NCBI RefSeq assembly: GCF_046105845.1 | Contig: NZ_CP151004.1 | Source: Escherichia coli | GTDB lineage: Bacteria > Pseudomonadota > Gammaproteobacteria > Enterobacterales > Enterobacteriaceae | Strand: one strand, 5' to 3' | Length of the DNA: 64,000 nucleotides | Shown: piece by piece, positions 1 through 64,000 of the stretch | How positions within the stretch are numbered: position 1 is the first letter of the stretch | Layout: every line of letters starts with the position of its first letter | Made by a program: the position numbers and the translations under genes | The notes under the pieces: model-generated | Database searches by the model: none | What the model saw: the letters and a program-made list of their open reading frames with translations, nothing else | Told to the model about the DNA's origin: nothing

Positions 1-232
1 CGTTACCGCGACGTCTTGCCGGGTAAAAACGGCCTGCGGAGAAGAACGCTGCGCCAATCGGGTAGCCGCGTCCGGGGTGTAAATCTGGCATCCCTACTAC
101 GCGCTGCATGTTGGGTAAATTTGCCGTGGTGTGTAATTGTTGGATCGCTAAACTCTCGATCCACAGGTCATCAGATGCGATGGTAAATACCGCATAGGAT
201 AAGGGACGAATATATTTGCCCATGTATCATTC
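1..232 (-). CDS. 5' end of an RtcB-family RNA ligase-like gene, partial (continues beyond window start)
   Basis: Reverse-strand ATG at 232 gives MGKYIRPLSY...VVGMPDLHPGRGYPIGAAF, resembling the conserved N-terminal motif of RtcB; in E. coli the rtcB2/prfH locus lies next to yafP. Not in the ORF track because it is cut by the window edge. Confidence 0.4.
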
Positions 233-467
233 CATTTATACTCGTCATACTTCAAGTTGCATGTACTGCGACTCGAATTATTTAGAGTATATAAATATAA
301 AAATCAGGAAATGGCAGACGAATCCAGGGCAAGAAAAAAGAATTAATCCTGGAAAGGTCTGCAAAGAGTCATTGATAAAGGATTTGTCATGATTTACCTC
401 CTTGCAGTTTGTGGAATAAGAAAACGCGCACATACCAGGCGGGTGTTATTTTCATTGCAAGCTGAAT

Positions 468-920
468 TTAATGTTGCGGTTTATATCGCATAGAAAAATT
501 AGTAAACCACGCTCCCCTGCATTCAACGCGCTGCTGCTTAACTGTCTGAAAACCATAACGTTCAAAAAAGGGTTTTGCGGTTATGCTGGCGTCCACCGTA
601 AGTTCGGATTCAGACTTAATCAAAGGTTTTAACAAAGCGCTGGCAACCCCACAGCGGGTGTATTCAGGGTCAACAAATAACATATCGATATAGTGTTCAA
701 TGCGGGAAATAAAACCAACCGATTGTGCATTAATGATCGCAACCCACACTTGTGATTTCGCGAATTTCTCCTTCCAGCGAGATTCGTCAATCTGCGCCCA
801 GGCGGCAATTTGCTGCGGAGAATAGTGCTGACTGGCAGTCATCGTAACCGCTCGAAGGAAAATAGCGCATAGTTGCTGAAAATCGCCAGGCTGATAGTTT
901 CTTATTTGTATGTTATTCAT
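468..920 (-). CDS. yafP: GNAT-family N-acetyltransferase YafP
   Basis: 150 aa ORF; last gene of the dinB-yafN-yafO-yafP arrangement; acetyltransferase-like sequence. Confidence 0.85.
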   Translation of the reverse strand: MNNIQIRNYQPGDFQQLCAIFLRAVTMTASQHYSPQQIAAWAQIDESRWKEKFAKSQVWVAIINAQSVGFISRIEHYIDMLFVDPEYTRCGVASALLKPLIKSESELTVDASITAKPFFERYGFQTVKQQRVECRGAWFTNFSMRYKPQH

Positions 921-929
921 AATATAAAT

Positions 930-1328
930 TCAAAAACGCATGCGAAACGCTTCTGCCATTTTTCCAATTTTATGCATTTGGTTGTTATCTCGAGCCAGTT
1001 TATGAGGTTCAGGCTTCAGAATGGCAATGAGCAACCATGCTTGCTCATCAAACGCACCCTGACAATATACCAAATGCGCTTCGTCATTCGTTCTGCTGAA
1101 TTGGCGCAACTGTGGCGGAAATGGATTATTCACATTTGCCAGATGAATATGAGCAACTCGCTCAAATTTGATTAATGGCCAGGTAAACGAGTCGTCGTAG
1201 AGTGCATCGCGACCAAATATATCTGGCAAAACACCGTCACGCTTATAGGAAATAAAATCCGCCGTTAACGCATCAAGTTCCTCTGCTGTAAGTTGCAGGC
1301 GAATAAGTTTTGTTTTGAATACCCGCAT
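930..1328 (-). CDS. yafO: Type II toxin YafO (ribosome-dependent mRNA interferase)
   Basis: 132 aa ORF immediately downstream of yafN (2-bp spacing); position and size as in the dinB operon. Confidence 0.85.
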   Translation of the reverse strand: MRVFKTKLIRLQLTAEELDALTADFISYKRDGVLPDIFGRDALYDDSFTWPLIKFERVAHIHLANVNNPFPPQLRQFSRTNDEAHLVYCQGAFDEQAWLLIAILKPEPHKLARDNNQMHKIGKMAEAFRMRF

Positions 1329-1330
1329 CC

Positions 1331-1624
1331 TTATTCCTTAAAGTCATTGAAATCATCATCCGTCATATCATTAAGATATTGTTCAGCGCGGCGTGTAATT
1401 TCCTCTAATCTTGCAGCACTTGGACGGAAGCGCGCCTTTATGGGCTTTTTCTCCTCTTGTTCAGCAAGCATGTCCATTAACGCTTCGAATGCGCTGGCAC
1501 TTAAGAGATATCCTGCGGGGCGATTATTAGAAAGAACCGCAACCGGTTGATCAATAAAGTATTTAGCTGGGTTTTTACGTAACTCAGTAATATTGACCGA
1601 TTTTTCAGCGAGAATTCGATGCAT
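1331..1624 (-). CDS. yafN: Type II antitoxin YafN (Phd/YefM-like)
   Basis: 97 aa ORF starting MHRILAEKSVNITELRKNPAKYF; antitoxin-before-toxin order with yafO. Confidence 0.85.
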   Translation of the reverse strand: MHRILAEKSVNITELRKNPAKYFIDQPVAVLSNNRPAGYLLSASAFEALMDMLAEQEEKKPIKARFRPSAARLEEITRRAEQYLNDMTDDDFNDFKE

Positions 1625-1675
1625 ACAGTGATCCCCTCATAATAATGCACACCAGAATAGACATAATAGTATACA

Positions 1676-2731
1676 TCATAATCCCAGCACCAGTTGTCTT
1701 TCCATTTGCGGGTCAAGTAACGTCACATGCAGCCCCACCAGACGCACACCGCGCCCGCCACGGCGTTCATCCCAGGTTTTACGCGCAGTGGCGATCAAGT
1801 CAGCTTTATTCAGCCGTGGCCAGACGTGCTCCTGAGTAGTTTGCTGAAAATCATCAAACTTTAATTTCACCCCCTGGCGAGCAATCAGTAAATCAGGTTT
1901 AACCTTTGCCAGGCGGCGTTCAAGTTCCGGGTACAGCCGCTCGATAATCGCTTCACATTCAGACCAGTGATGAATATCTTCCGCCATCGTGCGTTCCACG
2001 CCGACGGATTTTCGCAACCGTTCGCTGTTAACGTCGCGCTCGTCAATCCCCTGACTACGCTCCCACAAAATGCGGCCAAATTTGCCAAAACGTTTGAGCA
2101 GAGTCACCAGATCACACTTTTGCACATCACCGCAGGTCCGCAGCCCCATCGCTTCCAGTTTTGCCGCCGAAACTTTGCCGACGCCGGGAATTTTTGCCAG
2201 CGGTAAGGTTTGCAGAAATGCCGGAACTTCTGCCGGAGTAATCACAAACTGACCGTTGGGTTTATTCATGTCGGAAGCAATTTTGGCGAGAAACTTTACC
2301 GGCGCAACGCCCGCAGATGCCGTCAGTTGCAGCTCGTTAAAGATCGTCTGACGGATTTCCTGGGCGATGAGGGTCGCGGAGCCGTGGCAATGCACACTAT
2401 CGGTGACGTCGAGATAGGCTTCATCCAGTGATAACGGTTCAATGCGCGAGGTGAAGCGCGAGAAAATTTCGCGGATATGATTTGAGGCTTCTTTGTAGGC
2501 GTCAAAGCGCCCTGGAAGCAGCGTGAGATGTGGGCATAATTTGAGTGCCATCCCTGTCGGCATAGCGCTACGTACGCCAAATTTACGCGCGGGATAATTG
2601 GCGGTGCTGATCACCCCCCGACGTTCGCGGCTGCCGCCAATAGCAATAGGGATATCGCGCAGGGCGGGATTGTCGCGCATCTCCACCGCTGCGAAAAAGC
2701 AGTCCATATCCACATGAATGATTTTACGCAT
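1676..2731 (-). CDS. dinB: DNA polymerase IV (Y-family translesion polymerase)
   Basis: 351 aa ORF starting [33 protein letters not shown], the DinB N-terminus. Confidence 0.95.
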
Positions 2732-2745
2732 TGCTCACCTCTCAA

Positions 2746-2765
2746 CACTGGTAAAGTATACAGTG
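2746..2765 (-). promoter_or_regulatory. LexA (SOS) box of the dinB promoter
   Basis: Plus strand cactggtaaagtatacagtg; reverse complement CACTGTATACTTTACCAGTG fits the CTGT-N8-ACAG LexA consensus, about 15 bp upstream of the dinB start. Confidence 0.8.
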
Positions 2766-2801
2766 ATTTCAGGGTTTGAGAAATGCGTAAAGATTCAGCA
2801 T

Positions 2802-3500
2802 CTAGCGCGTTCGCTGCGAATGCACCTGCTGCTTATCCAGCTTTTGCACCAGCGGCTGCACCACTTTATCCCCATGCTGACCAAAGTATTGATACAGCGT
2901 ATCGGACGCACTTTTGGTCAGCACCATAATCTCAATGCGTCGGTTGCCCGCGCTTTGCGGATTTTTCGCGTCCAGCAGCATCTGGTCCGCCATCGCGCTC
3001 ACCTGCATCACTTTATCTTCCGGCATTCCGGCCTCTTCCAGCACCCGACGAGCCGAAAGCGCGCGATCGCCCGAAAGGTTCCAGTTGTTGTAGATATTGT
3101 TTTTGTAGGCCATCGCATCGGTATGCCCGGTAATAATAATTTTGTTATCGAGCGAGTCGAACACTGGCGCGAGCTCCACCAGCAAAGTTTTAAAGAACGG
3201 CATAATCTGTGCGCTGCCGCGTTCAAACATATTGCGGTTCTGGTCATCTTTAATCAGCACGCGCAGTCCCTGGGGAACAATCTCCATCTCCAGATTCGCT
3301 TCCATATGTGCATCACGGGCAATGGTGTTGATACTGGTCGCCAGCTCGCCAAGCTCAGTAGCGGATTTCTTCTTCAGCAGCGCCGTTTTCTCATTGACGT
3401 CACGCGCTTTTTTCTCCGTCTCTTCCGGCACCGCCACGGTGGCAGGTTTTGGCGGATGAGACGGGCTGATTTTATTTAACGGCGACAACCCGCCGCCATT
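2802..3500 (-). pseudogene. lafU: lafU remnant (MotB-like lateral-flagellar motor protein, C-terminal OmpA-like part only)
   Basis: ORF 2802..3692 has an OmpA/MotB C-terminal domain (NWNLSGDRALSARRVLEEAG...NRRIEI) but no N-terminal transmembrane helix; its first ~65 codons are antisense to lfhA, so the real 5' part is missing. Confidence 0.7.
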
Positions 3501-5271
3501 GAAAATCGACTGCCCGTGCAGCGCGGCGATAATGCTTTCACGCTCGGATTTACTGACGCTGTTGACAATCAACTTTATCGTCGTCACCAAAGGGGCCGAG
3601 CGTATTTCCGAGGTTTCTGCCCGCTTTACCTTAGACGCGATGCCCGGTAAACAGATGGCGATTGACGCCGATCTTAACGCTGGGTTGATCAACCAGGCGC
3701 AGGCGCAAACCCGGCGTAAAGATGTTGCCAGCGAGGCCGATTTCTACGGCGCGATGGACGGGGCATCGAAGTTTGTGCGCGGGGACGCCATCGCCGGGAT
3801 GATGATTCTGGCGATCAACCTGATCGGCGGCGTCTGTATCGGCATCTTCAAATACAACCTGAGCGCCGACGCCGCCTTCCAGCAGTATGTGCTGATGACC
3901 ATCGGCGACGGGCTGGTGGCGCAGATCCCGTCCCTGCTGCTCTCCACCGCGGCGGCAATTATCGTCACCCGCGTCAGCGACAATGGCGATATCGCCCATG
4001 ACGTGCGCCACCAGCTGCTGGCAAGCCCGTCGGTGCTCTACACCGCCACCGGGATCATGTTTGTGCTGGCGGTGGTGCCGGGGATGCCGCATCTGCCATT
4101 TTTGCTGTTCAGCGCCCTGCTGGGTTTTACCGGCTGGCGGATGAGCAAACGCCCGCAGGCGGCGGAGGCGGAGGAGAAAAGCCTCGAAACGCTGACCCGC
4201 ACCATCACCGAAACCAGCGAGCAACAGGTCAGTTGGGAGACTATTCCGCTGATCGAACCCATCAGTTTAAGCCTCGGTTACAAACTGGTGGCGCTGGTCG
4301 ATAAAGCGCAGGGTAACCCACTCACCCAGCGTATTCGCGGCGTGCGGCAAGTGATATCCGACGGCAACGGCGTGCTGCTGCCGGAGATCCGTATTCGGGA
4401 AAACTTCCGCCTCAAGCCCAACCAGTACGCCATATTCATCAACGGCATTAAGGCCGATGAAGCGGATATTCCGGCGGATAAACTGATGGCCCTGCCCTCC
4501 AGCGAAACCTACGGCGAGATTGACGGCGTGCTGGGGAACGACCCGGCGTACGGGATGCCGGTCACCTGGATTCAGCCTGCGCAGAAAGCGAAGGCGCTGA
4601 ATATGGGGTATCAGGTGATCGACAGCGCCAGCGTGATTGCCACCCATGTGAACAAGATTGTCCGCAGCTATATTCCTGATTTGTTTAACTATGACGATAT
4701 TACTCAGCTGCATAACCGTTTGTCGTCGATGGCACCGCGACTGGCGGAAGATTTGAGCGCGGCGCTCAATTACAGCCAGTTGCTGAAAGTGTACCGGGCG
4801 CTACTGACTGAAGGCGTTTCCCTACGCGATATCGTCACCATCGCCACCGTGCTGGTCGCCAGTAGCACAGTGACCAAAGATCATATTCTGCTGGCAGCTG
4901 ATGTGCGCCTGGCGCTACGGCGCAGCATTACCCATCCGCTCGTTCGCAAGCAGGAGCTGACGGTGTATACGCTGAATAATGAGCTGGAAAATCTGCTGAC
5001 CAACGTGGTGAATCAGGCGCAACAGGCCGGCAAAGTGATGCTCGACAGCGTGCCGGTGGACCCGAATATGCTTAACCAGTTCCAGAGTACGATGCCACAG
5101 GTGAAGGAGCAGATGAAAGCGGCGGGGAAAGACCCGGTGCTGCTGGTGCCGCCGCAACTGCGTCCATTGCTGGCGCGCTATGCAAGGTTGTTTGCGCCGG
5201 GGCTGCATGTGCTGTCGTATAACGAAGTGCCGGATGAGCTGGAGTTGAAGATTATGGGGGCGCTGAGTTGA
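3499..5271 (+). pseudogene. lfhA: lfhA remnant (FlhA-family export gate protein lacking the N-terminal membrane region)
   Basis: ORF begins inside the FlhA signature (ITKGAERISEVSARFTLDAMPGKQMAIDADLNAG) without the ~130 aa transmembrane N-terminus; C-terminus looks complete. It converges on and overlaps lafU. Confidence 0.75.
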
Positions 5272-5307
5272 TGCCTTTTAAGAAACACAATACGATGACA
5301 TCAATTT

Positions 5308-5703
5308 ATGACGTCAGGGATTGATAAGATGATGAAAACGCGTTTATTAATATCTCAAGCATCGAACATTATCACCATTAAAGGTCAACCAGCCGCAGTG
5401 ACATTTGAAGCCGATATCAACGCATTTCGCGGCAAATTTCTCAATGTAAATGGTTATTGCGACTTTGTAGCGACAAGCATTGAGGCGTTATACCGGGAAG
5501 GTGAAAGTGCGCTGGATGAGTGGATGGCGGATTGTGAAGAGGACGGCATTGCCCCTTTTCGTGAAGAAGAGCAAAAACGCCTGACGCTTCGTGTTCCTCA
5601 TCACATCGATTCACGACTGACCATTGTCGCCAGACAACATTCCATTTCAAAAAATCAGCTCATTGTTGATGTATTAGAACGTGAGTTTTCATCCCAGATG
5701 TAA
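5308..5703 (+). CDS. HicB-like antitoxin-family protein with C-terminal ribbon-helix-helix (no HicA partner seen)
   Basis: 131 aa ORF; C-terminus ...RLTIVARQHSISKNQLIVDVLEREF looks RHH-like; likely start at ATG 5329/5332 after an aggga Shine-Dalgarno. Family assignment is from memory. Confidence 0.5.
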   Translation: MTSGIDKMMKTRLLISQASNIITIKGQPAAVTFEADINAFRGKFLNVNGYCDFVATSIEALYREGESALDEWMADCEEDGIAPFREEEQKRLTLRVPHHIDSRLTIVARQHSISKNQLIVDVLEREFSSQM

Positions 5704-5709
5704 ACAGGT

Positions 5710-5738
5710 CGGATGCCGTGTGGCATCCGATTTTTTTC
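5710..5738 (+). terminator. Rho-independent terminator after the HicB-like gene
   Basis: cggatgcc-gtgt-ggcatccg hairpin followed by a T-run (attttttt). Confidence 0.55.
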
Positions 5739-5759
5739 CTGATCGTCAGTATTCTCCGT

Positions 5760-6518
5760 TTACAAAATCGTCTCTTCCGTCAAAATCCTGCGCGCGCCTA
5801 AAAAATGATCCTGCCAGAAAGGCTCAGCTAACCGACTTACCCGAATGGTTTCCCCCGTGCGCGGCGACTCGATAAACTGACCGTCTCCCAGATACACGCC
5901 CATATGATCGGCTATCTCGCGGCTGTGGATATGGAAAAACAGCAAATCTCCCCGGCGCAGGTCGTTGTTCGCCACAATCGTTGCCCGATGGTAGTGATAC
6001 ATCTCATTAGCCGTACGCGGGAGCTTCGCCTCGAGGATCTTGTTGTAGGCATAAAAAACCAACCCGCTACAGTCGAAGCCTTGATCAGGCCGCGTGCCGC
6101 CCCAGACGTAAGGTTTGCCAAGCTGCTGCTCCAGGCGGTGAATCGCCACTTCGGTGATGTTGTGTAGATGGTCGCTGCTTAAGAAATGGTTGTTCTCCGC
6201 CAGCGCCTGCCAGCGTCTGTCACTCGCCTTGAGCGGCGCAGGAAACCATTCTGGATGCTGTTTTATCTGTTCGCGGTTGTGCTGGCGCAGCGCCTTTCTG
6301 CTTTCGGCATTGCCTTCCACAATGTAGCTGGCCTGCTTTTTCAGATGGGTTTGGTACTGTTTTAATAAACGCGCCCGGTTTTGCATCCGCTGGCGGGCGG
6401 CGTAGCTGAAAGAGATATGTGATGTGGTGGCGCTGGCGAGTAAAGGGAGCAAAACGCATAACGAAAACACGCCTGGATGCAGAAATCTGCCGTGAAAGAA
6501 CGAAGACATGAAGGACAT
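5760..6518 (-). CDS. yafL: NlpC/P60-family lipoprotein peptidase YafL
   Basis: 252 aa ORF; signal peptide plus NlpC/P60 catalytic region (YVWGGTRPDQGFDCSGLVFYAY). Confidence 0.85.
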   Translation of the reverse strand: MSFMSSFFHGRFLHPGVFSLCVLLPLLASATTSHISFSYAARQRMQNRARLLKQYQTHLKKQASYIVEGNAESRKALRQHNREQIKQHPEWFPAPLKASDRRWQALAENNHFLSSDHLHNITEVAIHRLEQQLGKPYVWGGTRPDQGFDCSGLVFYAYNKILEAKLPRTANEMYHYHRATIVANNDLRRGDLLFFHIHSREIADHMGVYLGDGQFIESPRTGETIRVSRLAEPFWQDHFLGARRILTEETIL

Positions 6519-6809
6519 AAACTAGCTGAATGAAGGAGAGAATTTTAAAAGGTTGGGGGAGTAAACGGGATTATTAATTGCTTATTTGCATATTAGTTAC
6601 GAGGTTTCATAATCTTAGGAAATAAGTGATACATGCGCTTTTCGGACTAATGAAAACTGCCCCTGTGCTAAATTTGTAAACCCTGCGCCGACAGGCTTGC
6701 GTAAAACTCTTTTGGTGATAATGTGAGCCTTCCAAATCCAGACTATTCCGATTTGGGATCCATTTTGCCGTCCTGGCGTGTGTAACCGTTTTATCAAGGA
6801 ATAAGCAGT

Positions 6810-7550
6810 ATGCGTAAAATCGCATTAATTCTTGCGATGTTGTTGATCCCGTGCGTTTCGTTTGCCGGTTTGCTGGGCAGCAGTAGCTCAACCACGCCAG
6901 TGAGCAAAGAGTATAAGCAGCAGTTGATGGGATCCCCTGTCTACATCCAGATCTTCAAGGAAGAACGTACGCTCGATCTCTACGTCAAAATGGGCGAGCA
7001 ATATCAGCTGCTCGACAGTTATAAAATCTGTAAATATTCCGGCGGCTTAGGGCCAAAACAGCGTCAGGGCGATTTCAAAAGCCCGGAAGGGTTTTATAGC
7101 GTCCAGCGTAATCAGTTAAAACCAGACAGCCGTTACTACAAAGCAATTAATATTGGATTCCCCAATGCCTATGACCGTGCGCATGGTTATGAAGGGAAAT
7201 ACCTGATGATCCACGGCGATTGTGTTTCCATCGGCTGCTACGCGATGACCAATCAGGGTATTGATGAGATCTTCCAGTTCGTTACTGGTGCGCTGGTGTT
7301 TGGTCAGCCGAGCGTGCAAGTGAGTATTTACCCGTTCCGCATGACCGACGCCAATATGAAGCGCCATAAGTATTCCAACTTTAAGGACTTCTGGGAGCAA
7401 CTGAAACCGGGCTACGACTACTTTGAGCAAACCCGTAAGCCACCGACCGTTTCTGTGGTCAATGGCCGTTACGTGGTCAGCAAGCCGTTAAGCCACGAAG
7501 TTGTGCAACCACAGCTGGCATCAAACTACACGCTCCCCGAGGCAAAATAA
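6810..7550 (+). CDS. yafK: L,D-transpeptidase-family periplasmic protein YafK
   Basis: 246 aa ORF with signal peptide [19 protein letters not shown] and a YkuD-like domain with [14 protein letters not shown]. Confidence 0.88.
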
Positions 7551-8288
7551 GCGCCATTCGCCTGGCATAATCTTTTGCCAGGTTTCATTGCCCGTCAGCG
7601 GCTGTGTCGCAATCACCGTGACCACATCATTCGGTGTGGTCTGCGAGCTGAAGTCGATTTCCACATCCTGATCCAGCAACGTTGCCACGCCAAACGGCGC
7701 GCGGCGGGTGATCCAGTGTAAATTAGTCGAGCAATACGCCATTACATAGCGCCCGTCAGAAAGCAGCATGTTGAAAACGCCCTTCTGCCGCAGTTCATCC
7801 GCCAGTGAGGCGATATATTTAAACACTGCCGCCATGTTGCCCGGTGTGCGCGGGTAACGCTGCGTTAATTTATGCAGGAGCCAGCAGAAGGCTTTTTCGC
7901 TGTCGGTTTCACCGACCGGGCGGAAGTTGCCGGTTTCCAGTGATTTATAGCCCGTCAGTTGCCCATTATGGGCATAAGTCCAGTTACGCCCCCATAACTC
8001 GCGGGTAAACGGGTGAGTATTTTCCAGCGCCACCTCGCCCCGATTCGCCTGGCGAATATGAGCCACCACCGAACAGGATTTTATCGGGTAGTCCTGGACA
8101 AGTTTGGCGATGGGAGAATTAAAGCTGGGTTGCGGATCTTTAAATGTGCGACAGCCTTTACCTTCGTAAAAGGTAATGCCCCAGCCATCTTTATGTGGCC
8201 CGGTTCCACCACCACGCTGTACAAGCCCGGTGAAACTAAAGCAGATATCGGTAGGGACGTTGGCGCTCATCCCGAGCAATTCGCACAT
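7521..8288 (-). CDS. yafJ: Class-II glutamine amidotransferase-like protein YafJ
   Basis: ORF 7521..8303; probable start at [11 protein letters not shown], typical of Ntn-type amidotransferases. Confidence 0.85.
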
Positions 8289-8403
8289 GGGTAACCTCCA
8301 CAACAGCGGGAGCGCATGGCCCCCGGCGAAGATTGATTAAAAAGTACAAAGGTTCAGGCTGTTACCCTCACCCCGGCCCTCTCCCTGAAAGGGAGAAAAG
8401 ACC

Positions 8404-8982
8404 TTACTTAACCATCTCTTTTTCAATCAACTGGATCAGGATATGGATCACTTTAATGTGAATCTCCTGAATGCGGTCGGCATAACCAAAGTGCGGTACG
8501 CGAATTTCGATATCCGCTGTGCCAGCCATTTTACCGCCGTCTTTACCGGTCAGGGTGATCACTTTCATCCCCTTCTCACGCGCCGCCGCGATCGCTTTGA
8601 TCACGTTTGCAGAGTTACCGGAGGTGGAGATCCCCAGCAGTACATCGCCTTCGCGACCTACCGCTTCAACGTAACGGGAGAAAATATCATTGAAACCAAA
8701 ATCGTTACCGACGCAGGAAATATGACTAACGTCAGAAATGGCAATCGCCGGATAGCCCGGACGGTTTTCACGGTAGCGACCGGTCAACTCTTCGGCAAAG
8801 TGCATGGCGTCGCAATGGGAGCCGCCGTTGCCGCAGGAAAGCACTTTACCACCGGCTTTAAAGCTGTCTGCTAACAGGACCGCCGCGCGCTGAATGGCGT
8901 GAATATTGGCGTCATCTTTTAAAAAGTTAGCCAGCGTTTCCGCCGCTTCGTTCAGTTCATTACGAATAAGATCCTGGTACAT
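8404..8982 (-). CDS. gmhA: Phosphoheptose (sedoheptulose-7-phosphate) isomerase GmhA
   Basis: 192 aa from [21 protein letters not shown]...; the ORF track extends 30 codons upstream of the real start. Confidence 0.92.
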
Positions 8983-9182
8983 GAGGATATCCTTCAGCAT
9001 AAATGTAATAGACAAAATGCAGTGTACCGGATACCGCCAAAAGCGAGAAGTACGGGCAGGTGCTATGACCAAGACTTTTTGACCTGAAGTGCGGATAAAA
9101 ACAGCAACAATGTGAGCTTTGTTGTAATTATATTGTAAACGTATTGCTAAATGTTTTTACATCCACTACAACCATATCATCA

Positions 9183-9199
9183 CAAGTGGTCAGACCTCC
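9183..9199 (+). promoter_or_regulatory. Putative FadR operator in the fadE promoter
   Basis: caagtggtcagacctcc resembles the FadR consensus (TGGTCNGACC core) about 25 bp upstream of the fadE start. Confidence 0.55.
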
Positions 9200-9221
9200 T
9201 ACAAGTAAGGGGCTTTTCGTT

Positions 9222-11666
9222 ATGATGATTTTGAGTATTCTCGCTACGGTTGTCCTGCTCGGCGCGTTGTTCTATCACCGCGTGAGCTTATTTATCAGCA
9301 GTCTGATTTTGCTCGCCTGGACAGCCGCCCTCGGCGTTGCTGGTCTGTGGTCGGCGTGGGTACTGGTGCCTCTGGCCATTATCCTCGTGCCATTTAACTT
9401 TGCGCCTATGCGTAAGTCGATGATTTCCGCGCCGGTATTTCGCGGTTTCCGTAAGGTAATGCCGCCGATGTCGCGCACTGAGAAAGAAGCGATTGATGCG
9501 GGCACCACCTGGTGGGAGGGCGACTTGTTCCAGGGCAAGCCGGACTGGAAAAAGCTGCATAACTATCCGCAGCCGCGCCTGACCGCAGAAGAGCAAGCGT
9601 TTCTCGACGGCCCGGTAGAAGAAGCCTGCCGGATGGCGAATGATTTCCAGATTACTCATGAGATGGCTGATTTGCCGCCGGAGTTGTGGGCGTACCTTAA
9701 AGAGCATCGTTTCTTCGCGATGATCATCAAAAAAGAGTACGGCGGGCTGGAGTTCTCGGCTTATGCCCAATCTCGTGTGCTGCAAAAACTCTCCGGCGTG
9801 AGCGGGATCCTGGCAATTACCGTCGGCGTGCCGAACTCATTAGGCCCGGGCGAGCTACTGCAACATTACGGCACTGATGAGCAGAAAGATCACTATCTGC
9901 CACGTCTGGCGCGTGGTCAGGAGATCCCTTGCTTTGCACTGACCAGCCCGGAAGCGGGTTCCGATGCGGGCGCGATTCCGGACACCGGGATTGTCTGCAT
10001 GGGCGAATGGCAGGGCCAGCAGGTGCTGGGGATGCGTCTGACCTGGAACAAGCGTTACATTACGCTGGCACCGATTGCGACTGTGCTTGGCCTGGCATTT
10101 AAACTCTCCGACCCGGAAAAACTGCTGGGTGGCGCAGAAGATTTAGGTATTACCTGTGCGCTGATCCCGACTACCACGCCGGGCGTGGAAATTGGTCGTC
10201 GCCACTTCCCGCTGAACGTACCGTTCCAGAACGGACCGACGCGAGGTAAAGATGTGTTCGTGCCGATCGATTACATCATCGGCGGGCCGAAAATGGCCGG
10301 GCAAGGCTGGCGGATGCTGGTGGAGTGCCTCTCGGTAGGCCGCGGCATCACCCTGCCTTCCAACTCAACCGGCGGCGTGAAATCGGTAGCGCTGGCAACG
10401 GGTGCGTATGCGCACATCCGCCGTCAGTTCAAAATCTCTATTGGTAAGATGGAAGGGATTGAAGAGCCGCTGGCGCGTATTGCCGGAAACGCTTATGTAA
10501 TGGATGCTGCGGCATCGCTGATTACCTACGGCATTATGCTCGGTGAAAAACCTGCCGTGCTGTCGGCTATCGTTAAGTATCACTGTACCCACCGTGGGCA
10601 GCAGTCGATTATTGATGCGATGGATATCACTGGTGGCAAAGGCATTATGCTCGGGCAGAGCAACTTCCTGGCCCGTGCTTACCAGGGCGCACCGATTGCC
10701 ATCACCGTTGAAGGGGCTAACATTCTGACCCGCAGCATGATGATCTTCGGACAAGGAGCGATTCGTTGCCATCCGTACGTGCTGGAAGAGATGGAAGCGG
10801 CGAAGAACAATGACGTCAACGCGTTCGATAAACTCCTGTTTAAACATATCGGTCACGTCGGTAGCAACAAAGTTCGCAGCTTCTGGCTGGGCCTGACGCG
10901 CGGTTTAACCAGCAGCACGCCAACCGGCGATGCCACTAAACGCTACTATCAGCACCTGAACCGCCTGAGCGCCAACCTCGCCCTGCTTTCTGATGTCTCG
11001 ATGGCTGTGCTGGGCGGCAGCCTGAAACGTCGTGAGCGTATCTCGGCACGTCTGGGGGATATTTTAAGCCAGCTTTACCTCGCCTCTGCCGTTCTGAAGC
11101 GTTATGACGACGAAGGCCGTAATGAAGCCGACCTGCCGCTGGTGCACTGGGGCGTACAGGATGCGCTGTATCAGGCTGAACAGGCGATGGATGATTTACT
11201 GCAAAACTTCCCGAACCGCGTGGTTGCCGGGCTGCTGAATGTGGTGATCTTCCCGACCGGACGTCATTATCTGGCACCTTCTGACAAGCTGGATCATAAG
11301 GTGGCGAAGATTTTACAAGTGCCGAACGCCACCCGTTCACGTATTGGTCGCGGTCAGTACCTGACGCCGAGCGAGCATAACCCGGTTGGTTTACTGGAAG
11401 AGGCGCTGGTGGATGTGATTGCCGCCGACCCAATTCATCAGCGGATCTGTAAAGAGCTGGGTAAAAACCTGCCGTTTACCCGTCTGGATGAACTGGCGCA
11501 CAACGCGCTGGCGAAGGGGCTGATTGATAAAGATGAAGCCGCTATGCTGGTGAAAGCTGAAGAAAGCCGTCTGCGCAGTATTAACGTTGATGACTTTGAT
11601 CCGGAAGAGCTGGCGACGAAGCCGGTAAAGTTGCCGGAGAAAGTGCGGAAAGTTGAAGCCGCGTAA
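9222..11666 (+). CDS. fadE: Acyl-CoA dehydrogenase FadE
   Basis: 814 aa from [22 protein letters not shown] (aagggg Shine-Dalgarno upstream); the ORF track begins 26 codons earlier. Confidence 0.92.
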
Positions 11667-11674
11667 TTGAATAA

Positions 11675-11699
11675 CGGAGCCGAAAGGCTCCGTTTCTTT
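11675..11699 (+). terminator. Rho-independent terminator after fadE
   Basis: cggagcc-gaaa-ggctccg hairpin followed by tttcttt. Confidence 0.6.
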
Positions 11700-11708
11700 A
11701 TCCGCTAA

Positions 11709-12182
11709 TTATTTAAAATTAAAGCCATCCGGATGGTTTTCCAGGCTGCCGGTCAACGCCGCGAACAGCACCGTTTTACCATCAATCGAAAGCGCATCGT
11801 TCACATTCAACCAGGTGAGTTTCTCTTGCGACGTTTTCTCATCAATGGTCGAGAACAGCCCCGTCATCTGATTAGATTTCTCGGACCACATCACAGCGAT
11901 ACGTTGCGAGCCACAGTCATGCGGTTTGCACGCGCTCATCACCTGATACGTCTCATCTCCCAATGTCACGGTTTGTGCAGGGGTATAAGTCCCGCCTTTC
12001 ATCACCCAAGCAGGCAGCTTATGCCCTTGCACCATCTGATTAAACGCAGCTTTGGTGGTTTCGCCCTTTGCAAGGCTGCTAATGGTTAAATCATCCTGCG
12101 CCATTGCACTGGTGGCGATGACCAGAGCGGCGACTGTCGTTATTGCCTTAAACATCATTCCTCCCGAGCTTATCCTGCCCAT
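11709..12182 (-). CDS. ivy: Inhibitor of vertebrate C-type lysozyme (Ivy)
   Basis: 157 aa ORF with signal peptide and the CKPHDCG motif. Confidence 0.9.
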   Translation of the reverse strand: MGRISSGGMMFKAITTVAALVIATSAMAQDDLTISSLAKGETTKAAFNQMVQGHKLPAWVMKGGTYTPAQTVTLGDETYQVMSACKPHDCGSQRIAVMWSEKSNQMTGLFSTIDEKTSQEKLTWLNVNDALSIDGKTVLFAALTGSLENHPDGFNFK

Positions 12183-12335
12183 GTTATTAACCTCCTAAAG
12201 CCTGGCGATAACACGATAATTTGCAAATCAGATATTTCCAATATCAGCATTTGTTATCAATTTATTCTGCGCTAAGGCAACTGCCTGATAAGGTGTTAGA
12301 GTTATAAAACCCTTCGCATAAAGGAGTTGTACACC

Positions 12336-13106
12336 GTGCCTGGTTTGAAGATTACGCTTTTACAGCAACCACTGGTGTGGATGGATGGTCCTGCCAACCT
12401 GCGTCATTTTGATCGTCAACTGGAAGGCATTACCGGGCGCGATGTGATCGTTCTACCGGAGATGTTTACCAGCGGCTTTGCCATGGAAGCGGCAGCTGCG
12501 TCGCTAGCACAAGATGACGTAGTGAACTGGATGACAGCCAAAGCGCAGCAGTGCAATGCGCTGATTGCAGGCAGTGTTGCATTACAAACGGAGTCTGGTT
12601 CGGTTAACCGCTTTTTGCTGGTTGAGCCGGGCGGCACGGTACATTTTTATGATAAGCGTCATCTGTTCCGCATGGCAGATGAGCATCTGCATTATAAAGC
12701 GGGCAATGCGCGAGTGATTGTGGAATGGCGCGGCTGGCGTATTTTGCCGCTGGTGTGCTACGACTTACGTTTTCCGGTGTGGTCGCGCAATCTCAACGAT
12801 TACGACCTCGCCCTGTACGTCGCCAACTGGCCTGCTCCGCGCTCTCTGCACTGGCAGGCATTGCTGACGGCCCGCGCGATTGAGAATCAAGCGTATGTGG
12901 CGGGATGCAATCGCGTCGGCAGCGATGGCAACGGCTGCCATTATCGCGGTGACAGCCGGGTGATTAATCCACAGGGCGAGATTATCGCCACCGCCGACGC
13001 GCATCAGGCAACGCGCATTGATGCGGAGCTGTCGATGGTGGCGTTGCGGGAGTATAGAGAAAAGTTTCCGGCATGGCGGGATGCGGATGAGTTTAGGTTG
13101 TGGTGA
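12336..13106 (+). CDS. yafV: Nitrilase-superfamily omega-amidase YafV
   Basis: Likely GTG start at 12336 (aaggag Shine-Dalgarno at 12321-12326) giving (M)PGLKITLLQQ...; carbon-nitrogen hydrolase fold. Confidence 0.85.
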   Translation: MPGLKITLLQQPLVWMDGPANLRHFDRQLEGITGRDVIVLPEMFTSGFAMEAAAASLAQDDVVNWMTAKAQQCNALIAGSVALQTESGSVNRFLLVEPGGTVHFYDKRHLFRMADEHLHYKAGNARVIVEWRGWRILPLVCYDLRFPVWSRNLNDYDLALYVANWPAPRSLHWQALLTARAIENQAYVAGCNRVGSDGNGCHYRGDSRVINPQGEIIATADAHQATRIDAELSMVALREYREKFPAWRDADEFRLW

Positions 13107-13162
13107 GTGGGTGTTGTGTTTAGGGCCGGGGAGAGTCGGGGTATGACTACGAAAGCCCCTAA

Positions 13163-13702
13163 CTTAAACACGATATTACGCCAGAAGTCACCATTTCCAA
13201 AACACAACGCCGTTGTACCGTGGGATATCTGCCCAACAGCAGCGACACGCCGGTGATCAAAATCAGCGCCAAATGGCTGAGAGAAGCGGGATTTGAGATC
13301 GGCACGGGCGTTACCGTGAAGATCCCGGAAGGTTGCCTGATCCTGCTTGCGGATAACAACGAAGTACAGGAACTGAGGAAGGAACTTTATAAGGTTAAAC
13401 AGGCTGTCTTCAATATAGAACCGGAGCGATTACGCCAGTCAGGATCTGACTTTAGTTGCCTTCTCTTTATTCTCATCATGGCTATTTGTTCTGCGGGATC
13501 AAGCTTTCCCTTTGCTATTCTCGCCTTCATATATTCAATTTGTTTCTCCAGATATGAAATCCCTGCCAGTGCGATGTGCTTCGGTATGTTCCATTTTTCA
13601 CGATATTCGTCAGCGCGTATTCCATGCACAAACCAGATATGGCGCGGTAAAAAAATGAGCAACTTGCCACACTCCAGACAGGGTATTTTTTCCCGCTTAT
13701 GA
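13163..13702 (+). CDS. SymE-family (type I toxin-like) ORF, possibly degenerate
   Basis: Residues TVGYLPNSSDTPVIKISAKWLREAGFEIGTGVTVKIPEGCLILLA align with E. coli SymE; no ATG (track start at 13220 is GTG; in-frame stop at 13160); the 3' ~250 nt lacks a stop only because it runs antisense to the MucR-like gene. Confidence 0.35.
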   Translation, partial: LKHDITPEVTISKTQRRCTVGYLPNSSDTPVIKISAKWLREAGFEIGTGVTVKIPEGCLILLADNNEVQELRKELYKVKQAVFNIEPERLRQSGSDFSCLLFILIMAICSAGSSFPFAILAFIYSICFSRYEIPASAMCFGMFHFSRYSSARIPCTNQIWRGKKMSNLPHSRQGIFSRL

Positions 13703-13758
13703 TATGCCAGAACCTCTTCACGCGTTTCGAATGGCCTGTTCCTCTCTTTTTTGTACAC
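13387..13758 (-). CDS. Ros/MucR-family zinc-finger DNA-binding protein (short form lacking the usual N-terminal domain)
   Basis: 123 aa ORF with CLECGKLLIFLPRHIWFVHGIRADEYREKWNIP, close to the Ros/MucR signature. Confidence 0.6.
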   Translation of the reverse strand: MYKKERNRPFETREEVLAYHKREKIPCLECGKLLIFLPRHIWFVHGIRADEYREKWNIPKHIALAGISYLEKQIEYMKARIAKGKLDPAEQIAMMRIKRRQLKSDPDWRNRSGSILKTACLTL

Positions 13759-13822
13759 AAAGACTCCTTTTAAAAAATGGCAAGGTCACATATCCCTTAT
13801 TGGTACATAAATCCCCCGACGT

Positions 13823-15199
13823 TTACTGACTTTGTTCCACCTTCGTATCCAGTAAAATTACATAGCGATTCAGCAACTGATTTAACCGGGTATCTATCTG
13901 CGTCAACAGCGTCGGCGAAACCTCTCCGGTCTGTTTTTGCTCTTCCAGTTGCCGAAGCAGTTCTTCCAGCGGCGGCTCCTTTAACGACTGCCGGATGCCG
14001 TACACCGCCGTTTTTAGTTCCGAGCCGGTCAGATATCTCCCCTTACGCTCATCCAGTGCATCCAGCTGCGCCGACAGGCGCTGTAGCTGGCTTTGCGCCT
14101 GTGCGTAGCCATTCAATGCCTCAGCAGACATGGCGCTCAGCTCCCGCTGCTTACGCCACTGCGCGTTCAGCGCCCTGACCTGAGGATTATCCGGCCACAG
14201 GGCATCAAGCTGGCGTAGCTGGCGATATCCCTGCTCCAGCGGCCAGCGGGCAGGCAATTTGTTTAACTGCTCCAGCTGCATCTGACTTGCCGCAATTGTT
14301 CTGTCCTGAGCCAGCAGCGCCTTATCCTTTACATCCAGCTTTGCCAGTTCGCCGCTCTCCAGCGACTGCGGCAACGGCATGACAGACAGTTGTATTCGCT
14401 GGATTAGCGCGTCCGGCTGATTAAGCTGCGACCAGCCCCATAATCCTGTTCCGCCGAGACAGGCCATCACAACCATTCCGGCCATAAATATCGGCCATGC
14501 CCGCTGCCGGGAGATTTCAGGGGATGGCACGGATGGACTGGCATCCTTATCGTTTTGCTGAGCGGGTCTGGTTGCAAAAACCGGCTGTGGACTTTCTTCT
14601 GACTTTTTCGGTTGCTTCATTTCCTTGCGGGGTAATTCAGGGGGAGTGATAGTGGTTTCCGCTCCCTGTGGTGCCAGCCGCTCCAGACGTAGCGCCGCAT
14701 TACGAAACTGCCCGGCCAGCACATCCAGTTTCGTCATATGCCACAGTTCACACTGTTGCAGCGTGGTTTCGATGGCGGAAAGATGCTGTACACAACGGTA
14801 AATCTGCGGCAGATCCTGATACTGAATATCCAGCGTTCTCAGTGCCTGCTGCATTTTTTCTGTGACCCAGCTGAGCAGTGATATTCTGGAATGTACCTGT
14901 ACCGGCCAGAAGTCGGCCCATCGCTGGAGCAGTATGTCCAGTGAACCGAGTCCGTCTGCCATCCCTGCCAGCCCCTGCCGTCTGGTTATCGCCAGTACGT
15001 AACAGACCAGCGTCTGTAATTCCACGCCATTTTGCCGGAACAGCGCGAGGCTGAGTTTTTCCACCTGACGCCAGTCCACATCCGGTCGGGCCGGGTGAGT
15101 CAGTTTACTCATTTCAGCCTGCAGTTCACCGGATTCCTTATAAGTACAGGGATCGCCGCCCATGACGAACTGGCTGATAAAATTCGCGTTACTTGCCAT
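13823..15199 (-). CDS. tagA: T6SS accessory protein with ImpA-like N-terminal domain (TagA-like)
   Basis: 458 aa; TssA/ImpA-like N-terminus, central hydrophobic segment (AWPIFMAGMVVMACLGGTGLWGW), coiled-coil C-terminus; last gene of the T6SS cluster. Confidence 0.55.
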   Translation of the reverse strand: MASNANFISQFVMGGDPCTYKESGELQAEMSKLTHPARPDVDWRQVEKLSLALFRQNGVELQTLVCYVLAITRRQGLAGMADGLGSLDILLQRWADFWPVQVHSRISLLSWVTEKMQQALRTLDIQYQDLPQIYRCVQHLSAIETTLQQCELWHMTKLDVLAGQFRNAALRLERLAPQGAETTITPPELPRKEMKQPKKSEESPQPVFATRPAQQNDKDASPSVPSPEISRQRAWPIFMAGMVVMACLGGTGLWGWSQLNQPDALIQRIQLSVMPLPQSLESGELAKLDVKDKALLAQDRTIAASQMQLEQLNKLPARWPLEQGYRQLRQLDALWPDNPQVRALNAQWRKQRELSAMSAEALNGYAQAQSQLQRLSAQLDALDERKGRYLTGSELKTAVYGIRQSLKEPPLEELLRQLEEQKQTGEVSPTLLTQIDTRLNQLLNRYVILLDTKVEQSQ

Positions 15200-15627
15200 C
15201 AGTACGCCCGCTCCTGCTGTTTGAGATGACGCAGAACAATTCGTCCTTCCGGAGAAAATACGCCATCAAAGCGTATCCAGCCGGTATCGGGAAGCTGCGC
15301 GTGGATCAGGTAATTAAGATGCCCCGGACGGGGCTGGGGGAGTAACTCCACCTGTATCTGACTCAGGCGTGGTTCATAACGCAGCAGCGTTTCTTCAATC
15401 TGACGCATCAGGCCATGAATACCCGCAGCCATCCCCTGATGGATCAGACTGAGATCCGGCAGACCGTAATCCGGCAAATGCGCCAGCGTGCCTGCCCGAC
15501 AGTTGATAATGCGTTGCATATTGTCCATCACGGAAAGGATAAGCTGATCCCGCTCGCTGACCTGTTCCAGTGGTAACTCGCCGCTGAAACTGAACGTCAG
15601 CATTTCATATAAGGAAGGTGTCGACAT
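15199..15627 (-). CDS. tssE: T6SS baseplate subunit TssE (gp25-like)
   Basis: 142 aa; size and sequence typical of TssE; within the T6SS gene run. Confidence 0.85.
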   Translation of the reverse strand: MSTPSLYEMLTFSFSGELPLEQVSERDQLILSVMDNMQRIINCRAGTLAHLPDYGLPDLSLIHQGMAAGIHGLMRQIEETLLRYEPRLSQIQVELLPQPRPGHLNYLIHAQLPDTGWIRFDGVFSPEGRIVLRHLKQQERAY

Positions 15628-15630
15628 CGG

Positions 15631-16167
15631 TTATTTATCCTTGAGAGGCAGCAGTCGCAGGTCGCTTCTCATCAGTTCAATCGAGCGCGGCTTGTCGGCC
15701 TCCAGTTCGTCCCTTTTGATCACCAGACGCCAGCTGTCGCTTTTTTCATCAGGGTGATAAAACTGCCCGATAATGGCGACAAACTGCGTCTCTTTATCCA
15801 GCGGCTCATTCAGGGATGCCGTGCCTTCCGGTTTTACCCAGACGGTGTGTTTTGCCAGTACGTCCTTCTCCAGCGTCTTCTCTTCCTGCATAAACAGGGT
15901 GTCATAATCCGCCTTGTCAAAATCTTCGCGGGTTTTCAGTTGCCAGACATGCACCATCGTGGAAAGCGGCGTATCTTCCGCATCCGTATTCAGGGCACTT
16001 CGGGAGAAGAAATCGAGATGCAGTATTTTGATTTGCTTGTAGAAAACGGCTGAGGCCACGCTTTTCGATTCATCCACCACTTTCTGAATCAGCCCGCAGC
16101 CACTCAGAACAACCGTCAGCATCGCCATACAGAGCAGCGCCGGACGTTTAAAACGAATAGGAAACAT
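15631..16167 (-). CDS. tssJ: T6SS outer-membrane lipoprotein TssJ
   Basis: 178 aa with lipoprotein signal (LTVVLSGCG); size and context of TssJ/SciN. Confidence 0.8.
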   Translation of the reverse strand: MFPIRFKRPALLCMAMLTVVLSGCGLIQKVVDESKSVASAVFYKQIKILHLDFFSRSALNTDAEDTPLSTMVHVWQLKTREDFDKADYDTLFMQEEKTLEKDVLAKHTVWVKPEGTASLNEPLDKETQFVAIIGQFYHPDEKSDSWRLVIKRDELEADKPRSIELMRSDLRLLPLKDK

Positions 16168-17236
16168 GAGTCATACACTCCCTGTTACGAATGGATAAAG
16201 CGGGTATTAATCCCTGATAACGCCCCAGACTGACCGTCACTGTTCCGGTCGCGGGCGCGGCAAAGGAGGCGCGAAGGATGCCGGTACGGCTAATCTGTAC
16301 GCGCTGTTTTCCCAGCCGGGCAGCAGGCAACAGGCTGACGGGCAGTGTCAGTTGCAGACGGGCCTGACAGCGCCAGCCCAGATAAACGCGCAGCAGTACC
16401 AGCAAATCGCTGTGCAGCTGTCCGCCAGGCAGCCAGCCACGCGCTTCTGCGGCATCTTCGGTATACAGTTTCAGCAGCAACTGGCTGTTGACGTCGGTGC
16501 CGGTACGCCCCAGCAGCGTTCGCGTTTTCAGGCTGATGCGTGAATTTTTTGACAGACCCGCAGGGGCCGGGAGAATAACAGGCTGCGGATCATGAGGCAC
16601 CACCGTCGCTTTCGTCAGCGGGGCAAGCAGTCCCACCAGTGCCGTAACGCCTTCCGCCGTGCGCGTCGGCAGGCGCATCACGCTGAGCAGGGCCAGAAAA
16701 CGGGATACCGGCGTGGCGATATGGTTCTCGCTGCCGGGAATACCCAGCCCGATGAGTCCCAGCAGACAACGGGAAATGTCATCCACAGCACCTGCTTCAA
16801 ACGACGCCGGGTAGTTATATTTGCGCCAGATGCGGTAATACTGGGTGATAAAGCGGTGGTTAAAAATATCGAGAAACGCCATCACTGCGTCATGTCCGTC
16901 ATGACGCTGGGTAATGTAGTCCAGATAGGCGGTTGGCAGCGGCGAATCCACGCCGTACAGGCCGAAAAAGGTGGTGCGCACCGTGGGTGGTGCGTCGGGA
17001 TTGTCCACGTCACGTTCAACGTTCTTTAACTCGCTGACCGGAAAGCCCATTCCGGGATGGGGACGAAAGCGCACCGCATCGGCGGCGGGGCTGTCGGTAC
17101 TGCCCAGCGGCGCTTTCTGTTGGCTCTGTTCCAGCAACTGGCAAAAACGGTAAAAATTGATCCGCGCAATATCCGGGGCCAGCCGGTCGGTCAGCCCGGT
17201 ACGCGCTGGCTGTGATGCTCTGTCCATTGCAGGCAC
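16148..17236 (-). CDS. tssG: T6SS baseplate subunit TssG
   Basis: 362 aa ORF overlapping the tssF stop; TssG-like sequence. Confidence 0.85.
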   Translation of the reverse strand: MPAMDRASQPARTGLTDRLAPDIARINFYRFCQLLEQSQQKAPLGSTDSPAADAVRFRPHPGMGFPVSELKNVERDVDNPDAPPTVRTTFFGLYGVDSPLPTAYLDYITQRHDGHDAVMAFLDIFNHRFITQYYRIWRKYNYPASFEAGAVDDISRCLLGLIGLGIPGSENHIATPVSRFLALLSVMRLPTRTAEGVTALVGLLAPLTKATVVPHDPQPVILPAPAGLSKNSRISLKTRTLLGRTGTDVNSQLLLKLYTEDAAEARGWLPGGQLHSDLLVLLRVYLGWRCQARLQLTLPVSLLPAARLGKQRVQISRTGILRASFAAPATGTVTVSLGRYQGLIPALSIRNRECMTHVSYSF

Positions 17237-18951
17237 TTTCCTGTGGGTTGCAGAATTAAGGTCAGTTGAGTGAATAAGTGGATATCGGCATACAGTGCGA
17301 AGAAGCGGTGCAGCAGTTCACCAAACAGTGTGATATCACCTTCTCCGGCAAAGCCGTTACTGTCCAGCGTTACCTGAATATCCACGCCACGCAGCAGAAA
17401 GCCTCTTTCAAAACGCTGTATCAGGCTGTGCTGAACGTCGACAATCGCCTCCAGACGACGGCGGTTCATCTCGCTTTCGGTCCAGTCGTACAACGCCAGC
17501 GTGCCGCGCACAATTTCGGCGTTATCCATCATCGATAAAAAGTTAGAACCAAGGTGGCTGAGCACCCGCCAGTGGAAGCGGTCACGCGCCGGGGGATAGC
17601 AGGGCTGCGTCGGGGCGCACAGGTTGCGCACCCGCAGGACGTTCTGTGAGGCGTGGACTGGCGTATCGAGTAGCGTGCTCTGTAAAGCTTTACGGGGAAG
17701 CTGCCCGTTAGTGCCGGTCAGACTTAAGGACAGAGTTTCATCCTCCAGCATCCGGTCAGAATCAAACGCATCGCCGCCCAGAATCAGCCAGGTATCATGC
17801 AGGCCGGAAGGGCCGCGCTTAACCCGCGTATGGTAATAACGTTCCGGCGCATCGTGGCGCAGCATCCCGCCCCGGTGACGAAAGCTGGAGAATGGCACAT
17901 ACGCCTGACTGCCGGTATGGCGCGAAGAAATAATGTTGTCGACGGAATAAATCTCGGTATGCCCGTCCTGAATTCGCATCGGGCGCAGCAGAAATTCGTT
18001 TTCCAGTGGCGAAAGGTGTAACGGATCGGCTTCCAGCGGGAACAGGTTGATAACCGGCACGCAGTGCAGGCGGAGATTGTCGGTATTAAACGGCAAATCA
18101 TGAGGCCAGCTTTCCGCCAGCACCACGTCAATCTCAAAGCCGGTTATCCCTTCCGGCCAGATGACGTTCTCCAGCCCGTTGAGTGCCACAAACATAAACT
18201 TCTCGCGGAAGGTGAAATACTCCAGCAGCAACTGGTAGCCGCTGAACGCCGACTCGCCTTTTGGCCAGAGCCTGTCATTATCCTCAAAGCCCAACGGGGA
18301 AAAGTGTGCGTCAAGCGTCCGGCGATCCTGCCCCGGCAGACGCAACCAGAACTGCTGCGTACCAAGCGTTAAAGCCCGGTGCAGCGCACAGGCCACCGGA
18401 CTGTCGGCATTGAGATAGAGCGGCAGGCGGGATAAATCGATCTGTGACCAGTCACCGACCAGCGGGCCGCATTCAAAGCGCAGACGAATAACCGAACGTC
18501 CGTCCGGTTCATATTGCAATGACACGTCCGGCAACGCCAGCGGATGCAGCGTGATATCCCGCGTGGCGCTGTAGAAACAGCGGGTTCTGCGCTCGCCAAC
18601 AGGGCGCGACAATACCTGAAAATCGCTCAGCGTTTCGCTCTGCTTCATCTGCCGGTGATCTGTCGACAGTTCAACCACGGAAAGTGACGGGATAGTTCGC
18701 AGGTAGTGAGGCCACAGCAGGCTGACCAGCCCTTCAGTCAGCTCCGGCAGATCGTCGTCCAGCTTCTCGCGCAGGCGGCCCATTAAAAAAGCAAAGCCTT
18801 CGAACAGGCGTTCCACATAGGGATCGCGTGCGCCGGGTTTATCAAGATTGAGCATCGCGGCGCGGTCGGGGTAAGCCTGCGCAAATTCTTTCCCCGCTTC
18901 ACGCAGGTAGCGCATTTCGGCTTCGTAGTAGCGTTGGGTTAAGTCGTCCAT
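17191..18951 (-). CDS. tssF: T6SS baseplate subunit TssF
   Basis: About 586 aa from MDDLTQRYYEAEMRYLREAGKEFA (Shine-Dalgarno upstream); the ORF track starts 13 codons earlier. Confidence 0.85.
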   Translation of the reverse strand: MDDLTQRYYEAEMRYLREAGKEFAQAYPDRAAMLNLDKPGARDPYVERLFEGFAFLMGRLREKLDDDLPELTEGLVSLLWPHYLRTIPSLSVVELSTDHRQMKQSETLSDFQVLSRPVGERRTRCFYSATRDITLHPLALPDVSLQYEPDGRSVIRLRFECGPLVGDWSQIDLSRLPLYLNADSPVACALHRALTLGTQQFWLRLPGQDRRTLDAHFSPLGFEDNDRLWPKGESAFSGYQLLLEYFTFREKFMFVALNGLENVIWPEGITGFEIDVVLAESWPHDLPFNTDNLRLHCVPVINLFPLEADPLHLSPLENEFLLRPMRIQDGHTEIYSVDNIISSRHTGSQAYVPFSSFRHRGGMLRHDAPERYYHTRVKRGPSGLHDTWLILGGDAFDSDRMLEDETLSLSLTGTNGQLPRKALQSTLLDTPVHASQNVLRVRNLCAPTQPCYPPARDRFHWRVLSHLGSNFLSMMDNAEIVRGTLALYDWTESEMNRRRLEAIVDVQHSLIQRFERGFLLRGVDIQVTLDSNGFAGEGDITLFGELLHRFFALYADIHLFTQLTLILQPTGKCLQWTEHHSQRVPG

Positions 18952-19026
18952 CGGAGGATTTATCTTTCCTTTTATTGAAATTAATACCAACGAGTAGTGA
19001 GATTAGAATTTTTTATTTTCAGAATC

Positions 19027-19431
19027 CTAAGGACATATAGATGGATCATTTATTTCAAAAGAAAAATCGGACTCCATACTAGATGAGGATTTTTTCAATA
19101 AAGAGGAGATATGATATCCAGATAAAGTTTTAGAATTGTTACCATCAGATATCAAAATACTAAGTTCAGAAACAATATTTACAGGGTTTTTATTAAAAAC
19201 ATCTGACTCTCTACCTGTGTAAATAAAGTATACAATTGGCTTCCGCTCTCCGATATCAAGATGAAAATTATCTCTTACTTTACCATCATAATGTGTTGAA
19301 TTATTGACCGTCGAAATGTTAATAGATACTTTGCATGTATTTACCATGACAATGGAACAAGAATAGAATGGTTGAGATAAACATCCAGCACACAGCGTAC
19401 ATAATAAAAAAAAGAATATTAATCTAGTCAT
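19027..19431 (-). CDS. Small lipoprotein, candidate immunity protein for the upstream PAAR toxin
   Basis: 134 aa, lipoprotein signal MTRLIFFFLLCTLCAGC; 8-bp overlap with the PAAR-toxin gene; AT-rich. Confidence 0.5.
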   Translation of the reverse strand: MTRLIFFFLLCTLCAGCLSQPFYSCSIVMVNTCKVSINISTVNNSTHYDGKVRDNFHLDIGERKPIVYFIYTGRESDVFNKNPVNIVSELSILISDGNNSKTLSGYHISSLLKKSSSSMESDFSFEINDPSICP

Positions 19432-20863
19432 GAAATTTCACCCGAGATAACCATATCATTGCACATACATCGTTTTCGACAGCAACCGACCTTGCATATA
19501 GATCACTGGTGTATATATGCCCATTATAATATTTCATTAAATCTATCTCGCCAGTTCCTGGATAAACTGAATGAGGCAGTGCATATTGAGGTGGTACAAG
19601 ATTAGAGGTCCCTTTATGCTCCCATGAATACGTATTCCCACCGTAACTTTTTAATATCATATGACCAGTCTCATGGGCTACATCAAGTTTAAATTCTAAT
19701 CCAGCCTTAAAAACAGGATCCGCGCCTTTCTGATACCCACGGCCATATTCATAATACCCCCTATTGAAATAAATGTTCATACGTCCCATAAAAGCACTAG
19801 ACCTGACGCTTTCTAGATCTTGCTCCTCAATTAAATCAAAAGAATCCATGGCTGGATCAATATTTATTGATACAGAGATATTTACATTATATTTACCGTG
19901 CGGAGTAGTAATATTATTGCCAATTCCGGGATTCCTCATTCCATTTCGTGCCCAATAATACTCTATTCCATCCTTGGCAAGTTGCTTTAATTTTTCAAAC
20001 CCTACAGGTGCAATACGATCATCTTTATGACTCACACCATCATCTTCAAATTCTACTCGCCAACTGACATCAACTATTTTTTGATTCTTGTCTACTTTTA
20101 CATCAATCCAATCTTCCTCATTCGCAGAAGTTTTCAATGGATAATCAACTTTTATCATCATATCACCACATAAAGCAATCAGTCTTACGAGTAGTGATTT
20201 GCTTTTTAGCTTAGTTGTATCCAGTATGTCTTGATTACTGTAGCCATCCCATTGCCAGGCATGCTCTCCCTTATCAAAATATTTACCGGTCTGCTGTTCA
20301 CTATAAATCACTTCATTACCATCAAGCACTTCCAGAGAAAGCGCTTCAGCCTCATCGCCTTTATTTGTGATGGTAAAATCTATTTTTTCTGTATTCTTCG
20401 TACTACCACCGCTAATCATTTCTTTATAATCAGGTATATTCAATGGCGTCAGTATCTTATTACCTGATAATTTAATTCTGTAATCCAGTTTTACATCATC
20501 TGAGGATGAATCAGAACCAGAAGTCAGATCCTTTTTCGCCGACTGCGCATGTTGTTCCGCTTCACTTCCCCCGTCATCCGTCTCATACACATCATCCATC
20601 ATTGACGCAATAAATCGCGCCTTACACGGGCAACTGCTCTGACTGTCCAGCGATCCCGCCATCAGCCTGCCGTGAATATCCGTTTCCGGCACGCCGCCGA
20701 CGATAATAAACATCCCCGAATGTTTACCGCAGGTCACTCTGTCCATATCCCGCGCCTGCGGGATACCCATGATCGTATGGTCGTCCGCCCCTTCAATAAT
20801 TTTGCCGCCGCAGGTGGTCTTATCGCCCCTGACCAGAAAATAGCCTCTTCCCATCGTCATCAC
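19424..20863 (-). CDS. PAAR-domain T6SS effector with C-terminal HExxH (zinc-metallopeptidase-like) domain
   Basis: 479 aa; N-terminal PAAR-like region (GDKTTCGGKIIEGADDHT...VTCGKHSG...IIVGG), acidic/Ser-rich linker, C-terminal domain with VAHETGHM; AT-rich C-terminal half. Confidence 0.65.
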   Translation of the reverse strand: MMTMGRGYFLVRGDKTTCGGKIIEGADDHTIMGIPQARDMDRVTCGKHSGMFIIVGGVPETDIHGRLMAGSLDSQSSCPCKARFIASMMDDVYETDDGGSEAEQHAQSAKKDLTSGSDSSSDDVKLDYRIKLSGNKILTPLNIPDYKEMISGGSTKNTEKIDFTITNKGDEAEALSLEVLDGNEVIYSEQQTGKYFDKGEHAWQWDGYSNQDILDTTKLKSKSLLVRLIALCGDMMIKVDYPLKTSANEEDWIDVKVDKNQKIVDVSWRVEFEDDGVSHKDDRIAPVGFEKLKQLAKDGIEYYWARNGMRNPGIGNNITTPHGKYNVNISVSINIDPAMDSFDLIEEQDLESVRSSAFMGRMNIYFNRGYYEYGRGYQKGADPVFKAGLEFKLDVAHETGHMILKSYGGNTYSWEHKGTSNLVPPQYALPHSVYPGTGEIDLMKYYNGHIYTSDLYARSVAVENDVCAMIWLSRVKFHD

Positions 20864-22497
20864 TCCTTATGCTGCGTATCACACAGTACCGCTGCCCGTA
20901 CCGGATCGATTGTCACCAGCGTTCCCAGCAGGATTTCCATTTTTCGGTTCAGCAGGGCTTTATCCGCATAGCGGTGCGCCCGCAGGCGCAGCAGTTTCAG
21001 TTGCCGGGCTTTTACCTCAAACAGCAGTTCCGGCTCCCACTGCGTCAGCGTTATTCCCTGTGCGGCGGTATCCAGTTCTTCCAGCAGCAGGAGTGCCATC
21101 TCGTTTTTACCGTACTGTTCCGCCACCCGCGCCATCAGCAGCCGCAATAACAGGCGCTGTCGTGCCGTGGTGATGCCCGGACGGGTCTGTATCCAGCCCA
21201 GCGCCGCTTCCACGCCCTGACTGTCTGCCATCTCCAGTGCTTCCGGCTCCAGCGCCAGTACGTCATTTGTGGCGTCGTCTGTCGGTACAGCGGCTTTCCC
21301 CGCAAGCCATGCGCCGTCTTCCCGCATCATGACCTGCTGCGCTATCCAGTTGCGCGTCACCTCATCGGCGAACGGTGTGCCGTCGTTCCATGCCAGATTT
21401 TCCAGCCCCGGCAGGCGTTCCAGCAGTAACGCCAAGTCCTGACGGATAACGGCTGTCCACCTGTCCCACGGTACGCCCGCCTTAGTCAGCGCCTGATGCA
21501 GATACCACTGAATGTCCAGCCAGAAATGGCTGACGCCGGTGCTGAACATCAGGTCGGCCTGCTCCAGCAGTTCCGTCCAGTTCTGCTGGGCATACAGCCG
21601 CTTAAGCTGATTGCGTGACTCGGTGCGCGGCGGGGCCAGCCGGGTTTTGCCGTCCACATCCGGCGGCAGTTCATGCACCGTGTCCCAGCGCAGGGTTTTC
21701 ATCAGCCGGTGCGCCGAAAGCCAGCCCTGCGGCTGTTCATTCAGATAACGGGCCAGCACTTTCGCCTGGTCGAGCAGGTCACGCCCGGAGGTGATGGTCT
21801 GTACCTGTGGCGCATCCACCGGGGATGACGGTGCAGGAACGCTGCTGCTGTTTTGCGGCACCACTGCGTTCATCCCTCCCGACTGCGCCAGACGCGATTC
21901 CAGCGCGTTAATCAGCGGCATCAGGGAGGGGGAATGCTGGTCTTCGGGCCATGCAGTGAAGGAAACCGTCAACTGACTGAGGGCAGCAACAATGTTCGCA
22001 AAATCCTCTTTTGCCACTTCCGGGTAGCGGGCAAGGCTGTCGAGCATCTTTTCCCCCGCCAGCCACTCCAGCGCCATTTTCCGGCTGGCCGGTCGCGAGG
22101 GCAGCAGTTGCGTACCGAAGCGTTCCACCAGTCCGGTCAGCAGCGCCAGTCCTTCCGCCAGTCCGCGCTCACCGTCGCGGTGCAGTCGCGCCCAGATGTA
22201 GTAAGTGGCGATGCGCACGTCTTTTGCCTGCGTCAGCAGCAGGGATTCGGCAAGCTGGCAGATGAGGTCCGTATCCGCGCCGGAAAGTTTGTTCATCTCG
22301 TCGCGGATACGCAGAAAATCGTCGTGGTAGCCGGGGTCTTCCCCGACCGGCGTATCTGTCGTCACCGGCAGCAGCCATGTCTGCCACAGTGCCGCCTGTG
22401 CTCGCGCCACATCCAGTGCATCCCGGTCGGCAAAACAGCTACGGGTCAGCTTTTGCAACAGTTCACTCATCGGCGTCTTCCCCGTATTCTTCCGCAT
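20860..22497 (-). CDS. tssA: T6SS protein TssA (ImpA-family cap protein)
   Basis: About 536-545 aa (possible start at MSELLQKL); TssA-like; immediately downstream of tssM. Confidence 0.8.
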   Translation of the reverse strand: MRKNTGKTPMSELLQKLTRSCFADRDALDVARAQAALWQTWLLPVTTDTPVGEDPGYHDDFLRIRDEMNKLSGADTDLICQLAESLLLTQAKDVRIATYYIWARLHRDGERGLAEGLALLTGLVERFGTQLLPSRPASRKMALEWLAGEKMLDSLARYPEVAKEDFANIVAALSQLTVSFTAWPEDQHSPSLMPLINALESRLAQSGGMNAVVPQNSSSVPAPSSPVDAPQVQTITSGRDLLDQAKVLARYLNEQPQGWLSAHRLMKTLRWDTVHELPPDVDGKTRLAPPRTESRNQLKRLYAQQNWTELLEQADLMFSTGVSHFWLDIQWYLHQALTKAGVPWDRWTAVIRQDLALLLERLPGLENLAWNDGTPFADEVTRNWIAQQVMMREDGAWLAGKAAVPTDDATNDVLALEPEALEMADSQGVEAALGWIQTRPGITTARQRLLLRLLMARVAEQYGKNEMALLLLEELDTAAQGITLTQWEPELLFEVKARQLKLLRLRAHRYADKALLNRKMEILLGTLVTIDPVRAAVLCDTQHKE

Positions 22498-25400
22498 CCT
22501 TCATACTCCTGCCGGTCAGAAATACCTGTCCCGGCAGGCGGAAATTTTTCAGCTCCAGCAGCGCCATCGGCCCTTTGCCCTGTTCAACCCGCAGCAGGTA
22601 ATTCAGCGGCAGGCCGTCCTGCGCTTTCCACACCACTTTAAAGGTACTGCTGTCCACCGGTGTCACCTGCGCCTGTTCCAGCAGACGAATTAGGCTCCAG
22701 CTTCCCCGGTAATCCGCCAGTATACGTTCCATCGCCTGCGTGCTGGTCCAGCTCAGCGATGCGCCGGGTTGCCACTGTTCATCCGGCCAGTTAAAACGCT
22801 GCCAGCGTTCTTTCTGGTTGAAATACTCCAGTTCCTGCCCGTCAATCACCAGATGTGTTTTCATCACGTCTCGGGCCGGTTTTGCCCGCAGTTCAAAATG
22901 TATTCCGGCATCGCCGCTGGCAAAGGCGGTGTCAGCCACGTCACGCAGGCGGTTCAGGGCGCGAATAAAGTCCGGGTTGACCGTCAGCCCCTGCGTGTTC
23001 ATGGCGTCCGCCACCCAGTAGCGGCCTTCACGTTTCAGAACGCCGGAAAGGTTGGCGGCAATAAACTGGTTGATGCGCCCGTCATCGCGCAGATACTGCG
23101 CCAGCAGGGGGAGGGAAGCATCGTTCTGTGAGGCTTTGAACGGGTAGCGACCAGCGAAGTCCTGATTCCAGTGGCTGACAATCGCCCGCTGCCACTGGCG
23201 GTTCAGGCTGTCCGCCGCAGGCGTCAGCACCTGCCGCCACGACTGCTCCACCGGGCGGACGAACAGCGCCTGACCGAAGCCACTCCATTCCTCGCCCAGA
23301 CTGGCGGCGATTAACCGTCCGTAGTCGCGGGTGTCGGTGAGGTCAACGGTTTTGCCCTGCAAGACTGTCTGCGCCAGTTGTTGGGTCATCTCCTGTGGGT
23401 CGGGGGCGTTGGTCACCTGTTGCAGTTTGAGGCGCACGCGGGTGACGCGGGTCAGATACGTTTGCAGGCTGAGTTGCGTATCGCCACCACCGCCTCCGGC
23501 CTTATCGCCCAGCAAACGCAGCAGCGGCGCGAAGGTTTTATCCAGTGGCCCGACAGGCACGTCGTCTTCACGGGATTGCTGCGGCGTTTTCTCCTTGCCG
23601 TTAAACAGTTCCTGTGCCGATTTCGCCAGCGAGTCCGACAGGCCACGGTTTTCCCTGCCAGCCGCCGCCTGCCAGGCGAGGGTGTCCGTCAGCGCAATCA
23701 GCGGCGACTGACGGGCATCGGCCATCAGCGTCAGCTGGTCGAGAATGCCGGAGAGTGAGTCTTCCTTTTTCCAGCGAATGCTGTTGAGAAACGCCAGCCA
23801 GCTTCCGGCAAAGTCGGTAAAGTAGCGTGAGGTGAGACGGTTACGCAGCGTATCCGGCGAGATATCCGCAGAGGTATCCTGCTGGCGGTCGCTGAGTACC
23901 CAGTCGATTTCCTCGCGCCGCGCCGTCACCACCTGCTCGATGGCTTCCCTGACCTGTCCTTCCCACGCCTGACGGGTGAACATCCCCGGCACCGTCTGTT
24001 CCGTACTGAAAAGAGATTCGGTGAGCGTATCCCCGGTCATGTCCGCCAGCGTCATATCGGCGTAGTTGCGGGACACCTGTTGCAGTACGTTCTGGTAGAG
24101 GGTGTTTTCGGCATTGCGCACACCAATCTGGCGCAGCAGGATTTTACGCACCGCGCCGGTCAGTTCCGGTGGCGGCGAGGTTTTCCACTGCGGGTGTTCC
24201 GGCAGGTTCGCCATCCAGAAGGTCAGCAGTGACGGCAACACGCTCTGACGCACACCTTCCGGGATATTTTCATAGCGCAGGCCGTCCGCCATCAGCGTGG
24301 TACTGAAAAAGGCAGCGTCGGCCTTTTCCGGGCGGGAAGTCATCAGCAATGCCTTAAGCTGCTTATAGCGTTGTTCACCAGTGGCGGTACGCTGAGGACT
24401 GTTGGGCGGCAGCGCGACAAAGGCGTTCAGTTGCTGTTGCAGATGGTCAACGGCCACGTCGCGCACCAGCCGGTTTGCCGCCTGTGCATAGCCAGGAAAG
24501 GCGGCGGCGAGCAGTTGCTGGTTACGTTCAAGGCCAAAACGCTGATACCACGGCGCACCTTCGCGGATACGATATTGCAGGCGCTCCAGTTCGCCCTGCA
24601 GGGTATGCAGCGCCACCAGTTGTTCAGACAGCGGCAGCCGGGTATCAAGCGCTCGTGCAGTCTGGATGCTGGTTTCCTGAACAAGCGCGCGGTTGGCGAA
24701 GAAAGAGGTCGTCATTCCGGCCCCCCATATCGCCAGCATGCAGATGCCGCTTATCAGCGCGGCGCGTAGCCACGGAAAGCCCACTGTACGCCCCCGTGCG
24801 TTATCGCCGGTCACGCCCGCCCAGACCGGTGACGGCAGCCACGCATGAGGTGCGGCCTCCGGTACGGCGGTAAGCGGCGGGCTGAACATCAGACCGCGCA
24901 GGCGCAGGGAAGAGAATGCGCCGCCTGCCAGCAGCGGTTTCAGGACGGTCTGCCAGTGAGCGATACCCCGCTCTGCAAGGGTATGAGCCAGACGCAGCAG
25001 GAAATCATGGCGGTTATCGGTCAGCAGTTGCGACATGCCCTGTTCCGTCAGCGGCAGGGTTTGTGCTTCCAGCATTACAGCCAGTTGTTCCGGGGGACAG
25101 CGTTCCGGCAGCAGGCAGCCGACGCTTTGCAGAGGGCGTCCGGTCTGATAATCACCGTTGTCACAGACCTGCCACAAATAGAGTGGGGCCTGAAAACCGA
25201 GTCGCTTACTGCCGTTTATCAGTTCGCGCCAGCCTTTGTCGAGTTGCGCTGTCTGGCGGCTCTGTTCTTCTGTCAGCGCCCAGATGATGCCATCCAGCGG
25301 ACGGCTGCGACGCAGTTTTTTTAAGGCGGTCAGCAGTGTGACATCAGGCTCCGCTGATGGCCTGCCGCCATATATCAGCACCGTGTGGTCGCCCTCCAGC

Positions 25401-25900
25401 CAGTGTTGCCCGGTCAGCCCCGGCGCGATGGCTTCTGCCTGTTCAGGCTCGCCGGTCACCTGCAGCAGGCGGACTTTACGCCGCCAGAACGGACCGTAGC
25501 GGTCGCGCAGGAAGGCGGCGAGTTCCACCATTGCCGGATGACGGCTGTCGGCTTTCTTTGTCGTCACCGCCCGATAGTCATCCCCGGCGGCAAGCTGTCT
25601 GCGGAGTTCAAAGTTCTGTACGGCAGCGTGGCGGTTCAGCAGATGATAAACCCCCATGATAATCAAAAAGACCACGCCTGCGGCAATCACGCCCGCCATC
25701 CAGTACATCTGCTGCGGGCTGCCCGGCTCGACGCCCAGCAATGCCGGTTTACGGTGAATGAGCGTACAAAGTGCAACCACGACAGCCACGGTCATGACGA
25801 TTACTGGCCCTGAGAGCGAACGGGGCCGGAGACGGCTTAATCCCGGAACCACTATGATGCCTCCTGCGGTAAAACGAACGGCGACACCACGGTCGCCCAT
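22463..25900 (-). CDS. tssM: T6SS membrane-complex protein TssM (IcmF-like)
   Basis: Over 1100 aa with N-terminal transmembrane helices; ORF-track N-terminus (to 26113) is over-extended; real start near 25900 or 25795 (uncertain). Confidence 0.85.
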   Translation of the reverse strand: MGDRGVAVRFTAGGIIVVPGLSRLRPRSLSGPVIVMTVAVVVALCTLIHRKPALLGVEPGSPQQMYWMAGVIAAGVVFLIIMGVYHLLNRHAAVQNFELRRQLAAGDDYRAVTTKKADSRHPAMVELAAFLRDRYGPFWRRKVRLLQVTGEPEQAEAIAPGLTGQHWLEGDHTVLIYGGRPSAEPDVTLLTALKKLRRSRPLDGIIWALTEEQSRQTAQLDKGWRELINGSKRLGFQAPLYLWQVCDNGDYQTGRPLQSVGCLLPERCPPEQLAVMLEAQTLPLTEQGMSQLLTDNRHDFLLRLAHTLAERGIAHWQTVLKPLLAGGAFSSLRLRGLMFSPPLTAVPEAAPHAWLPSPVWAGVTGDNARGRTVGFPWLRAALISGICMLAIWGAGMTTSFFANRALVQETSIQTARALDTRLPLSEQLVALHTLQGELERLQYRIREGAPWYQRFGLERNQQLLAAAFPGYAQAANRLVRDVAVDHLQQQLNAFVALPPNSPQRTATGEQRYKQLKALLMTSRPEKADAAFFSTTLMADGLRYENIPEGVRQSVLPSLLTFWMANLPEHPQWKTSPPPELTGAVRKILLRQIGVRNAENTLYQNVLQQVSRNYADMTLADMTGDTLTESLFSTEQTVPGMFTRQAWEGQVREAIEQVVTARREEIDWVLSDRQQDTSADISPDTLRNRLTSRYFTDFAGSWLAFLNSIRWKKEDSLSGILDQLTLMADARQSPLIALTDTLAWQAAAGRENRGLSDSLAKSAQELFNGKEKTPQQSREDDVPVGPLDKTFAPLLRLLGDKAGGGGGDTQLSLQTYLTRVTRVRLKLQQVTNAPDPQEMTQQLAQTVLQGKTVDLTDTRDYGRLIAASLGEEWSGFGQALFVRPVEQSWRQVLTPAADSLNRQWQRAIVSHWNQDFAGRYPFKASQNDASLPLLAQYLRDDGRINQFIAANLSGVLKREGRYWVADAMNTQGLTVNPDFIRALNRLRDVADTAFASGDAGIHFELRAKPARDVMKTHLVIDGQELEYFNQKERWQRFNWPDEQWQPGASLSWTSTQAMERILADYRGSWSLIRLLEQAQVTPVDSSTFKVVWKAQDGLPLNYLLRVEQGKGPMALLELKNFRLPGQVFLTGRSMKDAEEYGEDADE

Positions 25901-27066
25901 GAATAATGTCCACCCTGAACGCCGCTGAGCGTCAGTTGGGGTTGTTGTAAATGCACTGACGCCAGCGCCGCAGCGGCGACGGACAGCCACGGCGCAGCCG
26001 GGCCGGAGCGCCCCAGAAAGGCATCCAGCTCGTACATCAGGGCTTCCTGAGCAAACGGCTGGTTCAGGCTTAACAACGCGGCACGCTGTTCCCTGTCCAG
26101 TTCGGCAGTCCACATGCCGGATATTGCATCTGGCTGCACCGGCATCCAGTCCAGCGCCTGTGCAATGCCTGACACCATCATCTCTGTATCAGTGATACGT
26201 TCAGGACGATGCAGCAGGGCCAGCGGCGTCAGCGCGGTTTGCGTCAACCGGTTTGCCAGCAACAGCGCGGTGGCGGATTCTGCCGTCCGTTCCGGGTTCT
26301 TCGGTTCAAGTCGTACGGAAATCACCAGCAGTACGGCCTTTTCCTGAATAAAGTTGTCCAGCCAGTCGTCCACGGCGGCCAGCCCCGGCTCCGGGGCAGA
26401 AAACAGACGGGCTTCCGGGAGTCCGGCTTTTTGCCATTCGTCCTGCCAGATAGCCATAACCGTTGACTCAGAAAGCGACGTACTGGTTTCTAAAAGCACG
26501 TTGATATGAAAATCATCGGGTAGCAGCGTCAGTTGCAGCCTGATATCGCTGAACAGACGGGAAAAAACTTCGGATAGACGTCCGGTAACCGGTTTATTGG
26601 TTAATACAGGGATGACACTGCGACGCACAGTATCTTCTCCGCGCAAATCAGCGTAAGTATTCAACACCTGCTGACGCGCCAGAAATGCTGTTGTAGTTTC
26701 TGCAACGGAATCACCATTCAGCGCGGTTTGTACGGAAAAACTGAGTATCTGCAACGCCCGTCGTCCCCGTCGCGTTTCCTGCAAAATCACCTCTTCCCGG
26801 CGCTTATTCCAGGCATCAGCCCGAATGTACTGCGTGATAAAAAACAGCCAGCGAACTGAAGCAACCAGCGACCAGATAAAGGCAGGCACACCACAGGCCA
26901 GCCCCCAGAAATACGGGCCGTTTTTTGCCAGTTCATCGCTGGCAAATAATGAAGTCAGGGCCACACCTGTGGACAGCATCAGTAATAAGGCTGACAGCCA
27001 TTTAATGCGGGCTGGCGGTGTGGGATAGGGTTCTGCGTCGGGAATGGCATGGAGTCGAACAGGCAT
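25852..27066 (-). CDS. Hypothetical inner-membrane protein (two N-terminal transmembrane helices) upstream of tssM
   Basis: 404 aa; hydrophobic segments LSALLLMLSTGVALTSLFA and GLACGVPAFIWSLVASVRWLFFI; GC-rich like the T6SS core; no family recognised. Confidence 0.5.
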   Translation of the reverse strand: MPVRLHAIPDAEPYPTPPARIKWLSALLLMLSTGVALTSLFASDELAKNGPYFWGLACGVPAFIWSLVASVRWLFFITQYIRADAWNKRREEVILQETRRGRRALQILSFSVQTALNGDSVAETTTAFLARQQVLNTYADLRGEDTVRRSVIPVLTNKPVTGRLSEVFSRLFSDIRLQLTLLPDDFHINVLLETSTSLSESTVMAIWQDEWQKAGLPEARLFSAPEPGLAAVDDWLDNFIQEKAVLLVISVRLEPKNPERTAESATALLLANRLTQTALTPLALLHRPERITDTEMMVSGIAQALDWMPVQPDAISGMWTAELDREQRAALLSLNQPFAQEALMYELDAFLGRSGPAAPWLSVAAAALASVHLQQPQLTLSGVQGGHYSWATVVSPFVLPQEAS

Positions 27067-27126
27067 AAAAATAATCCGCTATTAAATTAGGTATATGATG
27101 TGGTTATATCCCGCTTTTCGATTAAA

Positions 27127-27504
27127 TTACTCTGATACATTTATGGTATATATTTTGCCAAACCGTCCTCTGCCACCACCACCTATGGAGAATCCTCCGA
27201 TTTCAATGACTATCGCCCCTTTTACAACAGGGATACCCTGAACAATAAGGCAACTATTTTGGTCTGGCTCAAAAACATCAATAGTCAAACCCGAATTCTC
27301 AGGCCTGAAATCTTTCAATGGAAAAAAAGGTACAGGCCCAACTCCTCCTGAAATCTCGATTTTTGCATAGTAACTCTGACCTAATTTTGCATCAGGCAAG
27401 GAGTCTGGGGAAACAGTAGTTTTTGGGATGATTAGCATATGTAAACATCCAGTTAGTGATATTGATAATGAACATATGAGTAAAAATTGAATTGTCTTTT
27501 TCAT
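27127..27504 (-). CDS. Small lipoprotein (candidate immunity protein)
   Basis: 125 aa; MKKTIQFLLICSLSISLTGC lipobox; AT-rich; in the cargo block downstream of the second vgrG. Confidence 0.5.
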   Translation of the reverse strand: MKKTIQFLLICSLSISLTGCLHMLIIPKTTVSPDSLPDAKLGQSYYAKIEISGGVGPVPFFPLKDFRPENSGLTIDVFEPDQNSCLIVQGIPVVKGAIVIEIGGFSIGGGGRGRFGKIYTINVSE

Positions 27505-28397
27505 GACTTGTTAGTGTCAATGTCAATATAAACCTGATTGGATCTAATGTTAAATTTATCTTCAAGTTTTTCACCCGACATATCAAGATTTAGCAGTAAT
27601 TTTTTAATTCCATCGTCGTTATTATCACCTAAGCATGAATTATCTGGTTCGAGGTGGCTATTATCTTTATTAAAGAAGCATATGTATTTCTGGCTCAATA
27701 GATTAAACATTTTTTTATAGATGCGCTGCCGAACAAGCCATTGTTCATTGACAAACGGATATTCAAGAGTACCTACCTTGTAACGCCGTAAGCCCGGCGG
27801 AAAAGCATATAAAGATTTATTCAAATAAATACTGACAACATACTTTTCCCCGGATTTAATCTCGAACCAGTTTCCAGAATCAGGATCGTCATCATAGCCA
27901 TTACAAAATGAACCCAGAAAATCCAGTCTTGAGTTATCAGTAATAATAAGAAAGTCTTGTTTACATGATGAGGTATATGCCATGTCTTGTTTATTTTTTT
28001 TAAAAAAAGTCAGAAAAATATCAGGAAGATAGAATGAATGGTGGCTTTTATTTTCAAATTCTATAGTCATTACAACTTCTTTTTTAGATTTTTGCTCTGC
28101 AAATAAACGGATAAACATGTTGATTTCAGACTGTAGCTTTTTATTTTCTTTATCATCCAATAAGTATCCTGGTGAGAGGAAAACATACTTCTCATCATCA
28201 CGTAATGGATAAAAAAAAGGTGAGTCAGTTACTATTCTGCTTTCCCCATAACCATAACCATACTTCTTAAAAACCAGTAAGTCATCGGCAATTGAATTAA
28301 GTGAAAACAGCAATAAGAAACAAAAAATTGCATAATTAATAAATTTACTAAATGTATGCAAAATAACCTCCTTCAATAAAAAATCAAAAAAAAACAC
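27501..28397 (-). CDS. Hypothetical exported protein (candidate immunity protein)
   Basis: 298 aa; N-terminal hydrophobic signal-like segment (YAIFCFLLLFSLNSIADD); very AT-rich; 4-bp overlap with the downstream lipoprotein gene. Confidence 0.45.
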   Translation of the reverse strand: MFFFDFLLKEVILHTFSKFINYAIFCFLLLFSLNSIADDLLVFKKYGYGYGESRIVTDSPFFYPLRDDEKYVFLSPGYLLDDKENKKLQSEINMFIRLFAEQKSKKEVVMTIEFENKSHHSFYLPDIFLTFFKKNKQDMAYTSSCKQDFLIITDNSRLDFLGSFCNGYDDDPDSGNWFEIKSGEKYVVSIYLNKSLYAFPPGLRRYKVGTLEYPFVNEQWLVRQRIYKKMFNLLSQKYICFFNKDNSHLEPDNSCLGDNNDDGIKKLLLNLDMSGEKLEDKFNIRSNQVYIDIDTNKS

Positions 28398-28448
28398 AAG
28401 TTACATTTTACTCTAAATATAACTTGATTGATTAACAATTAAAGAAGA

Positions 28449-29252
28449 TTACTCGGGTGGTGGTGGGGGATTATTATCAACTATAATTTTTAAATCCTTA
28501 CTCATGTCCTCTTCCACAGATTTTTTTATATCTATTAAAATCTCTTCATTCAGAGCTATCTGAAAATATTTCTCAACATTATAAGCACTTCTGAAAACGG
28601 CCTGATTGTGTTGACTAACCATTGTTTTTGCAGCAGCCAAATGAGCATCACCACTCATAAATGCCGGTTTCCCTTGCGCATTCATATCATGTGTGCTCAT
28701 TCCACCACCAATACCACCTTTGCCGGTCCTACAAAAATGAGACATTTCATGACACAGCGTTGAAACCTGAGAATCAACACCACATAATGGTTTGTCCTTA
28801 AACTTTCCAGCTATAAAAATATGATAATCTTTATCAATAAATTCATTAACTCTGGCAGTGAAATTCCCACATACCGTATTATTAATATAATAGCAAGTTA
28901 ACACTCCATCCTTATCATATCTGAACATTTGATTATGAATTGTTTTAATCCTCTTGATACCATCCTGCATTATTAACAATGCAGTCTGTTTAGTTTCATC
29001 ATCATCTCCTATCAATTCATCACCTTTGGTGCCAAATATTTTATAAAACTCGCTTATCTCTTTTTCCTTCCCCCCCTTATTCCAACCCTCAAGAGAATGT
29101 TCGCGAATCTCAAGAACTTTTTCTTGGGCTTTGTGTGCTCGTAATATCATCTCTTTAAATTTATTAGTAATAACAACTTCAGCGACACAAATCTCTACAG
29201 TAGCTGGAGCTGGAGCTGGCTTGCCGTTTGATATTTTATTTCCCATATACAT
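28449..29252 (-). CDS. Candidate T6SS effector with HExxH metallopeptidase-like motif
   Basis: 267 aa; LCHEMSHF motif; Pro/Ala-rich ends; 7 bp downstream of vgrG copy B; AT-rich. Confidence 0.5.
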   Translation of the reverse strand: MYMGNKISNGKPAPAPATVEICVAEVVITNKFKEMILRAHKAQEKVLEIREHSLEGWNKGGKEKEISEFYKIFGTKGDELIGDDDETKQTALLIMQDGIKRIKTIHNQMFRYDKDGVLTCYYINNTVCGNFTARVNEFIDKDYHIFIAGKFKDKPLCGVDSQVSTLCHEMSHFCRTGKGGIGGGMSTHDMNAQGKPAFMSGDAHLAAAKTMVSQHNQAVFRSAYNVEKYFQIALNEEILIDIKKSVEEDMSKDLKIIVDNNPPPPPE

Positions 29253-29258
29253 TCCCTG

Positions 29259-39181: not shown

Positions 39182-40891
39182 TTATTTCACGTCCTGACAG
39201 GCGTCAGAACGCGGAACAAGACTGATTTCGACGCGCCGGTTGACTGCCCGGCCCTGTGGCGTATCGTTGGTCGCCGCAGGCTGGCTCTCACCCAGTCCCT
39301 GTACGGCAAAACAGGTGGCCGGGATGTCGCTGGTCTGCAGCATCCAGTTACGCACCGCTTCGGCACGTCGCAGCGATAACTGCTGATTGCTTTTTTCGTC
39401 GCCGGTGGCGTCGGTATATCCGGCCACGAGGATAAGCCAGCCCGGTTTTGCCCGGATGTTCACCAGTGCGTCCACCAGCACTTTTGTCGAGCCGTCTTTC
39501 AGGCGGGCCTGTCCGACGTCAAACAGCGACATACTGTCAAGACGCACGGTCTGTGCCTGAAGCGAGGCTGTCACTTCCATTTTTTGCTCAGGCGGACGCC
39601 AGTCACGAATGGCGCGTAATACCGGCTGGCGGATTTGTTCACCGGGGTATAACCCCAGACCGAGACGCAGTGGCTCTCCTTCCCGGTAATACCCATCGAG
39701 CATGACCGCATCGTCTTTCAGCACCGACAGACGACGGGCTTTGGTGATAAATTCCTCCGCCGGAACGGCATAAAACTGGTGCAGATCATCACCGATATGC
39801 CGTAATAACTGGCGATTCGCCGTGGCTGACAGACACAGCGCGGCGATACCCGCCGCGGTGGTGATGCCCAGCATGGTCACGCAGGCCCGCCGCAGCGGGG
39901 TAAAGCCCGACTGACGCGGCAACCGCCGTAACAGGGCATCCGGAAACGGTAGCGTGGCGTCTGTGCCGGTGTCCGCGATATCCGTCGTCAGGCCGGTTCT
40001 GGCGGTGATCCACACTTGCCACAGGTTGTTATCCACTGCAGGCAACGAGGGGACCAGCCCCACGGCCATCGCCAGTGGCGGACATTTCGTTTCCGGGCCG
40101 TTCAGTGCCGCCAGCACATTAAGATTCAGCCACTGCATCAGGCTTTCGGCTTTCAGCAGGTAACAGAGTGGCTGGCTGCGCTCCTGTGTGCTGGTCTGCG
40201 TGAGCCACTGCGCAGGGGAGGTAGTCTCAGCAGACGTCGCTACCTGAATTTCGCCGCCGGTACAGATAAGCCACGGCGAATGCGCCTTCTCCGGCAAGGG
40301 CGAGCCAGACAGCCCGCTCCAGAGAAGCCACGGCGAATGCGCCTTCTCCGGCAAGGGCGAGCCAGACAGCCCGCTCCAGAGAAGCCAGGGGACGTTTACG
40401 CCCGCCCGGCGACGCACTGTCGCCATACTGTGGGCGAACCGTCGCAGTTGCCCGGCCAGAACCGCCACATCCCGGTGTATGCCGGGCATGACGGTATACG
40501 CCACGGCAAGCTGCGATGCCCACGCCGGGCGAAGGGTCAGTAATCGCTCCGCCTGCGCCACAAGCTGTTCTTCATCAGAAACATGCAGATACAGCCCTTC
40601 TGAAACCTGCCGGACCGGGCTGTCAGTGAACAGGCGCGCCGACATATCGCCACAGACCAGCACTACCGGTTGTCGGTACGTTTCCGGCGGCAGCGATGAC
40701 AACCCGGCATCGCCGGTCATCTCCGTCCACGCCTGCCTGCGCCGGTAAATCAGCAACGCGGCAACCGCCAGAACGATAGCCGCCGCCCCGGCCCATCTCA
40801 GTACGCCAGACGGACTGATAAACACCGACCACAGCACCAGCAGTAACACCATTCCCCACAGCACGATGGCCTGTTTCAGCGTGTTCCTCAC
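39182..40891 (-). CDS. tagL: T6SS accessory membrane protein with C-terminal OmpA-like peptidoglycan-binding domain (TagL-like)
   Basis: 569 aa; N-terminal transmembrane segments; C-terminal OmpA motif (LVAGYTDATGDEKSNQQLSLRRAEAV...NRRVEI); between tssL and hcp. Confidence 0.8.
   Translation of the reverse strand: MRNTLKQAIVLWGMVLLLVLWSVFISPSGVLRWAGAAAIVLAVAALLIYRRRQAWTEMTGDAGLSSLPPETYRQPVVLVCGDMSARLFTDSPVRQVSEGLYLHVSDEEQLVAQAERLLTLRPAWASQLAVAYTVMPGIHRDVAVLAGQLRRFAHSMATVRRRAGVNVPWLLWSGLSGSPLPEKAHSPWLLWSGLSGSPLPEKAHSPWLICTGGEIQVATSAETTSPAQWLTQTSTQERSQPLCYLLKAESLMQWLNLNVLAALNGPETKCPPLAMAVGLVPSLPAVDNNLWQVWITARTGLTTDIADTGTDATLPFPDALLRRLPRQSGFTPLRRACVTMLGITTAAGIAALCLSATANRQLLRHIGDDLHQFYAVPAEEFITKARRLSVLKDDAVMLDGYYREGEPLRLGLGLYPGEQIRQPVLRAIRDWRPPEQKMEVTASLQAQTVRLDSMSLFDVGQARLKDGSTKVLVDALVNIRAKPGWLILVAGYTDATGDEKSNQQLSLRRAEAVRNWMLQTSDIPATCFAVQGLGESQPAATNDTPQGRAVNRRVEISLVPRSDACQDVK
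40270..40383. repeat. Perfect in-frame 57-bp tandem duplication (2 copies) inside tagL
   Basis: gccacggcgaatgcgccttctccggcaagggcgagccagacagcccgctccagagaa occurs twice back-to-back, encoding SPWLLWSGLSGSPLPEKAH twice. Confidence 0.9.
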
Positions 40892-40903
40892 TCACGACTC
40901 CCT

Positions 40904-41569
40904 TTAACGCAGGCTTTGCGGCAGCAGTTCATCTACCAGTACATTCAGCCAGTGGTGTAGCCCCCACCAGACGCCCGCCAGTAGCAGCGCCAGTGTTACC
41001 AGCCAGAAAAACGGCGAATGCAGCAAAGGGTGCTGACGGGTGGATAACGGCACGTTCAGTACCGCCGTTTCCGGCAGCACGCCAAATGGCGCGACCTGCC
41101 CGTTGAGCGTCGAAATAAGCTGGTCGCGCTCCGGGGCCACCGGATCCTGATAACGCCCGCGAAATCCCAGCAGCAGGACACGGTGAAAGCAGGTCAGCAC
41201 AGCCTGTGCAGGTGCGGGCTCCTGCAACACCTGCTTCATCCGTTCGTACAGCAGCTCGCCTGCCTGCAGGGTGTTGAAGAAATGCGACTGGAGTGGATCC
41301 TTCATCCAGATGGCCTGACCGTCGTCCATGCCGCCACGGCTCAGGACCGTTTCGTCCAGCAGGGCGCACTGTGCGTAAGTTATGTGCTCCACGCTCTCCC
41401 GGCTGAACCCGGCATCTTTCAGGCGTTCGCGGACCCCTTCCACCTGCCGCTGGCAGTGGCGATACAGCTCCATACCGTGACGCACGGTGGTTCCCTGACG
41501 CAGTTCCACCACCGTCAGAAACGTGTCGCGCAGCAGCGCGTCGATATTGATATCCGTCTCTTTTTTCAT
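40904..41569 (-). CDS. tssL: T6SS membrane-complex protein TssL (DotU-like)
   Basis: 221 aa; cytoplasmic DotU-like domain with C-terminal transmembrane helix (FFWLVTLALLLAGVWWGL). Confidence 0.85.
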   Translation of the reverse strand: MKKETDINIDALLRDTFLTVVELRQGTTVRHGMELYRHCQRQVEGVRERLKDAGFSRESVEHITYAQCALLDETVLSRGGMDDGQAIWMKDPLQSHFFNTLQAGELLYERMKQVLQEPAPAQAVLTCFHRVLLLGFRGRYQDPVAPERDQLISTLNGQVAPFGVLPETAVLNVPLSTRQHPLLHSPFFWLVTLALLLAGVWWGLHHWLNVLVDELLPQSLR

Positions 41570-42903
41570 GTGCGCAGCACCGCAAACAGTTCAGGTTTCA
41601 GGTCGCCCATGGTTCCCGGCGCATAAATCATGCAGCACCCGGACTCCAGCATCGATTTGGCCGCGTCACTGTGCATATCCAGCGCAAAATACTGGTTCTC
41701 CAGTCGCAGCGGCAGCGCCGCCGGAACTGAGGTCAGTGGCACCAGTGAAACACCGTTCAGCGCCACATTGATAAGCAGCGTGACGTCATCAGGCGCACCG
41801 ATTTTGCAGACCAGCGGTAGCTGGTGCAGTACCTGATGTGCCGGCAGAGAGGAACGAACGGACAGGTAAAAATCGGCCTCTTCCCGCAGGCGCGGATCGT
41901 GCAGGTCTGCTTTCCAGCGGTTGCCCGGCAGGGACGCCAGCTCCAGTGCGATCACCCGTGACGGCAGGCTGGCTTCCAGCAGTTCGCTGAGCAGGGAGAA
42001 CAGTGGCGGAAAGACGGTGGACGGCGATTCGTGGACATAGGGCGGAACGGCGCTGACGTTATGTTCAAGGGAAAACGTCAGCAGCGCTCCGGCAAGCCTC
42101 GCCAGCTCCCGCCAGACCAGTTCGGGATGAACTGCCGGGTAGCGCAGGAAATCTCTCAGTACCGGCTCAGCAGAATTCAGCGCGTTAAGCAGCCAGAACA
42201 GGGAGACATCGGCGATGGCGAAGTCCGCCATACGCTGGTTGCTTTCCCGGCGCATCGCCATCAGACGCTGACATTTGGCCCGTAGCTGCAACAGCAGCGT
42301 GTCCAGACGCTGTACCAGTCCGTCATGGGCGTTAAACGCCAGTAACGGTGGAATGTAATCGCCGTCCTGCGTCCAGTTGCCCTGAACATCCCGCACCAGA
42401 CGCGCCAGTGGGCAGGTGATGTAATCCTGATTGTTATCATGGACAAAGCGCAGGGACAGCGCATGACGCTCAACGGCCATATCTTCACTGTCACTGCCGT
42501 AGATATCCTGCACCTTTTGCCATTCCTGACGATAGCGTAGCGGTCTTTCAGTCTGCTCACCCTGACCGAGATTACCGCCGTTACCATGGGCAAGCGGCAG
42601 CGCCAGCAGAACAACCGCGCTGTCGTTCGTCAGCGCGTGCAGATCGCAGGCGAGAGGCAGAACATCGCTCACATCTGAATCGATCAGCGTGCCATCAGCA
42701 AAACGCAGGCGTACTGCCTGCGTTTTCAGCTTTCCGGACGTCAGGGCATCGCGGTCAAAGAGCACATTCGCGATCCCCCACGGATGACGAATACAAAGTT
42801 GCGCAATGCTGTCATTGCTGAACGCTTCCCAGCGGGCCTGCTGCTGAAACTGCTGAGAGGACAGGAATGTCCCCTCAGCCCACAGTGGTCGATGAATTTT
42901 CAT
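41566..42903 (-). CDS. tssK: T6SS baseplate protein TssK
   Basis: 445 aa starting MKIHRPLWAEGTFLSSQQFQQQ; TssK-like; 4-bp overlap with tssL. Confidence 0.85.
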   Translation of the reverse strand: MKIHRPLWAEGTFLSSQQFQQQARWEAFSNDSIAQLCIRHPWGIANVLFDRDALTSGKLKTQAVRLRFADGTLIDSDVSDVLPLACDLHALTNDSAVVLLALPLAHGNGGNLGQGEQTERPLRYRQEWQKVQDIYGSDSEDMAVERHALSLRFVHDNNQDYITCPLARLVRDVQGNWTQDGDYIPPLLAFNAHDGLVQRLDTLLLQLRAKCQRLMAMRRESNQRMADFAIADVSLFWLLNALNSAEPVLRDFLRYPAVHPELVWRELARLAGALLTFSLEHNVSAVPPYVHESPSTVFPPLFSLLSELLEASLPSRVIALELASLPGNRWKADLHDPRLREEADFYLSVRSSLPAHQVLHQLPLVCKIGAPDDVTLLINVALNGVSLVPLTSVPAALPLRLENQYFALDMHSDAAKSMLESGCCMIYAPGTMGDLKPELFAVLRT

Positions 42904-42920
42904 ATCACACCACTTCCCGG

Positions 42921-44465
42921 TCAGGCTTTCGCTTTCGGCATCTGGGAAACCAGTGACAGGTTGATATCCATCCCTTCAATCTGGAAATGCGGCACGGCAA
43001 AGAGTCTGACGCGGAAGAAGCCCGGATTGTCCTCAATATCTTCCACGATAACCTTGCCGTCGCGCAGCGGGTGAGACGCCTGCAGTTCATCACCCGGATC
43101 GGTCATCTCCGTCACCAGTGTGCGGATCCAGGTGTTCAGTTCCAGTTCCAGTACGCGGCGGTCTTTGGTGGTACCGATATTCTCGCGCTGGATGATTTTC
43201 AGGTAATGCGCAATGCGGGACAGCAGGAAGATATAGGGTAAACGGGCGTTAATACGGCTGTTGGCAGTGGCATCAGCGGTATCATACAACGCCGGTTTCT
43301 GGGCAGAGTTTGCCGAGAAGAAGCAGGCGTAATCGCGATTCTTATAATAAGAGAGCGGAATAAAGCCAAGGTTGGCAAATTCAAATTCGCGGGTTTCCGG
43401 GATCATCACTTCGGACGGAATTTTGACCTGATTGCCGGTGCCGAGATCGTAAAGATGGATGGGCAGATCGGTCACTGCGCCACCTGCCTGTGGACCACGG
43501 ATCTGCACACACCAGCCATTATTCACAAAGCTCTTCACCATATTGGCGGCAAAAGCGAACGAGGCGTTTGTCCACAGGTACTTTTCGTGATCCGGACCTT
43601 TGACTTCTTCCACATAGTTAAAGCTGCGTACCGGCACCGTGTCCGGCCCGTACGGCAGACGCCCCAGTACGCGCGGCATCACTAATCCCACATAGCGACT
43701 GTCATCCGTATCGCGGAACGATTTCCATTTAATATATTCTGCGCGGTCAAAGTAGTTGCCGATATCTTTAATCGCGGCGACTTCTTCCATCGAATTTTTA
43801 AGGAAGAATTTCGGCCCGACAGAACCTATAAATGGCATATGGGAAGCGGCAGACACTCTGGAAATATTGCGCAGCAGGGCAATATCCTGCGGGCTGTTAT
43901 CAAATTCATAGCTGGAAATTAATGAGGCAACAGGTTCGCCACCCGGCGTATCGTACTCCTGAATGTATGTATGACGATATAAACCGCTCTGAATGATTTC
44001 CGGGGAGTCGTCGAAATCCTGACGCAGATGCTCTTTGCTGATATCCAGCAATTCAATTCTGACATTTTTGCGAAAATCAGTGCGCTGTACGACGAACCAT
44101 GTGCCGCGCCACAGCGACTCGACTTTCTGGAATTCAGGATGGTGCATTACCGCATCAAGCTGCTTACTGATTTTCTGATCCAAATCGTCGATATGAAAAT
44201 CCAGCAGGCTCTTGTCGAGCTTGACCACGTTCTCGCCTGATTTCGCCAGACAGGAAAGCAGAACGTGAATCGCCGCTGTCACGCGCTCATCGGGTGAGGC
44301 ATCCGCCAGTGTTTCGCTGTTTTGCCATAAATCTATTTCCTGAATGGAAGACACCGGGGTTAAATTAATTTTATCAAACAGGGACTGATAAACGCCGCCG
44401 GACTCAGTGGTGGTCAGTGTTGCAGTTTCAGAGGTGGCATGTTCTTGTTGTACAGACATCAGCAT
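42921..44465 (-). CDS. tssC: T6SS contractile sheath large subunit TssC (VipB)
   Basis: About 512 aa; TssC-like; downstream of tssB. Confidence 0.9.
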   Translation of the reverse strand: MLMSVQQEHATSETATLTTTESGGVYQSLFDKINLTPVSSIQEIDLWQNSETLADASPDERVTAAIHVLLSCLAKSGENVVKLDKSLLDFHIDDLDQKISKQLDAVMHHPEFQKVESLWRGTWFVVQRTDFRKNVRIELLDISKEHLRQDFDDSPEIIQSGLYRHTYIQEYDTPGGEPVASLISSYEFDNSPQDIALLRNISRVSAASHMPFIGSVGPKFFLKNSMEEVAAIKDIGNYFDRAEYIKWKSFRDTDDSRYVGLVMPRVLGRLPYGPDTVPVRSFNYVEEVKGPDHEKYLWTNASFAFAANMVKSFVNNGWCVQIRGPQAGGAVTDLPIHLYDLGTGNQVKIPSEVMIPETREFEFANLGFIPLSYYKNRDYACFFSANSAQKPALYDTADATANSRINARLPYIFLLSRIAHYLKIIQRENIGTTKDRRVLELELNTWIRTLVTEMTDPGDELQASHPLRDGKVIVEDIEDNPGFFRVRLFAVPHFQIEGMDINLSLVSQMPKAKA

Positions 44466-44517
44466 TTCCTTTTCAGTGATCCTTTCTTCTCCGGTTTAAC
44501 CTGAATATCACTTCGGG

Positions 44518-45018
44518 TTAAACGTTCTCCTGCGGCGCAATTTTCGCCAGTTCATCACGCAGTTCTGAACTGAGCGTTGGGTCTTTCAGGATATTTTCCA
44601 GTTCACGGCGAAACGTTGCGTTATCCAGCAGATTGGATTTGAGGTCACGTAATAAATTGCGCATAGCGAGTAATACACGAAGCTGTGGGATATTTTTTGC
44701 TACCTGTTCGGGTTCAAAATCTTTCAGGCTTTTAAATTCAAGCGCGATATTTTGTTCATTACCGCTTCCGCTTAGTGTGTCTTCTACTGTTAAATTAACC
44801 GCAGGCGAAAACTCAGCCATGACACTGTTGAAGTTGTTTTTATTGATATCAATCTTGTCCCGTTCGGACAGCGGACGTTGCTCTTTTCCGTTACTGTAAT
44901 CGCCAACAGCAAGAAGCTTGAGGGGGAGTTCAACTTTCTTTTTAGCATTGCCTGTATGCAGGTCAAGCTTGATATTTACACGAGCGGCGGGAACTTCATT
45001 CTGGAAACTGTCGGCCAT
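44518..45018 (-). CDS. tssB: T6SS contractile sheath small subunit TssB (VipA)
   Basis: About 166 aa from MADSFQNEVPAARVNIKLDL; first gene of the T6SS operon. Confidence 0.9.
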   Translation of the reverse strand: MADSFQNEVPAARVNIKLDLHTGNAKKKVELPLKLLAVGDYSNGKEQRPLSERDKIDINKNNFNSVMAEFSPAVNLTVEDTLSGSGNEQNIALEFKSLKDFEPEQVAKNIPQLRVLLAMRNLLRDLKSNLLDNATFRRELENILKDPTLSSELRDELAKIAPQENV

Positions 45019-45045
45019 ATCCTTTTCCTCATCATCCACTTTCAT

Positions 45046-45657
45046 CAGGAGTGCGAGATAATCACGCGTGTGACTATCCCATAAGGATTATGACTATATA
45101 AAGATAAAAAACAAGAACAAATATAGAGACAGAAATATCATTTATAATTGCTGTGAATAATTATACGTCTATCTCGAAATTATATTATTTGAGAACATCA
45201 TCCCATTTTTAGGCGTTTTAGCTGTTAAGCAGACGGTTAAACCTATACATGTGTATACATGCATGAAAATACTGAAAAACAACAAGATCCACATCACAAA
45301 AATTTATTTTTCAGAATGACGGAATTCATGTTTTTTTCGCAAATTATTCACCATGCAAATATTTAATTTTTTTCATGCTTAATAAAATATGATGTTTACT
45401 CATATGCCAACTATGCTACCTGTTGACGCCACACACCAATACACAAAACAAATGCAACAATCACAAACCATAAAAATAAAATATGATTTAGCTATAGTTA
45501 TCAACAAAATAACATCACCACCATTTATAATTTTACTATTGATAAAAAATAGAAACTACGATAAATAATAAAGCATTACTTACCAATCATTCTTTTAAAT
45601 GATTCTGGAATGCAGTCTCCACTGCATAATTGGGCTGTGTTTTTTAAGGAGCAAGTA
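45046..45657. promoter_or_regulatory. About 600 bp AT-rich divergent intergenic region: T6SS (tssB) promoter region and promoter of the 313-aa gene
   Basis: Strongly AT-rich; contains a GATC site (around 45287-45290) and AT-rich Fur-box-like stretches; in the EAEC sci-1 cluster Fur/Dam control is established. Confidence 0.4.
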
Positions 45658-46599
45658 ATGCATACCATTCCTTATTATAGCAATAACACCTCTATGCCTG
45701 TCTGGGTTACTGTTAGCGAAGCAACTGATATTATCAATAAGTATACTAACAGCCATATTAAAGATTGTGACTTATGGCGTTATGCACTTTATGGTCACTT
45801 ACCTCTTTCAATTTATTTCCAGTCACAAATAAAGCTTAGAAAAATTTGCCTGAGCGGCGATGAAATCATGCTGGATAACATCGAAGAAAGCATTATTGAG
45901 AAGATAGCTCAGTTAAGTGATACGTGCATATACAATGGGAAAAATAAAATAATAAAGACAGAAGGTGACTATATTTCCCCAGAGCATCATATTATTGATA
46001 CACCATTAATTGGTCATGAATATATTGTATTACAAAGATTACTTGCTCACTCATTAAAAATACCAAAACCTATTACAGGACAGTATAATTCTCATTATGG
46101 TGTTGTCGTCCGTGAAAATGGAATAATTTATCAGGTCTTCGAATCAACTACACTGGAAAACAGAATAACCCAGCGCCTTCGCCATCTTTCAATCCCCGTT
46201 GCAACATACTTTTACGAATCAACAAAATCCCAGGATCTCAAACAGGCAGGAACCCGGTATTTCCCGGTTTATCATTTTCCTGACGATGCCTGGTTCGTTA
46301 TCAAACGCACTGCTCTTGAGCAATTCATAAATACTTTTCTCCCTCCCACTCATAAAAATACCCCTAAAAATGGAACCCGCATTTCTACACCGCTATCACG
46401 ATTTCTCTGGCTAGCGTGTAAGCACAATCATGATATTAGCGCACTGATGGGGCACCCCTACAAACTCCTCTCCGTGTTCGAAGAATGGGCCCGCTCCGAC
46501 GGTATCACTGAACGACTAAATGGAGATACGCTGAAAACCGCACTGGAACGCGGTTCTCCGGTTTTAGCCTACCGTAACTCCGAATTAATGAAATCCTAA
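45658..46599 (+). CDS. Hypothetical protein (island cargo, no family recognised)
   Basis: Likely start MHTIPYYSNN (ggagcaagta Shine-Dalgarno-like sequence upstream); about 313 aa; AT-rich 5' two-thirds. Confidence 0.5.
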   Translation: MHTIPYYSNNTSMPVWVTVSEATDIINKYTNSHIKDCDLWRYALYGHLPLSIYFQSQIKLRKICLSGDEIMLDNIEESIIEKIAQLSDTCIYNGKNKIIKTEGDYISPEHHIIDTPLIGHEYIVLQRLLAHSLKIPKPITGQYNSHYGVVVRENGIIYQVFESTTLENRITQRLRHLSIPVATYFYESTKSQDLKQAGTRYFPVYHFPDDAWFVIKRTALEQFINTFLPPTHKNTPKNGTRISTPLSRFLWLACKHNHDISALMGHPYKLLSVFEEWARSDGITERLNGDTLKTALERGSPVLAYRNSELMKS

Positions 46600-46699
46600 C
46601 TTAGAGTCCAGAAATCCTTACTTAGAGGTCTGCTGCTTTCCTTCGGTAGGTCTGATGATGTTGAATTGACTAGCACATCATCAACTACCGGAGGATAAA

Positions 46700-46885
46700 A
46701 TGACGTCACAACGATTTCTGCGGCTGGCACAGGTTATGGATAAAACCGGACTGAAACGCTCACAGGTCTATGCTTATATGAAAACAGGGGATTTCCCAAA
46801 ATCCGTCAAAATTGGCCCGTCCAGCGTAGCATGGCTGGAATCGGAAATTGACGAATGGATCAATACAAAAATAAATAACCGCTAA
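46700..46885 (+). CDS. alpA: AlpA-family phage/island transcriptional regulator (excisionase-like)
   Basis: 61 aa MTSQRFLRLAQVMDKTGLKRSQVYAYMKTGDFPKSVKIGPSSVAWLESEIDEWI, AlpA-like helix-turn-helix. Confidence 0.8.
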   Translation: MTSQRFLRLAQVMDKTGLKRSQVYAYMKTGDFPKSVKIGPSSVAWLESEIDEWINTKINNR

Positions 46886-46924
46886 TGTAGTATTCTCATT
46901 ATTAGTTTGTTTGAGGTCATTAAT

Positions 46925-47719
46925 ATGAACGATGATCACGGTATTCTTATGCCTGTCGCACTAAATCAGCTACGGGCATTTGATTTAAATCCACGCCTTA
47001 CCAAAAATCCAGAATATGATGAAATTAAAGAATCGATTCGCAACCGCGGGCTGGATTATCCGCCACAAATAACACAACGTCCGGGAGAATCTTTTTATAT
47101 TATTGCCAATGGAGGTAATACCCGGCTGGCAATACTCAACGAGTTATGGCTGGAAACTCACGATAAAAAATACTGGAATATTGTCTGTCATTTCTGGAAG
47201 TGGCATACAGACTGGAGCATTGAAGAAGGTAATTTACACTGCCTGCTTGGTCATCTCGTAGAAAATGATAAACGCGGTTCACTGACATTTATTGAACGGG
47301 CATTAGGGGTTCAAAGTGCAATAAACCTGTATCAAAGTATCCGGGGAAGCTCACAAAGAGATCTGGTACAAATGCTCTGTCAGGCGGGATATCCAGTATC
47401 CACCACGAAACTAAGTATTATGTCCGCGACTATCACATTTCTTTTACCCTATATTCCGGAAGCACTTTACGGTGGTCTGTCGAGACGTATTATCGATAAA
47501 TTGCTGGCACTTCGTTCCAATACGCTAAAATTCTGGGACAACTTCTGCCAGACGTTGCCTCCCGAAAAGGAACAGCAACTCCCTCTATTTGACGATATTT
47601 TTGCTATGGCCCTGACTCCCTTTAATGAACCGATGACAGGTTTTTCACTGGAGCATATTCAGGATGAGCTGACAGGGATTATCAGCAAGACACTTAATGT
47701 GGACTCTGCCCAGCGATAA
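46925..47719 (+). CDS. ParB/Srx-like N-terminal-domain protein (island-associated)
   Basis: Start MNDDHGIL after a gaggt Shine-Dalgarno; the motif YIIANGGNTRLAIL resembles the ParB N-terminal box; assignment tentative. Confidence 0.45.
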   Translation: MNDDHGILMPVALNQLRAFDLNPRLTKNPEYDEIKESIRNRGLDYPPQITQRPGESFYIIANGGNTRLAILNELWLETHDKKYWNIVCHFWKWHTDWSIEEGNLHCLLGHLVENDKRGSLTFIERALGVQSAINLYQSIRGSSQRDLVQMLCQAGYPVSTTKLSIMSATITFLLPYIPEALYGGLSRRIIDKLLALRSNTLKFWDNFCQTLPPEKEQQLPLFDDIFAMALTPFNEPMTGFSLEHIQDELTGIISKTLNVDSAQR

Positions 47720-47916
47720 CGGGATGGCCAGATTTGCGCCGGTGATATATTCAATGCCTCCGCAATCAACCGCTCACCTTTCGGCCAGTGGCTCCTGAGT
47801 GCATTTGCCAGCGTACCGGAGGCCAGCCCGGCTTTGCGGGAAACCGCTGCCAGCGACGTTCCCTGTTTTTTCAGTGCCGCGATAATATCTGCGGGGTGCC
47901 AGTCCTGCTGCATCAT
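47659..47916 (-). CDS. Ner/Nlp-family small DNA-binding protein
   Basis: From MMQQDWHPADIIAALKKQGTSLAAVSRKAGLASGTLANAL...; Ner-like helix-turn-helix; start overlaps the integrase stop. Confidence 0.55.
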   Translation of the reverse strand: MMQQDWHPADIIAALKKQGTSLAAVSRKAGLASGTLANALRSHWPKGERLIAEALNISPAQIWPSRYRWAESTLSVLLIIPVSSS

Positions 47917-49137
47917 ACTGCCCTCCCACAAACCAGCCGTTCGGACGGGATACCACATACACGCTGGCTCCACCACGCCATCACGTCGGTTCTCTGCTCA
48001 AGATAGGTCGAGCGGTTATAAGCGGCGCGCGTCTGATTAGTATCCGCATGAGCCAGTACAGCTTCTATCACATCAGGGGAAAATCCGGCCTCATTCAGCG
48101 TGGTGCTACCCAGCGCCCGGAAACCATGTGACACCAGCTCCCCGCAATACCCCATACGCCGTAGTGCCTTATTGACCGTTTCGCTATTCATTGGTTGCGA
48201 GGGCTTAACCCGACCCGGAAACAGGAACGGCGAGTGTCCACTTATCGGTTTAAGTTGCTCCAGTATCCACAGCATTTCATCAGTCAGGGGCACCAGATGC
48301 TCACGGCGTTTTTTCATACGCTCAGCCGGAATAGTCCATAGCTTTTTCTCCGTATCAATCTCACGCCACATGGTGCCTGACGCTTCTCCGGGGCGCACCA
48401 GCGTCAGCAACTGCCACTTAATCAGATAACGAGTCATCAGCGATAGATTGGTGGTTTCAATCCGCTGTACCAGCTCCGGCAGGCGTTCCGGGCGGATAGA
48501 CGCCATATGCTGTTTTTTCGGCTTCTCAAAGACCTTACCGATGGTCGAGGCTGGATTCGCATCAAGCAGGCCGGAATTGACAGCAAATACCATCACTTCG
48601 TTGATACGCTGGGTTAGACGACGCAGGGTTTCCAGCGCACCTCGTGCCCGGACCGGCTCAAGGGCGGCAATCAGAGTATGTGCTTTCAATTCAGCTACCG
48701 GCATCTGTCCGATTGACGGAAGAACATCCCGTTCCATCGAACGCCAGATATCATCTGCATGCACTTCTGAAATGCCACTGGTCTTTTTAATAGCAAACCA
48801 TCTTGTCGCCACATTGATAAACAGGCTGTCGATTGCTTTCTTTTCCTGTTCTGCGGCTTCCTGCTCCAGCTTTTTCGGATCTACACCCTGAGCCAGCAGA
48901 CCAAGATATTCATCATGTACTGCGGGCAGCAGCAAGAGTTACAGCAGGATAATAACCCAGCGTGATATTGGTACGGGCAGTGGAGTTTGGACGCTGGTAA
49001 CGAAAACGCCAGATTTTCTTCCCGGAAGTACGAACAGAAAGCGTCAGACCATGCCCGTCAGGCAGGTCGTAATCTTTATCGGCGGGTTTTGCTTTTTGTA
49101 CTGCGGCAGCAGTCAGCAGGCGGCGGGTAATGGTCAT
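47913..49137 (-). pseudogene. int: P4-type tyrosine integrase, interrupted by a frameshift
   Basis: N-terminal 74-aa ORF (48913..49137, arm-binding-like domain) and C-terminal 340-aa ORF (47913..48935, catalytic domain) lie in different frames with a junction near 48915-48935. Confidence 0.8.
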
Positions 49138-49320
49138 GATTTACTCCTCAGTTATCGTCAATGTTAAGCGACGAGGCTGACGTAATATCCTGTTCCACCA
49201 CCACTTTTTCAGCCATAAACTCAGAAATGGCCTACGAAATTTGTCCTCTGGTCGCATAGGCCATTTCATGGGCCATTTTGCACCGGATACAGGAGTATCC
49301 AGCAGGACAAATTCAGACGA

Positions 49321-49353
49321 AAAAAAACCGTATCACCTTGATAGCGATACGGT
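49321..49353 (-). terminator. Rho-independent terminator downstream of aspV
   Basis: On the minus strand accgtatc...gatacggt hairpin followed by ttttttt. Confidence 0.55.
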
Positions 49354-49398
49354 TTTCTTACTTCACAGGATGTATAAAAACACCCTGAAATTTGTAAG

Positions 49399-49475
49399 TG
49401 GCGGAACGGACGGGACTCGAACCCGCGACCCCCTGCGTGACAGGCAGGTATTCTAACCGACTGAACTACCGCTCC
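49399..49475 (-). tRNA. aspV: tRNA-Asp (GUC)
   Basis: Reverse complement reads GGAGCGGTAGTTCAGTCGGTTAGAATACCTGCCTGTCACGCAGGGGGTCGCGGGTTCGAGTCCCGTCCGTTCCGCCA. Confidence 0.97.
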
Positions 49476-49607
49476 GCGTTGTGTTCCGTTGGGAACGAGG
49501 CGAATATTACGGATTGCCTCGTCCTTCGTCAACGATTTTTCTCATCTTTTGAATCGTTTGCTGCAAAAATCGCCCAAGTCGCTATTTTTAGCGCCTTTTA
49601 CATGTAT

Positions 49608-50339
49608 TTATGCCCGCCAGAGGCAGCTTCCGCCCTTCTTCTGCACCAGATCAAGACGGGCTTCATGAGCTGCAAGCTCTTCATCTGTCGCAAAAACAAC
49701 GCGTAACTTACTTGCCTGACGTACAATGCGCTGAATTGTTGCTTCACCTTGTTGCTGCTGTGTCTCTCCTTCCATCGCAAAAGCCATCGACGTTTGACCA
49801 CCGGTCATCGCCAGATAAACTTCCGCAAGGATCTGGGCATCGAGTAATGCCCCGTGCAGCGTTCGTTTACTGTTATCTATTTCGTAGCGGGCACATAACG
49901 CATCGAGGCTGTTGCGTTTACCGGGAAACATTTTCCTCGCCACCGCAAGGCTATCGGTGACCTTACAGAAGGTATTGGTCTTCGGAATATCGCGCTTAAG
50001 CAACGAAAACTCGTAGTCCATAAAGCCGATATCGAACGCTGCGTTATGGATCACCAGCTCCGCGCCGCGGATATAGTCCATGAACTCATCGGCTACCTCT
50101 GCAAACGTGGGCTTATCGAGCAAAAATTCATCGGCAATACCATGTACGCCAAAGGCTTCCGGATCCACCAGCCGATCGGGTTTGAGATAAACATGGAAGT
50201 TATTGCCCGTCAGGCGACGGTTCACCACTTCAACGGCACCAATCTCAATGATCTTGTGGCCTTCATAGTGCGCACCAATCTGGTTCATACCGGTGGTTTC
50301 GGTATCGAGAACGATCTGGCGTGTAATTGCAGTGCTCAT
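49608..50339 (-). CDS. dnaQ: DNA polymerase III epsilon subunit (3'-5' proofreading exonuclease)
   Basis: 243 aa from [22 protein letters not shown]..., the DnaQ sequence. Confidence 0.95.
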
Positions 50340-50403
50340 AGCGGTCATTTATGTCAGACTTGTCGTTTTACAGTTCGATTCAATTACAGGAAGTCTACCA
50401 GAG

Positions 50404-50871
50404 ATGCTTAAACAGGTAGAAATTTTCACCGATGGTTCGTGTCTGGGTAATCCTGGACCTGGGGGTTACGGTGCTATTTTACGCTATCGTGGACGCGAAA
50501 AAACTTTTAGCGCTGGCTACACCCGCACCACCAACAACCGTATGGAGTTGATGGCCGCTATTGTCGCGCTGGAAGCGTTAAAAGAACACTGTGAAGTCAT
50601 TCTGAGTACCGACAGCCAGTATGTCCGCCAGGGGATCACCCAGTGGATCCATAACTGGAAAAAACGTGGCTGGAAAACAGCAGACAAAAAACCAGTAAAA
50701 AATGTCGATCTCTGGCAACGTCTTGATGCTGCGTTGGGGCAGCATCAAATCAAATGGGAATGGGTTAAAGGCCATGCCGGTCATCCAGAAAACGAACGTT
50801 GCGATGAGCTGGCTCGTGCCGCAGCGATGAATCCCACACTGGAAGATACGGGCTATCAAGTCGAAGTTTAA
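50404..50871 (+). CDS. rnhA: Ribonuclease HI
   Basis: 155 aa [28 protein letters not shown]...; divergent from dnaQ. Confidence 0.95.
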
Positions 50872-51590
50872 GCCTGTGGTTTACGACATTGCCGGGTGGC
50901 TCCAACCGCCTGGCGAATTCGTGGCTTGTTTTTACTCTGTTTCATCGGATTTAGCGTTAAAGGAATAGTCCGTTTCCGGGCGACAATAAGTTGTAAGCAA
51001 CCAAGCGCAGGAATATGCGCATTCAATAGTTTTCCACCGTGTTTGTTCCACGGGAGAACGTGGAAACGGCTGGCGTGTAGCACTTCAAAATTCAACAAAG
51101 AGAGCCAGTCCAGCTGCCGCATCAGAGTAAACATCCGGCTGTTATAAGGCGAGGTTTTTCGCAATACCGGCACAAGTTTGCGTAATCCCATTAAACTGAT
51201 GGGATTGAAGCCACTAATCACCAGCCAGCCATCATCAATCAATACCCGATCGGCTTCACGCAATAAACGATGCGGATCGGTGCACCACGGCAATGTATGT
51301 GCCAGTAGACAAACATCAACGGATTTATCGGCAAAAGGAAGATGAAGTGGGTCCGCCTGCACCTGGACGGGCAGTCCTTGCGCAGAAACATTCACTTGAT
51401 GAGAAACCGCGCACGCTTCGCAATTGATTTCTGCGCTTAAATTGCCAATCTTAAGCAGATGAAAACCATACATTTTAGTGAACCACGGGTTGAGCTGGCG
51501 CTCCAGCGCCTTGCGATAAAGCTCTCCCCAGGGCAAATCGCCCCAGCAATCAGGAGCCACGACAGTTTGAGGGACTCTTGCCGGTTTCAT
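50868..51590 (-). CDS. yafS: SAM-dependent methyltransferase YafS
   Basis: About 240 aa from [25 protein letters not shown] track starts 6 codons earlier. Confidence 0.85.
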
Positions 51591-51620
51591 CACAACCTTC
51601 CGTTTCACACTGAGAGGTAA

Positions 51621-52379
<759 letters not shown>

Positions 52380-52450
52380 TAAAACTTTCTTGTCATCGGC
52401 TCCGTTCGCCGTTATGATCGGTCGTCTTTTAAGCAACTATTGACACACAC

Positions 52451-53809
52451 ATGAAGGCAAAAGCGATATTACTCGCCTCTGTCCTGCTCGTGGGTTGCCA
52501 GAGTACCGGCAACGTTCAACAGCACGCACAGAGCCTTTCTGCAGCTGGTCAAGGGGAAGCAGCAAAGTTTACAAGTCAGGCACGATGGATGGACGATGGG
52601 ACGTCTATCGCGCCAGATGGTGACTTGTGGGCTTTCATTGGCGACGAGCTAAAGATGGGAATTCCGGAAAATGACCGGATTCGCGAACAGAAACAGAAAT
52701 ATTTACGCAATAAGAGCTATCTCCACGATGTAACTTTACGGGCAGAGCCGTATATGTACTGGATAGCCGGGCAAGTTAAAAAACGTAACATGCCTATGGA
52801 ACTGGTACTACTACCCATAGTGGAGAGCGCTTTTGATCCTCACGCAACGTCTGGCGCCAATGCAGCAGGCATCTGGCAGATCATTCCGAGCACGGGGCGC
52901 AATTATGGTTTGAAACAGACCCGCAATTATGACGCGCGTCGCGATGTTGTTGCTTCAACAACTGCCGCGCTGAACATGATGCAGCGTCTGAACAAGATGT
53001 TTGACGGCGACTGGCTTCTGACCGTAGCGGCTTATAACAGCGGCGAAGGTCGAGTCATGAAGGCAATTAAAACGAACAAAGCGCGTGGGAAATCCACGGA
53101 CTTCTGGTCGTTACCGTTGCCGCAGGAAACGAAGCAGTACGTGCCTAAAATGCTGGCATTGAGTGATATTCTCAAAAACAGCAAGCGTTATGGCGTACGT
53201 CTGCCAACGACCGATGAAAGCCGTGCTCTGGCGCGTGTGCACCTGAGCAGCCCAGTTGAAATGGCGAAGGTTGCAGATATGGCGGGGATTTCCGTCAGCA
53301 AGCTGAAGACATTCAACGCTGGCGTGAAAGGCTCCACGCTGGGCGCAAGTGGTCCGCAGTACGTGATGGTGCCAAAGAAGCATGCAGATCAACTGCGTGA
53401 ATCTCTGGCTTCGGGCGAAATTGCTGCTGTACAGTCGACGCTGGTTGCCGACAATACGCCGCTTAACAGCCGTGTTTACACCGTACGCTCTGGCGACACG
53501 CTTTCAAGTATCGCTTCACGTCTCGGCGTTAGCACCAAAGATTTGCAGCAGTGGAACAAACTGCGCGGATCTAAGCTGAAGCCAGGCCAAAGCTTGACGA
53601 TTGGCGCAGGTAGTAGCGCACAGCGGTTGGCAAACAACAGCGATAGCATTACGTATCGTGTGCGCAAAGGCGATTCGCTTTCAAGCATTGCTAAACGCCA
53701 CGGCGTGAACATCAAAGATGTGATGCGCTGGAACAGCGATACTGCGAATCTGCAACCAGGCGATAAGCTGACGTTGTTTGTGAAAAACAACAACATGCCA
53801 GATTCCTGA
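52451..53809 (+). CDS. mltD: Membrane-bound lytic murein transglycosylase D
   Basis: 452 aa; lipoprotein signal (LLVGCQS), transglycosylase domain and C-terminal LysM repeats. Confidence 0.92.
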   Translation: MKAKAILLASVLLVGCQSTGNVQQHAQSLSAAGQGEAAKFTSQARWMDDGTSIAPDGDLWAFIGDELKMGIPENDRIREQKQKYLRNKSYLHDVTLRAEPYMYWIAGQVKKRNMPMELVLLPIVESAFDPHATSGANAAGIWQIIPSTGRNYGLKQTRNYDARRDVVASTTAALNMMQRLNKMFDGDWLLTVAAYNSGEGRVMKAIKTNKARGKSTDFWSLPLPQETKQYVPKMLALSDILKNSKRYGVRLPTTDESRALARVHLSSPVEMAKVADMAGISVSKLKTFNAGVKGSTLGASGPQYVMVPKKHADQLRESLASGEIAAVQSTLVADNTPLNSRVYTVRSGDTLSSIASRLGVSTKDLQQWNKLRGSKLKPGQSLTIGAGSSAQRLANNSDSITYRVRKGDSLSSIAKRHGVNIKDVMRWNSDTANLQPGDKLTLFVKNNNMPDS

Positions 53810-53823
53810 CAAACCAGATAATG

Positions 53824-53856
53824 AAAGGCACCGATTCCCCCGGTGCCTTTTTTATT
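53824..53856 (+). terminator. Rho-independent terminator after mltD
   Basis: aaaggcaccg-attcccc-cggtgccttt hairpin followed by tttattt. Confidence 0.6.
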
Positions 53857-54626
53857 TATGCTGCTTTATGTGCTTCTACCATGATGATATCACTGGTGAA
53901 AGAGCCATCATTCTGCAAGGCAAAATACGTTTTCACCTCTGTCGATGCGCTCTGTTGGTAAATGCGAATAGCGTCTACTAACGCTTCTGGCGTACGCATT
54001 CTCGCGACCCATGAAGAAAATTCCAGCGGTAACTTATCTGTAATTAAATTATCAACTATCAGATTGGCCTCATTGATTAACGTCAACCACTCACCGCTGG
54101 CGTAGTTTCGTACGTGAGAGGTATCGCGTAATGCTTCTACCGTCTGTAACCAGACGTCGCGCACTGGGTGACCCGGAGACATTACGTCCATCACAATCAG
54201 CCTACCGCCAGGTTTCAATATCCTATTCACTTCTCGCAGTGCTGCACCAACATCATGCCAGTGATGGGCAGAATAACGGCTGATAACAATATCAAATGCG
54301 TTATCGGCAAATGGCAGACTTTCGGCATAACCCTGGCGGGTGGTGATATTTTTCAGTTGCCGGGCTTCGGCAGCTTGTGCCACGACATCCAGCATTTGGG
54401 CAGATAAGTCATACGCCACCACCGCGCTCACGTTCTGCGCAGCGACAAAGCTGGCATGCCCTGCTCCGCAGCCCATATCAAGTACACTTGCATCAGGATA
54501 ATCAGCCAGACGCACCGCCAGGCGCTGTAAATCTCGCCCGGATGCATGTACGGTACTGGTTAAATACTCACTGGCCTGCGAGCTAAACTGCTTTTCTACG
54601 TGGTCATGGTGGGATTGTGTTGTCAT
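53856..54626 (-). CDS. yafE: SAM-dependent methyltransferase YafE
   Basis: 256 aa ORF with methyltransferase motif LDMGCGAGH. Confidence 0.8.
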   Translation of the reverse strand: MTTQSHHDHVEKQFSSQASEYLTSTVHASGRDLQRLAVRLADYPDASVLDMGCGAGHASFVAAQNVSAVVAYDLSAQMLDVVAQAAEARQLKNITTRQGYAESLPFADNAFDIVISRYSAHHWHDVGAALREVNRILKPGGRLIVMDVMSPGHPVRDVWLQTVEALRDTSHVRNYASGEWLTLINEANLIVDNLITDKLPLEFSSWVARMRTPEALVDAIRIYQQSASTEVKTYFALQNDGSFTSDIIMVEAHKAA

Positions 54627-54702
54627 TGCGCTGTCCTTTTATTGTTTGATTAAAAAGGGCAGCGCCAAACGTTGGTCTGCCCTGTGGCAGACCTGACATA
54701 CC

Positions 54703-55554
<852 letters not shown>

Positions 55555-55743
55555 CTACTGTTATAGGGATTTTAGCTCACTCTTTCAACGAGCAATTGTA
55601 TATTGTTATGTAAGCAAGTGCTTACACCGGTCAGAAATTTGCTCATTATTGAGAACATTAAATCGGATGACATATCACGCATCCTGATGGTTTAATGACA
55701 AATAAATTCAAAATATCTCATCTATTTTGCAACAGGAGCAAAA

Positions 55744-56658
55744 ATGAAAGCCACGTCGGAAGAACTCGCCATTTTTGTTTCGGTCGTCGAAAGCGGCAGC
55801 TTTAGCCGGGCAGCGGAACAATTAGGGCAAGCAAACTCAGCGGTAAGCCGGGCGGTGAAGAAGCTGGAGATGAAACTTGGCGTTAGCCTGCTTAATCGGA
55901 CCACGCGGCAACTTAGCCTGACGGAAGAAGGCGAGCGTTATTTTCGTCGCGTACAGTCAATTTTGCAGGAGATGGCAGCGGCAGAATCAGAAATTATGGA
56001 GACGCGTAATACACCGCGTGGACTGTTGCGCATCGATGCCGCAACTCCAGTAGTGCTGCACTTTCTGATGCCGTTGATTAAGCCTTTCCGTGAACGCTAT
56101 CCGGAAGTCACTTTATCACTAGTCTCCTCCGAAACGATTATTAATTTGATCGAAAGAAAAGTGGATGTCGCGATACGCGCCGGTACGTTAACGGATTCCA
56201 GCTTACGTGCCAGGCCGTTATTTAACAGTTATCGAAAAATTATAGCCTCCCCCGATTATATTTCCCGCTATGGGAAGCCAGAAACGATCGACGATTTAAA
56301 GCAACATGTTTGCCTGGGATTCACTGAACCCGCTTCCCTCAATACCTGGCCGATAGCCTGTAGCGATGGACAATTACATGAGGTGAAGTACGGTTTGTCA
56401 TCCAATAGTGGGGAAACACTGAAACAGCTTTGCCTGAGTGGCAACGGGATTGCGTGTTTGTCCGACTACATGATCGACAGAGAAATCGCTCGCGGAGAAT
56501 TGGTGGAGCTAATGGCAGATAAAGTGTTGCCAGTGGAAATGCCATTCAGTGCAGTCTATTACAGCGACCGTGCGGTAAGTACGCGCATCCGGGCTTTTAT
56601 CGATTTCCTTAGCGAGCATGTAAAAACAGCTCCCGGAGGAGCTGTCAGAGAGGCTTAA
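55744..56658 (+). CDS. yafC: LysR-family transcriptional regulator YafC
   Basis: 304 aa; N-terminal LysR helix-turn-helix ([36 protein letters not shown]). Confidence 0.85.
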
Positions 56659-57458
56659 TCCCATTCAGGAGCCAGACCTTCCGGGCTAACCAGGCGGTCG
56701 TTGCAATCCAGTGCGGCGATCGCTTTTTTATCTTCGGCATCAAGCTGTAAATTTTGTGCCTTAAGATTACTTTCCAGGTTTTTACGTTTAGTAGAAGAAG
56801 GAATTACTGAGTAACCTTCCCCCATAGCCCACGCCAGAATCACTTGTGCCGGAGTCGCATTGTGTTTAGCTGCGATACGAGCAATAACCTCATCTTTCAG
56901 GGCCTTACCATACGCCAGCGTCATATAGGAAGTAATATGGATGCCGTGCTGTTTAGCCCAGGCAACCACTTTACGGTTTTGCAGATAAGGAGAGAGTTCA
57001 ATCTGGTTAGTAGCGATGTTTTCAGCACCAACAGCAGCAATCGCTTTTTCCATCAATGGGATCGTGAAGTTGGAAATACCGATCTCACGCGTCAGCCCTT
57101 GTTTTTTGGCTTCCAGCAGCGCCTGCATAAACTCTTCAACAGAGACTTCATCGTTTGGTGACGGCCAGTGGATTAGCGTCAGATCAACATAATCAGTACG
57201 CAATTTTTGCAGGCTCTCTTGCAGACTCGGGATCAATTTGTCTTTGCTGAGATTTTCAATCCAGATTTTAGTGGTGATGTAGAGTTCATGACGTGGCACG
57301 CCACTTTCTGCAATCGCCTGACCTACGGCAGCTTCGTTATCATAGATTTGTGCGGTATCAATTGCGCGATAACCAAGTTCAAGCGCCGTTTTCACAGATG
57401 AAATAACAACGTCGTCTTTGAGACGGAAAGTACCTAAACCAAATGCAGGGATAGCCAT
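56655..57458 (-). CDS. dkgB: 2,5-diketo-D-gluconate reductase B (aldo-keto reductase)
   Basis: 267 aa; aldo-keto reductase motifs; 4-bp overlap with the yafC stop. Confidence 0.92.
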
Positions 57459-57580
57459 AATATGCCTCTTTTAATGCTATTTTCGTTAACTGAGGTGATT
57501 ATGGGCTTCAGACTGTTGCGGAAAAAGAGCGTAAAATGCAGAGGATTTTTGCGATTCTGGCAATAATAGATATACAGACG

Positions 57581-57608
57581 AAAAAAAACCTCGAGCGTTA
57601 ACTCGAGG
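57581..57608 (-). terminator. Rho-independent terminator at the end of the rrnH operon (after aspU)
   Basis: On the minus strand cctcgag-ttaacg-ctcgagg hairpin followed by tttttttt. Confidence 0.65.
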
Positions 57609-57620
57609 CTTCTTAATAAG

Positions 57621-57697
57621 TGGCGGAACGGACGGGACTCGAACCCGCGACCCCCTGCGTGACAGGCAGGTATTCTAACCGACTGAACTACCGCTCC
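57621..57697 (-). tRNA. aspU: tRNA-Asp (GUC), distal gene of rrnH
   Basis: Identical 77-nt sequence to aspV. Confidence 0.97.
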
Positions 57698-57888
57698 ACC
57701 GAATTCTTTTACAACCACCGGTTTTATGACCGGCTTACTGCTTAATTTGATGCCTGGCAGTTTATGAATCACTTCGTGATTCACCCTTCGGGCCGTCGCT
57801 TCGCAACGTTCAAAAGCTTTCGCTTTTGTCCTACTCTCTTATCGAGTAGTGAACTGCCTCAAAGGTCAGTGCCATTCTTCGTAATTTG

Positions 57889-58008
57889 ATGCCTGGCAGT
57901 TCCCTACTCTCGCATGGGGATACCCCACACTACCATCGGCGCTACGGCGTTTCACTTCTGAGTTCGGCATGGGGTCAGGTGGGACCACCGCGCTACGGCC
58001 GCCAGGCA
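57889..58008 (-). rRNA. rrfH: 5S ribosomal RNA
   Basis: 120 nt; reverse complement matches E. coli 5S (TGCCTGGCGGCCGTAGCGCGGTGGTCCCACCTGACCCCATGCCGAACTCAG...). Confidence 0.97.
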
Positions 58009-58101
58009 AATTCTGTTTCATCAGACCGCTTCTGCGTTCTGAGTTAATCTGTATCAGGCTGAAAATCTTCTCTCAATCCGCCAAAACATCTTCGGCGTTG
58101 T

Positions 58102-61006
<2,905 letters not shown>

Positions 61007-61190
61007 TCACAACCCGAAGATGTTTCTTTCGACTCATCATCGTGTTGCGAAAATTTGAGAGACTCACGAACAACTTTCGTTGTTCAGTGTTTCAATTTTC
61101 AGCTTGATCCAGATTTTTAAAGAGCAAAACTTCGCAGTGAACCTTTGCAGGTACACTCTGAAGTATTTTTTATTTAATCACTACAGATGA

Positions 61191-61266
61191 TGGTGGAGCT
61201 ATGCGGGATCGAACCGCAGACCTCCTGCGTGCAAAGCAGGCGCTCTCCCAGCTGAGCTATAGCCCC
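61191..61266 (-). tRNA. alaV: tRNA-Ala (UGC), 16S-23S spacer
   Basis: Reverse complement reads GGGGCTATAGCTCAGCTGGGAGAGCGCCTGCTTTGCACGCAGGAGGTCTGCGGTTCGATCCCGCATAGCTCCACCA. Confidence 0.97.
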
Positions 61267-61308
61267 ATAACATGTAGTTAAAACCTCTTCAAATTTGCCG
61301 TGCAAATT

Positions 61309-61385
<77 letters not shown>

Positions 61386-61453
61386 GTAGAGGTTTTACTG
61401 CTCATTTTCATCAGACAATCTGTGTGAGCACTGCAAAGTACGCTTCTTTAAGG

Positions 61454-62995
<1,542 letters not shown>

Positions 62996-63179
62996 AAAAG
63001 TTTGATGCTCAAAGAATTAAACTTCGTAATGAATTACGTGTTCACTCTTGAGACTTGGTATTCATTTTTCGTCTTGCGACGTTAAGAATCCGTATCTTCG
63101 AGTGCCCACACAGATTGTCTGATAAATTGTTAAAGAGCAGTTGCGACGCGGCTTTCAGCTCACTGTCGCGAGGTGGCGT

Positions 63180-63207
63180 ATACTACGCTTTCCTCTTTCA
63201 GAGTCAA
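63180..63207 (-). promoter_or_regulatory. rrnH P2 promoter
   Basis: Minus strand TTGACT-16 bp-TAGTAT followed by a GC-rich discriminator, matching the rrn P2 pattern. Confidence 0.6.
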
Positions 63208-63290
63208 CCCTGAATTTCAGGATTTTTTCTCTTCAACCGAACCGGCTGTTTGTGTGAAGTGATTCACATCCGCCGTGTCGATGGAGGCGC

Positions 63291-63345
63291 ATTATAGGGA
63301 GTCGGCTCAGGAAGACAAGCGGAAAAATGCATTTTTATTTCAACC
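63291..63345 (-). promoter_or_regulatory. rrnH P1 promoter with A/T-rich UP element
   Basis: Minus strand cTTGTC (-35), TATAAT (-10, from plus-strand attata at 63291-63296) and GCGC discriminator; A/T-rich UP-like stretch at about 63325-63345. Confidence 0.7.
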
Positions 63346-63361
63346 GCTCATCTTTTAATCA

Positions 63362-63934
63362 TCACGCCGGTTTTTGCTGCTTTTTTATCGCTTGCGGCAG
63401 GTCTGCCAGGCTATTTAACACCCAATCCGCCGCGTTTTCTGCTTCAGGCGTAACAGGTTTACCCGTACGCACCAGCACTTTTGTTCCCACGTTCGCCGCA
63501 GCTGCTGCCTGCATATCTTCTAATTTATCGCCCACCATATAAGAAGCGGCCATATCAATATGCAAATAATCGCGTGCTGACAAAAGCATCCCCGTATGTG
63601 GTTTGCGGCAGTCGCAGACCTGGCGAAACTCTTCAACACTACCCTGCGGATGATGCGGGCAATAATAGATACCATCCAGATCGACATCGCGGTCCGCCAG
63701 CGACCAGTCCATCCACTCGGTCAGCGTTTCAAACTGTGCTTCAGTAAATTTACCGCGAGCAATGCCAGACTGGTTGGTTACTACCACCAGCGCAAAGCCC
63801 ATTTTTTTTAGCTCGCGCATGGCGTCAATAACACCGTCGATAAATTCAAAGTTGTCGATCTCATGGACATAGCCGTGATCGACATTAATGGTGCCATCAC
63901 GATCAAGAAAAATTGCGGGTACGCTCTTCGCCAC
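63362..63934 (-). CDS. gmhB: D-glycero-D-manno-heptose 1,7-bisphosphate phosphatase
   Basis: 190 aa [24 protein letters not shown]...; HAD-family DxDGT motif; upstream of rrnH. Confidence 0.92.
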
Positions 63935-64000
63935 CTTTTATAGCTCCTTAATAAGGCATGTGACGCTAGTATCGCATGTTTCGACCAGCAAGAAAGTGCT

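Follow-up and report, generated by a model that had tools for sequence, protein, structure and literature searches.

Two open reading frames (ORFs) on the minus strand, lying between two core genes of the T6SS (type VI secretion system), tssA and tssF, of an Escherichia coli cluster, quite probably encode a specialised ('evolved') T6SS effector and the immunity protein cognate to it, the two sharing a transcript with the core genes tssM-tssA ... tssF. The best reading, in a case that rests as a whole on sequence, models and comparative genomics, is that of a spike-tip effector that would act as a zinc hydrolase in the periplasm of the target cell and would be neutralised by an allele-specific lipoprotein; we infer secretion, the periplasmic site, zinc dependence, the substrate and direct binding between toxin and immunity protein. 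This type of system, a T6SS toxin–immunity pair, is ordinary, and the part for which the searches gave no description is the toxin domain. To a broader view we give slightly less than an even chance: the β-sandwich and zincin together would form a large, previously unrecognised toxin family of contractile injection systems (carried by PAAR or Hcp in the T6SS of proteobacteria, by DUF4280 in that of Bacteroidota, and also by eCIS), with a new layout of the active site, HExGH ... H ... ExDxMxY, a lipoprotein immunity family of its own and an envelope target unlike that of known T6SS peptidases, and with an orphan resistance in E. coli, including pandemic ST131, that is ten-fold commoner than the weapon and unseen in RefSeq. 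The features of the locus are as follows.

17191..18951, minus strand: tssF, downstream core gene, with the RefSeq-equivalent start (586 aa; the longest ORF extends to 18990)
19027..19431, minus strand: putative immunity gene for a 134-aa lipoprotein (ORF, family alignment, hhalign, dN/dS)
19027..20110, minus strand: proposed allelic cassette, toxin residues ~253–479 plus the immunity gene (identity in 40-residue blocks; ORF translations of loci L005 and L006)
19424..20854, minus strand: toxin gene, PAAR–linker–β-sandwich–zincin, putative specialised T6SS effector (476 aa from ATG 20854)
19427..20023, minus strand: predicted zincin-like catalytic domain, residues ~281–479, the polymorphic, immunity-specifying part
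19529..19549, minus strand: EIDLMKY, conserved motif, Glu439–Tyr445 (translation; conservation)
19661..19675, minus strand: HETGH, HExxH zinc-binding/catalytic motif, His397, Glu398 and His401 (translation)
20024..20491, minus strand: Ig-like β-sandwich, residues ~125–280, first half of the toxin module
20498..20599, minus strand: acidic, Ser-rich flexible linker, residues 89–122 (pLDDT below 50 in the full-length model)
20654..20827, minus strand: PAAR domain core, residues 13–70 (Pfam PF05488, E 2.7e-9)
20860..22497, minus strand: tssA, upstream core gene (RefSeq annotation of a 96%-identical E. coli locus; ORF list)
20863..20868, minus strand: Shine–Dalgarno sequence AAGGAG of the toxin gene, overlapping the last tssA codons (direct reading)

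The 479-aa ORF and the 134-aa lipoprotein ORF described in the earlier note are present in the ORF list at 19424..20863 and 19027..19431 on the minus strand, and they share an 8 bp overlap, ATGACTAG, which would couple translation of the lipoprotein to that of the toxin gene. Residue numbers of the toxin refer throughout to the 479-aa frame, the longest ORF, which begins at GTG 20863. The start is more likely to be ATG 20854, giving 476 aa, since AAGGAG is positioned 8 nt upstream of it and the RefSeq homologues, named 'PAAR domain-containing protein', are annotated at 476 aa. The tssA stop codon TGA (20860–20862) falls inside the ribosome-binding region of the toxin gene, and tssF starts 75 bp past the immunity stop codon. 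A promoter and terminator scan within the locus, including the spaces between the genes, gave no signal above shuffled (chance) expectation.

The names tssA and tssF are those that RefSeq gives to the genes of the E. coli locus with 96% identity. The description 'inserted' between core genes is apt in part: the C-terminal half and the immunity gene are variable, but a PAAR effector between tssA and tssF is normal for clusters of this type, whether they belong to E. coli, Salmonella or Citrobacter. The order tssA–PAAR toxin–small ORF is kept in Salmonella, Citrobacter and another genus of the Enterobacteriaceae. The GC content drops from ~0.60 in the core genes to 0.30–0.39 over 18900–20550, in agreement with the AT-rich C-terminal part that had been noted. 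Along its full length the toxin is 96–100% identical to proteins of E. coli NGF1 and NC101. Two vgrG genes are present in the same cluster, and two tblastn queries found no other PAAR-like sequence in the window, by which we mean the whole 64-kb stretch of DNA that was analysed. The cluster also contains the second HExxH candidate to which the earlier note had drawn attention, a 267-aa ORF at 28449..29252 with the motif HEMSH. It is indeed distinct in sequence, and kinship with the toxin is rejected (hhalign probability 1.6%).

The N-terminal part of the toxin is a PAAR domain by both sequence and predicted structure, as had been proposed. The folded PAAR cone spans approximately residues 8–88, with AF2 pLDDT values of 82–90 across residues 10–80, and is matched by Foldseek (probability 1.0, TM 0.67, r.m.s.d. 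3.2 Å over 88 columns) to 4jiw_D, the solved E. coli PAAR protein c1882 on a VgrG-like β-helix. Apart from PAAR_motif (residues 13–70), nothing in Pfam matches the toxin significantly. The acidic, serine-rich linker that follows was likewise correctly recognised; it is modelled as disordered and its length varies among aligned homologues. In other strains the same PAAR domain and linker are joined to pyocin-S/colicin-E3, Ntox44 or DUF2235 lipase domains. Shneider et al. in 2013 reportedly described spike-tip proteins of the PAAR-repeat type that carry a toxin as a C-terminal extension. Like these, the present protein agrees with PF05488 and with the 4jiw_D fold over its first 85 residues and bears the toxin as a direct C-terminal fusion; it lacks Rhs repeats. 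Reading by eye, we saw no prePAAR motif or transmembrane segment in the N-terminus and linker.

The β-sandwich and the zincin-like domain form a single conserved module of ~355 residues, which AF2 models with a pLDDT of 96.6 and a pTM of 0.94. The β-sandwich carries an invariant W-x-W-D-G-Y/F motif (Trp203–Tyr208). Among 142 homologues, Glu398, Gly400, His401 and Tyr445 are invariant and His397, His416, Glu439, Asp441 and Met443 are conserved in at least 90%; the HETGH motif reported for the C-terminal domain belongs to this conserved set. By our own rough estimate an HExxH motif arises by chance in ~1% of proteins of this size, and such a chance occurrence is ruled out here because the motif is kept in all or nearly all of these 142 diverse sequences. 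Glu439 and Asp441 are candidate additional metal ligands. The Met-x-Tyr element of EIDLMKY, which is invariant in 32 diverse sequences (Met443-x-Tyr445), resembles the Met-turn with tyrosine of the metzincins, and may play the corresponding structural role.

The module family comprises at least 549 clusters at 50% identity across Proteobacteria and Bacteroidota, 230 of which are found at E < 1e-30, all spanning both domains. Its fusion partners among the 142 members are PAAR (15), DUF4280 (eight), Hcp (three) and eCIS_core (one), next to the cell-wall-binding domains PG_binding_1 (two), LysM (one) and OmpA (one); the module also occurs as a stand-alone protein. One homologue has TssN and TssO as neighbours in a T6SS cluster of Bacteroidota. 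The eCIS-linked relative shows that the module is not limited to bacterial periplasmic targets, a point that counts against our best explanation. In AFDB50 the homologues are named only 'uncharacterized', 'PAAR' or 'DUF4280', and occasionally 'Pyocin large subunit', which looks like a misnomer.

The domain search agrees with the earlier statement that the C-terminal domain matches no named family. Whether the query was the single sequence, a whole-module profile (A2) or a catalytic-domain profile (A5), no match to the toxin module was obtained in Pfam, NCBIfam or the PDB; matches to PtsN, FlgD, HP0162, YME1 and CapP were rejected as chance or as covering the HExxH helix alone. A Foldseek search of the PDB with the full-length model returned just PAAR and weak β-sandwich matches. 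The toxin domain is not described in the literature that we consulted on the T6SS of E. coli, Salmonella, Enterobacter and Acinetobacter or in PAAR surveys. The 'STox_19 metallopeptidase' of a Salmonella catalogue, compared by name only, may be the same family. The toxin module thus represents a large and widespread family without a description in the databases or literature searched.

The nearest solved fold found for the zincin domain is that of E. coli YbeY (1xm5). In contrast to the metzincins, the toxin does not have the extended HExxHxxGxxH/D signature; its sequence reads HETGHMILKSYGGNTYSWEH and the next invariant histidine, His416, lies 15 residues past His401. Even with the domain-only profile, no sequence match in Pfam or the PDB was obtained that would link it to the metzincins or to clan MA (MEROPS). 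The segment GEIDLMKY (438–445) is similar to the GTxDxxYG that accompanies HExxH in the M35-like aspzincins and supplies Asp as their third ligand, except that the tyrosine is one position off, and Pfam gave no match to the aspzincin family PF14521 in the toxin.

The closest functional parallel is provided by the HExxH toxins of the T6SS that act in the periplasm, VgrG2b/PA0261 of Pseudomonas aeruginosa, Tpe1/Tpi1 of Acinetobacter baylyi and SARI_02727/SARI_02726 of Salmonella arizonae (PMC6899460, PMC12992299). The immunity proteins of this Tpe–Tpi family face the periplasm and some of them are lipoproteins (PMC6899460, PMC12992299). Shared with our locus are a T6SS-delivered HExxH zinc-metallopeptidase-like toxin for which periplasmic action is likely here, its fusion to or carriage by a spike component, and a small downstream ORF for an immunity protein that faces the periplasm, in Enterobacteriaceae a lipoprotein of the outer membrane. 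The present module differs in having roughly double the size and an obligatory β-sandwich, and its conserved residues outside HExxH are not the same. Membership of the VgrG2b/Tpe1 family (DUF4157, PF13699) is rejected: there is no PF13699 match at E ≤ 10, and in hhalign the DUF4157 domain of P0125 aligns with a probability of 0.7%, over 14 columns around HExxH only. VgrG2b-Cter (6H56) is absent from the best 50 PDB matches listed by Foldseek for the full-length model. The 134-aa lipoprotein matches neither DUF7480 nor any other family in Pfam, so that its likeness to the Tpe–Tpi immunity proteins would be analogous rather than homologous.

Residues 1–16 of the small protein are predicted to be a signal peptide and Cys17 the lipidated cysteine, followed by leucine at position +2. 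The lipobox is atypical, MTRLIFFFLLCTLCAG|C (C-A-G-C), with a cysteine at −3; at the aligned position the homologues have FLAGC, FLSGC, FLTGC or LISGC, which are canonical L-A/S/T-G-C sequences. This unusual cysteine is a point against our best explanation. Cys33 and a C-terminal I-C-P are conserved in the alignment, and the family shares a cysteine pair. A direct homologue search with the 134-aa protein (immunity A) finds E. coli copies only, and this missing non-E. coli homologue is a further point against. Membership of immunity A in a family is visible at the profile level only, through synteny and profile comparison: with signal peptides removed, hhalign aligns the mature lipoprotein with homologues from four other loci at a probability of 97.7% (E 2e-12). 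In Salmonella, Citrobacter, a further Enterobacteriaceae genus and the other E. coli alleles, the gene directly downstream of a homologous toxin encodes a homologous small lipoprotein, and distant relatives of the toxin likewise have a small lipoprotein downstream. The 8 bp overlap recurs in all three genera and in the distant metagenomic locus L014, while locus L009 has an array of four paralogous lipoprotein genes behind one toxin. The lipoprotein gene is under purifying selection, with a dN/dS of ~0.08–0.17 and an intact ORF in four orphan copies and one cognate copy. The comparative evidence for an immunity role is strong; the role had been assigned from gene position, and synteny, the family profile, purifying selection and the retention of orphans now support it.

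The locus has the features by which polymorphic toxins are recognised, namely a conserved delivery part, a variable C-terminus, an adjacent immunity gene and orphan immunity genes. The E. coli alleles A, B and C are 90–100% identical up to about residue 240 and only 32–53% identical beyond it. We propose that recombination exchanges the immunity gene and the toxin's C-terminal half as one cassette and that the immunity gene of the displaced allele is left behind as an orphan. Among the complete E. coli genomes (5426), 79 contain the toxin domain and 907 contain the lipoprotein gene. Most copies of the latter are orphans, present in ~830 genomes in which the toxin allele was replaced; in ST131, for example, orphan A sits behind allele B and the immunity gene of allele B itself. 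The orphan copies are usually without a RefSeq annotation.

A mechanism can be proposed on this basis. The N-terminal PAAR cone would cap a VgrG trimer, with the flexible acidic linker tethering the rigid two-domain toxin of ~355 residues. Sheath contraction would push the spike into a neighbouring Gram-negative cell and the toxin would be freed in the periplasm, where the HExGH centre (His397, Glu398 and His401 together with a ligand among His416, Glu439 and Asp441) would hydrolyse a cell-envelope substrate (peptide bonds of peptidoglycan, or else proteins and lipoproteins of the envelope), leading to growth arrest or lysis of the target cell. The 134-aa lipoprotein, probably anchored in the outer membrane, facing the periplasm and stabilised by a disulfide, would bind the zincin domain in an allele-specific manner and so protect the producer and its kin.

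As to the substrate, we regard it as possible, if tentatively, that the toxin acts on peptidoglycan as an endopeptidase, with lysis following from the cleavage of stem-peptide or cross-link bonds. The immunity protein is predicted to be periplasmic, and peptidoglycan is generally known as the commonest periplasmic T6SS target (PMC12994826). Relatives are fused to LysM, OmpA-like and PG_binding_1 domains, and protein P0131 has all three, but just ~4 of the 142 relatives bear such domains and neither Pfam nor the PDB reveals any likeness to M15, M23, M74 or other known peptidoglycan metallopeptidases. The propeptide of matrix metalloproteinases shares the fold of PG_binding_1, which makes the two fusions to this domain ambiguous as indicators of a peptidoglycan substrate. 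A protease of envelope proteins or lipoproteins that disturbs division and envelope integrity and leaves the sacculus uncut seems slightly less probable than this. It would fit the HExxH chemistry and lipoprotein immunity common to the Tpe/VgrG2b class (PMC6899460), where toxicity is not rescued by osmoprotection, membranes lose lipoproteins, and VgrG2b-Cter is proposed to release lipoproteins from membranes (PMC6899460). The β-sandwich that is fixed against the catalytic domain in the model could provide an exosite for a protein substrate, and Met-x-Tyr recalls the protein-cleaving metzincins; the toxin is, however, not homologous to VgrG2b/DUF4157, and the genomic context gives no clue to the substrate.

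Two other explanations depart from the antibacterial reading altogether. That the module is mainly an anti-eukaryotic, host-directed protease, with a lipoprotein that is not an immunity protein, is very unlikely in our view. The allele is indeed found in E. coli from the gut and from extra-intestinal sites, NC101 and NGF1 among them, and one relative bears a cargo domain of the eCIS, systems whose targets are often eukaryotes; VgrG2b, moreover, is proposed to act across kingdoms (PMC6899460). Against this, the lipoprotein family co-varies with the toxin alleles and its orphans in ~830 genomes are under purifying selection, both of which are expected only if kin cells meet the toxin, and up to four paralogous lipoprotein genes are found behind one toxin. 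We would hardly expect the extension to be a structural or adaptor domain, like the TTR extensions, that loads other cargo and has a non-toxic HExxH serving, for example, self-processing. When PAAR or VgrG proteins are extended by a β-sandwich, the extension can be an adaptor (PMC6899460), and as the sole PAAR protein found in the window this one would have a structural role in any case. Yet the module is joined to four different delivery domains and also stands alone, it is always paired with a small lipoprotein, and allelic diversification is concentrated in the catalytic domain and the lipoprotein, all of which are hallmarks of toxin–immunity pairs and not of adaptors.

T6SS effector repertoires decide which strains coexist in the gut. 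Read as a toxin–immunity pair, the locus adds to the common T6SS cluster of E. coli, Salmonella and Citrobacter a toxin with a domain that is missing from Pfam, NCBIfam and the PDB, and makes a possibly new subtype of zincin, along with its substrate, accessible to study. With identical delivery halves but diverged catalytic halves and immunity proteins, the three alleles are well suited to studies of specificity. Since RefSeq almost never annotates the antidote gene, surveys based on annotation miss a widespread resistance determinant.

Orphan immunity arrays that arise from sequential effector displacement are described for the aux clusters of Vibrio cholerae, as far as the work cited in PMC6730261 goes. 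To that extent the two systems agree in that a new C-terminus and immunity cassette recombines inside the effector gene while the old immunity gene remains downstream. In contrast to the aux clusters as cited there, the displaced and displacing toxins here belong to one family (32–53% identity), and the E. coli orphan is ~eleven times commoner than its toxin.

The earlier note had placed ORFs of 479 and 134 aa, overlapping by 8 bp, between tssA and tssF. Both are found there, and the overlap reads ATGACTAG. The names tssA and tssF are those that RefSeq gives to the genes of E. coli NGF1, whose sequence shows 96.3% identity to the window over 18900-21000.

19424..20863, minus strand: toxin ORF, 479 aa from GTG
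19027..19431, minus strand: lipoprotein ORF, 134 aa
20860..22497: tssA, flanking ORF
17191..~18951: tssF, flanking ORF
19661-19675, minus strand: HETGH, the HExxH motif of the toxin
19529-19549, minus strand: EIDLMKY, containing the invariant Met-x-Tyr of the toxin

The GC content falls from ~0.60 in the core genes to 0.30-0.39 across 18900-20550. The most plausible toxin start is the ATG at 20854, because AAGGAG lies 8 nt upstream and the 476-aa product has the RefSeq-annotated length; this Shine-Dalgarno sequence overlaps the end of tssA. Promoter-like and terminator-like signals at the locus do not exceed shuffled expectation, which suggests that the pair is probably transcribed together with the core genes. 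The toxin and lipoprotein genes are probably translationally coupled. Toxin residues are numbered here in the 479-aa frame.

A Pfam search of the toxin identifies PAAR_motif at residues 13-70 (E 2.7e-9) and no other significant domain, a FlgD Ig-like match being insignificant. NCBIfam and PDB sequences gave no meaningful match. The full-length AlphaFold2 model (mean pLDDT 82.7) is confident in the PAAR region and the C-terminal part, while residues 89-122, an acidic, Ser-rich linker, are disordered. In Foldseek the N-terminus matches the solved E. coli PAAR protein c1882 (4jiw_D, probability 1.0). The PAAR N-terminus, the acidic linker and a C-terminal domain that matches nothing nameable, all read from the sequence in the earlier note, are thus borne out.

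A second model, of residues 125-479 only and built on 142 diverse homologues, reaches a pLDDT of 96.6 and a pTM of 0.94. A β-sandwich (~125-280) packs against an α/β domain (~281-479), of which a long helix carries HETGH. Residues E398, G400, H401 and Y445 are invariant in the 142 homologues, and H397, H416, Q426, E439, D441, M443 and D465 are at least 90% conserved; in the 32 most diverse catalytic domains H397, H416, E439, D441, M443 and D465 are invariant too. Our reading of the α/β domain is that of a putative divergent zincin. As the third His lies 15 residues after the second, the domain lacks the extended metzincin motif. Astacin and serralysin possess a Met-turn, which the Met-x-Tyr of the toxin recalls at the level of sequence.

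Together the two domains form a module of ~355 residues that represents a widespread family of predicted toxins, not found named or described in the libraries and literature searched. A 357-position profile matched 549 clusters at 50% identity (230 with E<1e-30), and the matches listed span both domains. The majority of the 142 members lack any Pfam domain. N-terminal partners are PAAR (15), DUF4280 (8), Hcp/TssD (3) and eCIS_core (1), and cell-wall-binding domains are PG_binding_1 (2), LysM (1) and OmpA (1). The homologues in AFDB50 belong to Gammaproteobacteria and to many Flavobacteriia, and are nearly all labelled uncharacterised, PAAR or DUF4280; one DUF4280-fused member sits within a Bacteroidota T6SS cluster, adjoining TssN and TssO. 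The literature search gave no description of the module domain; a possible exception, by its name, is the entry 'STox_19, metallopeptidase' in a Salmonella catalogue.

HExxH T6SS toxins active in the periplasm include VgrG2b-Cter/PA0261, Tpe1/Tpi1 and SARI_02727/SARI_02726, and immunity proteins of the VgrG2b/Tpe class are periplasmic, being lipoproteins in Enterobacteriaceae (PMC6899460, PMC12992299). These are the closest functional analogues of the window pair, but membership of the Tpe/VgrG2b family was rejected: the module has no PF13699 match, and hhalign against a DUF4157 domain gives a probability of 0.7%. A relation to the other HExxH ORF of the cluster (28449..29252) was likewise rejected (hhalign probability 1.6%), in keeping with the earlier note, which counted the PAAR toxin as the second, sequence-distinct HExxH candidate of the cluster.

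The lipoprotein has no match in Pfam or NCBIfam, and a direct homologue search returned E. coli copies only. Homologous PAAR toxins followed, with the same 8-bp overlap, by a 139-142-aa ORF occur in Salmonella (L003), Citrobacter (L007) and Enterobacteriaceae bacterium RIT691 (L009). The gene order is tssA-toxin-ORF in all three loci, and tssF closes the series in L003 and L009. The aligned downstream ORFs have in common a lipoprotein signal with a canonical lipobox, an N-x-C ~15 residues past the lipid Cys and a C-terminal I-C-P, and therefore a conserved Cys pair, which suggests a periplasmic disulfide. With signal peptides removed, the mature lipoprotein aligns with these ORFs over 117/118 residues (hhalign probability 97.7%, E 2e-12). 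With Leu at +2, it would be expected to sort to the outer membrane. In RIT691 (L009:4481-6319) four consecutive paralogous immunity-family ORFs of 139, 123, 139 and 124 aa extend from the PAAR toxin to tssF and make up an orphan-immunity array. For two of them the called ORF has no signal peptide, perhaps because its start was misassigned. Small lipoproteins also follow two very distant toxin homologues: a LysM-OmpA-PG_binding fusion, where the 8-bp overlap recurs, and the Bacteroidota T6SS member.

We surveyed 5426 complete E. coli genomes with DNA queries 19432-20100 (catalytic domain) and 19027-19431 (lipoprotein gene). The former is present in 79 genomes and the latter in 907; 905 of these matches span the full length, with 95-98.5% identity. 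Copies were seen at E. coli loci L005:1628-2035 and L010-L012:2501-2905. Most of twelve sampled rows have no annotated feature beneath the lipoprotein-gene match. The sole exception in the RefSeq rows sampled is NGF1, where the feature is the overlapping toxin gene; some GenBank submissions label the lipoprotein gene 'hypothetical protein'. Five copies (one cognate, four orphan) differ from the window copy by 4-13 synonymous and 2-8 non-synonymous changes (dN/dS ~0.08-0.17) and are all intact; a sixth is broken by IS1. For a gene under purifying selection, the missing annotation has the look of a systematic gap.

Besides the window pair (allele A), E. coli carries toxin alleles B and C, the latter a third type with a 110-aa lipoprotein. 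Over residues 1-240 alleles A, B and C share 90-100% identity, and beyond that only 32-53%; the exchanged cassette, immunity gene included, therefore begins just after W252. Genomes such as GN03204 and an ST131 isolate carry, in order, tssA, PAAR toxin allele B, the 141-aa lipoprotein B, an intact orphan window-type lipoprotein and tssF. In E. coli 504838 (L010, 2985-5405) toxin allele B has become a pseudogene with an internal stop, adjoining IS3 and group II intron fragments, and the allele B immunity gene and an orphan allele A immunity gene are both kept intact. Because it is retained under purifying selection after its cognate toxin is lost, the lipoprotein gene appears to behave as an immunity gene, and another explanation of this retention is hard to find. 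Synteny, the hhalign match, purifying selection and orphan retention all argue for the immunity role proposed in the earlier note, and comparative evidence supports its toxin-immunity reading as a whole. The arrangement of alleles and orphans agrees with the sequential-displacement model of orphan immunity genes (PMC6730261). As a type of system the pair is nothing unusual among T6SS; both families are large, clinically widespread and undescribed in the sources searched, and the surplus of orphan immunity genes, which annotation misses, is a concrete and useful outcome.

The PAAR domain and linker of the window (20600-20863) are 70-86% identical over the first ~110-140 residues to proteins of other Enterobacteriaceae (P0023-P0037) with different C-terminal domains: S-type pyocin/colicin E3, Ntox44, DUF2235 lipase and Aspzincin_M35. 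Joining of one PAAR and linker to unrelated domains marks the tssA-proximal PAAR gene as a recombination hotspot for toxin domains in general.

The PAAR domain would cap one of the two VgrG spikes (29259..31760, 33296..35785). The 64-kb window yielded no further PAAR sequence and lacks the small PAAR of NGF1, so the toxin may also be required to assemble the apparatus. In the N-terminus and linker, read by eye, we saw no transmembrane segment or prePAAR motif, which, with the periplasm-facing lipoprotein and occasional peptidoglycan-binding fusions, fits a toxin that need not cross the inner membrane. It is likely that the toxin acts as a zinc-dependent hydrolase in the target-cell periplasm and that in kin the lipoprotein blocks it by allele-specific binding. 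As to its substrate, peptide bonds of peptidoglycan are a tentative candidate; envelope proteins or lipoproteins, as proposed for VgrG2b (PMC6899460), are an almost equally tentative one.

The left flank of the window is the fadE-dinB-lafU region (~97.5% identity to E. coli), which the T6SS cluster adjoins; in NGF1/NC101 a homologous cluster lies at a different chromosomal site, beside recD-argA-amiC. One complete genome only covers at least 80% of window 1-20000. Among the six best-matching complete genomes listed, two reach into the T6SS genes, with matches ending at 18951, the end of tssF; one of the two probably carries a PAAR-pyocin-S/colicin-E3 protein at the toxin position. Cluster location and toxin allele therefore form a rare combination among complete genomes.

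The tandem vgrG genes are near-identical over ~780 residues and differ in the last ~50, and each copy is followed by candidate effector genes of its own; in NGF1 there is one vgrG, and Tle1-type lipase and Tli genes take the place of these candidates.

28449-29252, directly downstream of vgrG 29259-31760: second HExxH protein, 267 aa, HEMSH, AT-rich
27501-28397, after the HEMSH protein: ORF, 298 aa
27127-27504, after the HEMSH protein: ORF, 125 aa, lipoprotein-like signal (LTGC)
32412-33302, downstream of vgrG 33296-35785: ORF, 296 aa, AT-rich
31805-32422, after the 296-aa ORF: ORF, 205 aa

None of the five matches NCBIfam. The sole family match of the HEMSH protein is weak (Aspzincin_M35, E 0.057), and with its downstream ORFs it probably represents a further VgrG-linked effector accompanied by one or more immunity genes. 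The 296-aa protein has a hydrophobic, glycine-zipper-like C-terminus (GGWGGAVAGAKIGTVIGASLGV...GGIVFGAAGYFG) and, with the 205-aa ORF, looks like a membrane-disrupting cargo effector and its immunity gene.

What the first reader, a model, noticed from the sequence alone, without database searches (positions are those of the whole stretch)
25852..27066. Uncharacterised 404-aa membrane protein immediately upstream of tssM
Unlike the AT-rich cargo, this gene is GC-rich like the core genes and overlaps or abuts the tssM start, which suggests a conserved accessory component rather than swapped cargo. It has two N-terminal transmembrane helices followed by about 320 residues with no motif I recognise.
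Basis: inference. Interest (0 to 1): 0.4.

Follow-up and report, generated by a model that had tools for sequence, protein, structure and literature searches.

The report
Membrane-anchored Tla3-like T6SS accessory protein
The gene just before tssM encodes an inner-membrane-anchored, catalytically dead ketosynthase-fold protein distantly related to the Pseudomonas type VI adaptor Tla3; it is translationally coupled to tssM in many Enterobacterales, with a short gap instead in Pseudomonas and Burkholderia-group loci, yet has never been studied, even in the model EAEC Sci-1 system.

Summary
A 404-aa ORF lies at 25852..27066 (-), has core-like GC (0.56) and is under purifying selection (dN/dS 0.12-0.25). 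It has an N-in/C-in two-helix membrane hairpin and a roughly 300-residue cytoplasmic domain.

The family has 331 clusters at 50% identity. In 41 of 46 reference-genome loci (Enterobacterales, Pseudomonas, Burkholderia group) it sits directly upstream of tssM. In Enterobacterales the stop and start codons overlap and the tssM Shine-Dalgarno lies inside its 3' end. Three copies instead head orphan PAAR-vgrG islands. It does not co-vary with cargo.

EAEC 042 has a divergent orthologue, presumably EC042_4538. RefSeq calls the protein 'hypothetical' or 'KPHS_23130 family T6SS system protein', and I found no functional study.

Best reading (inferred): a membrane-tethered Tla3-like adaptor that links the VgrG-PAAR spike to TssM. 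It is a new variant of a known kind and easy to test.

The parts
25852..27066 (-). CDS of the 404-aa protein ('T404'; KPHS_23130-family T6SS protein)
   Evidence: ORF list. E. coli orthologues are annotated at the same extent. dN/dS is 0.12-0.25.
26944..27009 (-). Transmembrane helix 1 (aa 20-41)
   Evidence: Hydropathy. AF2 helix 20-41. Two N-terminal hydrophobic segments occur in 88/102 family members.
26833..26910 (-). Transmembrane helix 2 (aa 53-78)
   Evidence: Hydropathy. It is part of the continuous AF2 helix 50-101.
26764..26832 (-). Arg/Glu-rich cytoplasmic stalk helix continuing TM2 (aa 79-101)
   Evidence: AF2 helix 50-101. There are 8 K/R after TM2. W86, G101 and R103 are invariant in alignment A2.
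25879..26757 (-). Cytoplasmic ketosynthase/thiolase-fold, Tla3-like domain (aa 104-396) without a Cys nucleophile
26203..26211 (-). H286-R287-P288, the most conserved motif (R287 invariant), shared with Tla3 (LHRP)
   Evidence: Alignment A1. HMM alignment to 8yz3.
25860..25864 (-). GGAGG Shine-Dalgarno for tssM, lying inside the 3' end of the T404 CDS
   Evidence: Sequence. An AGGAG-type SD sits at the same place in most Enterobacterales loci.
22463..25852 (-). tssM, from the coupled GTG start that overlaps the T404 stop by 1 nt (TAGTG)
   Evidence: Pfam IcmF-related, IcmF_helical and IcmF_C. Junction analysis. The coupled start gives a complete TM1.
20860..22497 (-). tssA (ImpA_N + VasJ), part of the conserved T404-tssM-tssA-PAAR block
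   Evidence: Pfam. Synteny.
19424..20863 (-). PAAR-domain protein with a C-terminal extension; last gene of the conserved block
   Evidence: Pfam PAAR_motif. Synteny.
27127..29252 (-). AT-rich variable cargo (267-, 298- and 125-aa ORFs) between vgrG and T404; not part of the conserved block
   Evidence: GC 0.32-0.37. No Pfam hits. The cargo differs in L001 and EAEC.
29259..31760 (-). vgrG (Phage_GPD, T6SS_Vgr, DUF2345), a candidate partner
   Evidence: Pfam.

Best explanation
T404 is a conserved, non-enzymatic accessory subunit of Sci-1/T6SS-1-type secretion systems.

Shown: a two-helix hairpin anchors it in the inner membrane with both ends in the cytoplasm. TM2 continues as a rigid, charged stalk that carries a ketosynthase-fold domain homologous to the soluble T6SS adaptor Tla3. 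That domain has no conserved catalytic cysteine. In Enterobacterales the gene is translationally coupled to tssM, and the gene is kept whatever the cargo.

Inferred: it is made together with TssM and sits beside the TssJLM membrane complex through its hairpin. Like Tla3, which binds an effector and the VgrG2b TTR domain, it uses its pseudo-ketosynthase domain as a protein-binding platform. This platform would capture or orient the VgrG-PAAR spike, with whatever cargo it carries, at the cytoplasmic face of the membrane complex. In short, it would act as a built-in, membrane-tethered spike adaptor rather than an effector-specific chaperone.
For: Anatomy: TM hairpin with K/R on the cytoplasmic sides; AF2 pLDDT 94.8 and pTM 0.89, with helix 50-101 leading straight into the alpha/beta domain.

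Pseudoenzyme: the window protein has one Cys, in TM2, and no column of the soluble domain exceeds 15% Cys. The position equivalent to the catalytic Asn/His (353) is variable.

Link to TssM: 41 of 46 genome loci have T404 directly followed by tssM. Stop and start overlap and an SD lies inside T404 in Enterobacterales; Pseudomonas has 9-13-nt gaps.

Link to the spike: the three copies not next to tssM are T404-PAAR-vgrG orphan islands (L007, L010, L021). Two of those genomes also have a tssM-linked copy (L021 with L016; L010 with a second, contig-truncated copy L022). In EAEC and two Pseudomonas loci PAAR directly precedes T404.

Not cargo-specific.
Confidence: 0.42

Rival explanations
1. It is a TssM-dedicated assembly or stabilisation factor. 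It pairs its hairpin with the TssM/TssL transmembrane helices, and its cytoplasmic domain with the TssM cytoplasmic loop. This would promote insertion, oligomerisation or stability of the membrane complex, without touching the spike or effectors.
For: It lies immediately upstream of tssM in 41/46 loci, with conserved translational coupling. It is retained about as often as tssM in E. coli. It evolves with the core block rather than with the cargo.
Against: Copies in orphan PAAR-vgrG islands have no adjacent tssM (L007, L010, L021). Its only characterised homologue is an effector/VgrG adaptor. TssJLM assembles recombinantly without it (my own knowledge).
Confidence: 0.25
2. It is an effector-specific adaptor or chaperone in the strict Tla3 sense. 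It would load the effector encoded just upstream onto its VgrG.
For: Homology to Tla3. It lies at the 3' edge of the vgrG-cargo region. Partial extra copies occur inside cargo regions in L030, L044 and L054.
Against: The same protein (95-98% identity) accompanies unrelated cargo: an SLT-type effector in L001, unknown proteins in L002 and the window, and Tle1 next to the divergent EAEC orthologue. Its GC is core-like, not cargo-like. EAEC Tle1 binds VgrG directly. Tla3 is soluble, whereas this protein is membrane-anchored.
Confidence: 0.1
3. It is an active membrane-associated enzyme of the thiolase superfamily that uses a non-Cys mechanism, for example a Ser/His-type acyltransferase. It would act on a lipid or on a T6SS protein.
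Against: No nucleophile is conserved. The elbow region 195-199 is variable: Ser/Thr make up at most ~51% at any one position, and there is no Cys column. Position 353 (Asn/His in true enzymes) is variable. The closest relative, Tla3, acts by protein binding.
Confidence: 0.08
4. It is a post-translational regulator or sensor that couples the state of the inner membrane to T6SS firing, analogous in role to other Tag regulators.
For: Membrane anchoring combined with a ligand-tunnel fold. It is accessory rather than one of the 13-14 named core genes.
Against: There is no signalling domain. No partner kinase, phosphatase or Fha is seen in the annotated clusters. Tight stoichiometric coupling to tssM is unusual for a regulator.
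Confidence: 0.08
5. It is an immunity protein for the neighbouring cargo effector.
For: It follows effector/immunity-like ORFs and is a membrane protein.
Against: Its large domain is cytoplasmic. It is conserved irrespective of cargo, coupled to tssM and has core-like GC.
Confidence: 0.02

Closest known systems
Tla3 (PA0259), the DUF2875 type VI lipase adaptor of the P. aeruginosa H2-T6SS (PDB 8YZ3)
   Different: Tla3 is soluble and about 500 aa, is encoded beside its specific effector Tle3, and is dispensable for Hcp secretion. T404 has an N-terminal membrane hairpin plus a stalk, is coupled to tssM, does not depend on cargo type, and does not reach any Pfam DUF2875/Tla3 threshold. [quoted passage not shown] This family is mainly in gamma-proteobacteria.
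Condensing enzymes of the thiolase superfamily (KAS I/II/III, PKS ketosynthase/chain-length factor)
   Different: No catalytic Cys anywhere in the domain, and the third catalytic position is variable. Sequence identity is 8-15%. It is membrane-anchored and encoded in a secretion-system operon.
EC042_4538 of the EAEC 042 Sci-1 cluster (382-aa hypothetical protein, WP_001403985.1; locus tag inferred from position)
   Same: Same position between PAAR/cargo and tssM, with an 8-nt overlap onto tssM. Same architecture. hhalign probability 98.2%, E 2.9e-14 over 338 columns.
   Different: Only about 22% identity. PAAR lies directly upstream rather than after tssA. The LHRP motif is degenerate (LLRP in the alignment).
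'Thiolase-like' (IPR040771) proteins of DUF2169/DUF4150 T6SS spike-tip clusters (Proteus mirabilis synteny type A)
   Same: These are another thiolase-like protein class encoded with vgrG/PAAR-like genes and required for effector-dependent killing (PMC11883445).
   Different: The relationship was not tested here, because no sequence was available. The genomic context differs, and no tssM coupling or membrane anchor is reported for them.

Membership tests
Tla3 / DUF2875 T6SS adaptor family | Match to the Pfam DUF2875/Tla3 domain models above threshold | tested here: not met
   The window protein has no Pfam hit at E<=1. Only 6 of 102 family members hit Tla3_C weakly, best E 0.0016.
Tla3 / DUF2875 T6SS adaptor family | Detectable sequence homology to Tla3 itself | tested here: met
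   The family profile hits 8yz3_A at E 2e-5, residues 276-390 vs 297-426, covering the family's most conserved motifs.
Tla3 / DUF2875 T6SS adaptor family | Tla3-like three-dimensional fold | tested here: met
Tla3 / DUF2875 T6SS adaptor family | Soluble cytoplasmic protein | tested here: not met
   Two N-terminal TM helices, conserved in 88/102 members. Only the large domain is predicted to be cytoplasmic.
Tla3 / DUF2875 T6SS adaptor family | Genetic pairing with one specific effector (Tle3-type lipase) | tested here: not met
   The same protein occurs with unrelated cargo.
Tla3 / DUF2875 T6SS adaptor family | Binds the effector and the VgrG TTR domain; is not secreted | not testable with these tools
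   This needs two-hybrid, pull-down and secretion assays.
Thiolase-superfamily condensing enzymes (ketosynthases) | Thiolase/ketosynthase fold | tested here: met
Thiolase-superfamily condensing enzymes (ketosynthases) | Catalytic Cys nucleophile | tested here: not met
   The single Cys (C58) lies in TM2. No soluble-domain column exceeds 15% Cys across 102 members.
Thiolase-superfamily condensing enzymes (ketosynthases) | Conserved His-His or His-Asn pair | tested here: inconclusive
   H286 is 94% conserved. The putative second position (353) is H/N/D/R-variable. The residue correspondence was inferred from motifs, not from a superposition.
KPHS_23130 family T6SS system protein (NCBI PGAP name) | Orthology to proteins that RefSeq names this way | tested here: met
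   WP_001145246.1 in NZ_OZ501612.1 carries that name and matches the window gene over 100% of its length at 95.4% nt identity. The model is not in NCBIfam release 20.0.
T6SS accessory (Tag-type) component | Conserved synteny and co-expression with core genes across taxa, independent of cargo | tested here: met
   41/46 loci have T404 followed by tssM. Translational coupling is conserved. Cargo independence is shown.
T6SS accessory (Tag-type) component | Contributes to T6SS assembly or secretion | not testable with these tools
   No phenotype was found in the searchable literature.
Known Tag families (TagF, TagL, TagA/VasL, TagJ and others) | Match to their domain models | tested here: not met
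   No Pfam or NCBIfam hit of any kind.
T6SS immunity proteins | Co-variation with an adjacent effector, and location in the compartment where the effector acts | tested here: not met
   Independent of cargo. The bulk of the protein is predicted to be cytoplasmic.

The most novel reading that the evidence does not exclude
T404/EC042_4538 is a so far overlooked stoichiometric partner of TssM. It would be an extra inner-membrane subunit of T6SS-1-type machines, whose pseudo-ketosynthase domain forms the docking site for the VgrG-PAAR tip (or baseplate) under the membrane complex. If so, the TssJLM-only structures of the model EAEC system lack a native component.
Probability: 0.3. Interest if true: 0.72.

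Novelty: new variant of a known kind. Interest (0 to 1): 0.55.

Why it matters
How the loaded spike and baseplate are positioned on the cytoplasmic face of the TssJLM membrane complex is still poorly resolved. This protein is membrane-tethered, homologous to an adaptor and made together with TssM. It is widespread in Enterobacterales, including E. coli, Klebsiella, Yersinia pestis, Salmonella, Serratia and Pantoea/Erwinia, and also in Pseudomonas. It is present but unstudied in EAEC Sci-1, the best-characterised T6SS, which makes it an obvious candidate for that job. It also adds a third context, after Tla3 and the thiolase-like proteins of DUF2169 clusters, in which T6SSs use dead ketosynthase folds as protein-binding modules. 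It extends the Tla3 lineage to gamma-proteobacteria and to membrane-anchored forms. The hypothesis can be tested directly with existing EAEC tools.

Tried and rejected
- Pfam and NCBIfam scans of the protein found nothing.
- Literature searches found no functional study. I searched KPHS_23130, EC042_4536-4538, DUF2875, Tla3/thiolase, ketosynthase-like T6SS adaptors, 'upstream of tssM', 8YZ3, and Yersinia and RefSeq identifiers.
- KPHS_23130 is only a gene label in a virulence-gene list. YPO0513/0514 belong to a differently organised Yersinia cluster. The Ralstonia paper only notes a variable lipase region upstream of tssM.
- The genome scan with the 102-sequence alignment failed because no stretch was conserved enough. 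It was repeated with a 13-sequence alignment.
- The afdb50 fold library was unavailable. Model coordinates are not exposed, so I could not map conserved residues onto the surface or superpose catalytic sites.
- The promoter/terminator scan around the gene gave nothing above chance.
- I considered a linker-fused AF2 co-model of T404 with TssM or PAAR. I rejected it because the tool returns no PAE or contacts, so neither outcome would be interpretable.
- The apparent 88-91% protein identity to E. coli suggested fast evolution. Direct alignment showed 95-96.5% identity and ordinary purifying selection.
- Immunity-protein and cargo-specific-adaptor readings were rejected on cargo independence.
Full report
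**1. Observation**

- Its GC content is 0.56 (GC3 0.59). The downstream tssM/tssA region is 0.60-0.62, and the upstream cargo at 27.1-29.2 kb is 0.32-0.37.
- Hydropathy shows two strongly hydrophobic segments at about aa 23-43 and 53-78. They are separated by a 10-residue loop and followed by 8 Lys/Arg in the next 27 residues. By the positive-inside rule this places both termini and the large C-terminal domain in the cytoplasm.
- Neither Pfam-A nor NCBIfam 20.0 reports any family at E<=1.
- The window is E. coli. A housekeeping flank (gloB-yafS-mltD-rnhA-dnaQ) is 99.3% identical to many strains. The T6SS island is a somewhat divergent allele: 95-96% for this gene and 97% for tssM.

**2. It is a real, selected gene in a sizeable family**

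- Against two annotated E. coli orthologues the protein is 95-96.5% identical, with dN/dS 0.16-0.25 (0.12 between the two orthologues). TssM gives 0.09 and TssA 0.10-0.12.
- An exhaustive HMMER search of 1.84 billion representatives finds 331 clusters at 50% identity with E<=1e-3. Nearly all are about 400 aa and match end to end.
- In a 102-member alignment R287 and G352 are invariant. M1, W23, D233, W235, L236, E263, H286, P288, W319, W360 and A366 are at least 90% conserved.
- The membrane hairpin is a family trait. 88 of 102 members have two strongly hydrophobic N-terminal segments, the median loop is 11 residues, and K/R residues sit on the N-terminal and post-TM2 sides.

**3. What the 'motif-less' 320 residues are**

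AlphaFold2 with that alignment gives a very confident model: mean pLDDT 94.8, pTM 0.89.
- TM1 is helix 20-41.
- One continuous helix, 50-101, comprises TM2 plus a ~23-residue Arg/Glu-rich cytoplasmic stalk.
- An alpha/beta domain spans 104-396.

Structure and sequence searches agree on the fold.
- Foldseek against the PDB returns as its top hit 8YZ3, 'Crystal structure of Type Six Secretion System adaptor protein Tla3 from Pseudomonas aeruginosa' (E 9e-10). Hundreds of thiolase-superfamily condensing enzymes follow.
- Independently of structure, a profile of the family hits the Tla3 sequence at E 2e-5. The match covers exactly the family's best-conserved motifs, LHRP and D..LG..GAA.P(W/F).
- Six of 102 members weakly hit Pfam Tla3_C.

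The domain is therefore a ketosynthase fold, and within that superfamily its closest detectable relative is Tla3.

**4. Probably not an enzyme**

- The window protein has a single cysteine, C58, inside TM2.
- Across the family no column of the soluble domain exceeds 15% Cys. The region where the nucleophile elbow is expected (195-199) is variable.
- Position 353, which by motif comparison corresponds to the Asn/His of true condensing enzymes, is H/N/D/R-variable.
- H286 and R287 are retained. A non-canonical activity therefore cannot be excluded, but a Cys-dependent condensing or thiolase reaction can.

**5. Genomic context**

In annotated E. coli genomes the order is tssB-C-K-L, tagL (OmpA family), hcp, clpV, vgrG, variable cargo, this gene, tssM, tssA, PAAR, tssF-G-J-E. 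This is the Sci-1/T6SS-1 layout. The gene is labelled 'hypothetical protein' or, in a recent PGAP run, 'KPHS_23130 family T6SS system protein'. KPHS_23130 is a Klebsiella gene label that appears in a virulence-gene list without a stated function.

Among 5,426 complete E. coli genomes, 952 carry the gene at >=80% coverage and 913 carry this tssM.

Two strains with different cargo were compared: an SLT-type protein in L001, and window-like unknown proteins in L002. Their T404 proteins are 97.8% identical, matching their TssM at 97.5%. The gene therefore belongs to the core block, not to the cargo cassette.

A scan of one genome per GTDB species recovered 46 loci. They come from:
- Enterobacterales: Yersinia pestis, Serratia, Rahnella, Hafnia, Budvicia, Pantoea, Erwinia, Edwardsiella, Klebsiella, Citrobacter, Enterobacter, Leclercia, Pluralibacter and Cedecea;
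- Pseudomonas;
- Caballeronia and Burkholderia.

Probing these loci with the window's own T6SS proteins shows tssM directly downstream on the same strand in 41 of the 46. They mostly form a T404-tssM-tssA-PAAR block with vgrG 3-7 kb upstream.

The exceptions are informative.
- L007 (a metagenome-derived locus from the context look-up), L010 and L021 (both among the 46) are T404-PAAR-vgrG orphan islands. L007 continues with a DUF4123 adaptor and a large effector.
- The genome carrying L021 also has a tssM-linked copy (L016).
- The genome carrying L010 has a second copy, L022, downstream of a vgrG, but that contig ends before any tssM could be seen.
- In the remaining locus, L054, only short fragments match, one of them directly upstream of tssM.
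- In two Pseudomonas loci (L028, L034), PAAR directly precedes T404.

**6. The model system has it too**

In EAEC 042 Sci-1 the order is tle1, tli1, tli1, PAAR (EC042_4537; PMC10715212), a 382-aa 'hypothetical protein' (WP_001403985.1, by position EC042_4538), then tssM.
- BLASTP between this protein and the window protein finds only the G.PAAPWL segment.
- Profile comparison gives 98.2% probability and E 2.9e-14 over 338 columns, with the same hairpin-plus-domain layout.
- I found no paper that mentions this gene's function.

**7. Translational coupling**

In the window the TAG stop overlaps a GTG (TAGTG). GGAGG lies 7 nt upstream, inside the T404 coding sequence.

| Group | Junction with tssM |
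|---|---|
| Most Enterobacterales loci | ...AGGAG...GTGA: 4-nt overlap, Shine-Dalgarno inside T404 |
| Window and close E. coli | GGAGG...TAGTG: 1-nt overlap |
| EAEC 042 | 8-nt overlap (ATGAATAA) |
| Pseudomonas | 9-13-nt gap |

- Starting TssM at this coupled codon gives a short basic N-terminus followed by a complete TM1 (residues 14-32 in the window). The N-terminal patterns are comparable in other genera.
- The ATG 57 nt downstream, which RefSeq uses in E. coli, would begin inside TM1.
- The 1216-aa longest ORF that reaches 26113 is an over-extension.
- No promoter- or terminator-like signal above chance separates the gene from its neighbours.

**8. Mechanism**

Shown: the protein is an inner-membrane-anchored, cytoplasm-facing, Cys-less ketosynthase-fold protein homologous to Tla3. 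It is conserved with tssM and translationally coupled to it in Enterobacterales. It does not depend on cargo. When it is not next to tssM, it is next to PAAR-vgrG.

Known from the literature: Tla3 is a cytoplasmic, non-secreted adaptor that binds the effector Tle3 and the TTR domain of VgrG2b, and it is dispensable for Hcp secretion (PMC6560169). Other thiolase-like proteins occur in DUF2169/DUF4150 spike-tip clusters (PMC11883445).

Inferred: T404 is a membrane-tethered version of such an adaptor. It would be placed beside TssM by its hairpin, and its pseudo-enzyme domain, held a stalk's length under the membrane, would capture or orient the VgrG-PAAR tip, or the baseplate top, at the membrane complex. 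I put this at about 0.4.

The main rival is a TssM-only assembly or stabilisation role (about 0.25). The orphan-island copies are hard to explain under it.

Arguments against an obligatory bridging role:
- EAEC VgrG-Tle1-PAAR complexes form without this protein.
- E. coli Tle1 and Tle3 bind the VgrG TTR domain directly.

Cargo-specific adaptor, enzyme, regulator and immunity readings are less likely, for the reasons listed under the rival explanations.

**9. Comparison and novelty**

It works most like Tla3 but fails several membership criteria for the Tla3/DUF2875 family: no Pfam match, not soluble, and not paired with a specific effector. It has the ketosynthase fold but lacks the defining catalytic Cys. 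It does belong to the family that NCBI now labels 'KPHS_23130 family', a name that carries no function. I classify it as a new variant of a known kind, namely a membrane-anchored, tssM-coupled branch of the Tla3-like pseudo-ketosynthase adaptors.

Interest is moderate to fairly high (0.55). Nothing here is mechanistically proven. But a widely conserved, uncharacterised gene inside the best-studied T6SS cluster, with a clear structural hypothesis and simple decisive experiments, should interest specialists.

Noticed in passing
window 25793-25852 (-); L001/L002 13215-13272: The tssM start is probably mis-set in RefSeq E. coli annotations, which use an ATG 57 nt downstream. The GTG overlapping the T404 stop has a GGAGG SD, is conserved as GTGA in other genera, and gives a complete TM1. 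The ATG would start inside TM1. The longest ORF (to 26113) is an over-extension.
   Followed up: yes
L030 4878-5192; L044 5488-6248; L054 121-504 and 6709-7158: Extra partial copies of the T404 gene lie inside or near the variable cargo regions of Pantoea, Enterobacter ludwigii and Rouxiella loci. They may be scars of cargo-cassette exchange by recombination, with T404 as the downstream anchor.
   Followed up: no
proteins P0040, P0042, P0044, P0055: E. coli proteins that join the N-terminal 43-79% of T404 (about 90% identical) to TssA (VasJ), TssF or TssG domains. P0040 is seen on 90 contigs. They look like in-frame deletion derivatives of decaying T6SS-1 clusters rather than functional fusions.
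   Followed up: no
window 28449-29252 (-), 27501-28397 (-), 27127-27504 (-): AT-rich cargo with no Pfam hits. The 267-aa protein has an HExxH motif (LCHEMSHF) and a C-terminal PPPPP tail, so it may be a metallopeptidase-type effector. The 298-aa protein has a hydrophobic N-terminus. The 125-aa protein has a lipobox (SLTGC). The last two are candidate immunity proteins.
   Followed up: partly
window 19424-20863 (-): The PAAR protein (479 aa) has an AT-rich C-terminal extension (GC about 0.34 at 19-20 kb) containing HETGH. This is another HExxH-type putative toxin domain with no Pfam match beyond PAAR.
   Followed up: partly
window 22463-25852 (-), TssM residues ~80-400: No Pfam hit to an N-terminal P-loop domain in the cytoplasmic loop of this TssM. 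The place where a Walker A motif is usually found reads VTGEPEQAE, so the NTPase site may be degenerate in this T6SS-1 lineage.
   Followed up: no
L004 36115-36643 (EAEC 042, NC_017626.1 4891115-4891643): A frameshifted 'beta-ketoacyl synthase N-terminal-like domain' pseudogene lies just upstream of the Sci-2 (aai) cluster. It is another ketosynthase-like gene next to a T6SS. Its relation to T404 was not tested.
   Followed up: no
L001 20158-23009: E. coli NRZ96606 carries a second, 5'-truncated tssA fragment followed by another PAAR-toxin pseudogene downstream of the intact tssA-PAAR pair. This suggests serial displacement of PAAR-toxin modules by recombination within tssA.
   Followed up: no
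window 29259-33302 (-): The window has tandem vgrG-cargo modules with the same layout as E. coli strain 82.0311 (L002): a vgrG, then 296-aa and 205-aa ORFs, then a second vgrG and its own cargo. None of these cargo ORFs has a Pfam hit.
   Followed up: partly

Follow-up and report, generated by a model that had tools for sequence, protein, structure and literature searches.

Organization of the locus

The window, that is, the whole 64,000-nt stretch of E. coli DNA that was analysed, carries three open reading frames which the first-pass annotation had placed directly after vgrG copy B and had taken for swapped-in cargo, strongly AT-rich within a GC-rich T6SS core. The three ORFs are indeed present on the minus strand (28449-29252, 27501-28397 and 27127-27504), the 267-aa gene starting 6 nt past the end of vgrG-B, and the GC content over 27200-29200 is 0.28-0.37, compared with about 0.60 for the core genes on either side. 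Long ORFs in such AT-rich DNA are not a matter of chance, and each of the three (effector, immunity candidate and lipoprotein) has conserved homologues. The features of the region are the following:

25852..27066, minus strand: accessory gene of 404 aa, conserved in T6SSs of this type; lower limit of the variable region
27127..27504, minus strand: lipoprotein of 125 aa with lipobox LTG|C; ATG start overlapping the immunity gene stop (ATGA)
27501..28361 (ORF to 28397), minus strand: cognate immunity candidate, 286 aa from TTG, Sec signal peptide ...NSIA|DD, conserved cysteines
28449..29252, minus strand: effector, 267 aa, predicted zinc metallopeptidase of the aspzincin (M35) fold, signal peptide lacking (family profile, predicted fold)
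28686..28751, minus strand: active-site segment of the effector, HEMSHFCRTGKGGIGGGMSTHD, with H168, E169 and H172, and with D189 as candidate for the third zinc ligand (family alignment)
29259..31760, minus strand: vgrG-B, 833 aa, with gp27/gp5 core, T6SS_Vgr, DUF2345 and a C-terminal TTR-like domain (profile matches)
29262..29459, minus strand: TTR-like domain of VgrG-B, last ~60-66 residues, proposed effector docking site, lying in the AT-rich cassette

The AT-rich exchanged segment takes in the last ~66 codons of vgrG-B (29262-29459) as well as the three genes. DNA homology with other vgrG bodies ends at 29460, and homology with the Salmonella core picks up again at 27101, close to the 404-aa accessory gene, which occurs in 995 of 5426 E. 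coli genomes and is annotated in some of them as "KPHS_23130 family T6SS system protein". These edges and the composition support the view of the segment as cargo brought in by exchange. A promoter and terminator scan gave a number of sites not above that of shuffled sequence.

An M35-fold peptidase as the probable effector

The 267-aa protein had been read as a VgrG-linked metallopeptidase toxin, with its family not recognised and perhaps belonging to an uncharacterised module. Both the HEMSH (HExxH) motif, at 28737-28751 of the minus strand (H168-E169-M-S-H172), and the Pro/Ala-rich ends (PAPAPA at the N-terminus, PPPPP at the C-terminus) are as described, and the toxin reading gains support from what follows. 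The family can now be named: the HMM and structure search for a zincin family which that annotation had proposed led to the aspzincin (M35) fold, to which the protein belongs by profile and model, and relatives are already annotated "peptidase M35" in RefSeq and UniProt. One AFDB relative sits within a Cronobacter protein named VgrG.

Searched against the PDB, the effector family profile matched AsaP1 (E 2.5e-7) and GfMEP (E 6.7e-6) over the strand-helix segment ...TG.DS...TL.HE.SHF. With the Pfam domain Aspzincin_M35 (PF14521), the window effector alone gives E 0.057, which is below Pfam significance, while the domain was found in 19 of the 29 family members at E<=0.1 and in 5 of the 29 at E<=1e-3 (best 3.5e-9); no match to the effector was found in NCBIfam. 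With 6 sequences in the alignment the structure model could not be used (pLDDT 47.8); deepening the alignment by a search of representatives gave a usable one. The predicted fold is that of the aspzincins, the structural neighbours of the model being M35 enzymes only, with AsaP1 among the three closest solved structures.

As regards the active site, H168, E169 and H172 are invariant in 29/29 family members, and D189 (GGMxTxD) is conserved in at least 90% of the 29 and aligns with the Asp of the GTDD motif of AsaP1. The Tyr-Gly of the canonical GTxDxxYG is not conserved in the family, and His and Asp stand about 8 residues further apart than they do in AsaP1, so that the catalytic geometry may differ from that of canonical M35 enzymes. 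What the effector has in common with the solved aspzincins (Grifola peptidyl-Lys metalloendopeptidase, 1G12; AsaP1, 2X3A; Aspergillus deuterolysin, 1EB6) is the ...TG.DS...TL stretch before the HExxH helix; by alignment it also has an Asp that may correspond to their third zinc ligand, whereas the loop between HExxH and this Asp is longer and the YG is not conserved. AsaP1 and deuterolysin are secreted pre-pro-enzymes. The effector, in contrast, lacks the layout of signal peptide and propeptide: a hydrophobic leader is missing from its hydrophilic N-terminus (MYMGNKISNGKPAPAPA...), and the M35 fold fills most of its 267 aa, as read from the sequence. Also unlike these enzymes, it would be delivered by the T6SS and have an immunity protein as partner. 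The M35 enzymes that have been characterised cleave proteins as endopeptidases, and zinc-dependent endopeptidase activity is predicted here as well.

Comparison with known systems

The nearest known systems are the E. coli "peptidase M35" proteins of EAEC 042 (EC042_RS08390 / WP_000342577.1) and BCE049 (FQU84_13640), to which the effector is 35% identical over nearly its full length (E 2e-40 to 3e-38; 35.6% and E 3e-38 for FQU84_13640). Their loci have the same order, a VgrG with the same TTR class, the effector and a homologous exported protein of ~273 aa. According to PMC7904677, FQU84_13640 ("M35-peptidase") needs a PelB leader to be toxic to E. coli; a homologue reported to be toxic in the periplasm speaks against an uncharacterised module. 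The window allele differs from these two in lying in the main T6SS cluster instead of an orphan PAAR-vgrG island, in having an extra C-terminal helix, a strand and a poly-Pro tail, and in being followed by the lipoprotein. Since the effector is only 35% and the immunity candidate 28% identical to theirs, cross-protection between these alleles would be unlikely.

A second comparison is with VgrG2b / PA0261 of P. aeruginosa, likewise a HExxH zinc peptidase delivered by a VgrG with DUF2345 and TTR domains; its toxicity is confined to the periplasm and countered by an immunity protein sent to the envelope (PMC6899460; PMC10673891). There the peptidase is fused to VgrG, whereas in the window it is a separate cargo, and its immunity protein resembles the candidate here neither in size nor in sequence. 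The VgrG2b/DUF4157 family was considered because stand-alone relatives of the VgrG2b peptidase, and the domain itself, are called "M35" in PMC10673891. The C-terminal domain of VgrG2b is, however, thermolysin-like, with Glu as the extra ligand, and annotated DUF4157 (PMC6899460), while no DUF4157 match was found in the effector or its 29 relatives and no sequence match to the VgrG2b PDB chain; the assignment was rejected because fold and type of ligand differ. A search of the literature on aspzincin or M35 peptidases together with T6SS or VgrG gave nothing beyond the papers cited, and NCBIfam, PADLOC and PHROGs returned nothing useful for the effector, the immunity candidate or the lipoprotein.

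The spike and its TTR-like domain

VgrG-B matches TIGR01646 (E 6.5e-135) and the Pfam domains Phage_GPD, Phage_base_V, T6SS_Vgr and DUF2345. Its C-terminal ~110 residues, including the TTR domain, align with residues 720-831 of EAEC VgrG1 in 6SJL (E 1e-8), the structure of the EAEC VgrG-Tle1 complex (entry identified in PMC10715212). The architecture of the VgrG is the same in both and the cargo gene lies directly downstream, the cargo being a phospholipase there and a peptidase in the window.

The TTR domain is 48-67% identical among the VgrGs that carry M35 cargo, three of which have bodies only ~25% identical to that of VgrG-B, and only 28-34% identical to those of VgrG-A and of the Salmonella TseH-VgrG, despite bodies 91-97% identical. 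On these identities, the domain tracks the type of cargo and not the spike body, and from this co-variation we infer that the M35 effector binds to it. No correlation was found between the divergence of effector and TTR domain.

The immunity candidate

The middle gene had been given as a 298-aa protein with a signal-like N-terminus. The signal is borne out, a Sec signal peptide being present, but the length is probably not: a TTG at 28361 sits 5 nt after a GGAGG site, and the homologue P0006 (a hypothetical protein of E. fergusonii, 99% identity) likewise has 286 aa, so the gene most likely starts there and the 298-aa longest ORF is the less likely product. Every intact homologue has a signal-peptide-like hydrophobic N-terminus followed by a site of small residues (SIA|DD, YAS|EE, VQA|NE). 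No match to the protein was found in Pfam, in NCBIfam or, for its profile, among PDB sequences.

A gene of this A3-family lies directly downstream of the effector in 12/12 loci examined (HMM E 1e-28 to 1e-135), for which reason the 286-aa protein is regarded as the cognate immunity candidate, as had been proposed. The divergence of effector and immunity protein correlates weakly (Mantel r 0.36, p 0.017, with noisy local identities). It is scarcely credible that the protein is instead a loading chaperone or adaptor for the effector. It does always adjoin the effector and is larger than many immunity proteins; nevertheless, the Sec-type signal peptide of every homologue would send it to another compartment than the cytoplasmic effector and VgrG, it matches no adaptor family in Pfam or NCBIfam, and at some loci (L013) the gene is in tandem duplicate, as happens with immunity genes.

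The lipoprotein

The 125-aa product is a lipoprotein, as annotated, and its lipobox LTG|C is present. Having been counted together with the middle gene as one of two immunity candidates, it did not hold its place as well: the 286/298-aa protein accompanies the effector in all 12 loci, whereas the lipoprotein occurs independently of it. It was found only in the window, in E. coli of the R12 type, in Salmonella, where it lies intact in the same position behind TseH cargo at a locus with no M35 gene, and on two metagenome contigs, beside an unrelated 430-aa protein. A scan of species-representative genomes found none. It is absent from the other M35 loci examined, including the different M35 allele that strain 82.0311 has in the same slot, and hence does not co-occur with the M35 effector family across loci. 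No Pfam match was found for it, and no PDB sequence match for its profile.

A single metallopeptidase toxin neutralised in the periplasm by both the 298-aa protein and the lipoprotein, jointly or redundantly, would fit the adjacency and shared AT-richness of the three genes, the overlap of the lipoprotein ATG with the stop of the upstream gene, and the restriction of the lipoprotein, among complete E. coli genomes, to the five that have the window effector allele. The absence from other M35 loci, with 82.0311 among them, the Salmonella copy behind TseH and the pairing elsewhere with the 430-aa protein all count against this arrangement, which we consider decidedly improbable. The lipoprotein is probably not cognate to the M35 effector and would rather belong to some other toxin; a role as helper or second immunity protein may nonetheless be conceived, because of the overlapping start and the restriction in E. 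coli to the window allele. Immunity to TseH-like toxins was considered and rejected, as the 430-aa metagenomic neighbour has no similarity to the Salmonella TseH; this neighbour itself gave no match in Pfam, NCBIfam or the PDB.

Possible targets of the proposed toxin

Two alternatives concern what the peptidase acts on. The first keeps the M35 fold and moves the target from proteins to the peptide stems or cross-links of peptidoglycan, a proposal to which the C. koseri locus lends some weight, since a gene with PG_binding_1 and Peptidase_M23 adjoins the M35 module there, as does the cell-wall target that the authors of PMC7904677 predicted for the homologue. Against this, the M35 enzymes so far characterised cleave proteins, and Pfam detects no peptidoglycan-binding domain in the effector or its 29 family members. 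In PMC7904677 the cell-wall target stands as a prediction. On balance a peptidoglycan target appears unlikely.

The second alternative sees in the peptidase mainly an anti-host virulence protease, similar to the fish-lethal AsaP1, which the T6SS would deliver into eukaryotic cells, the exported partner having some other purpose. The PDB entries of AsaP1, one of the closest solved structures, name it a toxic extracellular endopeptidase, and the T6SSs of BCE049, which carries a homologue, contributed to mouse virulence according to PMC7904677. The strictly co-inherited exported partner is, however, the signature of an antibacterial effector-immunity pair, and in the same paper the homologue is reported to poison E. 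coli from the periplasm and deletion of the effector locus with the M35 gene did not reduce mouse virulence. A primary anti-host function is therefore regarded as very unlikely.

Proposed mechanism

The reading preferred here, to which a probability of about 0.75 can be given, is that 27505-29459 constitutes an exchangeable T6SS cassette made up of the TTR domain, a 267-aa zinc endopeptidase of the M35 fold and an immunity protein of 286 aa exported by Sec, inherited together. Its observed base is the fold, the metal motif and its conservation, the strict synteny of effector and immunity gene, and the association of the TTR domain with the cargo. In this cassette the effector, having no signal peptide, would be made in the cytoplasm. 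Its docking on the VgrG-B trimer would be non-covalent and would take place at the TTR domain, in the manner of Tle1 on EAEC VgrG1. The effector would then be fired into neighbouring Gram-negative cells, where it would cleave a periplasmic or envelope target, either a protein or a peptide, with the zinc held by H168, H172 and D189 and with E169 as the general base. Sister cells would be shielded by the periplasmic 286-aa protein, most likely through direct binding of the peptidase. The lipoprotein gene would be co-transcribed; most likely it confers immunity to another effector and stayed behind, as a resident or orphan, at a cargo swap.

A more far-reaching interpretation, to which we give somewhat less than even odds, is that the ~260-residue periplasmic partner may represent a previously undescribed class of aspzincin inhibitor. 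In the peptidyl-Lys branch of M35, Lys occupies P1'. Were the interpretation right, the VgrG-TTR / M35 / immunity cassettes of Enterobacteriaceae would amount to a recognition system in rapid diversification, each allele cleaving a defined envelope protein with its specificity moved off the classical Lys preference, and the lipoprotein would be a retained orphan immunity protein to a papain-like toxin since lost by the strain. Both the substrate of the toxin family and its blocking by the large periplasmic partner are now directly testable.

Distribution and significance

The window module is a rare new E. coli version of an already known type of cargo and not a new kind of system. A "hypothetical" T6SS cargo is hereby placed in a defined enzyme family, and the unit of exchange is defined as spike adaptor domain, toxin and immunity gene. 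The order VgrG, M35 and A3-family gene was found in E. coli (four alleles), two Citrobacter species, Buttiauxella, Phytobacter, Franconibacter and one metagenome contig, the position of the effector directly downstream of vgrG being common to 12 loci from 6 genera. Widely divergent alleles of one type of toxin occupy a single slot of the E. coli T6SS: strain 82.0311 has a different M35 allele with its immunity gene in that slot, and cassette alleles in the same chromosomal slot are 27-53% identical.

Among 5426 complete E. coli genomes, the 35%-identical relative is present in 641 and the window effector allele in 5. The window allele occurs in the mouse commensal MP1, in rat isolates and in human isolates, and the module may thus matter for the competition between strains in the gut.

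Organization of the vgrG-B cargo segment

The cargo module carried behind vgrG-B is real and correctly delimited, and is a new, rare allele belonging to a family which has already been annotated and partly tested. The three AT-rich ORFs described in the first-pass annotation are present directly after this spike gene, with a GC content of 0.28-0.37 over 27200-29200 compared with about 0.60 on either flank, and are followed on the minus strand by a 404-aa gene and then tssM (ORF list).

Spike genes and vgrG-B cargo of the window
33296-35785, vgrG-A, the other spike gene
29259-31760, minus strand, vgrG-B, 833 aa (ORF list)
28449-29252, minus strand, effector ORF, 267 aa (ORF list)
28737-28751, minus strand, HEMSH motif, single copy in the effector
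27501-28397, minus strand, partner ORF, longest form, 298 aa (ORF list)
27127-27504, minus strand, lipoprotein ORF, 125 aa (ORF list)

Since vgrG-B matches TIGR01646 (E 6.5e-135) and the Pfam domains Phage_GPD, Phage_base_V, T6SS_Vgr and DUF2345, it is a bona fide T6SS spike gene. Both ends of the effector are rich in Pro/Ala, and the 125-aa protein has a lipobox (LTG↓C). As regards the partner, the export proposed earlier is borne out by a signal peptide ending NSIA↓DD, while its length has to be revised, the most likely start being the TTG at 28361 (GGAGG five bases before), which gives 286 aa. A hypothetical protein of E. fergusonii (P0006) is 99% identical to the partner and has this same length.

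The effector as an aspzincin-fold protein

Taken alone, the effector gave a weak single-sequence match to Pfam Aspzincin_M35 (E 0.057), matches in the PDB to a peptidyl-Lys metalloendopeptidase (E 4e-4) and AsaP1 (E 0.014), and nothing in NCBIfam, PADLOC or PHROGs. The family is small: a word-indexed search returned 5 clusters and an exhaustive profile search 52 representatives at E<=1e-3, nearly all of 200-310 aa or fragments, those with a name all being Enterobacteriaceae (E. coli, Citrobacter, Salmonella, Buttiauxella, Phytobacter, Franconibacter, Trabulsiella). In an alignment of 29 sequences, ...G.DS...LCHE.SHF was invariant, the Asp of GGMGT.D nearly so, and AYNIERYF was conserved toward the C-terminal end. 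The resulting profile matched AsaP1 (E 2.5e-7) and the Grifola enzyme (E 6.7e-6), so that the family, formerly given as not recognised, could be assigned; the alignment extends through the strand ahead of HExxH, and in it D189 coincides with the Asp of GTDD in AsaP1. Moreover, Aspzincin_M35 was significant in 5 of the 29 members (best E 3.5e-9) and reached E<=0.1 in 19. Because of these conserved residues and profile matches, the effector is classified as an aspzincin-fold protein and predicted zinc metallopeptidase.

Unlike classical aspzincins, the effector has neither leader nor propeptide, its HExxH-to-Asp loop is longer, and the YG of GTxDxxYG is unconserved in its family. The effector's subgroup also adds a helix, a strand and a poly-Pro tail at the C-terminus, which most relatives do not have. 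Both gene ends are slippage-prone simple sequence: the N-terminal (Pro-Ala) repeat (29205-29225, minus strand) has between 2 and 5 units in E. coli copies sharing 92-100% identity, and the C-terminal poly-Pro tract (28452-28470, minus strand) shows frameshift variants (PPHHPSNLL, PPTTQVIFFNC) in these copies.

Relation to previous work

A relative in EAEC 042, EC042_RS08390, is named "peptidase M35" in RefSeq (35% identity to the effector, E 2e-40), lies in an island ordered PAAR, VgrG, M35, hypothetical, and occurs with its partner gene in 641 of 5426 genomes. The same gene in BCE049, FQU84_13640 (35.6% identity, E 3e-38), corresponds to the "M35-peptidase" of module 5 in PMC7904677, which lowered E. 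coli survival when provided with a PelB leader, the cytoplasmic form having no such effect. A functional parallel is found in the VgrG2b peptidase domain, which is toxic in the periplasm, depends on its HExxH motif and has an immunity protein in the envelope (PMC6899460). Although loosely termed "M35" (PMC10673891), this domain, unlike the effector, is thermolysin-like, has Glu as a ligand and carries the annotation DUF4157 (PMC6899460); neither a sequence link with the effector family nor one among the structural neighbours listed was detected. Our literature search turned up no study addressing what true M35-type T6SS effectors cleave, how they are structured or how immunity to them works.

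TTR domain and extent of the exchanged segment

The last ~58-66 residues of VgrG-B (SGEYNLQFHFVDDYGIPYANTKYIAYFAEGTQKEGVTDDNGNTENF...), which form its C-terminal TTR-like domain, share 48-67% identity with the C-termini of the other VgrGs that carry M35 cargo; in three of these (two Citrobacter, one Buttiauxella) the body is of another subtype and only ~25% identical to that of VgrG-B. Conversely, this domain is 28% identical to that of VgrG-A (bodies 97%) and 34% to that of the TseH-carrying Salmonella VgrG (bodies 91%). The C-terminal region matches VgrG1 residues 720-831 in 6SJL (E 1e-8), the VgrG-Tle1 complex of EAEC (PMC10715212), and PMC6899460 cites the VgrG1 TTR domain as required for cargo delivery.

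The proposal of swapped-in cargo agrees with the DNA comparison, homology to other vgrG bodies stopping at 29460 and that to the Salmonella core starting again at 27101, with AT-rich sequence between. Since vgrG homology ends at 29460 and the lipoprotein gene is common to Salmonella, the M35-specific segment is delimited by sequence comparison as 27505-29459, comprising TTR domain, effector and immunity gene.

The immunity candidate

The effector is followed by a homologue of the partner in every locus examined (HMM E 1e-28 to 1e-135). These loci came from C. amalonaticus, C. koseri, Buttiauxella izardii, Phytobacter ursingii, Franconibacter helveticus and a metagenome contig with two tandem partner copies, and, within E. 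coli, from EAEC 042, BCE049, 82.0311 and a further island containing two modules. All intact homologues have an N-terminal hydrophobic leader, after which comes a small-residue site, and they share several conserved cysteines; Pfam, NCBIfam and PDB sequence searches gave no match for the family. Being exported and always accompanying a leaderless toxin, as expected of such a protein, the partner is a candidate periplasmic immunity protein. A role as cytoplasmic loading chaperone was rejected, the partner being exported.

The partner-family gene is split into two ORFs beside an intact M35 gene in BCE049 (L019 13063-13834) and C. koseri (L005 6807-7641), which raises the question of self-intoxication or an inactive system. 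In Franconibacter helveticus (L012 2392-3430), a second effector fragment (71 aa, LCHEMS) and a second immunity gene fragment lie downstream of the intact module, left over from a previous or duplicated cassette.

The lipoprotein

Of the two periplasmic immunity candidates initially put forward, only the partner is retained. The lipoprotein has very few homologues, and was absent from all other M35 loci examined, including 82.0311, whose corresponding slot carries another M35 allele. Salmonella has an intact copy at the corresponding position, immediately preceding the 404-aa gene; although its annotated start is late, the leader and lipobox can be read in frame. The Salmonella cargo consists of TseH and two small exported proteins and lacks an M35 gene. 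Since it is absent from other M35 loci and found without an M35 gene, the lipoprotein is not a general partner of the toxin. It occurs in 5 of 5426 E. coli genomes versus 995 for the neighbouring 404-aa gene. A resident or orphan immunity gene is the best reading of these comparisons; a helper for the window allele alone is possible, because its ATG overlaps the stop of the immunity gene.

On two metagenome contigs (L009 4709-6396, L010 2175-3862), a lipoprotein homologue follows a 430-aa protein with overlapping stop/start; the two genes adjoin an IS transposase and do not belong to a T6SS cluster. Family and PDB searches with the 430-aa protein gave no match; a papain/C39-like Cys...His pattern is visible by eye (LCGPAAF ... 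NHWIVWEG), and the two genes may form a toxin-immunity pair.

Proposed mechanism and divergence

Alongside the demonstrated fold, motif conservation, synteny and TTR domain-cargo association, we propose that the effector would dock on the spike TTR domain, be delivered into the periplasm of neighbouring cells and there perform zinc-dependent cleavage of an envelope target, and that in sister cells the exported partner would neutralise it.

Between same-slot alleles, identity is at the 27% level for toxin and partner alike. The partner diverges fastest (26-45%), followed by the toxin (32-53%) and the TTR domain (38-79%), an order which fits diversifying selection on recognition; the effector-partner co-divergence signal was weak (Mantel r 0.36, p 0.017). 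In 82.0311 (NZ_CP122454.1, L020 11472-13265), the closest complete genome by neighbouring core gene, the vgrG-B slot holds a different allele of the same toxin family (262 aa, 27% identical), a 306-aa partner (27% identical) and its own TTR variant, with no lipoprotein.

Genomic setting and neighbouring cargo

The three-gene segment was found in 5 of 5426 complete E. coli genomes (R12, MP1, LI60C3, SCU-111, FDAARGOS_1373) at ~97.6% identity, all three genes being annotated as hypothetical. Beyond the T6SS cluster, the flank is E. coli chromosome (mltD, yafC, yafD, dkgB), with tRNA-Asp (49399-49475) at the island border. The cluster (13823-45045) adjoins this tRNA gene, where the annotation of matching genomes shows IS and integrase remnants, and R12 (L001) carries a 94-96% identical cluster with a single vgrG beside three tRNA-Met genes; therefore, the same T6SS occupies two tRNA-linked sites. 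The 404-aa gene (25852-27066, minus strand), between cargo and tssM and also conserved in Salmonella, was not matched by any Pfam or NCBIfam family; the name "KPHS_23130 family T6SS system protein" is used for it in some RefSeq records, and by eye its product looks membrane-spanning at the N-terminus.

The vgrG-A cargo (31805-33302, minus strand) encodes a 296-aa protein with a glycine-zipper-like C-terminal tail (GGWGGAVAGAKIGTVIGASLGVTTGPGAVATGIIGGIVFGAAGYFG) and a 205-aa protein, its sole family match being a weak PHROG match on the Gly-rich stretch. Possibly, these are a membrane-disrupting effector and its immunity gene; in 82.0311 the first is identical and the second 98% identical.

What the first reader, a model, noticed from the sequence alone, without database searches (positions are those of the whole stretch)
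40270..40383. Perfect 57-bp in-frame tandem duplication inside tagL
A 57-bp unit is repeated twice with 100% identity, inserting a second copy of SPWLLWSGLSGSPLPEKAH into the TagL region between the membrane segments and the peptidoglycan-binding domain. Perfect identity suggests a recent slippage event. It changes linker length in a protein that anchors the T6SS to the cell wall and could vary between strains.
Basis: seen in the sequence. Interest (0 to 1): 0.4.

Follow-up and report, generated by a model that had tools for sequence, protein, structure and literature searches.

The report
Recent 57-bp in-frame duplication in tagL
A real, recent 19-amino-acid in-frame duplication, found in only a few E. 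coli isolates, sits in the cytoplasmic domain of the type VI secretion accessory protein TagL, not in its cell-wall linker; it is an ordinary slippage polymorphism of uncertain, probably mild, effect.

Summary
Bases 40270-40326 and 40327-40383 are identical, and the period-57 identity spans 40268-40387. The duplication is in frame in a minus-strand gene (39182-40891, 569 aa) with TagL architecture, inside a complete T6SS-1 cluster.

The duplicated 19 residues (aa 168-205) lie between TM2 and TM3, which is the cytoplasmic domain. They are not in the periplasmic linker to the peptidoglycan-binding domain, so the reach to the cell wall is unchanged.

The allele is rare:
- None of 741 complete E. 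coli genomes carrying the gene has the junction.
- Homologues are almost uniformly 550 aa.
- The exact 569-aa protein is on record (WP_409023519.1) and occurs in two other independent assemblies that differ from the window by 2-3 SNPs over 13-22 kb.
- An otherwise identical one-copy allele also exists.

The one-copy sequence has the motif TGGCTTnTCTG twice, 57 bp apart, and the junction lies within the exact TGGCTT. This is the pattern expected from slipped-strand misalignment.

AlphaFold models show that the unit is one core beta-strand plus the following loop of a GTPase-like domain. That loop varies in length across the family. In the two-copy model the second copy loops out and the fold is kept. 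Whether function is affected was not tested. Interest is low.

The parts
40268..40387 (-). Whole duplicated tract: two perfect 57-bp units (40268-40324, 40325-40381) plus a trailing 6-bp microhomology. It encodes aa 168-205 (PWLLWSGLSGSPLPEKAHS twice) and the next PW(L).
40270..40326 (-).
   Evidence: identical to 40327-40383
40327..40383 (-).
40325..40330 (-). Novel junction: the middle AAGCCA (TGGCTT on the coding strand). The same hexamer also lies at 40268-40273 and 40382-40387. The crossover must lie inside it, because the base on each side comes from a different parent repeat.
39182..40891 (-). tagL-type gene, 569 aa with a GTG start. The one-copy allele is 550 aa.
40745..40882 (-). N-terminal transmembrane hairpin (TM1 about aa 7-25, TM2 about aa 32-49)
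   Evidence: hydropathy; AF2 helices 3-24 and 29-58
39887..40744 (-). Cytoplasmic domain (aa 50-335) with a predicted GTPase-like fold. It contains the duplication.
   Evidence: topology from PMC8253398
39824..39886 (-). TM3 (aa 336-356)
39236..39526 (-). OmpA/Pal/MotB peptidoglycan-binding domain (Pfam PF00691, aa 456-552). It is unaffected by the duplication.
40904..41569 (-). tssL (DotU, short form), immediately upstream
38633..39124 (-). hcp, immediately downstream

Best explanation
This is a genuine, recent, lineage-restricted, in-frame tandem duplication in the tagL gene of an otherwise complete E. coli T6SS-1 cluster.

Shown:
- The ancestral one-copy allele carries two imperfect direct repeats 57 bp apart: CCcTGGCTTcTCTG and CCgTGGCTTaTCTG. 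Each encodes a Pro-Trp-Leu motif.
- The duplication junction lies inside the exact TGGCTT core.
- The duplicated 19 residues lie in the cytoplasmic domain between TM2 and TM3.

Inferred:
- The event was slipped-strand misalignment during replication, or the equivalent unequal sister-strand exchange, between the two short repeats.
- In AlphaFold models the unit corresponds to one core beta-strand (WLLWSGLS) plus the loop that follows it, in a GTPase-like alpha/beta domain.
- Because the two copies are identical, one copy can occupy the sheet while the other is extruded into a lengthened loop. That loop already varies in length across the family.
- The most likely outcome is therefore a folded TagL with a roughly 31-residue floppy loop. 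The allele would be near-neutral or mildly impaired, with peptidoglycan anchoring geometry unchanged.
For: The duplication is real, as independent assemblies show:
- The exact 569-aa protein is in NCBI (WP_409023519.1; the UniRef100 entry name says n=18 E. coli) and occurs on 3 contigs.
- Two other assemblies (GCA_044249515.1 and GCA_018015415.1) carry the same 1710-bp gene. They align with the window without gaps over 21.7 kb and 13.3 kb, with 2-3 mismatches.

It is recent and arose once:
- A 550-aa protein identical apart from the 19 residues exists on at least 5 contigs. Four of them have a DNA sequence identical to the window gene once one unit is removed.
- No complete E. coli genome has the junction, out of 741 of 5426 that carry the segment.
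- There were no hits in JGI metagenome contigs.
- No three-copy allele was found, and no two-copy version of four other common alleles.
- Homologue length is almost always 550 aa.

Origin by slippage:
- Microhomology lies at both ends and at the junction.
- The exact 6-bp core is present only in the PWL...PWL allele group. It is interrupted (TGGCTT/TGGTTT) in the common allele.

Location in the protein:
- Hydropathy places the TM segments at aa 7-25, 32-49 and 336-356.
- The published topology puts the region between TM2 and TM3 in the cytoplasm (PMC8253398).

Structure:
- The one-copy domain model has pLDDT 88.7 and pTM 0.88. The duplicated unit is strand 120-127 plus the loop 128-138, in domain numbering.
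- The two-copy full-length model has pLDDT 87.9. Copy 1 (aa 169-176) is in the sheet, aa 184-201 have pLDDT below 50, and the rest of the fold is retained.
- The loop varies from 6 to 24 residues among 51 family members. The connector before the strand is fixed at 5-7 residues.

State of the system:
- All 13 core T6SS genes, plus PAAR and two vgrG genes, are open reading frames in the window.
Against: - No read-level data were available to confirm the duplication directly.
- AlphaFold is insensitive to destabilising changes, so a retained fold in the model does not show that the protein is stable.
- The extruded copy carries a hydrophobic, strand-forming WLLW segment. The resulting loop of about 31 residues exceeds the longest natural loop seen (24).
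- The strand itself is well conserved (P168 in 41 of 51 sequences; W188 just after the loop in 49 of 51).
- Persistence of the allele in a few near-identical isolates does not show function, because E. coli lineages tolerate T6SS loss (PMC10711316).
Confidence: 0.7

Rival explanations
1. The origin is the same (a real slippage duplication), but the extra strand and loop misfold or destabilise the TagL cytoplasmic domain, or block its contact with TssL. The allele would then be a functional null and a first step of T6SS-1 decay in this lineage.
For: - The duplicated unit includes a conserved core beta-strand.
- The extruded copy is hydrophobic, and the loop becomes longer than any natural one seen (31 versus at most 24 residues).
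- T6SS decay is common in E. coli. The closest complete genome has tssM annotated as frameshifted, and lineage-wide tssM disruption has been published (PMC10711316).
- In EAEC, TagL is required for T6SS function (PMC8253398).
Against: - The reading frame is kept, and every native residue is still present in a usable register.
- AF2 keeps the fold at high confidence.
- The insertion falls at the one place in the domain where the family tolerates length changes.
- No other gene of the cluster shows a lesion.
Confidence: 0.25
2. The duplication is an assembly or sequencing artefact and is not present in the organism.
For: No reads could be inspected. Tandem repeats are a known source of assembly errors.
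Against: - The identical 1710-bp gene is present in two other independently deposited assemblies.
- The protein appears under several NCBI accessions.
- The repeat tract is only 120 bp. By general knowledge, not tested here, this is shorter than ordinary short reads.
- Assemblers tend to collapse tandem repeats rather than expand them (general knowledge).
Confidence: 0.02
3. The repeat is an adaptive or reversible length switch, like a contingency locus, that tunes or toggles T6SS activity through gain and loss of the 57-bp unit.
For: - Perfect tandem repeats can expand and contract by slippage (general knowledge).
- One-copy and two-copy alleles coexist on almost identical haplotypes.
Against: - Only one- and two-copy states exist. 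No three-copy allele was found.
- The duplication was not found on other allele backgrounds.
- None of 741 complete genomes carries it.
- The unit is in frame, so copy-number change cannot switch translation on and off.
- The tract shows no special DNA fold (z = 0.53).
Confidence: 0.03

Closest known systems
TagL (SciZ, EC042_4528) of the enteroaggregative E. coli Sci-1 T6SS
   Same: - It has the same architecture: an N-terminal TM hairpin, a cytoplasmic domain, a third TM segment, and a periplasmic linker followed by an OmpA/Pal/MotB peptidoglycan-binding domain.
- The gene lies next to tssL.
- The peptidoglycan-binding domain matches the EAEC TagL crystal structure 7BBA at E = 1.3e-44.
- The five residues needed for wall binding in EAEC TagL (N494, L497, S498, R501, A502) have invariant counterparts with the same spacing (N502, L505, S506, R509, A510 in two-copy numbering).
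   Different: - It belongs to a T6SS-1 cluster at tRNA-Asp (aspV), not to Sci-1.
- The normal length is 550 aa, whereas EAEC TagL numbering in PMC8253398 reaches at least residue 572.
- This allele carries an extra 19 residues in the cytoplasmic domain.
- The interaction with TssL was not tested.
Tandem duplications caused by slipped misalignment between short direct repeats (a classical mutation class in E. coli; general knowledge, e.g. S. Lovett's work on misalignment at repeats)
   Same: - The one-copy allele has short imperfect direct repeats (10 of 11 bases, with an exact 6-bp core) exactly one unit apart.
- The junction lies inside the exact core.
- The two copies are perfect.
   Different: Nothing in the sequence departs from this class. 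The mechanism itself (replication slippage versus unequal exchange) cannot be told apart from the sequence.
Engineered tandem sequence duplications in T4 lysozyme (Matthews laboratory; recalled from memory, not checked here)
   Same: A duplicated secondary-structure element is accommodated when one copy takes the native position and the other loops out. The AF2 two-copy model shows this.
   Different: Here the element is a beta-strand plus a loop in a membrane-protein domain. The evidence is a prediction only.
Phase-variable (contingency) tandem repeats
   Same: It is a perfect tandem repeat inside a gene for a surface or competition system.
   Different: - There are only two copies, the unit is long (57 bp), and it is in frame.
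- No copy-number series was found.
- The repeat cannot shift the reading frame.

Membership tests
TagL (T6SS accessory peptidoglycan-anchoring inner-membrane protein) | Encoded within a T6SS cluster, adjacent to tssL | tested here: met
   tssL (DotU, E = 7.5e-41) ends 13 bp upstream. tssK and hcp flank the pair, and the cluster holds all core genes.
TagL (T6SS accessory peptidoglycan-anchoring inner-membrane protein) | Polytopic topology: two N-terminal TM segments, a cytoplasmic domain, a third TM segment, then a periplasmic domain | tested here: met
   Hydropathy peaks lie at aa 7-25, 32-49 and 336-356. AF2 gives long helices at 3-24, 29-58 and 332-375. The sidedness is taken from the published EAEC topology and was not measured.
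TagL (T6SS accessory peptidoglycan-anchoring inner-membrane protein) | C-terminal OmpA/Pal/MotB peptidoglycan-binding domain with the wall-binding residues | tested here: met
   PF00691 hit at E = 1.2e-17. 7BBA (EAEC TagL peptidoglycan-binding domain) matches at E = 1.3e-44. N, L, S, R and A are invariant with the same spacing.
TagL (T6SS accessory peptidoglycan-anchoring inner-membrane protein) | Direct interaction with TssL and requirement for T6SS activity | not testable with these tools
   This needs two-hybrid or co-purification assays and secretion assays.
Slippage-type (microhomology-mediated) tandem duplication | Short direct repeats in the parental sequence, spaced by exactly one unit, with the junction inside the shared bases | tested here: met
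   The one-copy alleles L004-L008 carry TGGCTTcTCTG and TGGCTTaTCTG 57 bp apart. The junction reads CCG-TGGCTT-CTCTG.
Slippage-type (microhomology-mediated) tandem duplication | A parental (unduplicated) allele exists that is otherwise identical | tested here: met
   The 550-aa protein P0002 (MCN2720813.1) is on record. Removing one unit from the window gene gives the L004-L007 gene with 0 differences.
Contingency / phase-variable repeat locus | Variable copy number among closely related strains, with an on/off or graded effect | tested here: not met
   Only one- and two-copy states were seen. There is no three-copy allele and no junction in 741 complete genomes. The unit is in frame.
TRAFAC-class GTPase (for the cytoplasmic domain that holds the duplication) | GTPase-like alpha/beta fold | tested here: inconclusive
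   [not shown]
TRAFAC-class GTPase (for the cytoplasmic domain that holds the duplication) | Walker A / P-loop GxxxxGK[ST] and other nucleotide-binding motifs | tested here: not met
   The sequence after strand 1 is VVLVCGDMSARLF, and the family consensus is VVLVCGDxxxxLF, with no GK[ST]. No Pfam NTPase family matches. It is therefore at most a pseudo-GTPase.

The most novel reading that the evidence does not exclude
The duplication could lengthen the loop after strand 5 of a previously undescribed pseudo-GTPase domain in TagL. In real GTPases this position carries the G4 base-recognition motif. The change could alter how TagL engages TssL/TssM. Because perfect 57-bp repeats can be lost again by slippage, it could also act as a low-frequency reversible modulator of T6SS-1 assembly in this lineage.
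Probability: 0.04. Interest if true: 0.45.

Novelty: new member of a known kind. Interest (0 to 1): 0.15.

Why it matters
On its own it matters little. It is one more natural example of a microhomology-mediated in-frame duplication, in an accessory gene of a secretion system that E. coli lineages often lose.

It has two modest uses:
- It marks a small clone. The 28-mer across the junction is a specific identifier.
- It is a natural insertion mutant that probes the TagL cytoplasmic domain, whose structure and role are uncharacterised. If the two-copy allele still supports secretion, the loop after that strand is dispensable for function. If it does not, the cytoplasmic domain is shown to be essential.

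The correction of the location also matters. The duplication cannot be used to argue about the distance between the T6SS and the cell wall.

Tried and rejected
- **Periplasmic-linker reading.** Rejected. Hydropathy and the published topology place the duplication between TM2 and TM3.
- **Recurrence or a copy-number series.**
  - The junction search in 5426 complete genomes found no place covering at least 80% of the query.
  - The exact 28-mer gave 0 hits in JGI metagenome contigs.
  - Exact look-ups of a three-copy protein and of two-copy versions of four other common alleles were all absent.
  - These look-ups are narrow, because they need an exact full-length match.
- **Hairpin-promoted slippage.** The tract folds no better than shuffles (z = 0.53).
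- **Homology of the TagL cytoplasmic domain to the TssM cytoplasmic domain.**
  - phmmer against 1.84 billion representatives found only TagL-architecture proteins.
  - hhalign of the TagL profile against the window's TssM, and against a 32-sequence TssM alignment, gave E = 0.12-0.13 and probability 0.5%.
  - The result is not significant, although the aligned segments are the structurally equivalent ones. It remains a lead only.
- **Pfam annotation of the cytoplasmic domain.** No family is shared among the 39 members, even at E up to 10.
- **Foldseek against AFDB50.** This library was unavailable.
- **Plus-strand ORF 40016-40543 (175 aa).** It also contains the repeat, but it lies wholly antisense to a conserved gene and has no support. 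I did not treat it as a gene.
- **Source genome.** I could not identify the window's source genome or its sequence type. No complete RefSeq genome has this tagL haplotype, and the best match is 99.1% identical over the 311-bp query (34 differences across the whole gene).

Full report
**1. Observation**

- Bases 40270-40326 and 40327-40383 are identical (57/57).
- The period-57 identity runs without a mismatch from 40268 to 40387. That is 120 bp: two units plus six further bases.
- Tandem Repeats Finder calls it at 40263-40387 (period 57, 2.2 copies, score 243). The only other tandem repeat in the 64-kb window is a weak 24-bp one.
- The 28-mer across the new junction is unique in the window and absent from 100 shuffles.

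**2. Gene and context**

The repeat lies in a minus-strand ORF, 39182-40891 (569 aa, GTG start).
- The duplication is in frame and reads ...GVNV-PWLLWSGLSGSPLPEKAHS-PWLLWSGLSGSPLPEKAHS-PWLICTGG....
- The C-terminus is an OmpA/Pal/MotB domain (PF00691, aa 456-552, E = 1.2e-17).
- The five residues that EAEC TagL needs for wall binding (N494, L497, S498, R501, A502; PMC8253398) have invariant counterparts with the same spacing across 51 family members.

The gene sits between tssL (DotU, 40904-41569) and hcp (38633-39124) in a cluster whose reading frames are all open. The cluster holds tssA, B, C, E, F, G, H (clpV), J, K, L and M, two vgrG genes, a PAAR protein and a second tssA-like gene. It is inserted next to tRNA-Asp and has an integrase gene beside it. 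This layout matches the E. coli T6SS-1 locus described with tagL and two tssA genes in PMC10711316. The gene is therefore a TagL-type gene.

**3. Position in the protein**

Hydropathy gives three membrane segments, at aa 7-25, 32-49 and 336-356 in two-copy numbering. The AlphaFold model gives matching long helices. The published topology of TagL is two N-terminal TM segments, a cytoplasmic domain, a third TM segment, and then the periplasmic domain (PMC8253398).

The duplicated residues (168-205) therefore lie in the cytoplasmic domain. The linker between the membrane and the peptidoglycan-binding domain (about aa 357-445) is untouched.

**4. Distribution**

- Of 5426 complete E. coli genomes, 741 carry the segment. 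Every sampled full-coverage match spans about 250 bp in the record, which means one copy.
- A junction-spanning query found no genome covering at least 80% of it, under settings that would also detect diverged alleles.
- The junction 28-mer is absent from JGI metagenome contigs.
- Among the best 120 protein clusters, length is almost always 550 aa.
- The exact 569-aa protein is nevertheless on record (WP_409023519.1, HBB8114193.1, HFX4494642.1; the UniRef100 entry name says n=18 E. coli) and lies on three contigs.
- Two other assemblies carry it, GCA_044249515.1 and GCA_018015415.1. They are collinear with the window, without gaps, over 21.7 kb and 13.3 kb with 2-3 mismatches. The gene itself is identical in one and has one synonymous change in the other.
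- An otherwise identical 550-aa protein (MCN2720813.1) lies on at least five contigs. Removing one unit from the window gene reproduces four of those genes exactly.
- A three-copy protein, and two-copy versions of four other common alleles, are not in the 15-billion-protein collection.

Together these results indicate one recent event in a small clone. They argue against an assembly artefact.

**5. Origin**

On the coding strand the one-copy allele reads CCC-TGGCTT-C-TCTG ... (57 bp later) ... CCG-TGGCTT-A-TCTG. This is an imperfect direct repeat (12 of 14 bases, with an exact 6-bp core) that encodes the Pro-Trp-Leu motif at the start of two successive strands. The junction in the two-copy allele reads CCG-TGGCTT-C-TCTG, so the crossover lies inside TGGCTT.

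This is the pattern expected from slipped-strand misalignment or unequal sister-strand exchange between short direct repeats (general knowledge). The exact 6-bp core is present in the PWL...PWL allele group (the window, O158:H23 and ECC-1470). In the common allele it is interrupted (TGGCTT/TGGTTT, as in IHE3034). The tract has no unusual single-strand fold (z = 0.53).

**6. Structural meaning**

The cytoplasmic domain has no Pfam family. It has only 122 relatives among 1.84 billion cluster representatives, nearly all with the TagL architecture.

In this model the duplicated unit is a core strand (WLLWSGLS) plus the loop that follows it.
- Across 51 family members this loop varies from 6 to 24 residues (12 in the one-copy allele here).
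- The connector before the strand is fixed at 5-7 residues.
- The full-length two-copy model (pLDDT 87.9) puts copy 1 in the sheet. It leaves aa 184-201 at pLDDT below 50 and keeps everything else.
- The simplest reading is that one copy is used and the other loops out, giving a loop of about 31 residues. That is somewhat longer than any natural loop seen.

**7. Function**

Function is inferred only. Points in favour of tolerance:
- The frame is kept.
- All native residues remain available in a usable register.
- The insertion falls at the one length-variable site of the domain.
- The rest of the cluster is intact.

Points against tolerance:
- A conserved core strand is duplicated.
- The extruded copy is hydrophobic.
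- AlphaFold does not report stability.
- E. coli lineages readily lose T6SS function (PMC10711316). The closest complete genome has tssM annotated as frameshifted.

I put a near-neutral or mildly impaired allele first. A null allele is a serious rival at about 0.25. An artefact or an adaptive switch is unlikely.

**8. Comparison, novelty and score**

The gene meets the testable defining features of TagL. The TssL interaction could not be tested. The mutation meets the defining features of a slippage-type tandem duplication and fails those of a contingency locus. It is a new example of a well-known kind of mutation in a known kind of gene.

- Interest is low (0.15).
- The most novel reading not excluded is a reversible modulator acting through a pseudo-GTPase loop. 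I rate it at about 4%.
- The one thing worth following up separately is the predicted GTPase-like fold of the TagL cytoplasmic domain and its possible kinship with the TssM cytoplasmic domain. Profile comparison did not support that kinship (E = 0.13).

Noticed in passing
[not shown]
   Followed up: partly
window 22463-26113 (minus strand; tssM) compared with tagL 39887-40744: By eye, the cytoplasmic domains of TssM and TagL share a pattern, for example RLGFQAPLYLWQ versus RAGVNVPWLLWS. hhalign aligns the structurally equivalent segments but is not significant (E = 0.12-0.13). This TssM also lacks a canonical Walker A (LLQVTGEPEQAEAI) and has no ImcF-related_N hit.
   Followed up: partly
window 33296-35785 and 29259-31760 (minus strand): There are two vgrG genes, about 94.7% identical over 2.25 kb. 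Each is followed by ORFs with no family match (32412-33302, 31805-32422, 28449-29252, 27501-28397), which may be effector/immunity pairs. The near-identical one-copy relatives L004 and L005 differ in this part of the cluster.
   Followed up: no
L001 1-1783 (E. coli O158:H23 NZ_CP076709): The closest complete genome has its tssM (ImcF-related) annotated as frameshifted, and another cluster ORF as well. The window's tssM ORF is open. This points to independent decay of the same T6SS-1 in a relative.
   Followed up: no
window 19424-20863 (minus strand): A 479-aa protein has an N-terminal PAAR motif and a long C-terminal extension with no family hit. It may be a specialised effector.
   Followed up: no
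window 13387-13758 (minus strand): A small ORF with a Ros/MucR-type regulator domain lies at the far end of the T6SS cluster.
   Followed up: no
window 47913-48935 and 49399-49475: An integrase gene lies next to tRNA-Asp, at the boundary between the T6SS island and the dnaQ/rnhA side. A second tRNA-Asp and tRNA-Ala/Ile of an rRNA operon lie at 57.6-61.4 kb.
   Followed up: no
protein P0016 (726 aa, from a 12.7-kb NCBI contig): In this TagL homologue the first 270 or so residues appear twice, and the two copies come from different alleles. It looks like a chimeric assembly rather than a second kind of natural duplication.
   Followed up: no
window 40016-40543 (plus strand): A 175-aa antisense ORF also spans the repeat and so carries its own duplicated 19-residue, arginine-rich peptide. 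It lies wholly inside conserved tagL on the opposite strand, and nothing supports it as a gene.
   Followed up: no

Follow-up and report, generated by a model that had tools for sequence, protein, structure and literature searches.

The Fur-Dam switch of sci1 is the textbook case of heritable T6SS ON/OFF expression, which invites the same reading of every cluster that resembles sci1. A cluster with the sci1 gene order is present in the window analysed here, an E. coli-type chromosome segment of 64,000 nucleotides around aspV, in which the T6SS cluster and an integrative element lie between core genes. A sequence-only reading of the window had suggested that the AT-rich non-coding stretch upstream of tssB, which has a GATC site, may follow the same logic. 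The question is therefore what this stretch is and whether it has the architecture of such a switch. Our analysis indicates that it is probably an ordinary AT-rich, composite divergent promoter and leader region, located at the seam of two acquired modules at the aspV locus.

Setting and boundaries of the gap

The core genes on the left, fadE, ivy and yafV, extend to about 13.2 kb. The T6SS genes follow on the minus strand in the order tssB, tssC, tssK, tssL, an OmpA-family gene, hcp, and tssH onward, and a 3.9-kb integrative-element remnant lies to the right of them. The first gene of the remnant (45658..46599, plus strand) encodes a 313-aa protein of no family. The rest of the decayed element (46700..49475), from alpA to aspV, comprises alpA (46700-46885), a truncated PFGI-1-type parB (46907-47719, 270 of about 480 aa), an HTH_35 gene (47659-47976, minus strand), a P4-type integrase split into two ORFs (47913-49137, minus strand) and the tRNA-Asp gene aspV (49399-49475, minus strand). 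To the right of tRNA-Asp are dnaQ, rnhA, gloB and mltD, and then an rrn operon.

The 313-aa protein has 396 homologues in Enterobacterales islands, where the gene is usually followed by alpA and an ICE-type parB. It gave no family match in Pfam, NCBIfam or PHROG. Its AlphaFold model is confident (pLDDT 84.5); as a whole, the model found no match in the PDB with Foldseek, and the only resemblances returned were weak excisionase/MerR-like winged-helix matches.

A non-coding stretch between tssB on the minus strand and the divergent 313-aa gene is indeed present, as had been claimed, with one of its edges shifted. The sequence-only reading started tssB at 45045 and the gap at 45046; the real start is ATG 45018, as in RefSeq relatives, and the in-frame ATG at 45045 is missing in the Salmonella and metV-type relatives. 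From ATG 45018, tssB (44518..45018, minus strand) encodes 166 aa with the N-terminus MADSFQNE, which parallels MSSSFQNE of the EAEC TssB. On the opposite side, the ATG at 45658 is preceded by a strong Shine-Dalgarno sequence, AAGGAG (45646-45651, plus strand), which is conserved upstream of all 308-aa homologues, and the same start is used in all of them. With both start codons set from the annotation of relatives and the conservation of start contexts, the non-coding gap extends from 45019 to 45657, and it measures 639 bp because the tssB start moves from 45045 to 45018.

The gap has a G+C content of 29.9% (29.6% for 45046-45657), compared to 51.7% for the window. It was described earlier as the only long non-coding stretch of the island, and this is borne out by the ORF table: no other gap exceeds 261 bp, the next longest being those from the integrase to tRNA-Asp (261 bp) and from tssH to hcp (190 bp). 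The extreme AT-richness also claimed for it holds for the gap itself but is not unique, since three coding stretches, at 18.95-19.3, 27.35-28.9 and 32.0-32.3 kb, are equally AT-rich. An Rfam scan of 44800-45900 with E up to 1 gave zero matches, and a terminator scan of the region gave none. A search for direct and inverted repeats returned nothing beyond short chance pairs in AT-rich sequence.

The gap is a mosaic of two modules and a lineage-specific middle

With a sensitive search mode, the gap was found in two of 5426 complete E. coli genomes, at 98.5-98.8% identity. Diverged copies were recovered through homologues of the 313-aa protein and TssB. The same arrangement of tssB and a 308-aa gene occurs in a second E. 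coli lineage, with a gap 88% identical to the present one, and in several Salmonella enterica contigs, where the genes are about 77-85% identical and the gap 42-66%. At an Entomohabitans teleogrylli locus, tssB is 99% identical, the other neighbours are different, and a 313-aa gene is not adjacent. A metagenome scan with two conserved blocks as anchors and a search of a plasmid collection in distant mode gave no match.

Sliding identity together with blastn divides the gap into three parts. The T6SS-linked module (45019..45324, minus strand) is 83% homologous to the sequence upstream of tssB in Entomohabitans teleogrylli, and its first 130-170 bp show the same degree of conservation as the genes in the E. 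coli and Entomohabitans copies. The middle part (45325..45534) is a lineage-specific filler, which can be aligned between E. coli copies alone (81-86% identity) and contains no conserved small ORF. The third part is linked to the 313-aa gene (45535..45657, plus strand). Homologous genes in Salmonella and elsewhere are preceded by a conserved version of it, even where yafT or vgrG, not tssB, is the left neighbour. No attR copy of the tRNA-Asp 3' end was found in the gap or in the gaps of the relatives, and the module seam therefore has no recognisable att site. The small ORFs of the gap (59, 42, 35 and 35 aa) were considered as coding sequences and rejected, because neither the 88%-identical E. 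coli lineage nor Salmonella keeps any of them intact and under constraint.

The T6SS genes themselves have a widespread counterpart. Both tssB and tssC show 96-100% nucleotide identity to the PAI-metV-type cluster of ExPEC-type E. coli (CFT073 type; PMC2907695), which has been placed together with Salmonella SPI-20 and SPI-21, SPI-20 being located near aspV (Blondel et al. 2009, PMC2907695). This tssB is present in 1340 of the 5426 genomes, and in all but two aspV-type genomes the match ends at 45042. The homology to the metV-type cluster ends abruptly at this position, 24 nt ahead of the start codon, so that only the Shine-Dalgarno/leader segment 45019..45042 (minus strand) is common to both clusters. 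The PAI-metV upstream region is likewise about 630 bp long, AT-rich and beside a tRNA locus, but is unrelated to the present one beyond 45042. Its leader is devoid of a palindrome or hairpin, whereas the present leader has one. The neighbours differ as well: the metZWV tRNA genes, which adjoin both of the metV-type loci examined, as opposed to an integrative-element gene. The PAI-metV version occurs in about 1338 of the 5426 genomes and the present version in 2.

Recombination between the T6SS and the integrative element might also have left mostly inert junction DNA, with only a minimal promoter and a ribosome-binding site. This is how a middle part of 210 bp that is lineage-specific and drifts freely would be read, together with the lack of an att repeat, an RNA family or a conserved ORF, and with promoter-like sites that are not enriched in the region (1, vs 4.4 +/- 1.8 in shuffles). 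However, discrete blocks are conserved between the E. coli and Salmonella copies while the sequence around them drops to 42-56% identity, and a gap of about 620 bp between tssB and the 308-aa gene is maintained in three lineages. We consider inert junction DNA improbable as an explanation for the gap as a whole.

The gap lacks the GATC arrangement of the sci1 switch

A natural comparison is Psci1 of EAEC, which is likewise located upstream of tssB (Brunet et al. 2011, PMC3145626; PMC13262931). The EAEC gene order tssB-tssC-tssK-tssL-tagL-hcp-tssH is also found here, both upstream regions are AT-rich and about 500-640 bp long, and in both a weak Fur-like 19-mer lies over a -10-like hexamer about 80 nt before the ATG. 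In a switch of the sci1 type, a Fur box contains a GATC; Fur blocks Dam, and methylation lowers the affinity of Fur, which results in heritable ON and OFF states of the T6SS. Psci1 possesses three GATC sites within 53 nt around the -10 and -35 elements; the first of them, G1, is inside the fur1 box (TATAATGATCAAAATTAAA), which covers the -10 (PMC3145626). The switch requires G1 in this box at the -10 plus G2 and G3 within the 53 nt. The sci1 locus of EAEC 042 was retrieved via the coordinates of Brunet et al. 2011, and the gap gave no match to it by blastn with word size 9 and E up to 0.01.

The gap does hold one GATC, as had been noted, at 45286..45289 and not at 45287-45290. It is the only one in 639 bp, where base composition predicts 1.6; there is none in 44500-45285, and the next one is at 46234. 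The site is 271 nt 5' of the tssB ATG, rather than at a -10. The sequence-only reading had placed it among Fur-box-like sequence, but the 16 19-mers that contain it match the Fur consensus at no more than 9 of 19 positions and reach at best -4.1 bits in the Fur matrix scan that this reading had proposed. Elsewhere in the island only two Fur-like 19-mers include a GATC, both of them coding, at 14812 and 29652. A CRP-like half-site TGTGA by the GATC was also considered and rejected, since the right half matches poorly and Entomohabitans has lost the left one.

The position of the GATC is equally variable among relatives. Three near-identical E. coli copies share the site at -271. The aligned column reads GGTC in the closest diverged E. 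coli, whose gap is 88% identical, and in the others it is TATC or unalignable. Two copies (L006 and L007) have no GATC at all, and among the Entomohabitans and Salmonella relatives the site is displaced to -232 (L014), -103 (four Salmonella copies) or -437 and -7 (L111). We regard the GATC as a lineage-specific chance occurrence because it is absent or displaced in every diverged relative.

An overlapping Fur box and Dam site as in sci1, which had been put forward for this locus, is thus not supported by the sequence: the lone GATC at -271 is unconserved and outside Fur-like sequence, and the gap has no homology to Psci1. What speaks for a switch is the shared gene order, with TssB 66% and TssC 79% identical to the sci1 proteins, the presence of a GATC, and the fact that Fur control of T6SS is common. 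Protein identities of only 66-79% distinguish the present cluster from sci1, and none of the required GATC arrangement is found. A switch of this kind at the present locus appears extremely unlikely.

Repression by Fur without Dam deserves more weight. It would involve binding of Fur to the best Fur-like 19-mer of the region, TATAGTCATAATCCTTATG (45080..45098, minus strand), and to an overlapping site 6 bp upstream, across the -10, so that polymerase is blocked under iron-replete conditions. The matrix used to score these sites was built from 14 K-12 promoter regions listed as footprinted or gel-shifted by Chen et al. 2007; it recovered the consensus GATAATGATAATCATTATC, and leave-one-out scores of true K-12 sites range from 8.5 to 23 bits. 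The 19-mer (45098 to 45080 in tssB sense) matches the consensus at 14 of 19 positions and scores 9.5 bits, above the validated sci1 fur1 box, which has 13/19 and 6.7 bits on the same matrix. It contains no GATC and overlaps the best -10 candidate, and its distance to the ATG is close to that of fur1 (-80 vs -86). The second site, 6 bp upstream, scores 4.1 bits, and this spacing has been described for Fur dimers (PMC2189734). A further match of 6.9 bits at -107 overlaps the candidate -35; the sci1 type of switch has two Fur boxes, the first over the -10 and the second 5' of the -35.

On the other hand, 9.5 bits is at the bottom of the range of true K-12 sites, and it is reached by 56% of dinucleotide shuffles of the gap and by 14% of shuffles of the proximal 150 bp; the fur1 level of 6.7 bits is reached by 92% of gap shuffles. 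Fur-like sites are not enriched, with four sites of at least 4 bits in the region vs 7.3 +/- 2.9 in shuffles. The 19-mer is identical in all E. coli and Entomohabitans copies, which says nothing for the E. coli copies, as their flanking genes show the same degree of identity. In the Salmonella copies, no match of at least 2.5 bits starts at the aligned column, the nearest being 10 columns downstream with 2.7 bits, and the best matches (11.8-12.1 bits) lie about 100 nt farther from the ATG, at -185 to -198. The low score of the validated fur1 box implies that Fur scans have little power in AT-rich DNA. Fur repression without Dam is possible, its candidate site being statistically indistinguishable from the AT-rich background, and we hold it to be doubtful, though the least so of the alternatives to an ordinary composite promoter region.

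Candidate promoters, leader palindrome and probable silencing

A candidate sigma-70 promoter for tssB is located at 45087..45114 (minus strand), with -35 TTGTTT (45114 to 45109), a 16-nt spacer and -10 CATAAT (45092 to 45087). It aligns with TTGCAT-16-GATAGT in Salmonella. The -35 matches the consensus at only 3 of 6 positions, and a consensus promoter scan found nothing on the tssB strand; the pair is too weak for such a scan and falls below its threshold, and this promoter, read directly off the sequence, is accordingly an inference. If TTGTTT-16-CATAAT is the promoter, transcription would start near 45080, and the tssB mRNA would carry at its 5' end a stem-loop, as the first element of a leader of about 62 nt. 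On the side of the 313-aa gene, a conserved promoter-like block is composed of TTGATA (45539-45544) and TAAATA (45562-45567) or AATAAT (45564-45569) on the plus strand. It is followed by an inverted repeat, ATGCAGT-CTCC-ACTGCAT (7-4-7, 45610-45627, plus strand), which, like the block, is conserved upstream of all 308-aa homologues.

The stem-loop corresponds to a palindrome at 45055..45080 (minus strand, tssB sense), which is conserved in E. coli, Entomohabitans and Salmonella while its flanks diverge. Its 8-4-8 core is ATAGTCAC-ACGC-GTGATTAT (45077 to 45058), with 11 pairs in the window version, and the Salmonella counterpart is ATAGTTAC-ATGC-GTGACTAT. Among the copies, the central four bases vary (ACGC, ATGC, ATAC, GTGA), and the eight stem pairs are formed in 48 of 48 sequence-pair cells. 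Three of them vary one-sidedly (G-C/G.U, C-G/U.G and A-U/G.U), none shows compensatory changes on both sides, and shuffling gave no informative control. A 65-nt leader folds as sense RNA with -19.8 kcal/mol (z -2.8; 1 of 200 shuffles as stable), compared to -11.4 kcal/mol (z -1.05) for the antisense strand. The palindrome was searched for upstream of 80 other tssB loci, at the metV-type locus and at sci1, and was found only in the present lineage.

Stabilising stem-loops at the 5' terminus are known from enterobacterial mRNAs with ompA-type leaders. Here too, a stable hairpin is predicted at or within a few nt of the putative 5' end of the tssB mRNA, and its pairing is kept across lineages; it has no sequence relationship to the ompA-type leaders. 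The element could serve as an RNA element of the candidate tssB leader, or equally as a DNA operator. As an operator and not an RNA hairpin, it would be bound by a dimeric regulator, for which the 313-aa protein, AlpA and the HTH_35 protein are candidates. The conserved half-sites with a variable central 4 bp, as for an uncontacted spacer, and the location immediately 3' of the candidate -10, where repressors typically bind, are consistent with this. However, the stem has changed by transitions alone, each of which leaves a G.U pair on the tssB sense strand but would produce A.C on the other, and this favours RNA over a DNA operator. Moreover, Entomohabitans has the palindrome without an adjacent 313-aa gene, the 313-aa family is widespread at element ends without a T6SS, and the 80 other tssB loci lack the palindrome. 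An operator with no role as RNA hairpin is thus unlikely, slightly more so than repression by Fur alone.

The gap and the first 450 bp of the 313-aa gene, up to about 46100, form an AT-rich tract of about 1.1 kb with approximately 70% A+T, and xenogeneic silencing of the H-NS type would on this ground be the most likely global control. The H-NS nucleation motif, reportedly given by Lang et al. in 2007 as the consensus TCGATAAATT, is not enriched, with one 8/10 match (45558) vs 2.0 +/- 1.4 in shuffles. H-NS is established as a silencer of T6SS clusters within acquired AT-rich DNA, in Salmonella SPI-6 among others (PMC10482370). As with SPI-6 (Brunet et al. 2015, cited in PMC10482370), the T6SS island at aspV was acquired horizontally, and its promoter region is rich in A+T, with a G+C content far below that of the genome. 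The SPI-6 T6SS belongs to group A, whereas the present cluster groups with PAI-metV, SPI-20 and SPI-21, and the likeness to the H-NS-silenced SPI-6 promoter is one of composition and setting. Judged from composition, acquired context and published T6SS silencing, H-NS would likely bind the gap. The broader view of the sequence-only reading, that this is the control region of a T6SS operon in acquired AT-rich DNA of the H-NS-silenced kind, agrees with our results in composition and context.

Taken as a composite divergent promoter region, the gap may be interpreted part by part. The left module (45019-45324) would come from a T6SS operon that is related to PAI-metV/SPI-20 and has its genes ordered as in sci1. 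Its most likely contents are the sigma-70 promoter of tssB, with a start near 45080, the leader of about 62 nt headed by the conserved stem-loop or palindrome, and the Shine-Dalgarno sequence. The right module (45535-45657) would provide promoter and leader for the 313-aa and alpA genes, which would represent one end of a decayed PFGI-1-type integrative element, and the middle (45325-45534) would be unconstrained filler. Across the whole tract, H-NS-type silencing would be the most likely global control.

A more speculative reading, to which we give little credence, is that the same T6SS operon exists in E. coli with either of two unrelated control regions, exchanged at a breakpoint 24 nt ahead of tssB, and that the 8-4-8 element of the rare aspV version, as mRNA-stabilising hairpin or operator of an element regulator, couples the firing of the T6SS to the state of the adjacent integrative element and not to iron. 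In the operator case, the regulator would be encoded by the element, for instance AlpA or the divergent 313-aa protein, which weakly resembles Xis/MerR-like winged-helix proteins.

Two points of the locus are noteworthy. Relative to the metV-type cluster, the control region has been exchanged at a sharp boundary, and the leader carries a conserved palindrome or hairpin, which is the most interesting element of the locus. At this locus, gene order and AT-richness do not justify the extension of the sci1 switch. A close relative of the sci1 machinery, with genes near-identical to those of the widespread PAI-metV cluster, stands behind a wholly different upstream region without switch architecture. 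It represents a natural promoter swap with a sharp breakpoint at -24, in which the cluster itself and its insertion context can be compared as the setter of T6SS regulation.

Exchange of the region upstream of tssB

The tssB and tssC genes share 96-100% nucleotide identity with the PAI-metV-type T6SS (42921-45042, aligned against the E. coli metV loci L003/L004). Among 5426 complete genomes of the species, 1340 have this cluster. It is precisely at 45042 that the identity between the window and L003/L004 breaks down; this point lies 24 nt upstream of the start codon of tssB. The entire upstream control region has been naturally swapped between the window and metV-type loci.

AT-rich acquired DNA normally abounds in spurious promoters. 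A single pair of consensus sigma-70 hexamers was found in 44900-45800, compared to 4.4 +/- 1.8 in shuffled sequences, and this deficit is unusual for DNA of that kind. The Salmonella gap likewise holds fewer pairs than its shuffles (2 vs 4.7 +/- 2.3). In four Salmonella copies of the arrangement (L009, L107, L108 and L110) a GATC lies about 103 nt upstream of tssB and falls in the spacer of an aligned -35/-10-like pair (TTGCATTTTGATCTGATATCACGATAGT); the variant L111 is devoid of it. In L009, the only Salmonella copy scanned, the conserved block ACGCGAATGATATTCGTGT also holds a hairpin that resembles a terminator and has a run of T after it.

The leader of the divergent 313-aa gene carries a perfect 7-4-7 inverted repeat, ATGCAGT-CTCC-ACTGCAT (45610-45627), and the upstream in-frame ATG of the mechanically called 329-aa ORF sits inside it. 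The Salmonella version reads ATGCGGT-AGAT-ACTGCAT, with one G.U-compatible change.

Fur-like sites and vgrG-size ORFs

The highest scores of the Fur matrix, which was built from 14 K-12 Fur-controlled regions, over the whole 64-kb window belong to two sites 6 bp apart at 28817-28841, AAATATGATAATCTTTATC (15.6 bits) and GATAATCTTTATCAATAAA (11.4 bits). This pair lies outside the tssB gap and contains no GATC; the AT-rich ORF that encloses it spans 28449-29252 and is itself located downstream of a vgrG. It might represent an internal iron-responsive promoter, or have arisen by chance.

Two vgrG-size ORFs of 833 and 829 aa are located at about 29259-31760 and 33296-35785. Short exact matches between them recur with the same 4034-bp offset (e.g. 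30241/34275 and 31472/35506), which suggests that a vgrG-plus-cargo module was duplicated in the window. The small ORFs following either copy have no Pfam match.

The integrative element at aspV

The integrative element adjoining the tRNA gene aspV (46907-49137) is decayed. Its PFGI-1-type parB encodes 270 aa, compared to about 480 aa in Salmonella relatives, and its P4-type integrase is represented by two overlapping ORFs (47913-48935 and 48913-49137), while L006, a locus from a second E. coli lineage, has an intact 408-aa gene. In both RefSeq genomes carrying the island (n=2), an ISEc31 has taken the place of the integrase, and the annotation gives the 313-aa gene a length of only 161 aa.

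In the Salmonella-like contigs L011/L012, L013 and L105, the element end with the 308-aa homologue and alpA borders yafT or vgrG rather than tssB, without a tRNA-derived att repeat found at any seam. These neighbours are part of a different T6SS arrangement, so the element repeatedly lands next to T6SS islands at aspV.

What the first reader, a model, noticed from the sequence alone, without database searches (positions are those of the whole stretch)
45658..47916. Island maintenance module: unknown 313-aa protein, AlpA, ParB-like and Ner-like genes
Between the T6SS promoter and the integrase sit four small genes typical of integrative elements. The AT-rich 313-aa protein has no recognisable domain, and island-proximal positions like this often carry anti-phage or regulatory functions.
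Basis: inference. Interest (0 to 1): 0.35.

Follow-up and report, generated by a model that had tools for sequence, protein, structure and literature searches.

The report
Gutted conjugative element, orphan regulator
The four small genes are the two surviving ends of a conjugative element at the tRNA-Asp gene that lost its whole interior, and the unknown 313-aa protein belongs to a widespread, unstudied family that probably switches such elements on.

Summary
The four genes exist as described. They are not a maintenance or defence module. They are the two ends of an ICEclc-type integrative conjugative element (ICE) at tRNA-Asp whose interior was deleted.

- **Left end (+ strand):** the 313-aa protein "X", AlpA, and the N-terminal half of a BisD-type ParB-like protein, cut at about 47705.
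- **Right end (− strand):** a Ner-like gene missing its 3' end, and a P4-type integrase broken by a 2-bp deletion.
- **Intact relatives:** Salmonella and other enterobacterial contigs carry X–AlpA–BisD(479 aa)–BisC–TraR at the same chromosomal place.
- **X family:** about 400 clusters, nearly all named members from Enterobacterales, with no database domain and no fold match beyond an N-terminal MerR/Xis-type winged helix. In 43 of 54 species loci X lies about 160 nt upstream of alpA.
- **Conserved control region:** two roughly 12-bp palindromic sites 21 bp apart lie between X and alpA. Their sequence changes by lineage.
- **Proposed role of X:** X sits where ICEclc has BisR, the activator of the alpA promoter. 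No homology to BisR was detected. I infer an analogous activator role, with probability about 0.5.
- **State in E. coli:** the module is decaying, with a nonsense codon, IS insertions and a frameshift in different strains.

Interest is modest. The locus is a remnant, but the X family and its operator are an undescribed variant of a known regulatory switch.

The parts
45046..45657 (.). AT-rich (about 28-35% GC) intergenic region between tssB and X. It presumably holds the X promoter and the lost left end (attL) of the element.
   Evidence: Homology with the T6SS of 1340 E. coli genomes stops at the tssB start. The region is shared only with strains MEW and CFIAFB20140388, with L001 among the loci fetched up, and at 87% with L069. 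Only the last 120 nt or so resemble the Salmonella locus L073, at 75%. No tRNA-Asp repeat was found.
45658..46599 (+). X: a 313-aa protein of an uncharacterised family. The predicted structure has an N-terminal MerR/Xis-type winged helix (about residues 16-63), a central alpha/beta domain of unknown fold (about 64-230) and a C-terminal four-helix bundle (about 245-300). It occupies the position of bisR.
46592..46627 (+). Two operator-like sites, AATCCTAACTTAGAG (46592-46606) and AATCCTTACTTAGAG (46613-46627), 21 bp apart. The first overlaps the X stop codon. They lie about 75-110 nt upstream of the alpA start.
   Evidence: Repeat found (D7). These are the only occurrences in the window. A homologous pair at the same place, exactly 21 nt apart, occurs in 43 of 57 related loci. 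The core varies by lineage with symmetric changes in both arms.
46600..46699 (+). X-alpA intergenic region, the presumed alpA promoter (PalpA analogue), with conserved CTGCTTT and GGAG elements.
   Evidence: Alignment of 46 intergenic regions. The consensus sigma-70 scan found no site here.
46700..46885 (+). alpA, an AlpA-family DNA-binding protein of 61 aa.
   Evidence: PF05930 E=8.6e-26. PHROG 2790, excisionase/regulator. dN/dS 0.10.
46925..47719 (+). bisD', the N-terminal ParB/CTP-clamp half (BisDpar) of a BisD homologue. The GGNTR and ENDKR motifs are kept. The linker and activation domain (BisDact) are deleted, and the last 4 codons plus the stop come from the other side of the scar.
   Evidence: TIGR03764 E=7e-81. 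Alignment to full-length proteins breaks after ...KTLNVD. It is 94.6% identical over residues 1-260 to the 479-aa BisD of L077, and DNA homology ends at 47705. The domain scheme comes from PMC12409273.
47704..47707 (.). Deletion scar joining mid-bisD to the 3' end of ner. The whole ICE interior is missing here.
   Evidence: The same junction is present in the diverged allele L069-L072.
47659..47916 (-). ner', a Ner/SfsB-like HTH_35 gene of 85 codons. The native sequence runs only to ...IWPSRYR. About 20 native C-terminal residues are replaced by 17 residues read from the antisense of bisD'.
   Evidence: PF13693 E=4e-30. NF007670 (SfsB) scores 96 bits, below its cut-off of 150. C-terminal comparison with L005 and L014. 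The ATGA overlap with the integrase stop matches gene calls in L069.
47913..49137 (-). P4-type tyrosine integrase pseudogene, split into a 74-aa arm-binding ORF and a 340-aa ORF by a 2-bp deletion near 48920.
   Evidence: Pfam Arm-DNA-bind_3, Phage_int_M and Phage_integrase. Alignment with the intact 408-aa gene of SC418, 99.1% identical. Intact in L069.
49399..49475 (-). tRNA-Asp (aspV), the integration site next to the integrase end.
   Evidence: ARAGORN.

Best explanation
The region is the collapsed shell of an ICEclc-type integrative conjugative element (ICE) that once sat between the T6SS island and tRNA-Asp. My confidence differs between steps, so I give each its own probability.

**1. 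Deletion of the interior (shown; about 0.85).** A single deletion from the middle of bisD to the 3' end of ner removed the interior. This took the BisD activation domain, bisC, traR, the replication and conjugation genes and any cargo. The two inward-facing ends remain: X -> alpA -> bisD' on the left, and ner' <- int <- on the right next to the tRNA.

**2. Identity of the ParB-like gene (shown by homology; about 0.9).** It is the BisDpar half of BisD, the CTP-dependent DNA-clamp subunit of the BisDC master activator of ICE transfer competence. It is not a partition protein. In ICEclc, BisDpar alone is inactive.

**3. Role of X (inferred; about 0.5).**
- In intact elements X is the first gene at the end far from the integrase.
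- It is separated from alpA by about 160 nt, which carry two palindromic sites 21 bp apart, upstream of the alpA start.
- I propose that X dimers bind these sites and activate the alpA-(bisD)-bisC-traR operon.
- This would be the "kick-start" step that BisR performs at PalpA in ICEclc. BisC, with or without BisD, would then turn on excision and conjugation.
- Which part of X reads the DNA is not resolved. The N-terminal winged helix is the obvious candidate.

**4. State of the circuit in this window (inferred; about 0.75).**
- The circuit is headless. At most, X could drive AlpA and a BisDpar stub.
- The integrase is frameshifted.
- Related E. coli strains carry a nonsense codon in X or IS-mediated loss.
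- The module is therefore a decaying relic.
For: **Anatomy and scar**
- ORFs and domain hits.
- BisD' aligns to full-length BisD only up to the start of the linker. DNA homology to the 479-aa gene of L077 ends at 47705.
- Ner loses its conserved basic tail at the same point.

**Intact counterparts at the same chromosomal place**
- Salmonella L073: tssB | X-AlpA-BisD479-BisC-TraR.
- S. salamae L075 and L077: yafT | X-AlpA-BisD480/479-BisC-TraR, followed in L075 by AcaB-DUF3158-SSB.
- Full-length 479-aa members sit in the same 90% cluster as the window's 264-aa protein.

**ICEclc reference**
- bisR (251 aa, no Pfam domain) activates PalpA. The operon is alpA-parA-shi-bisD-bisC. BisC is DUF2857 (PMC7423338).
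- BisD consists of BisDpar (GxxR, ENxxR), a linker and BisDact. BisDpar alone gives no foci, activation or transfer (PMC12409273).
- The same gene order is seen in Ralstonia L012.

**X family**
- 396 clusters.
- AlpA lies within 600 nt downstream in 43 of 54 species loci. BisC follows in 41 and TraR in 36.
- Distant relatives sit as int-X'-AlpA.

**Operator**
- The conserved pair is 21 nt apart. No second pair was seen in the flanks held, up to 10 kb on either side, apart from three loci with a duplicated X 3' end.
- L073 and L077 have AlpA 90%, BisD 93% and BisC 91% identical, but X only 51% identical. Their operators differ symmetrically in both arms: CCTAAGTAAGG/CCTTACTTAGG against CCTTATTAAGG/CCTTAATAAGG.
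- Operator identity correlates better with X (Spearman 0.74) than with AlpA (0.57) or BisC (0.58).

**Structure**

**Decay**
- 2-bp deletion in int.
- Nonsense codon 162 in the X of strain MEW.
- ISEc31 truncations.
- Truncated X variants of 161, 116 and 189 aa are on more contigs than intact ones.
Against: **Against X being a BisR analogue**
- No homology between X and BisR was detected. hhalign on the full profiles gives probability 0.4%, and the best sub-domain comparison gives E=0.025. The predicted architectures differ: BisR has a long coiled coil where X has an alpha/beta domain. The BisR analogy therefore rests on position and logic only.

**Against X reading the operator**
- L077 and L003 have X 68% identical but different operators. 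L077 and L014 share an operator at 56% X identity.
- No alignment column separates the operator classes.
- The correlations are confounded by shared ancestry.

**Against the simple deletion layout**
- In several related elements (L005, L014, L026, L033, L039, L041), int and ner lie upstream of X on the same strand. The "opposite ends" layout is supported only for the Salmonella/Escherichia subgroup, and its far end was never seen.
- attL was not found.

**Against pure decay**
- The same truncated layout is kept, with all five ORFs intact, in a diverged allele (L069).
- dN/dS is 0.2 for X and 0.1 for alpA. This leaves room for a retained function.
Confidence: 0.62

Rival explanations
1. X is a DNA-binding regulator of the alpA promoter, but a repressor or quiescence keeper (in the manner of SetR, cI or MfsR) rather than an activator.
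For: The evidence is the same as for the activator model: a winged helix, tight linkage to alpA, and a lineage-specific palindromic operator. The first operator site overlaps the X stop codon, so X transcription reads through the sites. No sigma-70 consensus promoter was detected downstream of the sites, so the position of the sites relative to the true promoter is unknown.
Against: The sites lie about 75-115 nt upstream of the alpA ATG, ahead of the conserved CTTT...GTGtTTTTTTGT block. That geometry is more typical of activators. The one characterised gene in this position, bisR, is an activator (PMC7423338).
Confidence: 0.17
2. The palindromic sites are read by BisC/BisDC (positive feedback) or by AlpA. 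X does something else in element biology, such as excision, replication or recipient establishment.
For: In ICEclc, BisDC also activates PalpA, and BisC sites are weak inverted repeats spaced by 12 bp (PMC12409273). X-operator co-variation is imperfect. Distant X relatives occur with int and AlpA but without BisC.
Against: AlpA, BisD and BisC are 90-95% identical between loci with different operator cores, while X is about 51% identical. No second site pair was seen in the up to 10 kb of element DNA downstream of alpA, where BisC-controlled promoters would be expected.
Confidence: 0.2
3. The truncated module is not junk. It has been retained in Escherichia as a working unit, for example with X/AlpA/Ner controlling the neighbouring T6SS or excision of the island.
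For: The same scar and layout are present in an allele whose X is about 11% and whose AlpA is about 16% diverged at the protein level. In that allele X (308 aa), AlpA (63), BisD' (264), Ner (85) and Int (408) are all intact. dN/dS is 0.10-0.24. The tssB upstream region was replaced by DNA shared with X, so X and the T6SS operon are transcribed divergently from one 612-bp region.
Against: The operator motif occurs nowhere else in the window, including upstream of tssB. Broken copies are frequent: a nonsense codon, IS insertion and int frameshift. The divergent X-alpA block sits between 98-99% identical flanks. This is best explained by import from another ICE, where the purifying selection would have acted. 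BisDpar alone is inactive in ICEclc.
Confidence: 0.12
4. X is an anti-phage or anti-plasmid defence protein carried at the island edge, and the ParB-like gene serves island maintenance or partition.
For: The gene is AT-rich, has no known domain and lies next to an integrase. Defence genes do occur in related islands, such as the retron near the distant relative in L006.
Against: X has no PADLOC hit. It has fixed synteny with regulatory genes across 54 species instead of a variable cargo position. No nuclease, ATPase or NTPase fold was found. The ParB-like protein belongs to TIGR03764 (BisD), has no ParA partner, and lacks its C-terminal dimerisation/activation half.
Confidence: 0.04

Closest known systems
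ICEclc bistability cascade: BisR -> PalpA -> alpA-parA-shi-bisD-bisC (Pseudomonas; PMC7423338, PMC12409273)
   Same: An orphan regulator gene with no Pfam domain lies directly upstream of alpA on the same strand. The alpA operon encodes a TIGR03764 ParB-like BisD with GxxR/ENxxR motifs and, in intact relatives, a DUF2857 BisC, followed by DUF3158 and SSB. The module sits at the element end opposite the integrase in the Salmonella/Escherichia subgroup.
   Different: X (about 300-313 aa) shows no detectable sequence homology to BisR (248-251 aa), and the predicted architecture differs. The enterobacterial operon has no parA-shi, and most members have no bisD at all (X-alpA-bisC-traR). A TraR-like zinc finger and AcaB follow. 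In the window, BisDact and bisC are deleted.
FlhDC-like master activators of conjugative elements (SetCD of SXT/R391, AcaCD and AcaB of IncC plasmids)
   Same: A dedicated heteromeric activator with an FlhC-like subunit switches on the transfer genes. An AcaB-family gene (PF08900) is present in intact relatives.
   Different: The upstream trigger is different: SetR/cI-type repressor or AcaB there, X here. None of these genes survives in the window.
CP4-57 / P4-type island head: IntA-(YfjH)-AlpA of E. coli K-12
   Same: A P4-type integrase next to a tRNA-type gene, an AlpA-family regulator, and a protein of about 310 aa of unknown function nearby.
   Different: YfjH is unrelated to X (BLASTP E=0.68; hhalign probability 0.1%) and lies on the opposite strand.
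Mu Ner / E. coli SfsB (HTH_35)
   Same: The Ner-like gene matches PF13693 over 68 of 75 profile positions.
   Different: It scores below the SfsB equivalog cut-off (96 bits against 150). It is translationally coupled to an integrase, and here it has lost its native C-terminal tail.

Membership tests
BisD / TIGR03764 ICE ParB-like protein | N-terminal ParB-type CTP-binding domain with GxxR and ENxxR motifs plus an HTH | tested here: met
   TIGR03764 E=7e-81, 272 bits against a cut-off of 144. GGNTR and ENDKR are aligned with BisD relatives. Motifs as defined in PMC12409273.
BisD / TIGR03764 ICE ParB-like protein | Linker plus C-terminal BisDact domain, required for foci, activation and transfer | tested here: not met
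   The ORF ends at the start of the linker: 264 aa against 479-550 aa.
BisD / TIGR03764 ICE ParB-like protein | Partner gene bisC (DUF2857) immediately downstream | tested here: not met
   Absent in the window. Present in L003, L073, L075 and L077.
BisR family (ICEclc orf101284) | Sequence homology to BisR | tested here: not met
   hhalign of A1 against A2 gives probability 0.4%. BLASTP finds nothing. The C-terminal sub-profiles give E=0.025, which is not significant.
BisR family (ICEclc orf101284) | Single gene directly upstream of alpA on the same strand, with the alpA promoter between them | tested here: met
   ICEclc layout.
BisR family (ICEclc orf101284) | Activates the alpA promoter and is needed for ICE transfer | not testable with these tools
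   Requires reporter and mating assays.
AlpA family (PF05930) | AlpA-type HTH over the full domain | tested here: met
   E=8.6e-26, residues 5-54 on profile positions 2-51 of 51.
Ner/SfsB (PF13693 HTH_35) | HTH_35 domain and an intact native C-terminus | tested here: inconclusive
   The domain matches at E=4e-30. However, the last 20 or so native residues are replaced at the scar, and the score is below the SfsB equivalog cut-off.
P4-type tyrosine integrase | Arm-binding, central and catalytic domains in one intact reading frame next to a tRNA gene | tested here: not met
   All three domains are present, but they are split by a 2-bp deletion relative to the 408-aa SC418 gene.
ParABS partition system | ParA ATPase partner and a full ParB with a C-terminal dimerisation domain | tested here: not met
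   No ParA in the region. TIGR00180 parB_part gives only E=0.17. The C-terminal half is missing.
Known anti-phage defence systems (PADLOC-DB) | Match of X to any defence protein model | tested here: not met
   0 families for X at E<=1. AlpA has only a weak mad1 HTH hit.
LAGLIDADG homing endonuclease (the label UniRef gives one member, P0041) | LAGLIDADG fold or motif | tested here: not met

The most novel reading that the evidence does not exclude
X founds a new family of transcription activators with a previously unseen central fold. In Enterobacterales it would replace BisR as the trigger of the alpA-(bisD)-bisC transfer-competence switch, reading a co-evolving pair of palindromes 21 bp apart. 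A bolder extension is that the gutted Escherichia copy still fires. It would then make AlpA and a BisDpar CTP clamp next to the T6SS operon, with which it shares a 612-bp control region.
Probability: 0.35. Interest if true: 0.55.

Novelty: new variant of a known kind. Interest (0 to 1): 0.36.

Why it matters
ICEclc-type elements spread resistance, virulence and catabolic genes. Their on-switch has been worked out only in Pseudomonas. Hundreds of enterobacterial elements, in Salmonella, Klebsiella, Citrobacter, Dickeya, Pectobacterium, Proteus and Morganella, keep the BisC core but have an unrelated, unannotated protein where BisR should be, together with a clear candidate operator.

This gives a directly testable entry point to how conjugation is triggered in clinically and agriculturally important Enterobacterales. 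Natural X/operator swaps between near-identical downstream operons could serve as specificity experiments.

For this window the practical message is about annotation. "ParB family protein" here is a BisD stub, and the four genes are a deletion relic, not a maintenance or defence module.

Tried and rejected
- **YfjH:** the 318-aa protein between intA and alpA in CP4-57 is not a relative of X.
- **Homology of X to BisR:**
  - Full profiles, single sequences and N- and C-terminal sub-profiles gave nothing significant.
  - A shared GIT[DE]R.L.G motif at the last helix is visible by eye only.
  - The secondary-structure outlines of the two AlphaFold2 models agree only in a beta-alpha-alpha start and a helical C-terminus.
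- **Fold searches with the X model:**
  - Foldseek on PDB and BFVD: no hit below E=0.05.
  - afdb50 was unavailable.
  - PDB profile search: only calbindin/S100-like at E=0.13 on residues 264-299.
- **attL:** I searched for a copy of the tRNA-Asp 3' end left of X and in related loci. None was found.
- **Operator near the T6SS or elsewhere in the window:** absent.
- **Sigma-70 and terminator scan of 45000-48000:** fewer promoter-like sites than in shuffles, and none at PalpA.
- **Co-variation of operator with protein:** suggestive for X but confounded by ancestry. No diagnostic residue was found.
- **pKLC102/PAPI-type "plasmid" records (L009, L010, L011, L013):** they have Arc-ParB-DUF2857 but neither X nor BisR next to it, so they were not informative for X. 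The hypothetical 242-aa protein in L009 is unrelated to X.
Full report
**1. What is there**

The window is Escherichia chromosome around tRNA-Asp (aspV, 49399-49475, minus strand). The genes dnaQ, rnhA, yafS, gloB and mltD lie to the right, and a T6SS cluster lies to the left, with tssB at 44518-45045 and tssC at 42921-44465 on the minus strand.

Between tssB and the tRNA lie the following features:
- A 612-bp region of 28-35% GC.
- X, 45658-46599 (+), 313 aa, with an AAGGAG ribosome-binding site.
- alpA, 46700-46885 (+), PF05930 E=8.6e-26.
- A ParB-like ORF. Its best start is 46925 and it ends at 47719 (264 aa). It matches TIGR03764 "ICE_PFGI_1_parB" at E=7e-81.
- A Ner-like gene, 47659-47916 (-), HTH_35 E=4e-30.
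- A P4-type integrase split into two ORFs, 48913-49137 and 47913-48935.

X has no hit in Pfam, NCBIfam or PADLOC, and only a PHROG hit at E=0.21.

**2. The four genes are two ends joined by a scar**

- The ParB-like protein aligns with full-length relatives of 479-550 aa only as far as "...ISKTLNVD". This is exactly where the linker to the C-terminal domain begins.
- It is 94.6% identical over residues 1-260 to a 479-aa protein on contig L077. DNA homology to that gene stops at 47705.
- On the other strand, the Ner-like gene keeps its HTH_35 domain up to "...IWPSRYR". It has lost the conserved basic tail of its relatives ("...YFDKSGQLIDRKK..."). Its last 17 codons are read from the antisense of the ParB-like gene.
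- The integrase differs from the 99.1% identical, intact 408-aa gene of E. coli SC418 by a 2-bp deletion near 48920, which shifts the frame.

**3. What the element was**

Intact versions sit at the same chromosomal place:
- S. enterica L073: tssB(-) | X (77% identical) - AlpA - ParB-like 479 aa - DUF2857 - TraR-like.
- S. salamae L075 and contig L077: yafT(-) | X - AlpA - ParB-like 480/479 aa - DUF2857 - TraR. In L075 this is followed by AcaB - DUF3158 - SSB - DUF3577 - DUF3275.
- The same series is seen in Klebsiella L003.

This is the regulatory core of the ICEclc/PFGI-1 family. In ICEclc, bisR (251 aa, no Pfam domain) activates the alpA promoter. The alpA-parA-shi-bisD-bisC operon then yields BisDC, which activates all transfer-competence promoters and its own promoter (PMC7423338).

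BisD is a ParB-like CTP clamp. BisDpar carries the G92NTR95 and ENxxR motifs, and a linker joins it to the activation domain BisDact. BisDpar alone gives no foci, no activation and no transfer (PMC12409273). A Ralstonia record shows the ICEclc gene order (L012).

The window's ORF keeps GGNTR and ENDKR but is BisDpar only. It is therefore a BisD stub, not a partition protein, and there is no ParA.

The simplest history is one deletion from mid-bisD to the 3' end of ner, which removed the whole interior. In the Salmonella/Escherichia subgroup, X is the first gene at the end next to yafT or tssB. This fits an ICEclc-like layout in which the integrase sits at the opposite end.

Three caveats apply:
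- I never saw the far end of an intact element of this subgroup.
- No attL repeat was found.
- In other subgroups (Dickeya, Pectobacterium, Morganella), int and ner lie upstream of X on the same strand.

**4. The X family**

- X has 396 homologous 90%-identity clusters. All the named ones listed are "hypothetical" proteins of about 300-310 aa, almost all from Enterobacterales.
- A profile search of 1.84 billion representatives finds 500 at E<=0.001. These include relatives of about 310 aa that match only positions 11-240. They too have no Pfam domain.
- One such relative is wedged between a P4-type integrase and AlpA.
- A scan of GTDB species genomes gave 54 loci. AlpA starts within 600 nt downstream of X in 43 of them, with a median gap of 162 nt. 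BisC (DUF2857) follows in 41 and a TraR-like gene in 36. A BisD gene lies between AlpA and BisC in only 7.
- Most exceptions are contig ends, broken X genes or insertions of several kb.

The AlphaFold2 model has mean pLDDT 80, and about 90 for residues 14-230. It shows three parts: a beta-alpha-alpha-beta-beta winged helix, an alpha/beta domain, and four C-terminal helices.

- Foldseek finds nothing in PDB or BFVD.
- A PDB profile search gives only calbindin-like E=0.13 on residues 264-299.

**5. A conserved control region**

Every X-alpA spacer carries two roughly 12-bp palindromic sites whose starts are exactly 21 nt apart. They lie about 115 and 94 nt before alpA. A conserved CTTT, a GTGtTTTTTTGT block and the ribosome-binding site follow.

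- In the window the sites are AATCCTAACTTAGAG (46592-46606) and AATCCTTACTTAGAG (46613-46627). This motif occurs nowhere else in the 64 kb.
- The majority type is CCGTATTAAGG...CCGTAATACGG.
- Other lineages have CCTTATTAAGG/CCTTAATAAGG, CCGCGTTGCGG/CCGCAACGCGG or CCTAAGTAAGG/CCTTACTTAGG. The changes are mirrored in both arms, which marks a protein-binding site whose specificity has shifted.

Which protein reads the sites?
- L073 and L077 have AlpA 90%, BisD 93% and BisC 91% identical, but X only 51% identical, and their operators differ.
- The window and L017 have AlpA 90% identical but unrelated operator cores.
- No second site pair occurs in the up to 10 kb downstream of alpA, where BisC-dependent promoters would be expected.
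- Operator identity correlates with X identity (Spearman 0.74) more than with AlpA (0.57) or BisC (0.58).

These points favour X, but they do not prove it. The correlation is confounded by ancestry. L077 and L003 (X 68% identical) have different operators. No single residue tracks the operator class.

**6. Relation to BisR**

X sits exactly where bisR sits. However, profile-profile comparison of 31 X and 26 BisR sequences gives probability 0.4%. The best sub-domain result, C-terminus against C-terminus, is E=0.025.

The BisR model has an N-terminal helical domain, a 45-residue coiled coil and three C-terminal helices. X has an alpha/beta domain in place of the coiled coil. I therefore call X a positional and probably functional analogue of BisR, not a member of its family.

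**7. State of the module in Escherichia**

- Only 2 of 5426 complete E. coli genomes carry X-alpA-bisD' (MEW and CFIAFB20140388). There bisD' is cut by ISEc31, and X of MEW, the one translated here, has a stop at the invariant codon E162. SC418 keeps only ner'-int beside ISEc31.
- In the protein collection, truncated X forms of 161, 116 and 189 aa are on more contigs than intact forms.
- Against pure decay, a second allele (L069-L072) has the same scar with all five ORFs intact.
- Between that allele and the window, the flanks, bisD', ner and int are 98-99.5% identical. The block 45046-46900 is only 84-91% identical. dN/dS is 0.20 for X and 0.10 for alpA.
- The block was most likely imported by recombination from another ICE, so the purifying selection may have acted elsewhere. 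A retained function cannot be excluded. I give it about 0.12.

**8. Verdict**

The "maintenance" and "anti-phage" readings are not supported.

- The locus itself is an ordinary deletion relic.
- The more interesting result lies outside the window's own biology. X represents a large, unannotated family with an unmatched central fold. It is coupled to a lineage-specific operator at the head of the alpA-bisC operon of enterobacterial ICEs.
- This is a new variant of the ICEclc switch, and it can be tested with simple reporter, binding and mating experiments.

Noticed in passing
L036:8376-14405; L045:3100-8710; L055 (X to alpA): In three species loci, 5-6 kb of cargo sits between X and alpA. In L045 it is a fusaric-acid-type efflux system (FUSC + HlyD) with an AraC regulator. 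In L036 it is ornithine cyclodeaminase, DDAH, an amino-acid permease, an AsnC regulator and an IS3-type transposase. The operator pair is present on both sides of the insert, and in L036 a 74%-identical copy of the X 3' end is also duplicated. The X/operator junction therefore looks like a recurrent place where cargo is captured.
   Followed up: partly
window 45042-45046 (tssB start): Homology with the T6SS of 1340 complete E. coli genomes ends exactly at the tssB start codon. In the one such genome examined (ETEC-2264, L068), this tssB lies next to three tRNA-Met genes (metV locus), not aspV. The T6SS operon in this lineage therefore has a different upstream control region, shared with X.
   Followed up: partly
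window 47704-47710; L002:8003-8020: E. coli SC418 has the same breakpoint in ner (after ...SRYR) but a different sequence on the other side. That sequence is the 3' end of what looks like a VagC/AbrB-type antitoxin gene, 320 bp from ISEc31. Two different rearrangements share one breakpoint, and I cannot explain this.
   Followed up: partly
window 48918-48922: The integrase has a 2-bp deletion (GCCCG--CAGT against GCCCGCACAGT in SC418), which splits it into 74-aa and 340-aa ORFs. This could be a real pseudogene or an assembly error.
   Followed up: yes
window 45046-46900 vs L069:9364-11240: This is a sharply bounded block of 84-91% identity between 98-99% identical flanks. The middle of X (about residues 100-230) is nearly identical while its ends differ. 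The pattern indicates mosaic recombination with other alleles of the element.
   Followed up: partly
window 46592-46606: The window's left operator site (CCTAACTTAGAG) differs at 4 positions from the clade consensus (CCTAAGTAAGGA in L069, L073 and L075). As a result it is now a direct copy, not an inverted copy, of the right site. This may reflect decay or conversion of the operator.
   Followed up: no
window 57621-57697: A second tRNA-Asp gene with an identical 3' end lies downstream of dkgB, next to an rRNA operon (as in strain MEW). It is the only other match to the att-type probe.
   Followed up: no
window 40000-42200: GC content rises to 0.60-0.65 inside the T6SS cluster, against about 0.50 in the flanking core genes. 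I did not examine this.
   Followed up: no
P0041 and the BisR family (P0290, P0329 etc.): Database names are misleading. One X homologue is labelled "Homing endonuclease LAGLIDADG" by UniRef, and many BisR homologues are labelled "Receptor protein-tyrosine kinase". Neither label is supported by any search made here.
   Followed up: partly
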